32,032 nucleotides of DNA from a bacterium (lineage in GTDB: Bacteria > JAJRZV01). Shown here piece after piece: positions 1-32,032 of the stretch. Location: assembly GCA_024275095.1 (NCBI GenBank), contig JAJRZV010000108.1, positions 1 to 32,032 on the forward strand. The letters are read 5' to 3'. The position numbers and the translations under genes are program-made. The first letter of the stretch is position 1; the number at the start of each line of letters is the position of its first letter. The notes under the pieces are model-generated. The model ran no database searches. It was not told the origin of the DNA and saw only the letters and a program-made list of their open reading frames with translations.

Positions 1-362
1 TATATGCGGTTATTTGACATCCCGAGTTGCCTGCGTACTGTATCCACGTCTTTCTCTGTATTGAGTATAAACACGGTATTCTCATCGCAACCTTCTTTTA
101 CAAGGGGCGACTGTATGAGAAAAGGGTCCACAACCACTACAAATTGAGGATCTTCCACGGGACCGTAAATGTAAATGGGTTCGTCAGAAATGCGGTTAAA
201 CGCCCTTACAGGTGCCCCGCGGCGTTCAGGCCCGAATTCGGGAAAGGCCTGAACATACTTGTTGCGGCTGATAAGAATTTCAGCCAGCATCTTGGCTGCA
301 GTAACGGTTCCCTGACCCGCTCTGCCGTGCCAGCGTACTCCGATGATTTTACCTTCCGCCAT
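1..362 (-). CDS. porG: 2-oxoacid (pyruvate):ferredoxin oxidoreductase gamma subunit, 3' end runs off the window
   Basis: Not in the ORF track. Manual translation from ATG at 362 gives MAEGKIIGVRWHGRAGQGTVTAAKMLAE...QAFPEFGPERRGAPVRAFNRISDEPI, with the GRxGQG and FGPERRGAP signatures. AGGAGGTGA RBS lies just upstream. Confidence 0.9.
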   Translation of the reverse strand, partial: MAEGKIIGVRWHGRAGQGTVTAAKMLAEILISRNKYVQAFPEFGPERRGAPVRAFNRISDEPIYIYGPVEDPQFVVVVDPFLIQSPLVKEGCDENTVFILNTEKDVDTVRRQLGMSNNRI

Positions 363-407
363 TTTCACCTCCTTCGAAGAGGCTTTTATGCAGGTACCGT
401 CCGTTCA

Positions 408-1007
408 TCAAAGCTTCACCCGATACCTGAGTGCCTGTTCAAGAGTGCGTGGATCCACGTATCGAATGTGCGCTCCCAGAGGTATCCCGTGTGCAAGACG
501 TGTGACGGGAATCTTCCGTTTCTTCAACCGTTCTGCAAGGTAGATTGCAGTGGTTTCTCCCTCTACACTGGAGCCTGTTGCAATAATCACCTCGTTGACC
601 TTCCCTCTCTCCACACGCCTCAACAGTTCATCCATTTTAAGCTCCTCAGGACCAATCCCATCAATAGGGGAGATTGTCCCGTGAAGAACGTGATATTTTC
701 CCCGATAAATACCTGTATTTTCAATGTTCATCAACGATGCCACATCTTCTACCACACATATGACATTGCTGTCACGTTGAGAATCTGCACATATACTGCA
801 GAGATCACCCTCTGAAATATTAAAGCAGTCACGACACAAACCGACATGTTCTTTTACTTCCATCAGTGCCTGGCTGAGGTCCTGAACATAAGAATGAGGT
901 GCAGAAAGAAAGAAGAGTGCAAAGCGTCTGGCAGTTCCTTCTCCCACACCGGGTATATGCTTTAGAAGATTTACAAGATGCCGGAAGGGTCTGGGTTCCC
1001 GAGGCAT
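408..1007 (-). CDS. recR: recombination mediator RecR
   Basis: HhH IPGVGEGTA, C4 zinc finger CRDC...CSIC, Toprim ICVVE, YHVLHGTISPIDGIGP, EGETTA. Confidence 0.97.
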   Translation of the reverse strand: MPREPRPFRHLVNLLKHIPGVGEGTARRFALFFLSAPHSYVQDLSQALMEVKEHVGLCRDCFNISEGDLCSICADSQRDSNVICVVEDVASLMNIENTGIYRGKYHVLHGTISPIDGIGPEELKMDELLRRVERGKVNEVIIATGSSVEGETTAIYLAERLKKRKIPVTRLAHGIPLGAHIRYVDPRTLEQALRYRVKL

Positions 1008-2641
1008 TAAGCTCCGGCTCCGTCTTCGACCTTGTTTATGTTAATGACACGGGCCCCGAGGGAGGAAATGAACTTTTCAAGAACAGGGTCATTCAAAATT
1101 TTTGTTTCTGCATCTCGTGCATAATCAGACTTGCCTCGGGATGCCGACTTCAAAATCAAATCCACGTGATGTCCCAGCAATTCTTTTACACTATCTTCTA
1201 TGGCCCGAATGCGAGGAGCGTTAATTTCCTCGTCCAGAAGTGGACTGTCTTCCTTCAGTTTGATGGTGACAGTGCCTCCCTCAACAAGCACCTCCACAAC
1301 ATCCTTAGAAAGGAGTTCTGCTGTAACACGCGAGCGTTGAGAAAGAGAACCGATAATTTGACTTTCAAAATCACCCGGTGAAGGCCTGGTTGATACACTT
1401 TTTCCGGGACCAGCGGATTTCGGTTTCTCAGCCTTTTCTTTAGCGCTATCCTCTACACTACCTGTCAAGGGCTCATCGCCTCCTGCGGGGTTGTTCCGCT
1501 GCAAAGGAATACTTCCGGACGGATTTGCGGAGCGGAGCATTTCAACAACATCTGCTACTGATTGAAGACGCGGCAGGCGCGCAAGTTTCACGAGTCCTAC
1601 TTCGAGAGCGTAATCAGGTACGGGAGAGCGCTGAATATCCTCGAGAACACCGAGCATAACGCGGTATCTCGTTATAAAATCTTCTGCTGAGAGCTGTCCT
1701 ACAATCCGGGAAAACTCATCACTCCATACAGCGGCAGGTTTTCCACCTTCCCGCACAATAAGTGCATCCCTGAGTACTGCAAGGACATCTCTGGCAAGCC
1801 GGACCGCATCTACTCCCCTGTCAAGCACTGAACGGCATTGCTCGACCGCTTCCTTCGCCTTGCCATCCACCACAAATGACAAAATTTTCGTGACAGCTTC
1901 CGCCGGGGGGATGCCAAGCACCTTCTCCACATCCTCCCTCGAAACCCGTCCTCCAGAATAGGACGCCACCTGTTCGAAAAGACTCAGGGCATCACGAAGT
2001 GACCCACCTGCTTCCCGGACGATACTCTCGAGAGCACCCGGCTCCACATCAATGCCTTCTTTGGTGGTTACCTCCTGAAGCCTTTGCAATATAAGGGATG
2101 ACGGAATAGGCCTGAAGTCGAATCTGTGGCAGCGTGACATTACCGTATCAGGCACGCGGTGGGGCTCCGTGGTAGCAAAGATAAAAACAACGTGTGGAGG
2201 CGGCTCTTCGATTGTTTTGAGGAGTGCATTGAATGCGCTTCGGGACAACATGTGAAATTCGTCAATGATGACCACCCTGTAACGACCGCGTGCAGGTGAG
2301 TAACGAATCACTTCCTGAATCTCTCTCACGTTGTCCACCTGGGTATAGGATGCACCATCTATTTCCATAACATCCACACTGCTTCCTGTGTCAATTTCAC
2401 GGCATACAGGACACTTATTGCACGGTTCTCCCTCGTGCACATCAGGACAATTGAGGGACTTGGCCAGAATACGTGCAATGGTTGTTTTGCCTATTCCACG
2501 GGGTCCGGAAAACACGTATGCATGATGCGGACGCCCCAGACGAAGAGCGTTGCGAAGCGTCCGGGTTACGTGCTCCTGTCCAACCACTTCTGAAAAACGT
2601 GATGGACGGTACTTGCGTGCAAGGCCACGAAACTCCGCCAA
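1007..2641 (-). CDS. dnaX: DNA polymerase III subunit gamma/tau
   Basis: LARKYRP, Walker A GPRGIGKTT, EIDGAS, IIDEFHML, SRC motif. Start placed at TTG 2641 behind a GAGGGGTGA RBS; the ORF track start is 2665. Confidence 0.96.
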   Translation of the reverse strand: MAEFRGLARKYRPSRFSEVVGQEHVTRTLRNALRLGRPHHAYVFSGPRGIGKTTIARILAKSLNCPDVHEGEPCNKCPVCREIDTGSSVDVMEIDGASYTQVDNVREIQEVIRYSPARGRYRVVIIDEFHMLSRSAFNALLKTIEEPPPHVVFIFATTEPHRVPDTVMSRCHRFDFRPIPSSLILQRLQEVTTKEGIDVEPGALESIVREAGGSLRDALSLFEQVASYSGGRVSREDVEKVLGIPPAEAVTKILSFVVDGKAKEAVEQCRSVLDRGVDAVRLARDVLAVLRDALIVREGGKPAAVWSDEFSRIVGQLSAEDFITRYRVMLGVLEDIQRSPVPDYALEVGLVKLARLPRLQSVADVVEMLRSANPSGSIPLQRNNPAGGDEPLTGSVEDSAKEKAEKPKSAGPGKSVSTRPSPGDFESQIIGSLSQRSRVTAELLSKDVVEVLVEGGTVTIKLKEDSPLLDEEINAPRIRAIEDSVKELLGHHVDLILKSASRGKSDYARDAETKILNDPVLEKFISSLGARVININKVEDGAGA

Positions 2642-2645
2642 AATA

Positions 2646-4295
2646 TCACCCCTCGTACCTGCCAAAAACTTCCGCTAGTACAGTCACCATTTCACCAAGA
2701 GTACATCGTGCACGTACGCATTCCACCAGTGCAGGCATCAACTGTGCCCTGTCCGTGGCTCTCAAACGCAGTTCTTTAAGTGCTTTCTGTACGCGAGTTT
2801 TGTCCCGCTCCTTTCTGATGCGCTCAAGGCGCTGCTTTTGATCCTCTTCAACAGCAGGATCCACACGCAACAACTTTACACCTCCAACGAGGCCTTCGCT
2901 GAACATGTTGACGCCCACAACCACCCTTTCCTGTCTCTCCATTTCCAGCTGGGCTCGATAAGCGGATTCAGAAATTTCCTTCTGCATAAAACCTCTCTCC
3001 ACCGCAGCTAATGCCCCTCCCATCTCGTCAATACGTTTAATATAATCCCTCGCCCTGTTCTCAATTTCATCGGTAAGGGCTTCCAGCATGTACGAACCAC
3101 CAAGGGGGTCAACAGAAGACGTAATGCCTGTTTCGTATGCAAGAATTTGCTGGGTTCTGAGGGCAATCTTTACAGACTCCTCGGTGGGCAGGCTCAGTGC
3201 CTCATCATACGAATTGGTGTGAATAGACTGAGCACCACCAAGTGCTGCAGCAAGTGCTTGCACCGTGACGCGCACCACATTGTTCAGTGGTTCCTGTGCT
3301 GTGAGCTCACTCCCCGCTGTCTGGGCATGAAACCGCAGTTTCAAAGCATCACGGTCCTGAATATCAAAACGCTCCTTCAACAAGGTTGCCCACAGTCTGC
3401 GTGCTGCGCGGAATTTAGCGACTTCTTCCAATAGATTTGAACACGCATTGAAAAAGAAACTCACACGCCGTGCAATGCGGACCACATCCAGGCCTGCCTG
3501 CTGTGCCGCCTGCAGATACTGCAATCCATTGGAAAGCGTAAAAGCCACCTCCTGAACAGCGGTAGCTCCTGCTTCCCTGATGTGGTACCCGGAAACGCTG
3601 ATGGTATTGAAACGGGGTACATTTTCAGCAGCGTAACGCATAAGGTCAACAATAAGATAAAGCGAAGGCTCAGGAGGATATATGTACGTGCCCCTGGCCA
3701 CATATTCTTTCAATATGTCATTCTGGACCGTTCCGCGAAGTTGTTCCTGCTTCACCCCTGATTCTTCGGCAGTTACAATGTACATGGCCAAAAGGATGTT
3801 GGCAGTCGCATTGATCGTCATGGAAGTCGACACGCGCGCAAGGTCAATACCGCTGAAAAGCCTCTTCACATCTTCCACACTGTCAACCGCAACACCCACG
3901 CGCCCCACTTCACCGTGGGCTACGGGATGGTCTGAGTCGTAACCCATCTGGGTGGGAAGGTCAAAGGCCACCGAAAGCCCTGTCTGACCCCTTTCAAGTA
4001 AAAATCTGAAACGTTTGTTGGTGTCCTCGGCCGTGCCGAAACCTGCATACTGCCGCATTGTCCATATACGACCCCGATACATGGTTGGTTGAACACCGCG
4101 TGTGAATGGGAATTCACCAGGAAACCCCAGCTTCGAAAGATACTGGAAATCCTTAAGATGAAGCGGCGTGTATAAACGTTCTATCTCCACTCCCGAAGGT
4201 GTTTTGAACTCTTCCTGTCGTTCCGGCTTTTTCTCCAGTAGAGGTTCAAGAATCTCTTTTTCCCAGCGTTCCTGCGCCTCTTTCAGGTCCTTCAC
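2646..4295 (-). CDS. methylmalonyl-CoA mutase, substrate-binding (large) subunit
   Basis: PGEFPFTRG, WTMRQYAGFG (Tyr as in MCM, not the Phe of isobutyryl-CoA mutase), QNDILKEY, SGYHIREAG, HTNSYDEA. No B12-binding domain. Confidence 0.95.
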   Translation of the reverse strand: MKDLKEAQERWEKEILEPLLEKKPERQEEFKTPSGVEIERLYTPLHLKDFQYLSKLGFPGEFPFTRGVQPTMYRGRIWTMRQYAGFGTAEDTNKRFRFLLERGQTGLSVAFDLPTQMGYDSDHPVAHGEVGRVGVAVDSVEDVKRLFSGIDLARVSTSMTINATANILLAMYIVTAEESGVKQEQLRGTVQNDILKEYVARGTYIYPPEPSLYLIVDLMRYAAENVPRFNTISVSGYHIREAGATAVQEVAFTLSNGLQYLQAAQQAGLDVVRIARRVSFFFNACSNLLEEVAKFRAARRLWATLLKERFDIQDRDALKLRFHAQTAGSELTAQEPLNNVVRVTVQALAAALGGAQSIHTNSYDEALSLPTEESVKIALRTQQILAYETGITSSVDPLGGSYMLEALTDEIENRARDYIKRIDEMGGALAAVERGFMQKEISESAYRAQLEMERQERVVVGVNMFSEGLVGGVKLLRVDPAVEEDQKQRLERIRKERDKTRVQKALKELRLRATDRAQLMPALVECVRARCTLGEMVTVLAEVFGRYEG

Positions 4296-4807
4296 GCCTT
4301 CACCTCGATTTCAACAAGTTCCACCCGTCCTTCCACCCGGTCGTTCTCTTTTACATATACCTTTTTAACAACACCACGCGCGGGAGACCGAATTTCATTC
4401 TCCATCTTCATGGCTTCAAGTGTAAGCAAGACACTGTTCTTTTCCACCTTATCTCCCTCTTTAACCATAAGCCGAACGATACGGCCCGGCATGGGTGAGC
4501 GTACAACTCTGTGGGCACCACCGGCTTCGCCTGCACTTTGCTGGATACTGGCTGAAGGAACACGCGTAAAACGCAGTTCCCACCGCTTCGCACCTGATGT
4601 AACAACTGCTTCATCACCACTCCTTCGCATATAAAATCGAACGGCATTACCATTAACGTTGGCAATGAAAAATCCTCCGCCAAGGTCCCTGATGTTCACA
4701 CGATATTCATTTTCACCCACCTTAATGGTGTATTCTCCGGGTCCACTCTCATTTACATAAAGACCTATTTCCTGTTCTTCTCGGGATATATACAGTGGTT
4801 TTCCCAT
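4292..4807 (-). CDS. biotin carboxyl carrier protein of acyl-CoA carboxylase
   Basis: SPMPG...LEAMKMENEI biotinylation motif. Confidence 0.93.
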   Translation of the reverse strand: MGKPLYISREEQEIGLYVNESGPGEYTIKVGENEYRVNIRDLGGGFFIANVNGNAVRFYMRRSGDEAVVTSGAKRWELRFTRVPSASIQQSAGEAGGAHRVVRSPMPGRIVRLMVKEGDKVEKNSVLLTLEAMKMENEIRSPARGVVKKVYVKENDRVEGRVELVEIEVKA

Positions 4808-4811
4808 GGCT

Positions 4812-6320
4812 TCACACTTCCTTTCGGCGTTTCAACGAATGCCATCTCCCCTTCAAGCGCCACACGGAATTCTCCGACATGGTAAAAAGCGGGGAATGAT
4901 GCTTTACAAGTTCTGTATATGCAGCGGCCACAGCAACCGCTTCCTCCGGGCTGATCTCCTCTTCTTCAGTCTGGAAACCTTCAGCAAGAGAAGTATGAAC
5001 CCGACCTTCTACAAAATCGGGATTGGCCAGGAGCCAGAGGTGAAACGGCAGGGTTGTATAAATACCGGCAACTTCCAGCTCTTCCAGGGCTCTTTTTGCA
5101 CGCCGAATCACGTGACGGCGATCTTTTCCGTGAATAATAATCTTGAGAACAAGAGGGTCGTACTCCATGGGTACCACCCCGCCCTCCTCCACTCCGGAGT
5201 CAACACGAATTCCAGGACCTGCAGGTACTCTTAAGTGTGTGATCACTCCAGGCGTGGGCACGAAACCATTGAAAGGATCCTCGGCATTAATTCGGAATTC
5301 CATTGCTGCACCCCGGGGACGAGCCGGCCGAAGGTCTTGCTACAGCTGTTGTCCCTCTTCTACGTCCACCTGGAGAGCCACGAGGTCAACTCCCGTAACC
5401 TCTTCTGTAATGGGATGCTCGACCTGCAAACGTGCATTAACCTCCATGAAATAATAATGCTCTCCGCTACTGTCCACAAGGAACTCCACCGTGCCTGCTC
5501 CAGTGTACCCGCAGGCTCTGGCGATTTTTACGGCCGAATTCCACATGCCTTCACGCACCTTATCATTCAGGAGAGGAGCAGGCGTCTCTTCCACCAGTTT
5601 CTGGTGACGCCGTTGTACAGAACAATCCCTTTCAAACAGGTGTACGACATTACCATGATGATCAGCGATAATCTGAACCTCCACGTGCCGGGGATTAATC
5701 ACTGCCTTTTCAACATAAAGGCTCCCGTCACCAAACGCCTGCGTCGCCTCAGAAGACGCGGTACGAAATGCCTCTACAAAATCTTCTTCCTTTTGTACAA
5801 GTCTCATGCCTTTACCACCGCCACCGGCCTTCGCCTTGATCATCACGGGGAAACCCACCTTTCGTGCAATCTCCAGACCGTCTTCAGGAGTCGGCACCGT
5901 ACCCTCACTTCCAGGTACAACAGGAATTCCATTCTTAACAGCAGTTTCACGTGCAAGAGCCTTATCCCCCAGCAGTTCCATCGCCTCGGGAGGAGGCCCG
6001 ATAAATATGAGCCCGTTATCCTCGACCAGACGCGCAAAAGTAGAATTCTCGGCCAGGAAACCATATCCCGGATGAACCGCCTGGGCTCCCGCCTTTCTGG
6101 CAATATCCACCAGCAGCTCCATGTTGAGATAGGTTTCTCCCGGGAGCCGGCCCGGCAGGTGATAACTCTCGTCCGCCATTCTCACATAGGGTTGAAACCG
6201 ATCCACATCAGAATAAACCGCCACACTCGCAATCCCGTTTTCGCGAAGAGTACGTATCACCCGAACCGCGATTTCGCCGCGATTGGCTATGAGAACTTTG
6301 TTAATTCGCCTCTTCTTCAT
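4812..6320 (-). pseudogene. biotin carboxylase (AccC/PccA N-terminal type) interrupted by one in-frame TAG at 5340-5342
   Basis: ORFs 5340..6320 (KVLIANRGEIA, HPGYGFLAEN, GGGGKGM, RDCSVQRRHQK, MEVNARLQVEHP) and 4812..5303 (EFRINAEDP, PGIRVDSG) are in the same frame. They read ...EGQQL*QDLRPARPRGAAMEFRINAED. May be a true nonsense mutation or a base-call error. Confidence 0.85.
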
Positions 6321-7864
6321 AGTGGAATATTCCCGTGCTTCTTCGGTGGGTTTTCATCTCTCTTATCCTTGAGCATCTCCAGTGACTGGATGATACGCAC
6401 CCGCGTGAGGGACGGACGAATGACCTCATCAACATAACCCAGTTCCGCTGCCTTCCAGGGATTGGCAAATGTCTCACGGTACTGGGCCACGAGTTTTTGA
6501 CGGGTTGCTTCAGGGTCCTCAGCTTCCTGAATTTCGTTCCTGAAAATGATATTGACTGCACCTTCCGGCCCCATCACTGCAATTTCAGCGGTGGGATAGG
6601 CAAGATTAACATCTCCTCTGATGTGCTTGCTGCTCATTACGTCATACGCTCCACCATAGGCCTTTCGGGTGATAATGGTAATTTTGGGCACTGTAGCCTC
6701 GCAAAATGCGTACAGGAGCTTCGCACCGTGTCTGATAATTCCTCCGTATTCCTGCTCTGTCCCGGGGAGGAAGCCGGGCACATCCACGAAGGTCACAATG
6801 GGAATATTAAACGCGTCACAGAACCTGACAAAACGAGCTCCTTTAACAGAAGCGTTTATATCGAGGCATCCTGCAAGCACTGCAGGCTGGTTTGCCACGA
6901 TACCCACCACACGCCCGTTAAAACGAGCAAATCCCACAACGATATTCTGAGCATAATCTGCATGGACCTCCATAAAAGAATCCCTGTCCACTACCGTTAT
7001 GATAAGGTCCTTTATATCATAGGGTTTCTCCGGGTCTTCGGGTATAAGCCGATCCAGTTCTTCGTTTTCACGCCAGGGATCATCATCTGTCTCCTGCACG
7101 GGTGGATCCTCTGCATTATTTGAAGGCAGGTAAGAAATAAGCCTTCTAATCTGCATGAGGCACTCATAATCATTCGGTGCTGTAAAATGAGCCACACCGC
7201 TTACACTCGCGTGGGTCCGTGCTCCCCCGAGTTCCTCCTTTGTCACTTCCTCGTGAGTTACCGTTTTAATCACATCCGGTCCTGTGACGAACATGTAACT
7301 CGTGCCTTCCACCATAAATATAAAGTCGGTAATGGCCGGCGAATATACAGCCCCGCCCGCACACGGCCCCATGATCGCGGAAATCTGGGGAATTACTCCA
7401 CTGCACAGAGTGTTACGTAAAAATATATCCGCATATCCGGCCAGTGAAACCACTCCTTCCTGGATGCGCGCTCCTCCAGAGTCATTGAGACCGATAACAG
7501 GCGCACCAACCTTGGCTGCCAGGTCCATGATTTTACAAATCTTCTTAGCGTACGCGCCCGAAAGCGAGCCTCCAAAAACGGTAAAATCCTGGGAAAACAC
7601 GAACACAAGTCTTCCATCAATGGTTCCGTATCCTGTAACGACTCCGTCACCGGGTATCTTCCGCTTCTCCATTCCGAAATCCGTACACTGGTGCACCACG
7701 AACTTGTCGGTCTCAACAAAACTCCCCTCGTCCAGTAAAACGTGCACCCGCTCACGTGCTGTGAGCTTCCCAGCCTTGTGCTGACGCTCAATGCGTGCTT
7801 TGCCCCCTGCCTCTTCAGCCAGCCGATTCAACTCCTCAAGACGTTTAAACTGGTCCATCTCCAA
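6317..7864 (-). CDS. pccB: propionyl-CoA/acyl-CoA carboxylase carboxyltransferase (beta) subunit
   Basis: [49 protein letters not shown]-terminal KKHGNIPL. Confidence 0.95.
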
Positions 7865-8333
7865 CCTCCTCTCCGGGGTCAGGTCTCAACATTTGACATT
7901 CCTGACAAGCCATCTCCAATCTCCTTCACTGCCGGAACCCGATAAGAAATACCACAGGCTCCCTGCCAGGTCAAAAAATAGGTGAATGACATTCCAGCCA
8001 GGGTACTTCCGTCCAGATTTCGATAAGCAGAGGAACACAGCAAGCACATCCGCTCGCCAAGAGTACAGTCGAAGCAACCAAAATCTGTGTTAATCAACGG
8101 GATTTTTCTCTTCTTTTGTGCTTCATTTTCGCCCCTCTCCAGAGATTTGTCCAAAATCAGGCGCAACAACATGGGAGGATGTGGTCATACATGCACTGGA
8201 AGGCCAGGCAACAATTCGTCACCCCATTGAAAACAAACACCACAAACCAGGAGTTCTCCACATAAATTTTATCCACGGCTGTATTTTATGCCATGTCAAG
8301 AATCCACACCACAGCAAGCATGTTGAACCTTTT

Positions 8334-8759
8334 TCAAACATCAGCGCTATCAGCAAACGTCACTCTCAGCCATTCCCTAATTTCATCTCTGACCTTTCTG
8401 AAGCGAACGAGTTTTTCCTCCTGTGGTCCATTAAATGCGGAGGGGTCTTCAAAACTTCTGTGTAAATACTTTTTCCCTTTTGGAAAAAAAGGACAGGCCT
8501 CTTTTGCGTGATTGCAAACCGTAACAACGTAGTCAAACTCTTCTTCAGCGAATTCGGCGATACTTTTTGATCTATGACGCGATATATCAACTCCAATTTC
8601 TCTCATTACCTCAATAGCGCAGGGATCGACCTCCGACGGTGCTGTCCCTGCACTCCAGACTTTGTAAATACTGCCGTATAAATGTCTGAGCAATCCTTCA
8701 GCGATCTGTGACCGCGCCGAATTATGCGTACACAGGAACAGAACTTTCTTCTTTTCCAC
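8334..8759 (-). CDS. arsC: thioredoxin-coupled arsenate reductase, LMW-PTP fold
   Basis: P-loop FLCTHNSARSQIAE, SAGT, resolving cysteines in TVCNHAKEACP, FEDP. Confidence 0.88.
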   Translation of the reverse strand: MEKKKVLFLCTHNSARSQIAEGLLRHLYGSIYKVWSAGTAPSEVDPCAIEVMREIGVDISRHRSKSIAEFAEEEFDYVVTVCNHAKEACPFFPKGKKYLHRSFEDPSAFNGPQEEKLVRFRKVRDEIREWLRVTFADSADV

Positions 8760-8826
8760 CTAAACCCCCTGGAGCTAGGTTGAAAAAATTAAACAGAACA
8801 CTCTCACTCCAAATCGGGAATAAAAT

Positions 8827-9666
8827 TTAAAAGCACACTTTTTCACCGTGGTGAAGAATCTTAACTCGATCCTTCAGTCCCATCCTGTCCATATACCTTT
8901 TCAAAAGTTGCAACGGCTCATCCGGCCTTTCCAGTGAAAGCCGAAAAGTGCCCCAGTGAATAGGAATCATCCATCGGGCACGGAGGTCAATAAACGCCTG
9001 AAGAGCCTCACGCGGGTCCATATGGACCAGGCGCATATAGAGGCGTGGGCGATACGCACCAATTGGAAGAAGCGCAATATCAATGGAAAAACGCTGACCG
9101 ATTTTTTTAAATCCTTTAAAGTAAGCGCTGTCTCCTGCAAAGTACACGGTACAGTTGTTGCTTTGCACCACGTATCCTGTATATCCCCTGTGAAAATCTG
9201 TAAGAAACCTCATGCCGTGATGTCTGGCAGGCACTGCGGTTACAGTGAGACCATTGATCGAAAAAGTCTCCCATTTCTTCAACTCCACCACCCGACCACC
9301 AAACACTTCTCTCACAAGCTCGCCGACCTTCGGCGGCACGAGAATTGTTGCTCTGACCGGGATGCGTTTGAGCGTGTTAAGGTCTAAGTGGTCGAAATGA
9401 GAGTGAGAAATAAGTACAAGATGGGGAGCAGGAAGTTCCTCCAGACGATGCGATGGAGGGCGCACCCGCGGAACTACGAGGGCCTTGCCGGAAAACATCG
9501 GGTCCGTAAGAACAAACTTCCCGTCCATTTCAAGAAATGTCGTGGCATGGCCAATATAAGTGATTTCACAGCGGCACCTGTGTTGCCCGTTTTCTGAAAA
9601 AGTCTGACCTGGAGGCTTTATCACACTCATTATCAAAAAAATCTTTACCGCGCCCGATATATCCAT
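8827..9666 (-). CDS. MBL-fold metallo-hydrolase (NAPE-PLD/RomA-like)
   Basis: IGHAT, LTDPMFS, SHSHFDHLD, YFAGDS, LPIGAY, PIHWGTF. Start codon uncertain. Confidence 0.88.
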   Translation of the reverse strand: MDISGAVKIFLIMSVIKPPGQTFSENGQHRCRCEITYIGHATTFLEMDGKFVLTDPMFSGKALVVPRVRPPSHRLEELPAPHLVLISHSHFDHLDLNTLKRIPVRATILVPPKVGELVREVFGGRVVELKKWETFSINGLTVTAVPARHHGMRFLTDFHRGYTGYVVQSNNCTVYFAGDSAYFKGFKKIGQRFSIDIALLPIGAYRPRLYMRLVHMDPREALQAFIDLRARWMIPIHWGTFRLSLERPDEPLQLLKRYMDRMGLKDRVKILHHGEKVCF

Positions 9667-10244
9667 TGCATAAACCGCGGTAGCCTCTCCTTTCTCTCCC
9701 AGCCTCCAAAAAACGAAATAAGAAACGATAGAACAATAAGCTTGAGATCCAACCAGAACGAGCCTTTCTTCACGTAGAGAAGATCGTAACGTATTTTATG
9801 CCTGAGGGGCGCATCTTTCGGCGCGTAGACCTGTGCAATCCCCGTAAGACCAGGAGGTACGGAGCATCTCTTCTCAAATCCCGGCATATTACGGATGTTT
9901 ACAACCTTCCCGTCAAGGAAGTCTGCTTCATATTCTGCAAGAGCGCGAGGACCAACAAAGCTCATATCACCCCGAATGATATTCCAGAGTTGCGGCAACT
10001 CGTCCATGGCTGTGGCACGCAGCAATCTTCCGAATGGTGTAACGTTTCCATTTTGCATGGTGCGAAATTTATATGCATAAAACACCTTTCCATGAAGTCC
10101 AATACGGGGCTGCCTGAAAAAAACAGAACCTCCATCCTGGAGTTTAATAACGACAGCACTTACGACCCACACGGGAAGAGACACAAAAATTCCTGTGCTC
10201 GCAAGAATAATATCAAAGGCCCTTTTCAATCGTCGGTGCCTCAT
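9645..10244 (-). CDS. bacterial sugar transferase (phosphoglycosyl transferase, small PglC-like)
   Basis: KRAFDI, YKFRTM, LRATAMDELPQLWNIIRGDMSFVGPR, PGLTGIAQV, YDLLY. Confidence 0.92.
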   Translation of the reverse strand: MRHRRLKRAFDIILASTGIFVSLPVWVVSAVVIKLQDGGSVFFRQPRIGLHGKVFYAYKFRTMQNGNVTPFGRLLRATAMDELPQLWNIIRGDMSFVGPRALAEYEADFLDGKVVNIRNMPGFEKRCSVPPGLTGIAQVYAPKDAPLRHKIRYDLLYVKKGSFWLDLKLIVLSFLISFFGGWERKERLPRFMQWIYRAR

Positions 10245-11410
10245 TATCCCGCCGTCTCCCGTATAATGCTCATATACCGCTGTGTAAGCACCCGAGGCTG
10301 GTGATACTGGTAAATGTAATCTACTCCGTTTTTGCCCATTGCGCGGGCAGTTTCTTGATCGTCTACCAATTGTGCAAAGGCACGGGAAATACTCACGGGA
10401 TTTTCAGGTGGAACAACAACACCACAGCGAGCGGTGCGCACAATCCTTGCCCCCTCTCCCTTGAGCGCAGCGACAATCGGCTTCCCTGCAGCCATATATT
10501 CGAGAAGTTTCCCTGGCAGAGCCGTGCGAAGCCCGGGAAAATTCCGCAACATAACCAGGCACGCTGTAGAACTTGCTATCTGCTTTATCACCTTACTTCG
10601 GGGAAGTGACCCCAGATAAACAAGGTTATGCACTTGCTCCTTCTCTTTCAATGCGAGAAACCGGCTGCGTAAAGACCCATCGCCAGCGACGACAACACGA
10701 GCAGACGGCAAGAGCCTGGATATTTCACAAGCTGTCTCTACCAGAAGCTCAGGCCCCTGTGAAAACCCGAGATTCCCTCCGTAAAAGAGCACAGGATTTT
10801 TATTCTTTTGATACCGGGACCCCATTTTATTCACGGGTACGTAGGGGGTTGGTATCACATGAACACGTTTGCGCGGAACACCGTGGCGCCGGACGATGTG
10901 GCGGGCAATGGCTGGATTGGTCGCTACGAACGCATGCGCCTGCGAGAACACAAAGCGCGAGAGTTCGTTCAACAATCGATATACAGCATGGTCCACAAGG
11001 CCATCCTGTAAGAGAACAATAGAATCCGGCCAGAGGTCACGCACCTCCAGCACAAGCGGCACACCACCAGCCTTCCTGAGCAACACCCCCACAATACCCA
11101 GCAGGTACTGAGGAAGTGACACCAGCACCACGTGAGGGCGGGCCATATACGCAGGCACAACAGCACCAGCACCCTCCCACATGTACTGCACAACACGTGA
11201 GATCGCTCCTCCACGGCTGAGGGGGAAGGATGGCAGGCGTAAAACAGTATAGCCCGGCCCTCGATAAAGGCCGGGGGGTGATCCGAAAGTCATGACCGTC
11301 ACATCGAGACCTTCTTTTGCAAAATGTTCAGCAAAAACGGACGCACGGTGAGCAAGTGTGCCCCAGAGCGGAGGAAACTGATCAACAATGTAGAGTATCC
11401 TCAAACCCAT
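10244..11410 (-). CDS. glycosyltransferase family 4 (WbuB/CapM-like)
   Basis: LEVRDLWPDS, YGGNLGFSQG, PGKLLEYMAAGKPIV. Confidence 0.9.
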   Translation of the reverse strand: MGLRILYIVDQFPPLWGTLAHRASVFAEHFAKEGLDVTVMTFGSPPGLYRGPGYTVLRLPSFPLSRGGAISRVVQYMWEGAGAVVPAYMARPHVVLVSLPQYLLGIVGVLLRKAGGVPLVLEVRDLWPDSIVLLQDGLVDHAVYRLLNELSRFVFSQAHAFVATNPAIARHIVRRHGVPRKRVHVIPTPYVPVNKMGSRYQKNKNPVLFYGGNLGFSQGPELLVETACEISRLLPSARVVVAGDGSLRSRFLALKEKEQVHNLVYLGSLPRSKVIKQIASSTACLVMLRNFPGLRTALPGKLLEYMAAGKPIVAALKGEGARIVRTARCGVVVPPENPVSISRAFAQLVDDQETARAMGKNGVDYIYQYHQPRVLTQRYMSIIRETAG

Positions 11411-12891
11411 TTTTGTAGCACGTTCCAGAAAACATCCAGCGCCGTGGCTGCTGCCAGCGCGGAAAGGATTCTCCGGTCTCTGTTTTTCTCGTAGTGCTTG
11501 AGCATGCGAGAGACTGTTTCTCTGTCCACGATGCCCTTTCTCTCCAACAACGCGGCTTTAAACCAATTCTCCAGGTAACCAAGAAGGACCCTTTCCAGAT
11601 CGCCCCACGCATCCCCACCACAGCATGACTCCTCCTTGGGGACACCTGAGGCATCTTCCAGTCGCCGGAGCAACACGTTACGCCGAAAGCGCTTCCAGCG
11701 AGCCAGCGGTGGAAGAGAATGAGATGTTTCAAGTACTTCTCCAGAAATGCACGGAAACAAAGCAGGTACATCCAGTACCATCGCTGAGCGTACGACGAAC
11801 CCATAACCGGCAGGAGCCAGTTCCCTGTGAAAAAAATCCCACAGGCCGCGTTTTTTCGAAGCGGCGGCATACCGGTCCACGATACGCATTGTCGGCTCGA
11901 GTTCCAGACCCATATCCTTCATAAGAGGGCCGAGAAGACGATTCTTGTCTTCGTAATCCAGTGGAGACCAGAGTGCCAGCCAGTGACGTCCCTCCTCCAT
12001 TCCACCCTTCCCGTTACGGAACGGCTCAAAAGCAGCAACCAGCTCGAATCCTGCACTGCTGAGAAACACATCCTGCGTTGCTGCAGGCAGCGCAGTTGCA
12101 ACCTGCATAACCTCACCAATTGCATTGAGCTCGCCCGTAAGTTCATAAATTCTGGAAAGGCGCCGGGACCACTCGTCCTGTGAAACTTCTGTTAAGCCTT
12201 CAGCGGTGCGAACATTCCAGCCTTTTAACAGTGCAAGTGACTGAAACAGGGGGTCATATTTTCCGGCATTACATGTAACCGCAGAAGCACTTTCATCCCG
12301 CCCGAACGTTTCCAAGATAGCACTTTCAAGTTGCTCTAAAGTGTGTGACTCTTTTTCTACCTCTTCAGCAAGGTGCCTTATCACGGTCCTTCCTGAATTC
12401 ATATCAATCTCTACCTGAGTTCCTTCCTTTACCTGAAACACCCCTTCGAATACAGAAGCAGGTTGGGGCAGGTAGAGGAGACTGAGAAAATCCCACAGAG
12501 TCTGCCAGTTCACCTGGAGCGGACCGAGCCCTGCAGCGAGGAAAGCGAGAGGGTTTGTGGAAACAGCGACGGTGCCGTCTTTCACCAGATAATAAATGGT
12601 ATGGGGAGAGTACGCTTTTCTACGCAAAACGATTGCTCCGCCGTCTTCGGCCGCCCGGACATGAATTTCCAGACCATGATAAAGACCATGATAAAAACCG
12701 GACGAGGAAACAGAGAGGGTGCCCTTTCCTGCTTCAACATCCCAGGGGGAAGATGCACCTCCCGACACCATCAACCTCACCTTTCCCTCTGACCATTCCT
12801 CTGCTTCTGAAGAAGGAGAGAGGAGAGATGCCACGCGGACCACGTCTATCGATTCATTGTCTGCACCTGCACATAAAAAAACACCCGCCAT
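11401..12891 (-). CDS. divergent asparagine-synthetase-like protein, probably catalytically degenerate
   Basis: Resembles AsnB-type layout (DFLSLLYLPQPASVFEGVFQVKEG; late KRFRRNVLLRRL; C-terminal KGIVDRETVSRMLKHY). No N-terminal Cys or SGGxDS motif. Confidence 0.55.
   Translation of the reverse strand: MAGVFLCAGADNESIDVVRVASLLSPSSEAEEWSEGKVRLMVSGGASSPWDVEAGKGTLSVSSSGFYHGLYHGLEIHVRAAEDGGAIVLRRKAYSPHTIYYLVKDGTVAVSTNPLAFLAAGLGPLQVNWQTLWDFLSLLYLPQPASVFEGVFQVKEGTQVEIDMNSGRTVIRHLAEEVEKESHTLEQLESAILETFGRDESASAVTCNAGKYDPLFQSLALLKGWNVRTAEGLTEVSQDEWSRRLSRIYELTGELNAIGEVMQVATALPAATQDVFLSSAGFELVAAFEPFRNGKGGMEEGRHWLALWSPLDYEDKNRLLGPLMKDMGLELEPTMRIVDRYAAASKKRGLWDFFHRELAPAGYGFVVRSAMVLDVPALFPCISGEVLETSHSLPPLARWKRFRRNVLLRRLEDASGVPKEESCCGGDAWGDLERVLLGYLENWFKAALLERKGIVDRETVSRMLKHYEKNRDRRILSALAAATALDVFWNVLQKWV
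12671..12694. repeat. perfect 12-bp tandem duplication (AGACCATGATAA x2)
   Basis: Seen directly; in frame, giving FYHGLYHGL in the AsnB-like ORF. Confidence 0.8.
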
Positions 12892-12971
12892 CGCCTGAGA
12901 CCTCCCCCGGTTTCCTTAGAATAATTATCGCAAAAAAAGACCCATCCAGGCGAGATAAGATTTAACGAATT

Positions 12972-15557
12972 TTACTTTTTATTGAAAACAAACCCTTCCT
13001 CCGGTGAATAGTCAACTTCCACCACATCGCCTTCGCCAAAACGACCTTCAAGGATATATCTGGCGAGAGGATCCTGAATCTCCCGCTGTATGGTCCTCTT
13101 GAGGGGTCGTGCGCCGAACACAGGATCATACCCCATCTCCGCCAGTGCATCCTTGGCTTTTTCGGTGCGCACAAGGCCCACCTTGTGTTCCACGAGTCGT
13201 TCTTTGAGCTGTTCGAGCTGGATATCCACAATGGCGCGTATGTGTTCCCTTCCAAGAGGACGAAAAATCACGATTTCGTCAATTCGGTTGAGAAACTCCG
13301 GCCTGAGGTTTGCCTTGAGAAGCTCCATCACGCGTTCACGCATAAGGTTGAGGTCTTTCCCGGCAAGGTCCTGGATTTCGCGTGACCCGATATTCGACGT
13401 CATAATGATAACGGTATTGCGAAAATCTACAGTCCTGCCGTGGCTGTCAGTGAGGCGCCCATCGTCAAGAATCTGGAGCAAAATGTTGAACACTTCAGGG
13501 TGAGCCTTCTCAATCTCGTCCAGCAGTACCACCGAGTAGGGTTTGCGCCGTACGGCTTCCGTGAGCTGTCCACCTTCCTCGTATCCGACATATCCTGGAG
13601 GAGCTCCGATAAGGCGCGCCACCGAGTGTTTTTCCATGTATTCCGACATATCGAGGCGTATGAGTGCGTTTTCATCGTCGAACAGAAACTCTGCAAGGGC
13701 CTTGGCCGTCTCGGTCTTTCCCACACCAGTGGGACCGAGAAACAGAAACGAACCTATCGGCCGGCGCGGATCGGCCAGTCCCGCTCGTGCACGGCGTATG
13801 GCATTGGCAACGAGAGAAAGAGCCTCGTCCTGTCCAACAACACGTTTGCGCATGCGATCTTCCATCTCCAGGAGCTTCCGTGCTTCTGACTCCAGCAACC
13901 GACTCACCGGTATGCCTGTCCAGCGGGAGACAACCTTGGCCACCTCGTCAGCGTCGACCTCTTCTTTGAGCATGCGGTGTTCTTTTTGTACCTCCTGGAG
14001 CTTCTTGTATTCCTCATTGAGTTCCTTCTCCAGTTCCGGTATGCGCCCGTACGTGATTTCGGCAGCCCGATTGAGATCACCGCTGCGCTGCGCTTCCTGA
14101 GCCTCGAATTTCAGCCGGTCGAGCTCCTCTTTAATTTTGCGAACGCGGGAAATGATCTCTTTTTCCTTCATCCATTGTTCCTTGAGGCGCGCACTTTCAG
14201 AGCGGAGTTTTTCAATCTCGCTTTCAATGCGTGCCAATTTTTCCCTGGCTTCAGGGTCTGTTTCTTTCTGGAGCACAAGCTTCTCAATTTCCAGTTGCGT
14301 GATTTTACGCTCAATTTCATCAATCTCTGAGGGCATACTGTCAATTTCCATGCGGATGCGCGACGCTGCCTCGTCAATAAGATCTATGGCCTTATCAGGA
14401 AGGAATCGGTCTGTGATGTAACGGTGCGAAAGGGTCACCGCCGCCACAATGGCGCTGTCCAGGATTTTGACACCGTGGTGGATTTCGTACTTCTCTTTCA
14501 AACCCCGTAAAATGGATATGGCCTCTTCAACGGAAGGCTCATCCACATATATGGGCTGAAAGCGCCTCTCCAGCGCTGCGTCTTTCTCGATATACTTGCG
14601 ATATTCGTCCACTGTCGTGGCGCCGATGCAATGCAGTTCACCACGTGCAAGGGCGGGCTTGAGCATATTGGATGCATCCATAGCACCTTCGGCCTTTCCT
14701 GCACCCACGAGATTGTGAATTTCATCTATAAACAGAAGTATCTCACCCTCCGAATCCGTCACTTCCTTGAGCACAGCCTTGAGCCGGTCTTCAAACTCTC
14801 CCCGGTACTTGGTGCCTGCGATCAGTGCTCCAAGGTCCAGCTGCACAATGCGCTTATTTTTCAATCCTTCGGGTACGTCCCCGGAAGCAATGCGCTGTGC
14901 AAGACCTTCCACAATAGCCGTCTTGCCGACACCGGGATCACCAATGAGCACGGGATTATTCTTGGTGCGCCTGAGAAGCACCTGTATCACCCGCCGGATC
15001 TCCTCGTCGCGTCCAATAACGGGATCAAGCTTTCCCAGGCGGGCCATAGCCGTGAGATCCTTCCCGTAACGTTCCAGGGCCATGTACTTATCCTCGGGGT
15101 TCTGGTCCGTAACACGATGGGAACCCCGCACTTCCTGCAACGCTTTCACCAGAGCATCATGCGTGATCCCGTGACGCTTGAGAATTTCCGAAACAGCTCC
15201 ACCGTCCTCTGCGAGTGCCAGCAAGAGATGCTCCGTGGACACGAACTCGTCCTTCATTGACGAAGCCACCTGAAAAGATCTCTGGAGTACGGCCTCCAGT
15301 TTTTTTGACACGTATTCTGCTCCCGTGATGCCGCTCACCCTGGGAAGCCGACCTATTGCTTCAAGAGTTTCATTTTCGAGGAGCGAATCTTCCACGCCCA
15401 CGCGACGAAGTATTTGAGGAACCAACCCACCCTCCTGTTTTAAAAGTGCGAGAAATAAATGCTCGGGCTCAACTGTCTGGTTGCCGTGCTGAGAGGCAAT
15501 GGCCTGGGCTTCCTGGAGAGCCTCCTGTGCTTTGTATGTAAACTTATCCAGTCGCAT
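12972..15557 (-). CDS. clpB: ATP-dependent chaperone ClpB
   Basis: Two AAA+ modules ([16 protein letters not shown]), KYRGEFE, coiled-coil M domain, [13 protein letters not shown]; 861 aa. Confidence 0.98.
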
Positions 15558-15593
15558 AAGCTCCTCCTCAAAAAGTGGTTATCTCCTTAGCAA

Positions 15594-15621
15594 AATTTAG
15601 GTGCGATCTTCCACCTGTCAA
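15594..15621 (-). promoter_or_regulatory. putative sigma70-type promoter of clpB with short inverted repeat in the spacer
   Basis: Minus strand reads TTGACA-N16-TAAATT about 36 nt above the ATG. AGGTG-N8-CACCT spans the spacer; GAGGAGG RBS follows. Confidence 0.5.
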
Positions 15622-15632
15622 TTTTTTTACAT

Positions 15633-16865
15633 TCACACCAGATAGCGAGCAATCAGATCAATCACTCCCTTAAAATGTTCACGAATATGGGGGACTTTCT
15701 TACGCGCTTCCGTTTCACTGGTGCGTCCCTTGCTCAACGCGTGAAGCACAGCCTTCGCAAGAGCCTGAGGCTCATACGTGGGAAAAAAGAAACCGTCAGG
15801 TCTTACCTCCCTGTGCACAGGTATATCTGATGCTGCCACGGGGAGACCGAAAAACGCCGCCTCCAGCAGGGGAAACCCGAAAGACTCGGTAATGGAAGGC
15901 CATACCAGCACATCAGCATGACGGTAAAGGTGCGGAAGCATTCGATAAGGCAGAGGCCCCGTTGTAACAAAGTACTTTTCCACTTTCAGCTCTTTCATGA
16001 GCTTCCAGTCCCCTGTGGAATCGTAGATATGCTGTACAACGTTCTGGCCAATTTCCGCGGTCATAACCACCCGAACACGTTCCCCTATTTCACGCACTAT
16101 ATATGGGATTGCCCGGATGAGCGTGGTGAAATTTTTGTAATAAGAGTAATACCCCACGTGCAGCAGGCGGATCATACCCTCCGTCTCCTCAAGAGCTTTC
16201 CTTGCACGCGCGTTGAGAGGAAGAGGGTTTGTAAAGATCTCATGATGAATGCCGTAAGGTACAGCGAAAATCTTCTCAGAGTGCTTCTCTCCAACCGCTT
16301 CAATAACCTTTTGGCGAAAAGCTTCTGAAGGGGTAATCACGAGATCGGCCCTGCGCACAGAATGTAATGCGAGCATGCGCTGGGCCTGGATGTAAGAAAA
16401 AAATTTCACAAGTCCTCGCCTGAGCAGGTTCACCTGGAACTCCCGACAGAGAAGAAGGGAATTGCGCTGGTAGACTCCGTGCTTCAACGCCCCTCCCCCG
16501 CTGATAAAATTCCCCAGGTGAAGCACGCCCCTTACCGAAGGGTCCCTGGCCATGCCCCGAATCGCACTCCACTCTGCAAGCCATCGCTTCAAAGGATGAT
16601 CGGGCAACTTTTCTACAACCACCATGTGTTCTCCAGGAGATGTCTCCAGGGTTTGTTTCGGTGTGAGCACCAGGAGCCTGAAATCCTCTGTTAGAGACTC
16701 CTCTGCGAGCATATTCAAAAGTGAACGAGCCCCTCCCCTATCAGCCGAAAGAGCATTTATGAGAATCGTAACCCCTTGCACTGTCTTTACCATGTCCTGC
16801 CCGCGGGCCAAAATCCTTTGAACACTTTTCATAACAATATACTTCCGACAACTGATAAAAGCCAT
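15633..16865 (-). CDS. glycosyltransferase family 4 (MtfB/WbpX-like)
   Basis: ITPSE, YYKNF, PSITESFGFPLLEAAFFGLPVAASDIPVHRE. The true start may be a downstream ATG. Confidence 0.88.
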   Translation of the reverse strand: MAFISCRKYIVMKSVQRILARGQDMVKTVQGVTILINALSADRGGARSLLNMLAEESLTEDFRLLVLTPKQTLETSPGEHMVVVEKLPDHPLKRWLAEWSAIRGMARDPSVRGVLHLGNFISGGGALKHGVYQRNSLLLCREFQVNLLRRGLVKFFSYIQAQRMLALHSVRRADLVITPSEAFRQKVIEAVGEKHSEKIFAVPYGIHHEIFTNPLPLNARARKALEETEGMIRLLHVGYYSYYKNFTTLIRAIPYIVREIGERVRVVMTAEIGQNVVQHIYDSTGDWKLMKELKVEKYFVTTGPLPYRMLPHLYRHADVLVWPSITESFGFPLLEAAFFGLPVAASDIPVHREVRPDGFFFPTYEPQALAKAVLHALSKGRTSETEARKKVPHIREHFKGVIDLIARYLV

Positions 16866-17157
16866 TCAAACAATTTATGGCGCACTCAGCGTTTGTGCAC
16901 CCGACCTGGCTCTCCGGTTGAACGAGCCATGCCTCCGCCACATACTACGTTCGTACACACGTTCTTTTTAATACACCACCGACCAGCATTTTCCAAGCTT
17001 TTACCTTCGAGTATCGGAGTTTGGCTTTAAAAAGAGATTGAATTTTTAAAATCTACTCTCATGCGTTTTTCAAAATTTTCATCAATGGTCTTAGCAAATT
17101 TGTTGATTTTTTTCATGTCTTTGGATACATTTACACCATCTACCCCGGAGAGGGACT

Positions 17158-17365
17158 GTGAGACTTTCGCTGAGATTCCAGCTTGACCCTGGAGAACTCA
17201 TCCTTCCCCTTTCATACAACCACCTTGTCCAGGCCATGATCTACAGCAACATAGACAACTCCATAGCTCACTGGCTCCATGACAGGGGCTTTGCTTTTGG
17301 TAAGCGGAGGTACAAACTCTTCACCTTCTCAAGGCTCCTGTCAAAAAAACGGCGGCTCAACCGGG
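17158..17365 (+). pseudogene. cas6: 5' stub (about 70 codons) of a cas6 gene
   Basis: LPLSYNHLVQAMIY...LHDRGFAFGKRRYKLFTFSRL matches the N-terminus of the intact cas6 at 28472 (YNHILQGFIY...LHEKGYVYGKRRFKLFTFSRL). No C-terminal G-loop. Confidence 0.9.
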
Positions 17366-17898
17366 ACATACGTGAGGACAAAAGAAGGCATGTGGTGGTT
17401 CCTCATAAACGTGATGACTACTTTTCCAGATTCACCCTCTCTTGCCACAGCACGTTTTCACTTTCTGCGAAAGAAGGAATAAAAGCCCTTGAAAAGGCTT
17501 ATGAAAAAGCAAAAAGCCTTCACTCAAGCTCTTTTGAAGGTCTGGCTACCCTGCTCACAGATAATGGGTCTACATTCATCGCAAAACAGTTCAGGGACTT
17601 TCTCAAAAAACACTTTGAAAACTTCTTCAGGCACATCAAGGTGAAATACAGATCACCTGAGCAAATTGGAGTGATCGAGAGATTTCACCAGAACCTGAAG
17701 CAAGAAGCCTTCTATCCCGCTGAAGTGCAGAACGTACTTCACCTGATAAACACGGTGGAACACTACACCTGGTACCCGGGCTCGCGCAGGCCCCCCTGGG
17801 CATCAGGACTGAGAACACCGGCAGAGGTTCATCTGAATAAATCTTTTCACGAGATCAGAAAATTGGGCTTTGACTCAAATGTTACGGGATATAAAACA
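17366..17898 (+). mobile_element. truncated IS3/IS481-like element: rve integrase C-terminal part plus probable right terminal inverted repeat
   Basis: TYVRTKEGMWWFLINV, then a 1-nt frameshift near 17414, then DYFSR...LLTDNGSTF...SPEQIGVIERFHQNLKQE...GLRTPAEV. Ends ...CAAATGTTACGGGATATAAAACA, resembling an IS3-family CA-3' end. Confidence 0.8.
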
Positions 17899-17918
17899 TC
17901 CATCCAGGAGATGCACGC

Positions 17919-18124
17919 ATGAGAAGAAACTCTCTCATGTTTTCCAGGGAAGTTGTTCCGCTTTTTCCTGGACCAATGCACAAACAGGCAGGATTTATCC
18001 GTCAGGAACTCCCCGCAGATTGCTCCATAGATATTCTTGTAAGAACCTCGGAGCAGATTAAAGAAAGAATTAAACTTGACGATTTTTCATCAAAAAGATT
18101 GTGTCTCAGGGAATAGAACTATGA
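17919..18124 (+). pseudogene. C-terminal remnant of a minimal nucleotidyltransferase (MNT antitoxin)
   Basis: IRQELPADCSIDILVRTSEQIKERIKLDDF; restoring one T in the run at 18083-18087 gives FIKKIVSQGIEL*. Its TGA then overlaps the HEPN ATG (ATGA). The GS..G..D.D N-terminus is absent. Confidence 0.65.
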
Positions 18125-18285
18125 AACCACTCACCAAAGAATGGATTAAAAAGGCTGAAGAAGACCATCTTGTAATGGTAAGGGAATCAAAAGAGACGCC
18201 TCTCGTAGCATCTGCTATATGTTTCCATGCCCAGCAGTGTGTTGAAAAGGAGGTTATAATAATATTTGTGTTAGGAGGTAGTTGA
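18121..18285 (+). pseudogene. truncated HEPN domain protein (SacSin-like/MNT partner)
   Basis: MKPLTKEWIKKAEED...AICFHAQQCVEK is the typical HEPN N-terminus; similarity stops at about 18250. Confidence 0.75.
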
Positions 18286-18343
18286 TATAAAAGTGAAGGC
18301 AGTGAATAAAGGAATTAATTGTTTACAGATGAGGGAATAATTC

Positions 18344-20056
18344 GTGGAAGAGATTTTGATGAGCATTAAAAATTTTTATAAAAGTTATTTAATGATCTCC
18401 AATCCTCATAAATACCAGGAGTTTACGTGGGAATGTATTAAAAGATTAAACTTTCCCCTTTTTATAAAAGCACCCACTGGCTCAGGAAAGACAGAGGCTG
18501 TGCTGGCACCGTTTCTGTCACAATTTATTGACAACAATTTTACTATCGCTCCAAGGATGATATATGTTTTACCAATGAGAGTTCTGGTTAATTCTCTTGC
18601 TGATAGAGTTAGACAATACACCCGAAGAATAAATCCTCATATTTCTGTGGAGGTTCAGCACGGGGATGTTCCTAATTCCCCGTTCTTCATGGCAGACATA
18701 ATTTTTACCACTCTGGACCAGTTCGTCTATGGCTTTGCAAGGGCAAGCGGACAGGTGGGAAGGCATATAGATATTCCTGCAGGCGCCATTGCATCTTCAC
18801 TGGTGGTTTTTGATGAGGCCCACATGTACAGAGATGAATTTACATTTTCAATTATGAGGGCTGTAATGGAGATATTATATAAGAGCAATATTCCTTTTGT
18901 TGTAATGACAGCAACCATGCCAGAAACTCTTGAAAGAAGCCTTTTTGAAAATATCAATATGCCTGAAGATTGCAAAATATCTGCTTCAATACCTGCCAGT
19001 AACACGCTTGACTTCTATCTTGAGAAAGGACCTTTATATTCTGATGATGAAGTGAATATTCCTGAGGTAATTTTAGATAAAATCAGAGAAAAGAAAACTT
19101 TAATCGTTGTCAATCAGGTTAAAAGAGCACAGAAGATTTATGAAGATATTAAATTGAGGCTTAATCTTAACGACAAACAAATTGTTTTACTGCATTCACG
19201 GTTTACAAAAGCAGATAGAAAAGACCATGAAGAACAAGCAATTTCGTTAATCCCGCGCAAAAAGGATGGGAAAATTGTAATCCCTGAAGGCGTAGGAATT
19301 GTTGTCTCAACGCAGGTTCTCGAGGCAGGCATTGATTTTTCGGCAGAATTTTTGCTGACTGAACTTGCCCCTGCTGATTCACTGGTTCAGAGAGCTGGGA
19401 GATGTGCAAGATATGAAGGCGAAAGGGGGGAGATGGTAATTTTCCCGGTGGATGGAAAAGACAGGAATCATCTGCCTTACAAAAAAGAGCATTTAGAAAA
19501 AACGCTTGAGTGGTTGAAAAGAAATGAACAGTTTAACATTAAAAATTTTAATGAAGTTTGCTCTTTTGTTAATGAAACACTTGACTATCAGGCTAATGAT
19601 TATGAAGCAAGGGATACTTTGATTGACCTCTATGAGTGTGTTCTTTATGCAGATAGCAAACCAGATAATATTCAGGTGAGAAAAAGCAAACCTGTAAGAA
19701 TATTAGTTGTAGATTTTTCTCTTGGTATTGAAAATAAAAAATACAGGAAAAAGCAAAAAGACGAAATAGAAGAAATAGTAGAAAATTCGATAAAGAAAAC
19801 AAACATTCATGAAAATACTTTTGATACTGATATTGGGGTAGCATGGTCATTGTATAATAAAAAATTACTTAAATGGGAGTTAAAATGGGAACTTGATAAA
19901 GAAAAAAAGAAAAATTGGAAACTAATCTTTATAAAAAAAGATAATCCTGATGAAGAAGATATCAAAATAAGCCCTTTCAAAACTTATATTTTGAATGCAG
20001 AGAGCAACTATACTTCAGAAAAAGGAATAATTAACGATGACAGCTTTATTATCTAG
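18344..20056 (+). CDS. cas3: CRISPR-associated helicase Cas3' (no fused HD domain)
   Basis: APTGSGKT, YVLPMRVL, TTLDQ, FDEAH, MTAT, LLHSRF, STQVLEAGID, QRAGRCAR. Confidence 0.96.
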   Translation: MEEILMSIKNFYKSYLMISNPHKYQEFTWECIKRLNFPLFIKAPTGSGKTEAVLAPFLSQFIDNNFTIAPRMIYVLPMRVLVNSLADRVRQYTRRINPHISVEVQHGDVPNSPFFMADIIFTTLDQFVYGFARASGQVGRHIDIPAGAIASSLVVFDEAHMYRDEFTFSIMRAVMEILYKSNIPFVVMTATMPETLERSLFENINMPEDCKISASIPASNTLDFYLEKGPLYSDDEVNIPEVILDKIREKKTLIVVNQVKRAQKIYEDIKLRLNLNDKQIVLLHSRFTKADRKDHEEQAISLIPRKKDGKIVIPEGVGIVVSTQVLEAGIDFSAEFLLTELAPADSLVQRAGRCARYEGERGEMVIFPVDGKDRNHLPYKKEHLEKTLEWLKRNEQFNIKNFNEVCSFVNETLDYQANDYEARDTLIDLYECVLYADSKPDNIQVRKSKPVRILVVDFSLGIENKKYRKKQKDEIEEIVENSIKKTNIHENTFDTDIGVAWSLYNKKLLKWELKWELDKEKKKNWKLIFIKKDNPDEEDIKISPFKTYILNAESNYTSEKGIINDDSFII

Positions 20057-20768
20057 CCCCGAAGAGGAATATAGATTTCATATAGAAAGATGTAAAGAAA
20101 AATTAAACCTCCTCTTCCATGTATTTGAACTTACATTAAAAAGGATATTTGGAATAGGGGATAATAAAATGCTAAAAGATGCTGTTTTAAATATGGTTCT
20201 TTATCATGACCTCGGTAAGTTAACAAAAAGATGGCAGGATAATGTTGGAACATCTCGTAAACTCCCTTCTCATGCACCCATAGGAGCAGGATATTTATAT
20301 AAAAAATTTACTAAAGAAAAGATCCCTGAAGATTTGAAGAATGCGATTTGTTTTGCAGTAGCTATTCATCATACTGACAAGGGACTGCTTGGAGATAACA
20401 TAGAAAAACCCGATGTCCAGGCTATATTAGAAGATGTAGCAAATAATTATGGAGAAATAATATGGGCAGATGAAGCAAAAACTTTAGGAGATGAATATTT
20501 TGATTCTCTTGCAGAGAATTTAACAATTTATGATTTAAAAGAAATGGCAAGAGGATTAAGAATATGGGCACTAGGGGATTCTATTATCCATCAACATAAA
20601 AAACGATTACAGGCAACCCTTATGCACCATATATTGAAATTATGTGACATTTCTGCCGCTTTGGAGAGGAAAGCATATAAAAAGAAGGAAGAGGATTACT
20701 ATGGTGGGTGGTTGATGGTGGAGGGGATAAAAAAATACATGGATAATGTTAAACAAAGAGGTGTTTGA
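20037..20768 (+). CDS. cas3'': CRISPR-associated HD nuclease Cas3'' (standalone)
   Basis: FH...YHDLGK...SHA...IHH...LKLCD pattern; overlaps the cas3' end. Split cas3 is typical of type I-A. Confidence 0.92.
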   Translation: MTALLSSPEEEYRFHIERCKEKLNLLFHVFELTLKRIFGIGDNKMLKDAVLNMVLYHDLGKLTKRWQDNVGTSRKLPSHAPIGAGYLYKKFTKEKIPEDLKNAICFAVAIHHTDKGLLGDNIEKPDVQAILEDVANNYGEIIWADEAKTLGDEYFDSLAENLTIYDLKEMARGLRIWALGDSIIHQHKKRLQATLMHHILKLCDISAALERKAYKKKEEDYYGGWLMVEGIKKYMDNVKQRGV

Positions 20769-22724
20769 ATGGCAAAAGAATTTATCCCTGAACTGCATGA
20801 TATTGGTAAGCTTATTGACAAAGAGAAATTAAAACAAGAGAATCTTCAATGGAGCAGACATACTTTTGAAGATTTTGATTTTAACCAGGCGGGCTTTGTA
20901 AAACCAACTTCCCCTTCTTGGTGGGGCCAATATCATCACAGGATAGATGTAAATAAGGATTTAAATGACTGGACACATATTGATGGTAACCATAAACCCG
21001 ATCTATTCTTATTGATATTGGCTGATCATCTTGCTTCTTCAATTTCACGAGCCTTACCACAACTGGGGAGTGCAGGAGAATCGGACAGTATTCTAAAACT
21101 TTGGAACCATGGTTATTCTGAAAATCAACGAAATAAAGGTAAACATTGGGCAGCATTTAAAACAAAAGATGATTTAAAGAGTATGTTTGAACTTATTGAC
21201 AGCATTACATCATATAAAGATTTTTTAGATGCGTATCGAGAGAATCTTCTCTTAACCCCGGAAGATAAATCTATACCAAGAAATATCACTTCTCTTTTTA
21301 CTCACATTAAATTGGTAGGAAAGATATATCGAGTTCTCAAAAGACATATCTTAATTAAAAATAATGGCAAGAGAATTTTATTTGAACTATCTGGAGAACA
21401 AGTAAAAAGTATTAGAGAAACAGAAGGGGGCAACAGAACAACTGGAAACCAAAATGTTGATAAAGGCAGATGGCAAGCAAGATTTGTCAAATGCCACATA
21501 AAGTTCCCACACTCTTTTGTTAGACTTCAAGACATCAATCTATTAGTTAAAAGGAATAAATTGGTTTCTAAACTTGTCGATAATTATGAGGATTATGTGA
21601 TATTCTATAATCCCGACTTCTTATTTCTTTTTCTGCCAATGGGGATAGAAATAGAAGATATATTCAAGGAGCTTCTAAATCTTAAGTTCTTTATTGACTA
21701 TGTAGAAATAATCGCAGATCTGGGCATTCTACGATCAAATCTTGACAGCAAAATCATCAGAGCAAGAAGGGATAGAGATATTCAAACTCTTAATGTCCTT
21801 CAAAATAGAAAATCAAAGGTTTACAAAAAGATACTTTTACCTGAATTTCCAGAGAAAATTTATCCCCCTATCTGTGACATTTGCCAGAGAGAACGAGCTA
21901 CAGAGAGAGCAAAAGAGAATATAAGAGAATGGCTCTGTGATAAATGCCAAAGTATAAGGGATATGGATGAGCCTTTTAGAGAATATGCTGAATGGACTGA
22001 TGAAAAAGTGGTCTGGTTAAAGTTTAATTTCAATCAGGATAAGTTAGAAAAATGGTTACAGGAAGCCTTTGAAGAATACATAGATAAAATACCAAATTTA
22101 GAAAATGGTCAAGTATTGAAAGAAGAATTCCGTTCCTTGGCACCACAGATGGATTTTATTAACGATTATGAAGAGATGCTATTAAATTTTTGGCAACGGT
22201 GTTCAGAGGACGATATTAAGAGACCGATATCAAATTATAATGAGATTGCAACATTTAAATATTCAGGACTCCTTATAATGAAAATAATAACACTCTTTAT
22301 AGAGCTACATGATGCTTATTTCCTCGACTGTAAAAGTAACACAGATTCTCCTATAAGCTTATCTTTGAGTATTGCTCATCATAAATATCCCATTCGTGAA
22401 CACTGGAGATATTTTGAGAATCCAATAAATTTTTTAAATATTAGGTATCATAATGTTTTTAAAGAGAACTATACTAAGGAAGAAGCTAAAGAGATAATAG
22501 AAAAATTAATAACCTCTGAAAAAGTCTCATCGCATTTTCTCCATAACTTGATTGCTTTATATGAGGAATTAGATTCTGAACTTCATATTGCAATAGAATT
22601 ACTCAACAATAGGAAGAAATATCCAGAGCCTTTTGAATTATATTCAAGGCTTGGCATCCCGCCGGTAAAATTCCTAAATTTTTGTAGAATAGCGGAGGAA
22701 GAAAAAGATGTTCTTCAGACTTAA
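20769..22724 (+). CDS. cas10: Cas10-like large subunit with HD domain and degenerate Palm (type III-F-like)
   Basis: N-terminal LHDIGK, QYHH, LADHLASS, TSLFTH (compare Csm1 SLYDH), zinc finger CDIC...CDKC, Palm2 tail LSLSIAHHKYPI. No GGDD; 651 aa. Confidence 0.82.
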   Translation: MAKEFIPELHDIGKLIDKEKLKQENLQWSRHTFEDFDFNQAGFVKPTSPSWWGQYHHRIDVNKDLNDWTHIDGNHKPDLFLLILADHLASSISRALPQLGSAGESDSILKLWNHGYSENQRNKGKHWAAFKTKDDLKSMFELIDSITSYKDFLDAYRENLLLTPEDKSIPRNITSLFTHIKLVGKIYRVLKRHILIKNNGKRILFELSGEQVKSIRETEGGNRTTGNQNVDKGRWQARFVKCHIKFPHSFVRLQDINLLVKRNKLVSKLVDNYEDYVIFYNPDFLFLFLPMGIEIEDIFKELLNLKFFIDYVEIIADLGILRSNLDSKIIRARRDRDIQTLNVLQNRKSKVYKKILLPEFPEKIYPPICDICQRERATERAKENIREWLCDKCQSIRDMDEPFREYAEWTDEKVVWLKFNFNQDKLEKWLQEAFEEYIDKIPNLENGQVLKEEFRSLAPQMDFINDYEEMLLNFWQRCSEDDIKRPISNYNEIATFKYSGLLIMKIITLFIELHDAYFLDCKSNTDSPISLSLSIAHHKYPIREHWRYFENPINFLNIRYHNVFKENYTKEEAKEIIEKLITSEKVSSHFLHNLIALYEELDSELHIAIELLNNRKKYPEPFELYSRLGIPPVKFLNFCRIAEEEKDVLQT

Positions 22725-23322
22725 AGTTCATATAGATTCTATAGTAATTGGAGAAAGAATTAAAGGCGGAACTTATAGGCCTTGCCTGGAAACAATTCCT
22801 TCTTCTACCATCAAAGGTGTATTCAGGCACTTCTTTGGTAAAGATGTTAAGGGAGTAGGCCATTTTGAAAAAGGAACCTATGAGCAAAAAGAGCTAATCT
22901 ATTCTGTGAAGGATAAATATCTTGAAGCTGCTAAAATGCCCATTATTTCTAGTTATTTAGCACCAAAGAATACAGAAAAAATAAAGGCAGATATTTTTAT
23001 TGTTAAAGAAAATCATATCACTAAAGACATGTTTGATAACTTTATCTTTACAATGGGGGGATTGAAAAGCAGAGGTTTTGGTAGATCTGAGGTAATAAAT
23101 GTTGAAGAAGTGACACCACAAATTAAACAGGGATGGTTAAAAATCAGGATATTTGAAGATGAAGTTGAATATTTTGCGATACAAGCTTTGTCTCCTCTTT
23201 ATGGCTACCTTTTTCATCCGACTGATTTTGTTTCTGGTTTTTATAAAAGAGCATTGTTCGAAGGAAGTCTTGTAAAAGCACCAGAGATATTTTTAGAAAA
23301 GGAGAGCTATTATGATGAGTAA
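22708..23322 (+). CDS. Cas5-group RAMP of the III-F-like module
   Basis: IPSSTIKG and G-loop MGGLKSRGFG; directly after cas10. Confidence 0.75.
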   Translation: MFFRLKVHIDSIVIGERIKGGTYRPCLETIPSSTIKGVFRHFFGKDVKGVGHFEKGTYEQKELIYSVKDKYLEAAKMPIISSYLAPKNTEKIKADIFIVKENHITKDMFDNFIFTMGGLKSRGFGRSEVINVEEVTPQIKQGWLKIRIFEDEVEYFAIQALSPLYGYLFHPTDFVSGFYKRALFEGSLVKAPEIFLEKESYYDE

Positions 23323-23869
23323 AATGGATTTAATCCTCCGAAAGGTATTAAACGATCCAGATATCTTCTGGATAAGGAAAGAAATTTTTAAGAAGGACGA
23401 ATGGAGCGATTTAAGAAAGGATTTAGGAAAGCCAGAAGAATTTAATAAAAAAGTAGATATCAAGATACAGAAGTTAGAAGAAGAGAAGAATAAGGAACAG
23501 GATAATAAGAAAAAGAAAACAATTGAAGCTGCGATAGAGCAATGTAAAGGGATTAAAACCACTTTAGAACAAAATCCATATCTTGTTAAACAACTGTTTG
23601 ACAATCTTGAGTCCTTTGGAATAGTTCAAAGTAATCTTCCTAATATGGATGATCATGGGAAGATAATAGAGAGACACAACTTTTCTATAGTTGAGCAATT
23701 TTTCTTGGACAAAATAAAAAGAGAAAATAACCCACACAAGAAAAAGGCTCTTAAAAAAATTCTAGGATATTTTAAAGAACTGGCTGAATTTAATCAATCC
23801 ATTTTAGAAATAGCCTTTTTCGTTAGAAAACTCGATTCATTACAGAAATTATGGGAGATATCAAAATGA
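23312..23869 (+). CDS. alpha-helical small subunit, Cas11/Csx26-like
   Basis: 185 aa, charged and helical-looking with no enzyme motif. Assigned by its position between the Cas5 and Cas7 RAMPs. Confidence 0.55.
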   Translation: MMSKMDLILRKVLNDPDIFWIRKEIFKKDEWSDLRKDLGKPEEFNKKVDIKIQKLEEEKNKEQDNKKKKTIEAAIEQCKGIKTTLEQNPYLVKQLFDNLESFGIVQSNLPNMDDHGKIIERHNFSIVEQFFLDKIKRENNPHKKKALKKILGYFKELAEFNQSILEIAFFVRKLDSLQKLWEISK

Positions 23870-23899
23870 ATGCATTAAAAGTAACTCTATAATGGAGAA

Positions 23900-24721
23900 A
23901 TGGAAATAAACTTCAAGCAAGAGGGTAAGGTAGAACTATTGCTTTTGCCTATATGTATTACTGTTGAAGAAGGCTCTTTTCTCCATATAGGAACGGCTCC
24001 TTCACCCCTGACAGAAAAGAAAGGAGCCATTTTTAAAGTTGATAGAATACCGGTGATTCCTGCTACAAGTTTCAAAGGTGCTTTGAGAAATCAATTAGAA
24101 TTGCTGTTGATAGAAAAACTTACTGAACTCAAGGAAAGCCTTAAGTTGGATGATGACAATATTCTTAAGCCCTGCGTTCCAGCTCCAAGACCTACCAGAG
24201 CTGAAAAAGAGCTAATAAATTCAGGAACCTATAGAGGAGATCATTGTGAAATTCGGTCAGATGAAGAAAAGATAGAGGTAGGCAATTCAGGTATTTGCCC
24301 TGTTTGCTACTTTATGGGAGCAACAGGAATAATGGGTTTCTTAAGATTTACAAACTTTTATGCTGAAGAAGGAGATTGGTTAATTGATCAAATTAACATC
24401 AGAATAGATAGAAAAACAGGCACTGCAGCACATCGAGCGAAAGTTGATGGTGAACAGGTTAAACCGGGCACAATTTTTACTGGAGCAGTTGAACTAATAA
24501 ATAAAACACCTCAAGGTTTTGAATTTGGACACCCAAGAAAGATAGGCAACGTTATAATAGATAAATGGTTAGAAAAGCGGGCTGACCAAGATAACAATCG
24601 CAGAAAAAAGATCCTGATTGAGAAAATTCTCCTCCCCGCTATTCAAAATGTTAAACTTTTAGGTGGGCAGAAAAGTAAAGGAGCAGGAAAAGTTAAAGTT
24701 GAAATAATAATAAATGCTTAA
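23900..24721 (+). CDS. Cas7-group RAMP (Csm3-like backbone) of the III-F-like module
   Basis: LHIG, PVIPATSFKGALR, C..HC..CPVCYFMG, IRIDRKTGTA, LLGGQKSKGAG. Confidence 0.88.
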   Translation: MEINFKQEGKVELLLLPICITVEEGSFLHIGTAPSPLTEKKGAIFKVDRIPVIPATSFKGALRNQLELLLIEKLTELKESLKLDDDNILKPCVPAPRPTRAEKELINSGTYRGDHCEIRSDEEKIEVGNSGICPVCYFMGATGIMGFLRFTNFYAEEGDWLIDQINIRIDRKTGTAAHRAKVDGEQVKPGTIFTGAVELINKTPQGFEFGHPRKIGNVIIDKWLEKRADQDNNRRKKILIEKILLPAIQNVKLLGGQKSKGAGKVKVEIIINA

Positions 24722-24732
24722 AGGATAAAATT

Positions 24733-26169
24733 ATGCTTACCCTTTACACCCCGGCAACAGGATTTCCAGATTTGGAGATAAAGATTGCTTATGGATTGGC
24801 GAGGGTGGGGATTGAGGCTGGGGCTGAAGTTTCTATCGTGCCACAGATTGGTTTTTATGAAGTTGTTTTTAATTCACTTCCTCATGTCTCGTCTCTGAAT
24901 AAAACATTTCATATTCTTTTGAAACGTATTCTTTCTAATAAAAAATTTTATAATTTAGGAGTCAAAGCAAGGTATAGAGCTGTATATCTTCCAGTTGATA
25001 TTAAAAAGAAAGACTTTAAAACTCATCTTTTAAAAATTGACCTGTCCAGTTTATATAAGCCTGCTAACATAGAAAAATATTTTGATTTCACGAGAGATAA
25101 AGCGTGTCATCATAAAAAAAATCCCAAATTTGGATCAACACAAAAGAATGCAAAAGGATTAGGGGGGTTGATACTACTTGCTTCTGTTCATGCAGGCAAA
25201 CCTCAGTATAGAGACAACAGGAAAAGAGATTTAAATTTGGGGTTGTGTGAAGCATGTGGATATCTCAATGTATTGGGGAAAGAGTCCTTTTCCTTTGAGA
25301 TTCAATTAGGAAAGGGTAAAAATAGAAAGTCTGTATGGGTTCTCCCTATCCCGAATAAAAAATTAGAAAACAAAAATATCCTAAGTTTGCTATCTCTCCA
25401 GAAGACATTACATAATTTCTGGCTTTCTGATTTGATACCTCTAAGGACTTTTGCTGTGGGATTATTAGCCAAGATTCCTTCACTTAGCGATATAATTGAA
25501 GAGTTAGAATTGAGTTTTCACCTCTCGTTAGTTTCAAAAAATAATAGAGGTGACACAGTTGTAGAACAAACAGCAGTTGTAAATACAATGCCATTTTCGA
25601 AGTTTATTACAAACTCACCATATAATTCTGTTACTTTGGAAAGATTATTATCAGGTCAACCCAAAGTTCCATCTTTGATTAAAATTGTAGATATACTTGA
25701 GAATAACAAGGGAAAGGATTTACCAACATTCGCCCGCCTCTATGTTCAGGAAACATCATCAGATAACCGGGTAAATCTTTTATACCCGGAAACAACAAAA
25801 TATCTTTTAAAGGAGGTTGCTATGATTGATTCAAAAATCATTGAAAACCCCGCACTGGAGAGTCTCGCAAGGACTCTCCGATATTTTATAAAAAAACGAA
25901 AATATAGTTATGCTGATGACATCAGAAATGCAAAAAAAGAATCCAGAGATTTTGAAGAGACAATTGCAAAGATGTTGAGAGAAGGAAAACTCAGGCTTGA
26001 ACAAGAAGAGATGATTCACCTTCCAGATACAGAAGAAATAAAGGAAGTATTTAAACTCGCTAATGAAGATTTTGAAAGCACAAAAACTGCGCTTGTAATC
26101 CTTGCCTTTTCATTTCCTTCAAGGGATGAAAAAGAGCAAAAAACAACACAGGAGGTCCAAAATGCTTAA
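24733..26169 (+). CDS. cas8a: type I-A-like large subunit Cas8a (Csx9/Cas8a2-like) with C-terminal Cas11-like domain
   Basis: YTPATGFPDLEIKIAYGLARV N-terminus, HAGK...LCEACG zinc motif, position before cas7-cas5. Confidence 0.72.
   Translation: MLTLYTPATGFPDLEIKIAYGLARVGIEAGAEVSIVPQIGFYEVVFNSLPHVSSLNKTFHILLKRILSNKKFYNLGVKARYRAVYLPVDIKKKDFKTHLLKIDLSSLYKPANIEKYFDFTRDKACHHKKNPKFGSTQKNAKGLGGLILLASVHAGKPQYRDNRKRDLNLGLCEACGYLNVLGKESFSFEIQLGKGKNRKSVWVLPIPNKKLENKNILSLLSLQKTLHNFWLSDLIPLRTFAVGLLAKIPSLSDIIEELELSFHLSLVSKNNRGDTVVEQTAVVNTMPFSKFITNSPYNSVTLERLLSGQPKVPSLIKIVDILENNKGKDLPTFARLYVQETSSDNRVNLLYPETTKYLLKEVAMIDSKIIENPALESLARTLRYFIKKRKYSYADDIRNAKKESRDFEETIAKMLREGKLRLEQEEMIHLPDTEEIKEVFKLANEDFESTKTALVILAFSFPSRDEKEQKTTQEVQNA
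25822..26169 (+). CDS. putative internally translated Cas11 (Csa5-like) small subunit, 115 aa, in frame within cas8a
   Basis: AAGGAGGT at 25810-25817 precedes the in-frame ATG at 25822 (Met364). Product MIDSKIIENPALESLARTLRYFIKKRKYSYADDIRNA... looks all-helical. Confidence 0.65.
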   Translation: MIDSKIIENPALESLARTLRYFIKKRKYSYADDIRNAKKESRDFEETIAKMLREGKLRLEQEEMIHLPDTEEIKEVFKLANEDFESTKTALVILAFSFPSRDEKEQKTTQEVQNA

Positions 26170-27100
26170 ATTTGTAACTTTTGCCGTAAAGGTGCAATTA
26201 AATGTGCATGATTTAAACAATGAAGCAGTAGCAGGTAATGTGACTGATATAAGGGTAATGGAGTTTCTTGATGAAAATGGAAAAAGGCAGGAAGCACCTG
26301 CGGTGTCAGGCAGAATGCTCAAACATTGGCATTGTGAAGGAATTAGACACCTAATAATAAGTGGCGAGTATTCCACCATTCCTCTCTGTGCAGGGTGCAA
26401 AGCAGGAGAACCAATAAGACCCGGTATGATTAATAATGGCAATCTCTCTCAAAATTCGGGTATTACAGAAGAGGAAGCTGTTCAAGGTTGTATAGTTTGC
26501 GATACCCATGGCTATTTAATTGCAACACCTGAAACCACGGCGGGGGAAGGTGGTGTCTCCGCACGGAGAAGTTCACGAGTTATGTTCTCATGGCTTATGC
26601 CTGTTATGGGTATGGAAGCAGTTTCTAAACAGGTAATTCATAACAGAGTTTCTGCTGACCCTAAAACAATGATGCCTTTCAACAAATCCTATGCCTCTGG
26701 CATTTATGCTTTTGTTTCTGCTCTTGATGTGGATAGAATTGGACTTGTTGAATTAAATCTTGGAAGTGATAATCCCTATGCAGTGGATGATAACAACGGA
26801 CGAAAAGACAGAATAAAAGTTGCTATTGAGGCATATCGCTATCTTATATCAGGACAGATAGGAGCGTCCCTATCACATGCCATTCCTCATTGGGACCCTA
26901 TTGAGATTTTAGTATGCTATTCTGAAAAAGGACCTTTACCTTTTCCCGTATCGCCGATATATCCTGACTATATTGTGAAAACTCTTGGAGTTATGCCTGA
27001 GGGAACAAGTTTCCTATACACTGGAAAGGATTCCCCTGAGGGAGTGAATAAAAAAGAAAAGATAGATGAAATCTTTAGGGAATTGTTGAACAAGGTATAA
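26162..27100 (+). CDS. cas7: Cas7 (DevR/Csa2 family)
   Basis: LNVHDLNNEAVAGNVTDIR, PAVSGRMLKHWH, CIVCDTHGYL, RRSSRVMFSW, IHNRV. ATG at 26162 behind an AGGAGG RBS. Confidence 0.92.
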   Translation: MLKFVTFAVKVQLNVHDLNNEAVAGNVTDIRVMEFLDENGKRQEAPAVSGRMLKHWHCEGIRHLIISGEYSTIPLCAGCKAGEPIRPGMINNGNLSQNSGITEEEAVQGCIVCDTHGYLIATPETTAGEGGVSARRSSRVMFSWLMPVMGMEAVSKQVIHNRVSADPKTMMPFNKSYASGIYAFVSALDVDRIGLVELNLGSDNPYAVDDNNGRKDRIKVAIEAYRYLISGQIGASLSHAIPHWDPIEILVCYSEKGPLPFPVSPIYPDYIVKTLGVMPEGTSFLYTGKDSPEGVNKKEKIDEIFRELLNKV

Positions 27101-27103
27101 AAA

Positions 27104-27904
27104 TTGCAGGCTCTTGTTTTTGAGATAAGGCTGAATTCACTTTATTCTATTAGACTCCCCTTCACCTGGCAGTCCTCTTTGATCTATCCTGTTCTTCCCC
27201 CTTCCTCAGTTATAGGGCTCGCTGCCAATGCCCTGCAAAGGTATAAAAACAATAAGCATCCCCTTGAATATCTTAAAGAACTTCAAGAGAGGATTGAATG
27301 GGCAGGTTCAAGATTGCTTTTTCCCTGCGTTATAAAGAGTTATACGACTTCAGCTATTACAAAGTGGAAAATTCCCCTGGGTGGAAAGTCTACAAATGCC
27401 CTGGGAAGAGAATTTGCATATAGCAGGGGAATGCAACTTCTTATAATCTATAAAGATGAAGAACTTATTAAAGAGACGGCTTTGGCCTTAAAAACTTCCC
27501 CGATTACAGCTGGAGATAGCGAGTCTCCAGTTTTTATAAACGACGGTCCGTATATAAAAAAGGTTAAAAAATATAATGTAAACAAAGAAGAAACTGTTGT
27601 AACAAATTTTCCTTTTCCTTTTGAACCTCAAAAATTAGAAATAATTGAAGGGAGAGGGTTAGTGTTTCTTTTTCACGAAAAGTGCTTAAAAATTAAAAAT
27701 TTTCCATTGAGAACTTATGTATGTCCTTTGGCGATGGGAAGCAAAAATATAATTTGTCCAGAAACTGTTAAATTAAAATTTAAACAGGAGGCGACAATAT
27801 TTGAGGTAGAGGAAGCAGGTAAAATTGTATTTTTCCCTGCATCAACTGAAGAGTCATCCTGCCCATCTATTAAGAAGAAAGGAGGGGGTAAAAAGAAGAG
27901 GTAA
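27104..27904 (+). CDS. cas5: Cas5, type I-A-like
   Basis: YSIRLPFTWQSSLIYPVLPPSSVIGLAANA, AGDSES. Confidence 0.9.
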   Translation: MQALVFEIRLNSLYSIRLPFTWQSSLIYPVLPPSSVIGLAANALQRYKNNKHPLEYLKELQERIEWAGSRLLFPCVIKSYTTSAITKWKIPLGGKSTNALGREFAYSRGMQLLIIYKDEELIKETALALKTSPITAGDSESPVFINDGPYIKKVKKYNVNKEETVVTNFPFPFEPQKLEIIEGRGLVFLFHEKCLKIKNFPLRTYVCPLAMGSKNIICPETVKLKFKQEATIFEVEEAGKIVFFPASTEESSCPSIKKKGGGKKKR

Positions 27905-27938
27905 CTTTCAGAATGATTTTTGCCTAAATAAAAAGGTA

Positions 27939-28433
27939 ATGCCCCAAGTAACCGGCACACTTATCTGGTATTATTTCATATGCAAGAGGGAGGTGTGGTT
28001 GATGGGTCACGGAATAACTCCGTTCCAGGATAACCCCTTTGTGGAAATAGGGCGCTTGATTCACGAAGAGTCCTACCAGAGGGAAAAGAAAGAGGTAGAT
28101 GCAGGCAATATGAAATTTGACATTATAAAAAAGAGGGATGGCAAAGTTATTGTAGCAGAAGTTAAAAAATCCTCACGATTTATAGATTCTGCCACCATGC
28201 AACTTGTCTTTTACCTTTACAATCTCAAAAAGCAGGGGATTTCAGCAGAAGGGGAACTGCTTGTTCCAAGAGAGAAGAAAAGAATAAAAGTTGAACTTAC
28301 AGAAGATAATATAAAAAAAATTGAGAATGCGATTTCAGAAATCAGGGAAATAACAAACCGCGATATTCCGCCTCCAGTTGTAAAAAACAGGTATTGCAGA
28401 AGGTGTGCATTCAGTGACTTTTGCTGGGCATAA
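27939..28433 (+). CDS. cas4: CRISPR-associated exonuclease Cas4
   Basis: TGTLIWYYFICKREVWL, GRLIHE, KFD, EVKKS, QLVFYLY, CRRCAFSDFC Fe-S cysteines. Confidence 0.95.
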   Translation: MPQVTGTLIWYYFICKREVWLMGHGITPFQDNPFVEIGRLIHEESYQREKKEVDAGNMKFDIIKKRDGKVIVAEVKKSSRFIDSATMQLVFYLYNLKKQGISAEGELLVPREKKRIKVELTEDNIKKIENAISEIREITNRDIPPPVVKNRYCRRCAFSDFCWA

Positions 28434-28471
28434 ACTGGGAACAAATGTGCATTTTTGATATATTATAAATT

Positions 28472-29218
28472 ATGAGGATTAGAATAAATTTTGAAACCAG
28501 TGAAAGTAAAATAGTTTTTCCAGTTCATTACAATCATATTCTCCAGGGGTTTATATATTCCTGTATTGATGATGACCTTGCAGAGTTTCTTCATGAAAAA
28601 GGATATGTTTATGGAAAAAGAAGATTCAAACTCTTTACCTTTTCCAGACTTATGGGCAGCTGTTCATTTGATAGAAACAATAAAAAACTTGTTTATAATT
28701 CTTCAATTTATTTTATAATTGCATCGCCACTCGAAAGTTTTCTTGAAAGTCTCGTGAGAAATATGCTGAAGGGTGGTGAAATTAAGATGAACTCACAGAC
28801 GCTTTATGTTTCATCTGTGGAGGTTCTTCCTTTACCGGACCTGAACACCACTGCTTCAGTAAAGATAAAGATGCTTTCCCCTATAACAGTTTACAGCACC
28901 CTTACAAAAACAGACGGAAAAAAGAAGACATATTATTACAACCCTTATGAGAGGGAATTTGCAGAGCAAATAACAGAAAATCTCAGAAAAAAATATGTAA
29001 TCCTCAGGGGAAATGACGAAGGATTTGTGTTTGAGATAAAACCCAAAAACGTCAAATCCCGTGATGAAAAGATAATAATCTACAAGCAAACCGTCATCAA
29101 GGGATGGATGGGAACTTATACTGTAAAGGGGAGTATTGATGTTCTGAAAACTGCTTACGATACAGGAATAGGCAGCAAAAATTCTCAAGGTTTCGGGATG
29201 TTTGAGATAATTGGTTGA
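28472..29218 (+). CDS. cas6: CRISPR endoribonuclease Cas6
   Basis: YNHILQG, KLFTFSRL, LSPITVY, C-terminal GIGSKNSQGFG. Confidence 0.96.
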   Translation: MRIRINFETSESKIVFPVHYNHILQGFIYSCIDDDLAEFLHEKGYVYGKRRFKLFTFSRLMGSCSFDRNNKKLVYNSSIYFIIASPLESFLESLVRNMLKGGEIKMNSQTLYVSSVEVLPLPDLNTTASVKIKMLSPITVYSTLTKTDGKKKTYYYNPYEREFAEQITENLRKKYVILRGNDEGFVFEIKPKNVKSRDEKIIIYKQTVIKGWMGTYTVKGSIDVLKTAYDTGIGSKNSQGFGMFEIIG

Positions 29219-29227
29219 GGAAAAGAC

Positions 29228-29491
29228 ATGTTTGTAATTATGGTTTACGATGTAAATGAGAAAAGGGTTACCAGGGTTCTGAAAACAGCGAGAAAGTTCC
29301 TTACATGGGTTCAAAATTCAGTTCTTGAAGGCGAAATCACAGGAGCGAAATATGAAAAATTGAAATACGAAATCAAAAAAATCATAAACGAGGATGAAGA
29401 TTCAGTTATTTTTTATATTTTCAGAACAAGGCTTTACACATCAAGGGAAATAATGGGCGTTGAAAAAGGAAAAGAGGAAGTAATAATTTGA
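29228..29491 (+). CDS. cas2: CRISPR-associated Cas2
   Basis: MFVIMVYDV, WVQNSVLEG, EDSVIFY. Confidence 0.96.
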   Translation: MFVIMVYDVNEKRVTRVLKTARKFLTWVQNSVLEGEITGAKYEKLKYEIKKIINEDEDSVIFYIFRTRLYTSREIMGVEKGKEEVII

Positions 29492-29497
29492 ATTTAA

Positions 29498-30493
29498 ATG
29501 AAAAAGACAATTTACATTTTCTCTAACGGAGAGTTAAAAAGGAAACAAAACACCCTTTATTTTGAATCTTCAGACGGTGGTAAAAAATACATCCCGGTTG
29601 AGAATACAGGAGAAATACTTGTTTTTGGAGAGGTAACTATAAACAAAAAACTTATCGATTTTTTATCTCAGCATGAGATTGTTCTTCATTTTTATAATTA
29701 CTACGGGTTCTACTCAGGCACTTATTATCCACGTGAACATTACAATGCGGGCATAATCTTGTTAAAACAGGTTCAGCATTACCTTGATAATGATAAAAGG
29801 AGCATTCTCGCGAGAGGGTTTGTTAAAGGTGCTTTTGAGAACATCCAGAAGGTGCTTCAGTATTATAAAAACAGAGGAAGCGACCTTGAAGATGAAATAC
29901 AGAGAATATCTGAGTTTGAAGACCTGCTTGAAAACGCGAGTTCAATAGAAGAACTGATGGCTTTTGAGGGTAATGTAAGGGATATATACTACAGGTCATT
30001 CAACAAAATAATTAACAATGAAGATTTTTACTTTACAGGAAGGCGAAGAAGACCCCCGGGAAGCAGGATGGATGCTCTTATAAGTTTTGGCAACTCTCTG
30101 CTTTACACATTTTGTCTTTCAGAGATTTACAAAACTCATCTTGACCCCCGGATTGGTTTTCTCCACGCATCAAATTTCAGAAGGTTTTCTTTAAATCTTG
30201 ATATAGCAGAAGTTTTCAAACCAATTGTTGTGGACAGGTTGATTTTTTCGCTTGTGAATAAAGGTATTTTAAAGAAGGAACACTTTATTGATGAGATGGG
30301 CGGGCTTTACCTTGATGAAAAAGGAAGGAAAATCTTTGTTAAAGAAATAGACGAAAAATTAAAAAGCACTCTCAAGCACAGAAAACTCGGAAGGCACGTC
30401 TCATACAGGACATTAATCAAAATGGAACTTCACAAAGTTGAGAAGCATTTAATAGGTGAGGAAATGTATGCCCCCTTTGTAGCATGGTGGTGA
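29498..30493 (+). CDS. cas1: CRISPR-associated Cas1 (I-B HMARI/TNEAP-like clade)
   Basis: YIFSNGELKRKQNTL, LMAFEG, DALISFGNSLLY, LDPRIGFLH, SLNLDIAEVFKP. Confidence 0.97.
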   Translation: MKKTIYIFSNGELKRKQNTLYFESSDGGKKYIPVENTGEILVFGEVTINKKLIDFLSQHEIVLHFYNYYGFYSGTYYPREHYNAGIILLKQVQHYLDNDKRSILARGFVKGAFENIQKVLQYYKNRGSDLEDEIQRISEFEDLLENASSIEELMAFEGNVRDIYYRSFNKIINNEDFYFTGRRRRPPGSRMDALISFGNSLLYTFCLSEIYKTHLDPRIGFLHASNFRRFSLNLDIAEVFKPIVVDRLIFSLVNKGILKKEHFIDEMGGLYLDEKGRKIFVKEIDEKLKSTLKHRKLGRHVSYRTLIKMELHKVEKHLIGEEMYAPFVAWW

Positions 30494-30661
30494 GAAAATC
30501 GTCCAAGTGTGATAATGCAAAAACACCTGGAGATAGACGATAAAACCTAACGCTAAAAAGTTCTGGAAAATCAGGGAAATATAATGTACTATCTATTTCA
30601 GGAAGTGTTATTATGCGTTCTTTGATATTTGAAGATGTTAATAATATAGAGAACAAAATGG
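30494..30661 (+). promoter_or_regulatory. CRISPR leader
   Basis: 168-nt AT-rich non-coding stretch between the cas1 stop and the first repeat. Confidence 0.75.
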
Positions 30662-31687
30662 GTTTGCAGCCTACCTATGAGGAATTGAAATAATATTCGC
30701 TTAAAATTTCAGGAATTAGAACTTCACGTTTGCAGCCTACCTATGAGGAATTGAAATATTTCATGTATATATAGTTCTTTCGGACTCGCCCACTGTTTGC
30801 AGCCTACCTATGAGGAATTGAAATCTATAGAGTCCTCTATGGGGAATTCGCGAGCACTCGTTTGCAGCCTACCTATGAGGAATTGAAATAGGAATATGGC
30901 AAAATACCGGCCTCCAAAGCCGGAGGTTTGCAGCCTACCTATGAGTAATTGAAATCGAGTTCGTCATACCGCCGAGCTACAGCCATCGCCTCGTTTGCAG
31001 CCTACCTATGAGGAATTGAAATTCGCCTCGATAATCCTGTCGGGCTCTCCGCTGCTCGGTTTGCAGCCTACCTATGAGGAATTGAAATTCAAGTATTTTT
31101 CTCATAAGCCTACCGACTATCACAGTTTGCAGCCTACCTATGAGGAATTGAAATCTGAGAGGAATAAAGCTTACAACGGGAGCGAATCTCTGTTTGCAGC
31201 CTACCTATGAGGAATTGAAATCGCATCCATTCTCTGACGCATAAGGGCATTTAATCCGTTTGCAGCCTACCTATGAGGAATTGAAATTAAACTTGCTGTT
31301 CATGGTCTGTTCTAAAAGTCAGTGTTTGCAGCCTACCTATGAGGAATTGAAATCTACTGGCTCTGGGTCGGCCTTGAGAACCTTTTTGTCCGTTTGCAGC
31401 CTACCTATGAGGAATTGAAATATCTCACACCCCACCCTCTTGTGTTGATCCGGGAGGTTTGCAGCCTACCTATGAGGAATTGAAATATGAGAGGTTTAAC
31501 GTCCGCCAGCCCTGTCGTGGGAGTTTGCAGCCTACCTATGAGGAATTGAAATCATCAGCTGGTGCTTCTTCTTCAGTTGAAAGCGTCAGTTTGCAGCCTA
31601 CCTATGAGGAATTGAAATTGCTGATGAGGGGACGATAATATCGGGATACTTCCGCGGGTTTGCAGCCTACCTATGAGGAATTGAAAG
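30662..31687 (+). CRISPR. CRISPR array: 16 repeats of 30 nt (GTTTGCAGCCTACCTATGAGGAATTGAAAT), 15 spacers of 35-39 nt
   Basis: Repeat starts at 30662, 30728, 30795, 30860, 30926, 30993, 31059, 31125, 31192, 31258, 31324, 31392, 31457, 31523, 31589, 31658. Repeat 5 has G>T at 30946 and the last repeat ends in G. The ATTGAAAN 3' end and upstream leader indicate plus-strand transcription. Confidence 0.99.
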
Positions 31688-31889
31688 GAATTACCAACAA
31701 AAACTCTTCCATCCTCTATCCCGGTTCGGATCCATCTTCTACAGTTGCATTTCAAAAGTTATTAAAAATCCGGCAGTCATGAGCATACAAAATCTTTTTG
31801 GCACTACACTGGATGGTTTTATCTGAACATGGCGTTTCTTTAATACGTCTCAAAATATTTAATCATCACCTTCGGGGTTTAATTTCCTC

Positions 31890-31979
31890 TTGCCAGACCC
31901 GGGAAAAAATACCCTTGCCCTGCAGATTATGGATGTCTTAAAGATCCCTTCTCATTATGCAAATGCTGATGAAACCTGA
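31890..31979 (+). pseudogene. possible remnant of an AAA_14/DUF4143-type ATPase
   Basis: Reads (QT)-GKNTLALQIMDVLKIPSHYANADET*, resembling the RQxGKTTL...HYASADEP segment of these ATPases; short and broken. Confidence 0.3.
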
Positions 31980-32032
31980 GAAAACACCTAACACGAATAA
32001 AGCTTTTTAACATCCTGGATTATAAAAATACA

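Follow-up and report, generated by a model that had tools for sequence, protein, structure and literature searches.

The window analyzed here, a stretch of 32,032 nucleotides, carries on its forward strand a compact CRISPR-Cas locus in the order cas3'-cas3''-[cas10f-cas5f-cas11f-cas7f]-cas8a/11-cas7-cas5-cas4-cas6-cas2-cas1-array. The type I genes surrounding the bracketed cassette begin with a split Cas3, encoded by two separate reading frames that overlap by 20 nt: cas3' (18344..20056) for the helicase half (TIGR01587 cas3_core 8e-64, its 216 bits exceeding the cut-off of 102; Pfam DEAD and Cas3-like_C_2) and cas3'' (20037..20768) for the HD nuclease half (TIGR01596 cas3_HD 2.3e-15, above the curated cut-off). 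On the other side of the cassette lies a cas8a-cas11a (csa5) fusion for the I-A large and small subunits (24733..26169), with PADLOC matches to Cas8a (3.2e-87, residues 1-343) and Cas11 (2.3e-64, residues 346-473), the Csa5/Cas11a part also passing the cut-off of TIGR01878 (2.5e-29). It is followed by a type I cas7 (csa2/DevR; 26102..27100; Pfam DevR 3.7e-49; TIGR01875 7.3e-31, above cut-off), which probably starts further downstream than the first TTG, a type I cas5 (27104..27904; TIGR02593 Cas5 2.2e-05, above cut-off; PADLOC generic Cas5 7.1e-11 and Cas5a 8e-4), cas4 (27825..28433; TIGR00372 2.7e-31; PADLOC Cas4b 8.7e-60), cas6 (28472..29218; TIGR01877 2e-43; PADLOC Cas6b 3e-82), which is the only intact Cas6 gene found in the window, cas2 (29228..29491; TIGR01573 1.9e-11) and an I-B-type cas1 (29498..30493; TIGR03641 1e-138). 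We refer to this operon as I-A-like, since its Cas7 passes the DevR models and falls under the cut-off of the Csa2 model (TIGR02583, 1.1e-37, 129.8 bits, cut-off 212.6), its Cas5a match is weak, and Cas1, Cas4 and Cas6 all find their best matches among I-B-labelled models. A core Cas identity could be assigned to every forward-strand gene between 18344 and 30493, and no CARF/SAVED effector gene was found among them. The GC content of this island (0.32-0.40) is below that of the flank (0.45-0.55), and the whole low-GC island probably behaves as one unit in inheritance and transfer.

Between cas3'' and cas8a, the open reading frames of the window comprise four on the forward strand, of 651, 204, 185 and 273 amino acids. 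The first, cas10f (20769..22724; PADLOC PDLC01558 5e-175, residues 3-640), encodes the III-F large subunit, with an N-terminal HD nuclease, a CxxC...CxxC zinc finger and degenerate Palm domains that lack GGDD. It is overlapped by 17 nt by cas5f, for the III-F Cas5-group RAMP (22708..23322; PADLOC Cas5_IIIf 5.9e-72), which is in turn overlapped by 11 nt by cas11f, for the III-F small subunit (23312..23869; PADLOC Cas11f PDLC01223 1.5e-48); the last gene, cas7f (23900..24721; PADLOC Cas7_IIIf 2e-99; Pfam RAMPs 1.6e-17), encodes a single Cas7/Csm3-like backbone subunit. When both junctions were read, the TGA of cas3'' (20766-20768) was seen to abut the ATG of cas10f (20769), and 11 nt were counted between the cas7f stop (24719-24721) and the cas8a ATG (24733). 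The order cas10-cas5-cas11-cas7, with one Cas7 and one Cas5, is repeated in related loci and is reportedly that of the III-F type locus in the 2020 classification. The III-F profile matches (1.5e-48 to 5e-175) are far beyond chance. PADLOC gives the large subunit the joint label Cas10a/Cas10f, so that this protein by itself cannot separate III-F from III-A; CRISPRCasTyper tells the two apart by Cas11f as its marker.

Two other identities were considered and rejected. No Cas10d (I-D) profile matched the 651-aa protein at E<=0.01, the only matches being to Cas10a/Cas10f and generic Cas10 profiles; the same library's Cas10d profile picks up a reading frame in another locus (L021:6655-7281) at 7e-70. 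As for type IV, Cas7f reached only 3e-8 to 1.3e-3 with the type IV Cas7 profiles against 2e-99 with Cas7_IIIf, and no type IV large-subunit profile in PADLOC matched Cas10f. An earlier note on this DNA had proposed a III-F module, with an HD-positive, cyclase-dead Cas10, Cas5, Cas11 and one Cas7 in this gene order, nested between cas3'' and cas8a of an I-A-like operon. The profile search that it suggested for each reading frame, in which all four cassette genes matched III-F profiles, upholds the typing together with the motif tally given below, and the gene profiles and both junctions uphold the nesting. The objection that the note itself named, an affinity of the 651-aa protein with Cas10d, does not apply, and its ideas on function (cover for PAM-escape targets, cooperation with Cas3) are speculative. 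The cassette is a genuine and intact four-gene III-F effector cassette carried inside a type I-A-like operon, and of this identity and architecture we are almost certain.

The motif tally covered 60 homologues of Cas10f. Four residues of the HD motif (H10, D11, H31 and D86) are each present in 60/60, H56 and H57 in 56/60 and 55/60, respectively, and the zinc-finger cysteines are kept in 59-60/60. At the aligned Palm2 site, which reads Y-S-(G/P)-x-L, a GGDD-like motif was found in 0/60 members; loose GGDD-like tetrapeptides occur away from this site in six of the 60, at a different position each time, and are non-homologous. Cyclase loss is a stable trait across the whole Cas10f family and not a local lesion. 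The AlphaFold2 model of Cas10f (pLDDT 90, pTM 0.91) is that of a full-length Csm1-like Cas10, and the top 50 Foldseek matches in the PDB are all Csm1/Cas10 chains (best 6ifn_A, E 1.6e-11). In sequence, the closest protein found is at most 61% identical. The Cas7f family profile matches III-D Cas7 (8bmw_H, 2.5e-12) and Csm3 (6muu_C, 1.9e-7), and in a loop alignment Lys41 of Cas7f falls at the catalytic Asp of Csm3. A lysine at this position is a trait of Cas7f in the main III-F clade. Such a residue departs from the norm for RNA-sensing type III effectors and is what would be expected of a DNA-binding, type IV-like complex. With lysine in place of the catalytic Asp, Csm3-like cutting of target RNA by the III-F complex is improbable.

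A leader of 168 nt, running from cas1 to the first repeat (30494..30661, forward strand, computed coordinates), precedes a forward-strand CRISPR array (30662..31687) in which 16 repeats, each 30 nt long, alternate with 15 spacers of 35-39 nt. The repeats end in ATTGAAAT, the last copy ending in G, and no further copy of the array repeat was found elsewhere in the genome. The assembly, which is 97% complete, contains a single Cas1 (the cas1 of the locus being the only genome match), a single RAMP-family match (cas7f itself) and a single array with the locus repeat, all of them in the locus. This strongly implies that both effectors draw on a single common Cas6, adaptation module and array, in agreement with what had been proposed. 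All of the arrays examined beside III-F loci (9/9) end in ATTGAAA(C/T). Neighbouring genes overlap or lie no more than 38 nt apart, and no forward-strand terminator-like site was found between 18680 and 25856. Scans for promoter-like and terminator-like sites performed no better than on shuffled sequence (43 versus 45.7 expected and 16 versus 11.5 expected, respectively), so that the operon structure follows from gene spacing only; on that basis, we infer that both effector modules are co-transcribed. The nested arrangement suggests that one CRISPR array supplies the guides of two distinct effector complexes.

The nest had been taken as a peculiarity of the window, a view that comparison with other loci reversed: the same I-A order was found in eight further places (seven distinct sequences; L002-L005 and L031-L034), making it a recurrent architecture. 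The reading frames are all intact in these places, and their Cas10f is 52-61% identical to that of the window; cas3'' is also conserved among the nests, its histidine and aspartate positions being invariant in the alignment. In the Cas10f tree, the five I-A-nest rows, of Bacteroidota, Nitrospirota and WOR-3 by record title, form a starred clade (95/92), a degree of clustering that was reached in 0/500 label shuffles. Elsewhere, III-F cassettes lie at varying positions within I-B or I-D operons, and in L021 the cassette sits inside a real I-D operon, beside Cas10d and not in its place. Overall, 20 of the 36 III-F places are nested and just two clearly stand alone (L011 and L014, with at least 8 kb of flank on each side without a detected cas gene); at five further III-F loci, no cas gene was present in the single flank that could be seen. 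Literature searches turned up no paper on such nesting.

Since both the catalytic residue of Cas7f and the cyclase site of Cas10 are lost, the cassette could be read as decaying, that is, as a remnant or non-functional passenger hitch-hiking in the type I operon. We hold this to be very improbable, given that cyclase loss is family-wide and stable, that the HD motif and zinc finger are invariant or nearly so in the 60 homologues, and that all four reading frames are intact in the window and in I-A-nest loci that have diverged to 50-70% identity. Moreover, divergence of the III-F genes keeps pace with that of the type I genes without exceeding it, the identities of III-F and I-A genes between loci being correlated (r = 0.86, from 15 non-independent pairs among six loci).

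The direct abutment of the cas3'' stop and the cas10f start raises another possibility, namely that the cassette is coupled to the adjacent Cas3 and that the two modules form one machine and not two parallel ones, either by I-D-like recruitment of Cas3'/Cas3'' or by the Cas10f HD domain degrading ssDNA reeled out by the Cas3 helicase. In type I-D, a Cas10-like large subunit with an HD domain can function with a Cas3' helicase. The cassette directly follows cas3'' in 7/7 I-A nests with a visible upstream side (the window, L002-L005, L031 and L032) and adjoins cas3 in two I-B loci (L007, L012) and in the I-D locus L021. This adjacency is, however, not kept in other loci, where the cassette lies between cas7b and cas5b (L015, L010), is set apart by cas6 (L022, L026, the latter also with cas1), follows cas1 (L024), is divergent (L023) or is separated from the type I genes by an array (L008, L027). 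Each type I module also has an HD domain of its own (Cas3'' here, the N-terminal HD of Cas3 in L007 and L012), so that the type I system can do without Cas10f, and the stand-alone cassettes of L011 and L014 exist. Coupling to Cas3 therefore seems improbable to us.

The explanation that we favor overall, with moderate confidence, is a second crRNA-guided effector of subtype III-F beside the I-A Cascade, with the HD nuclease as its sole output and RNA as its trigger; that the cassette forms an independent second effector using the same crRNAs as the I-A Cascade we consider quite probable. One transcript would span both modules, and Cas6 would cleave the repeats to yield crRNAs with an 8-nt AUUGAAAU 5' handle. 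This single pool would load both the I-A Cascade, acting with Cas3'/Cas3'', and a Csm-like III-F complex in which Cas10f-Cas5f sit at the handle, Cas7f builds the backbone and Cas11f the minor filament. Base-pairing of the III-F complex with its target would switch on the HD nuclease of Cas10f, the only predicted catalytic output; a cyclic-oligoadenylate signal is not expected, given a dead Palm site and a locus devoid of CARF/SAVED effectors. Transcripts would be the more likely trigger: in our assessment, RNA comes close to an even prospect and dsDNA to a clearly less than even one. To our knowledge, all characterized type III systems are triggered by RNA. With an RNA trigger, the cassette would serve as a second line that needs no PAM, alongside the type I effector, which does. 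Two papers describe how type III can back up type I via shared spacers (PMC5576922) and how crRNAs are shared among type I, III and IV-C modules (PMC13676074, section 19). There is no reason for spacers taken up by a type I adaptation module to run antisense to transcripts, which would limit an RNA sensor to some of them.

Alternatively, the III-F complex might be a dsDNA sensor similar to type IV-C, a possible though rather unlikely reading, in which PAM recognition and an R-loop formed with the shared crRNA would bring the HD site of Cas10f into line to cut ssDNA, and perhaps RNA, collaterally in the vicinity of the invader. III-F would then be a second effector directed at DNA that kills in another way, and not an RNA sensor. 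According to PMC13676074, type IV-C (Cas10IVc with HD and without GGDD, Cas5, Cas7 and Cas11) binds PAM-flanked dsDNA and then cleaves ssDNA and RNA collaterally, and type IV is proposed to derive from III-F, the architecture of Cas10f being similar; the Cas7f lysine of the main III-F clade would match the loss of Cas7 RNase activity that this paper reports for type IV. In nearly all cases the cassette is linked to a type I system that targets DNA and carries Cas4-Cas1-Cas2, and a table in a review, taken over from the 2020 classification, gives the III-F target as 'DNA?'. Profiles and fold nevertheless point to a type III, Csm-like complex, with Cas7f at 3e-8 for type IV versus 2e-99 for Cas7_IIIf and Csm1 as the best structural match of Cas10f, and neither PAM-reading nor strand-wedge residues were identified in the proteins of the window. 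A second PAM-dependent effector would also add less than a PAM-independent one, which leaves a weaker selective rationale for the recurrent pairing.

Beyond the RNA-triggered second effector, a wider and unlikely reading is that III-F is not a free-standing subtype; it would be a mobile 'second warhead' cassette of four genes, resident in type I operons (I-A, I-B, I-D), able to plug into any system whose crRNAs bear the ATTGAAA(C/T) handle and acting together with the host system. The HD nuclease of the cassette could, for instance, degrade ssDNA laid bare in the R-loops of Cascade or by the helicase of Cas3. If this were true, the composite operons would represent a still extant link between type III systems, which sense RNA, and type IV-C systems, which sense DNA.

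Compared with known systems, the cassette shares with the III-F type locus its four proteins, reportedly also in the order cas10-cas5-cas11-cas7. Further common traits are the single Cas7, a Cas10 with HD and without cyclase motif, and the lack of cOA effectors (PMC11229360). It differs in lying inside an I-A-like operon with its own adaptation module and array and not in a separate locus; PMC12669027 (legend of Extended Data Fig. 2) describes most III-F loci as being without arrays. Type I-D likewise encodes an HD-bearing Cas10-family large subunit beside a separate Cas3' helicase, whereas the window in addition encodes a full Cascade built on Cas8a together with a distinct Cas3'' HD, and its 651-aa protein has no Cas10d profile match at E<=0.01. 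With type IV-C, as presented in PMC13676074, the cassette has in common an HD-positive, GGDD-negative Cas10-like large subunit with a zinc finger. It would also share the loss of Cas7 RNase and the design of a bare interference module that takes its crRNAs from other systems, and a minority of IV-C loci co-localize with I-A (2) or I-D (5). In contrast, the proteins of the window are III-F by profile and their gene order is unlike Cas10IVc-Cas11-Cas7-Cas5; IV-C loci are mostly stand-alone, while III-F cassettes are mostly found inside type I operons, and dsDNA/PAM sensing, shown for IV-C, is a hypothesis for III-F. Sharing of crRNAs also has precedents, namely I-F/III-B of Marinomonas mediterranea (PMC5576922) and I-A/I-B/III-B of Pyrococcus furiosus (cited within PMC13676074, section 19), in which a single spacer repertoire serves two effectors, one of them directed at DNA and dependent on a PAM. 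In both organisms the modules occupy separate operons or loci, whereas in the window the type III genes are interleaved in the type I interference operon and, unlike theirs, would have no signalling and probably no target-RNA cleavage. The proposed benefit of a repertoire shared by two effectors is protection against escape mutants.

Thirteen closely packed cas genes occupy positions 18344-30493 of the window, all on the forward strand, and are followed by a 168-nt leader and an array of 16 repeats. Profile searches identified cas3' and cas3'' as the first genes of the locus and cas4, cas6, cas2 and cas1 as the distal ones, with a cas8a-csa5 (cas11a) fusion and then a type I cas7 and a type I cas5 placed after the four genes of the III-F cassette (20769-24721). 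Each of these four matched a III-F profile, namely Cas10a/Cas10f (5e-175), Cas5_IIIf (5.9e-72), Cas11f (1.5e-48) and Cas7_IIIf (2e-99), and the earlier note, which had described a III-F-like module from the sequence alone, was right in both its observation and its typing. The junctions it had described also hold, as the stop codon of cas3'' (TGA, 20766-20768) directly abuts the ATG of cas10f and the gap from cas7f to cas8a measures 11 nt. Inside the cassette, cas10f and cas5f overlap by 17 nt and cas5f and cas11f by 11 nt, with a gap of 30 nt from cas11f to cas7f. Membership in type I-D (Cas10d) was considered and rejected, as were III-A, given the presence of Cas11f and the absence of the cyclase motif GGDD, and type IV-C, on profiles. 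The locus adds a divergent new member to III-F, set within a conserved composite I-A/III-F operon.

The GC content of the cas locus (0.32-0.40) contrasts with that of its flank (0.45-0.55), which encodes ClpB and a glycosyltransferase, and by this contrast the locus looks like an acquired island. A scan of the locus for promoters and terminators performed no better than on shuffled sequence. The strongest terminator-like element of the locus, a hairpin of 10 pairs with a T-rich tail (25856-25880, forward strand), sits within the cas8a-cas11a fusion, approximately 90 nt into the Csa5/Cas11 part. Cas8a and Csa5/Cas11a form a single reading frame in the window (24733-26169), and the homologues from those other I-A nests that show the gene whole (L004, L005 and L031-L034) align along almost its entire extent (from residues 1-464 to residues 1-478, out of 478). 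Upstream of the locus, the first 62 residues encoded by ORF 17158-17922 (forward strand) correspond to a Cas6 N-terminus, with 47% identity to the intact Cas6 (28472-29218), while the remainder resembles rve integrase-core, IS481 and IS3 transposase models, all below their cut-offs; this ORF looks like a cas6 gene cut off by an insertion-sequence remnant. Its GC content (0.41-0.50) is closer to the host flank than to the island's 0.33, so it may be a leftover of an earlier resident CRISPR locus. Loci L003 and L004 carry an intact cas6 at the equivalent position, upstream of cas3'.

The assembly (2.45 Mb in 136 contigs, 97% complete) contains one Cas10f, one RAMP-family match, which is cas7f, and one Cas1, and the repeat is confined to the array of the window. 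Barring the missing 3%, the III-F ligand must therefore derive from this array and its cas6. At its end the repeat reads ATTGAAAT, which is the 8-nt handle usually carried by crRNAs of I-A, I-B, III-A and III-B. All eight further arrays found next to III-F loci end in ATTGAAA(C/T). Comparison of the spacers with the host genome and the fetched loci yielded nothing past chance matches of 13-18 nt. Arrays are absent from most III-F loci according to the accessible part of PMC12669027.

Synteny of homologues, which the earlier note had raised as a check for recurrent nesting in I-A loci, was examined at 36 places, of which 29 come from one-genome-per-species contigs and 6 from metagenomes, the window being the remaining one. 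We used tblastn with the window proteins, clustering of ORFs and PADLOC annotation of cluster representatives. The contig scan gave at least 599 pattern-matching stretches, with 29 loci confirmed among the matches listed, which included no record from the Thermotogae, the group of the type locus. The genes that L002 and L034 have in common are identical, and the two represent one sequence sampled twice. At 20 of the 36 places the cassette is nested, that is, contiguous with type I effector genes and sharing their strand (19 of 32 when the deep clade of L019, L020, L026 and L027 is left out). Three further places have type I genes nearby that are divergent or separated by an array (L023, L008 and L027), four show nothing but cas6, adaptation genes or an array in a short flank (L013, L019, L020 and L028), and at two the contig ends inside the cassette (L035 and L036). 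For the remaining seven (L006, L009, L011, L014, L018, L025 and L029), no cas gene was detected in the available flank, where flanking ORFs were profile-scanned in part; only L011 and L014 combine this with at least 8 kb of flank on both sides. The genomes of L006, L009, L011, L014 and L018 encode Cas6 elsewhere in 5/5 cases and Cas3 over the cut-off in 4/5, and as both are common in thermophile controls, these remote copies are weak support.

The I-A-like order, cas3'-cas3''-[III-F]-cas8a/11-cas7-cas5, was found at nine places including the window (L002-L005 and L031-L034), although contig ends limit the view in L003 (which stops inside cas5f, with the downstream side not visible), in L002 (inside cas8a/11) and in L033 and L034 (downstream side only). 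Eight cassettes reside in I-B operons, after cas5b (L007 and L017), between cas7b and cas5b (L010 and L015), after cas3 (L012 and L030), after cas6 (L022) or after cas1 (L026), and one follows cas7a-cas5a-cas1 (L024). The two I-D operons carry it after Cas5d (L016) or in the order Cas10d fragment, Cas7d, Cas5d, cassette, Cas3d (L021). The window exemplifies a wider habit of III-F cassettes residing in type I operons.

Several of these loci have features of their own. In L021 (L021:6655-16116), where the cassette lies between cas5d and cas3d, Cas10d, Cas10f, Cas7f and Cas3d are each broken into at least two ORFs or alignment pieces, which could be assembly-error frameshifts or true decay. A 1157-aa type IIG restriction-methyltransferase-like gene (L009:5645-9118) lies directly upstream of a cassette without flanking cas genes, which suggests a defence island. 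Three composite loci have a WYL-domain gene upstream of the type I genes (L012:2758-3741, L021:857-1849 and L026:383-1357), with a PADLOC WYL match of 1.2e-49 for the L012 protein; its product may regulate these operons.

A maximum-likelihood tree of Cas10f was built from 23 full-length sequences, omitting the fragments L017, L018, L021, L024, L025, L028 and L029 and the later-obtained L031-L036. The five I-A-nested entries form one clade (95/92, starred in the tree), in which the remaining four group together and the window is their sister; none of 500 label shuffles equalled this clustering. Record titles in this clade name Bacteroidota, Nitrospirota and WOR-3, which means that the composite locus has crossed between phyla. 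Among the I-A nests, identity of the III-F genes correlates with identity of their I-A neighbours (r = 0.86, from 15 non-independent pairs of 6 loci), and no reading frame is broken at 50-70% identity; evidently, both modules co-diverged under selection. Elsewhere in the tree, close relatives sit in unlike hosts, with L015 (I-B) grouping with L016 (I-D; 100/100) and the stand-alone L011 with L012 (I-B; 99/98), indicating that the cassette switched operons repeatedly. The Cas10f proteins of the deep clade share 23-31% identity with that of the window, and these loci have no member of the Cas11f cluster, in place of which L020 and L027 carry a long, 339-aa Cas5f-like ORF. This clade may fall outside III-F in the strict sense and form a separate related subtype, such as III-H, which is mentioned in the accessible part of PMC12669027.

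Cas10f (651 aa) carries the N-terminal motif E-L-H-D-I-G-K, and residues H10, D11, H31 and D86 are each conserved in 60/60 homologues, with the four zinc-finger cysteines kept in 59-60/60. At the site where Cas10 enzymes have GGDD, these homologues have Y-S-(G/P)-x-L; a GGDD-like tetrapeptide occurs elsewhere in 6/60, each time at a different, non-homologous position. An AlphaFold2 model from the 60-homologue alignment was confident (pLDDT 90, pTM 0.91), and its 50 best PDB matches were all Csm1/Cas10 chains of III-A complexes (probability 1.00, TM about 0.4-0.5, identity 10-13%). A PDB sequence search with the Cas10f profile returned a sole match, the III-D Cas10 (8bmw_K, E 2e-4). Pfam gave no match for Cas10f, Cas11f or Cas8a and NCBIfam only a sub-threshold Csm1 match for Cas10f (6e-5), so that without PADLOC profiles the module resembles hypothetical proteins. 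The family is rare: of 1.84 billion representatives, a threshold of E<=1e-3 yields 234 members and the stricter E<=1e-30 leaves 70; the nearest relative found shares 61% identity with the window's protein, and the named members belong chiefly to thermophilic bacteria and archaea. The plasmid and phage collections searched contained no Cas10f homologue, and neither did any of 40 genome relatives of the host, which, being related at domain level only, are uninformative on vertical inheritance. That the cassette is directly coupled to Cas3 strikes us as improbable; prediction of a complex of Cas10f with Cas3'' scored 0.00 in two runs, which weighs neither way.

A profile of the Cas7f family matched III-D Cas7 (2.5e-12) and Csm3 (1.9e-7). 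The Asp of the G-G-I-D-N-P loop of Thermococcus onnurineus Csm3, which we take to be the catalytic residue in target-RNA cleavage, aligns with the second Lys of a T-E-K-K loop in Cas7f (Lys41 in the window). Among 18 sequences compared (14 from the main clade and 4 from the deep clade), this position is Lys in 12/14 main-clade proteins and Asp in two (L008 and L010), and the deep clade keeps a Csm3-like I/M-D/E-N loop there. With moderate confidence, the loop alignment suggests that the main III-F clade lacks canonical target-RNA cutting.

We propose that one transcript would span the I-A and III-F modules, that Cas6 would cut the array into crRNAs with an 8-nt handle, and that the same crRNAs would load not only the I-A Cascade but also a Csm-like III-F complex, in which target pairing would switch on the HD nuclease of Cas10f. 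Cyclic-oligoadenylate signalling would play no part, and Csm3-type target-RNA cleavage would probably be absent.

III-F is a recognised subtype that is uncharacterised in the literature searched, which contained no experimental study of it. Outside the 2020 classification and the supplements of papers, which may hold context tables, this literature had no report of III-F cassettes within type I operons, and a term search of the 2025 classification paper likewise returned nothing on them. Our results show that the cassette is typically set in type I operons and that a conserved I-A/III-F composite has spread across phyla, with a Cas7 apparently devoid of its RNA-cutting residue and the HD nuclease as all that Cas10 retains. 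Nesting, host switching and subunit losses together give a testable picture, in which one array and one operon may serve two mechanistically distinct effectors. Should the HD domain prove to be a collateral nuclease that target binding switches on, the complex may find use in diagnostics as well.

As for the trigger of the III-F complex, our tentative preference is RNA, which fits type III ancestry and would give the I-A/III-F pairing a clear benefit as a PAM-independent back-up; a precedent for type III backing up type I is found in the accessible part of PMC5576922. The trigger could instead be dsDNA, a possible if doubtful reading that agrees with the loss of the Cas7 catalytic residue; a review table lists the III-F type locus with four genes and the target 'DNA?'. 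A dsDNA trigger would also parallel type IV-C, a proposed III-F descendant, whose complexes, according to the accessible part of a 2026 study, bind PAM-flanked dsDNA, after which the Cas10 HD domain cuts ssDNA and RNA collaterally (PMC13676074). Whether it is RNA, as we favour, or DNA that III-F senses could be settled in the compact natural loci described here (about 12 kb plus array), and with it the transition from type III to type IV. The same part of that study regards III-F as the probable source from which type IV systems arose (PMC13676074).

Follow-up and report, generated by a model that had tools for sequence, protein, structure and literature searches.

[quoted passage not shown] Type I-A, like type I-E, obtains its Cas11 from a separate gene according to the same parts of these two sources (10.1101/2020.04.18.045682, PMC11899642). 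In archaeal type I-A systems, csa5 is a separate gene beside cas7 and cas8a comes last in the operon, with the gene order cas7, cas5, cas3', cas3'', cas8a (PMC4141822). We found no fused or internally translated type I-A Cas11 in the literature, whose supplements (McBride data S2 and the classification locus tables) could hold such loci. Here we analyze a window of 32,032 nucleotides (the whole stretch of bacterial DNA under study) in which a single gene, cas8a::csa5, joins both subunits. Judging from the sequence, we estimate with a probability of roughly 0.85 that this gene gives rise to a Cas8a::Csa5 fusion and, via an internal Shine-Dalgarno (SD) sequence and Met364, to free Cas11a. One gene would then probably yield two proteins, as is known for three other CRISPR subtypes.

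A fused cas8a::csa5 gene in a type I-A-like locus

All features described here lie on the forward strand of the window, where the genes follow the order cas3'-cas3''-cas8a::csa5-cas7-cas5. The cas3' helicase (18344–20056; TIGR01587, 216 bits) and the cas3'' HD nuclease (20037–20768; TIGR01596, 57.1 bits) occupy two adjacent ORFs and precede cas8a::csa5 in the same order in most related loci. Downstream of the fusion gene are a cas7 of the Csa2/DevR type (26162–27100; Pfam DevR, 167.9 bits; TIGR01875, 107.3 bits against a cut-off of 67.3), whose ATG overlaps the cas8a::csa5 stop codon (ATGCTTAA), a cas5 with a TTG start and a weak SD (27104–27904), and a CRISPR array of 16 repeats of 30 nt (30662–31687; GTTTGCAGCCTACCTATGAGGAATTGAAAT). 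The four genes at 20769–24721 are assigned to type III-F by PADLOC (163–582 bits), for which reason we rejected the idea, raised after PMC13676074, that they form a type IV-C module. We also observed, two genes upstream of cas8a::csa5, a gene for Cas11f (23312–23869), the small subunit of another system.

The 478-aa, 54.4-kDa product of the ORF at 24733–26169 combines a Cas8a large-subunit body (residues 1–343; 24733–25761) and a complete Csa5/Cas11a domain in the same frame. The body matches the PADLOC Cas8a (CAS-I-A) profile PDLC01216 over its full length (290.8 bits, positions 1–308 of 308), and its best solved fold match in Foldseek is 7tr6_C, the Cas8a large subunit of the Pyrococcus type I-A Cascade (E 5.5e-7). 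Residues 348–464 match the NCBIfam Csa5 profile TIGR01878, also at full length (101.7 bits against a cut-off of 53.35, positions 1–107 of 107), and residues 346–473 match the PADLOC Cas11 profile. The final 115 residues by themselves score 86.4 bits with TIGR01878 (positions 17–107). Pfam found no family in the 478-aa protein or in residues 1–363 alone, even with a threshold of E ≤ 10. Some homologs contain PF09703 (Cas_Csa4). Against solved structures, phmmer with the 478-aa protein returned no matches at E ≤ 1 and two profiles (A2 and A1) returned only chance matches (best E 0.28 and 0.58), so the similarity to solved proteins lies below what HMMER detects.

The fused arrangement is found in all 117 sequences that we compared (the window, 80 metagenome loci, and 36 out of 42 genome loci, namely those that span the Met364 site), and csa5 is not a separate gene in any of them. 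The junction is open throughout. In 67 metagenome loci, the retrieved DNA contains the upstream end of the frame; none of these has a stop codon near the fusion site, and 344–381 open codons precede the ATG in 66, with 221 in the remaining one (L090). Databases hold at least 252 proteins of about 450–490 aa with the same architecture. Shorter database matches (P0066, P0071, P0075, P0072, P0069, and P0062) proved to be truncated proteins and were rejected as Cas8a-only genes.

The predicted internal product, which runs from Met364 to the TAA at 26167–26169 (25822–26169; 115 codons, 13.6 kDa, pI 5.4), was modeled by AlphaFold2 as seven helices and nothing but helical (mean pLDDT 89.3). The three best matches of this model among 48,161 chains in VIA-align are all solved type I-A Cas11a/Csa5 structures: 9cro_J (Z 11.7, rmsd 3.4, 101 aligned residues), 3zc4_A (Z 11.1, rmsd 2.0, 95 aligned), and 7r21_A (Z 10.3, rmsd 2.5, 93 aligned). 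A Z near 11 falls within the range for which VIA-align warns about helical bundles, so the fold argument rests on the ranking and on the family identity of the top matches; type I-E Cse2 chains come only after these (Z 8.2–7.1), and Foldseek ranks 1–10 are all type I-A Cas11/Csa5 chains (E 0.065–1.0). In structural alignment, residue 6 of Sulfolobus Csa5 pairs with residue 1 of the model. The full-length AlphaFold2 model (pLDDT 90.8, pTM 0.88) is a compact protein without a flexible linker in which Met364 lies in a 4-residue loop between helices, and this Met could therefore also be held by structure. Because the NCBIfam and PADLOC profiles start at residues 348 and 346, 16–18 residues before Met364, the predicted internal product lacks the helix at 352–362 that these profiles include.

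Together, these observations bear out a sequence-only reading of this DNA, which had proposed a type I-A-like system with a fused, helical Cas11 of 115 aa. Its suggested comparison of residues 364–478 with Csa5 leads to the solved type I-A proteins, and the I-A character is seen in the Cas8a score, the 7tr6_C fold, the Csa2/DevR-type Cas7, and the split cas3'/cas3'', a feature of type I-A. Another feature of this type, a separate cas11 (csa5) gene, is absent, as that reading had also said: TIGR01878 matches once in the 2.45-Mb assembly, inside the fusion ORF. The locus thus resembles archaeal type I-A systems (Sulfolobus 3zc4 and 9cro; Pyrococcus 7tr6 and 7r21) in its Csa5/Cas11a fold (Z 10.3–11.7), its Cas8a fold, its split cas3, its Csa2-type Cas7, and the position of csa5 immediately before cas7, but differs in that cas8a and csa5 are fused and in its gene order. 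It shares a two-part architecture with type I-B Cas8b proteins that carry a C-terminal Cas11b (8fcj_I, 8h67_L, and 8ip0_J), to which the whole 478-aa model aligns in Foldseek (E 9.2e-6 to 6.1e-3). However, the PADLOC Cas8b profile reaches only 55 bits (residues 3–462), far below the I-A profiles (290.8 and 213.4 bits), and a split Cas3 is a type I-A habit; we therefore rejected type I-B, with Cas8b as the best large-subunit family.

Conservation and strength of the internal Shine-Dalgarno sequence

The internal SD AAGGAGGT (25810–25817) is encoded by codons K360-E361-V362, directly after an A/U-rich tract (AAATATCTTTTA; codons 356–359, 25798–25809), and is separated by 4 nt from the in-frame ATG of Met364 (25822–25824), the proposed Cas11a start; the window reads AAGGAGGTTGCTATG at 25810–25824. 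The near-perfect SD ahead of an in-frame Met is thus present as first described. The genome does use SD sites, with AGGAGG ahead of 174 of 1,870 crude ORF starts compared with 13 of 11,946 in-frame internal ATGs (at 4–9 nt, counted in 1,892 long ORFs crudely called from this genome), and GGAGG or better precedes 58 of these 11,946. Within one genome, the SD-ATG motif by itself could arise by chance, and its significance comes from conservation in relatives. Another strong internal AGGAGG-ATG (contig C120, codon 765 of a 934-aa ORF) was set aside as a chance case, its translation having no evident CRISPR link.

Across the 117 sequences, the Met364 codon is always ATG and always sits 4–6 nt 3' of the motif, whose core is GGAGG in 112 and GGAGA in 5; in the 91 distinct genes, residue 364 is invariably Met. 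It is important to point out that these sequences share ancestry and do not represent 117 independent events, for which reason other columns of this alignment served as the control. This codon test used the 91 distinct genes (pairwise protein identity 28–100%, median 53%) and 120 conserved two-fold-degenerate columns. E361 (GAG in 90 of 90) and K360 (AAG in 61 of 61) were the sole columns among the 120 to be 100% G-ending, the next-best column reaching 0.69 and the median being 0.23; overall, GAG and AAG account for 32.5% and 27.8% of the respective codon usage in these genes. Where residue 360 is substituted, the NNG form is retained (AGG in 18, GAG in 6, CAG in 2), and in one locus (L037) the peptide has become R-R-V, yet the DNA remains AGGAGG. 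The upstream tract is also unusually conserved at synonymous sites (K356 AAA in 21 of 21, L358 CTT in 23 of 30, L359 TTA in 26 of 32, against an overall use of these two Leu codons in the same genes of 29% and 33%). The proposed check on KEV-x-M conservation thus comes out positive at the level of the nucleotides, and this codon pattern indicates that selection acts on the nucleotides of the SD and not solely on the residues.

The internal site also stands out in SD strength, with the caveat that all energies were computed with a consensus anti-SD that may differ from the host's (no 16S 3' end was found in the assembly). The SD:anti-SD duplex at this site averages -12.4 kcal/mol (n=117) and is far stronger than the one at the start of cas8a itself (mean -6.0 kcal/mol, n=96). 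In all of the 96 genes compared, no other in-frame ATG pairs as strongly as the internal site, and just 2 of these 461 others reach -10. The internal SD resembles that of cas7, for which the mean is -10.2 over 111 guessed starts, some of them mis-guessed, and the range at clearly correct starts is -11.0 to -13.2. This order of strengths fits the stoichiometry of Cascade, given that each complex holds many Cas7, several Cas11, and one Cas8; for type I-A Cascade, five Cas11 are quoted in the accessible part of PMC11899642. In the window, the cas7 SD (AGGAGGT, 26150–26156) is formed by the codons for Q-E-V in the tail of Csa5, and the device of the internal SD, E-V written as GAG GTN, thus recurs at an undisputed gene start. 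Local RNA folding across the 117 loci gave no clear unstructured dip centered on the internal start: the folding energy is -6.2 kcal/mol at the site compared with -3.0 in the segment 40 nt upstream, and similar values occur elsewhere in the gene.

Short distant relatives (97–130 aa) also speak, for the most part, for a domain boundary at Met364. Seven of ten start within one residue of the Met364 position and the remaining three have 4–19 additional N-terminal residues, although some of these relatives may be truncations by gene callers. Sixteen database proteins start exactly at 'MI...', but the gene is not split at the Met364 site in any of the 80 metagenome or 36 genome loci, suggesting that most of the 16 are probably gene calls on cut contigs.

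Alternative explanations

If only the fused protein were made, the SD-like string would be a by-product of a structural K/R-E-V-x-M motif, and the fused Csa5 would be the sole small-subunit unit, like the Cas8f tail in type I-F1. In line with this, K/R360, E361, V362, and M364 are conserved within a compact and confidently modeled protein, and the available part of the McBride preprint describes small-subunit-like tails without a conserved internal start in the large subunits of types I-F1 and I-G (10.1101/2020.04.18.045682). The residues do not, however, explain the fixed rare codons at 360 and 361 (against a median of 0.23 G/C-ending over the 120 columns), the NNG codons kept through K/R/E/Q changes, the AGGAGG kept under R-R-V, or an SD of a strength that these genes almost never place before another in-frame ATG, and we consider this explanation improbable. 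SD-like pausing within genes has been proposed and disputed, and a translational pause that aids co-translational folding would suit the location of the motif at the Cas8a/Csa5 boundary. We give this idea scant credence, because a pause needs no ATG, yet one follows the motif at 4–6 nt in every sequence, because most short relatives start at exactly the Met364 position, and because the same GAG GTN device serves as the true cas7 SD at the end of the gene.

The free small subunit might instead be released by a protease that cuts the fusion near residue 364, and a C-terminal Cas8b fragment was indeed formerly interpreted as a cleavage product (available part of the McBride preprint, 10.1101/2020.04.18.045682). 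Cleavage gives no reason for synonymous sites to preserve an SD, and one cut would release one Cas11 per Cas8a, whereas type I-A Cascade is quoted as holding several; we regard cleavage as highly improbable. That the fusion is a local artefact, due to faulty assembly or to a cas8a stop codon lost recently in this one genome, is an explanation for which we found no support; the assembly is a fragmented draft of 136 contigs. This explanation is refuted by the fused, open frame across the 36 genome and 80 metagenome loci and by the at least 252 database proteins of the same architecture.

A predicted two-protein gene and its implications

Internal initiation at Met364 would place cas8a::csa5 beside the hidden cas11 genes of types I-B, I-C, and I-D. 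As in those systems, the 3' end of a large-subunit gene encodes a Cas11-fold domain and a conserved in-frame start with an upstream ribosome binding site (RBS) marks the domain boundary, and by analogy one large and several small subunits would be expected per gene; here, in contrast, the two domains belong to the I-A families Cas8a and Csa5, and the internal product is predicted. We propose that ribosomes starting at the weak site of the gene itself would make the 54-kDa Cas8a::Csa5, and that those recruited to the strong internal SD AAGGAGGT and starting at Met364 would make free 13.6-kDa Cas11a, probably in excess. We infer that this small protein is synthesized and has a place in the complex: by analogy with solved I-A and I-B/I-C complexes, several free copies may form a row in the 'belly' of Cascade, following the Cas7 backbone, with the fused Csa5 copy on Cas8a as a cap at its end.

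We lean towards the broader view that a mostly bacterial I-A-like clade makes Cas8a and Cas11a from one gene, with RBS strengths matched to the subunit ratios of Cascade (weak for Cas8a, but strong for Cas11a and Cas7), and that it is an evolutionary bridge from type I-A with its separate csa5 to type I-B with its hidden cas11b. Databases hold at least 252 proteins of this clade, under source names such as Thermodesulfovibrio, Thermodesulfobacterium, Aerophobetes, Atribacteria, and Omnitrophica; cultured carriers among the named sources are Thermodesulfovibrio yellowstonii, Thermodesulfobacterium commune, T. thermophilum, and Caldicoprobacter oshimai. Public records name these proteins of about 470 aa just 'Csa5', which hides the large subunit, and recoded genes for Cascade reconstitution could silently lose Cas11a, because codon optimization would destroy the internal SD. 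The contrast in SD strength offers a testable rule for setting subunit ratios. An I-A-like lineage would appear to use the one-gene-two-proteins solution, with unusually clear evidence in the fixed rare codons that spell the SD. If true, this would provide a direct view of the origin of a hidden cas11, in which csa5 was joined to the end of cas8a and retained its own RBS and start.

The Cas8a-Csa5 fusion protein and its locus

The cas8a gene of the window (24733-26169, + strand) encodes a 478-aa protein that falls into two parts: the PADLOC profile of Cas8a (the CAS-I-A large subunit) matches residues 1-343 (profile 1-308/308, 290.8 bits), while residues 346-473 match the PADLOC Cas11 profile (213.4 bits) and residues 348-464 match NCBIfam TIGR01878 (Csa5, the type I-A small subunit) over the full model length (101.7 bits; cut-off 53.35). 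A Cas8b (I-B) profile spans the entire protein at only 55 bits. We found no second TIGR01878 match elsewhere in the 2.45-Mb assembly. The sequence-only reading had described an I-A-like system with a fused Cas11 and without a standalone csa5, and both claims are borne out.

The AlphaFold2 model of the full-length protein is confident (pLDDT 90.8, pTM 0.88). Among solved structures it comes closest to the Pyrococcus type I-A Cascade large subunit (7tr6_C, E 5.5e-7), and next to chains of type I-B Cas8b. Residues 364-478 modelled alone form seven helices (pLDDT 89.3). When this segment was compared with Csa5 structures, as the sequence-only reading had proposed, type I-A small subunits ranked first (9cro_J, Z 11.7; Sulfolobus Csa5 3zc4_A, Z 11.1; 7r21_A, Z 10.3), ahead of type I-E Cse2 (Z 8.2-7.1); Foldseek placed the same I-A chains at ranks 1-10, with weak E-values (0.065 to 1.0). 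Because HMMER searches retrieved none of the solved Cas11a, Csa5 or Cas8a proteins, kinship to these is by fold and by curated family models.

A word-indexed search returned at least 252 matches at E <= 0.001, mostly of 450-490 aa, so the fused protein constitutes a large family, with members in Thermodesulfovibrio, Thermodesulfobacterium, Aerophobetes, Atribacteria, Omnitrophica and others, named 'type I-A CRISPR-associated protein Csa5' by NCBI. In one distant relative (P0188, 656 aa), the Cas8a body is followed by two tandem Csa5-like stretches, the first preceded by a Met (...MNIQEIIEKE...); this protein may represent a large subunit whose small-subunit module has been duplicated. Makarova et al. 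2011 (PMC3150331) had already proposed a fused small subunit in some I-A to I-D large subunits (Cas8a1, Cas8b, Cas8c, Cmx1, Cas10d). The two halves of the fusion protein are catalogued separately as PADLOC profiles, and our search of the accessible literature, supplements aside, found no publication that describes Cas11 as fused or internally translated in the Cas8a/Csa5 families.

The CRISPR-cas locus lies at the end of the window, on the + strand: cas3' helicase (18344-20056), cas3'' HD nuclease (20037-20768), four genes of another system (20769-24721), cas8a::csa5, cas7 (26162-27100), cas5 (27104-27904), then cas4, cas6, cas2 and cas1 in that order, and, after cas1, a CRISPR array of 16 repeats of 30 nt. 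The sequence families and split Cas3 belong to type I-A, and the fused layout and hidden start resemble type I-B. The archaeal I-A order is given as csa5-cas7-cas5-cas3'-cas3''-cas8a, with csa5 a separate gene, in PMC4141822, whereas most of 122 related loci read cas3'-cas3''-cas8a::csa5-cas7-cas5; judged from gene order, this is a rotation of the archaeal arrangement that places cas8a beside csa5.

PADLOC assigns the four genes between cas3'' and cas8a::csa5 to a type III-F effector module (Cas10a|Cas10f, 581.9 bits; Cas5_IIIf, 239.9; Cas11f, 162.9; Cas7_IIIf, 330). By these profiles, a type III-F effector is nested in the type I-A operon and presumably shares its Cas6 and array. At minimum, the III-F gene adjoining cas8a occupies the same position in 13 of the 122 related loci (L007, L015, L038, L043, L057, L070, L080, L086, L095, L099, L110, L115 and L120), and a literature search found no paper pairing 'type III-F' with 'type I-A'. 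The cas locus (18344-30493) has 35.2% G+C, compared with 50.8% in the left 17 kb (1-17000) and 47.8% in the genome, and looks horizontally acquired, in line with the scattering of its close relatives across many phyla. A 254-aa ORF (17158-17922) starts like the Cas6 of the same locus (DNA 17275-17336 is 71% identical to 28589-28650, within cas6), and then runs on as unrelated sequence with an integrase/transposase look; a mobile element may have disrupted cas6 here and left this remnant at the island edge.

Conservation of the proposed internal start

The sequence AAGGAGGTTGCTATG occupies 25810-25824 and ends in an ATG that forms codon 364 of the ORF, 115 codons from the stop (predicted product, 13.6 kDa). 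The strong Shine-Dalgarno (SD) sequence before in-frame Met364 and the predicted 115-aa helical product described by the sequence-only reading are thus correct as written. We drew 1,892 long ORFs without mutual overlap from the 2.45-Mb assembly as a crude set, in which AGGAGG precedes 13 of 11,946 internal in-frame ATGs by 4-9 nt, and GGAGG or better precedes 58; in one genome taken alone, the motif is not more than chance. In the same scan, 174 of 1,870 crude ORF starts carry AGGAGG, which shows that genuine starts in this organism do use such sites. One of the other twelve internal cases is codon 765 of a 934-aa ORF (C120:30443-33247) whose N-terminus is signal-peptide-like; AGGAGG lies 7 nt upstream of this in-frame ATG. 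We regard it as a chance occurrence of the motif, the translation having no evident CRISPR link.

Among 114 aligned family members, Glu361 is invariant and Met364 is at least 90% conserved. We compared the DNA of 42 species-genome loci, 6 of which stop short of the site, and of the best 80 of 97 metagenome relatives, giving 117 sequences (the window and 116 other loci). All 117 have ATG at the Met364 site and an open frame across the Cas8a/Csa5 junction, with no split form among them, and these fused sequences exclude an assembly artefact. The upstream open frame reaches the start of the retrieved DNA in 13 of the 80 metagenome loci and extends over 344-381 codons in 66 of the remaining 67 (221 in L090). 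GGAGG is present in 112 of the 117 and (A/G)GGAGA in the other 5.

The codons of K/R360, E361 and V362 together make up the SD. Across these A+T-rich genes, 32.5% of Glu codons are GAG (401/1,232) and 27.8% of Lys codons are AAG. In 91 distinct genes with identified starts (pairwise protein identity 28-100%, median 53%), we scored every conserved column with a two-fold-degenerate residue (n=120). Only E361 (GAG 90/90) and K360 (AAG 61/61) are 100% G-ending; the next-highest column stands at 0.69, against a median of 0.23. Genes with another residue than Lys at position 360 still have an NNG codon there (AGG 18, GAG 6, CAG 2), and in Caldicoprobacter (L037) the peptide R-R-V is written AGG AGG G. 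A smaller test (33 rows, 229 columns) found E361 to be the sole column with a fixed non-preferred codon. Comparing columns controls for common ancestry because all columns share one tree. Synonymous sites are unusually uniform, too, in the A/U-rich tract just 5' of the SD (AAA TAT CTT TTA). The RBS-encoded KEV-x-M motif, whose conservation the sequence-only reading had singled out for checking, is kept in the DNA.

These observations bear on three weaker explanations. A purely structural role for K-E-V-x-M leaves the fixed rare codons unexplained; an SD-like string acting as a pause site leaves unexplained the invariant ATG at the right distance; and proteolytic release of the small subunit accounts for neither the SD nor the number of copies. 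We consider the finding real and well supported at the sequence level, and put the probability of a functional internal start at Met364 at about 85%.

Searching 1.84 billion representative proteins with a C-terminal-domain profile gave 52 matches, mostly fused or cut forms, of which ten are short (97-130 aa) and most of these distant (24-38% identity to the window's C-terminal segment). Seven of the ten start within one residue of the Met364 position and three have 4-19 extra residues, which favours a Met364 start in a supportive rather than conclusive way. Weighing the other way, the curated Cas11 profiles begin at residue 346 or 348 and include helix 352-362, so an internal product from Met364 would be without a helix of the profiles. 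Nor does the full-length model place Met364 in a free linker: the protein is compact, and the residue sits in one of its short loops.

Site strength and proposed subunit supply

The 16S 3' end was not found in the assembly, so sites were scored against a generic 9-mer anti-SD taken as the consensus. By this measure, mean pairing energy is -12.4 kcal/mol at the internal site (n=117, range -13.4 to -8.5) and -6.0 kcal/mol at cas8a's own start (n=96). The internal site is the strongest among in-frame ATGs in 96/96 genes, and only 2 of 461 other in-frame ATGs reach -10. For cas7, the mean is -10.2 across 111 starts placed by guesswork and in part wrongly, with clearly correct ones at -11.0 to -13.2; the window's cas5 begins with TTG, preceded by a weak AAGG.

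The SD of cas7 (AGGAGGT, 26150-26156, + strand) represents a second use of the same trick: it lies in the Q-E-V codons (CAG GAG GTC) of the C-terminal tail Q-E-V-Q-N-A of cas8a::csa5, the conserved '...EVQNA' Csa5 tail. The two genes overlap by 8 nt and the cas7 ATG overlaps the cas8a::csa5 stop (ATGCTTAA; region 26146-26169), which suggests that Cas11a and Cas7 are translationally coupled. In several relatives (e.g. L004 and L008), ~570-640 nt separate this stop from the cas7 start, leaving room for an extra small gene.

McBride et al. (preprint 10.1101/2020.04.18.045682) demonstrated internal translation of Cas11 for types I-D, I-B and I-C, and it has likewise been demonstrated for Haloferax I-B (PMC11899642, which also quotes five Cas11 in the type I-A complex). 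We propose that, by the same mechanism, one mRNA would give two products here, Cas8a::Csa5 from a weak first start and free Cas11a from a strong internal start, and that copies of free Cas11a would lie along Cas7 as the minor row, with the fused copy as its cap. Site strength, high for Cas7 and Cas11a and low for Cas8a and Cas5, follows the order that would be needed by a Cascade with many Cas7, several Cas11, one Cas8 and one Cas5.
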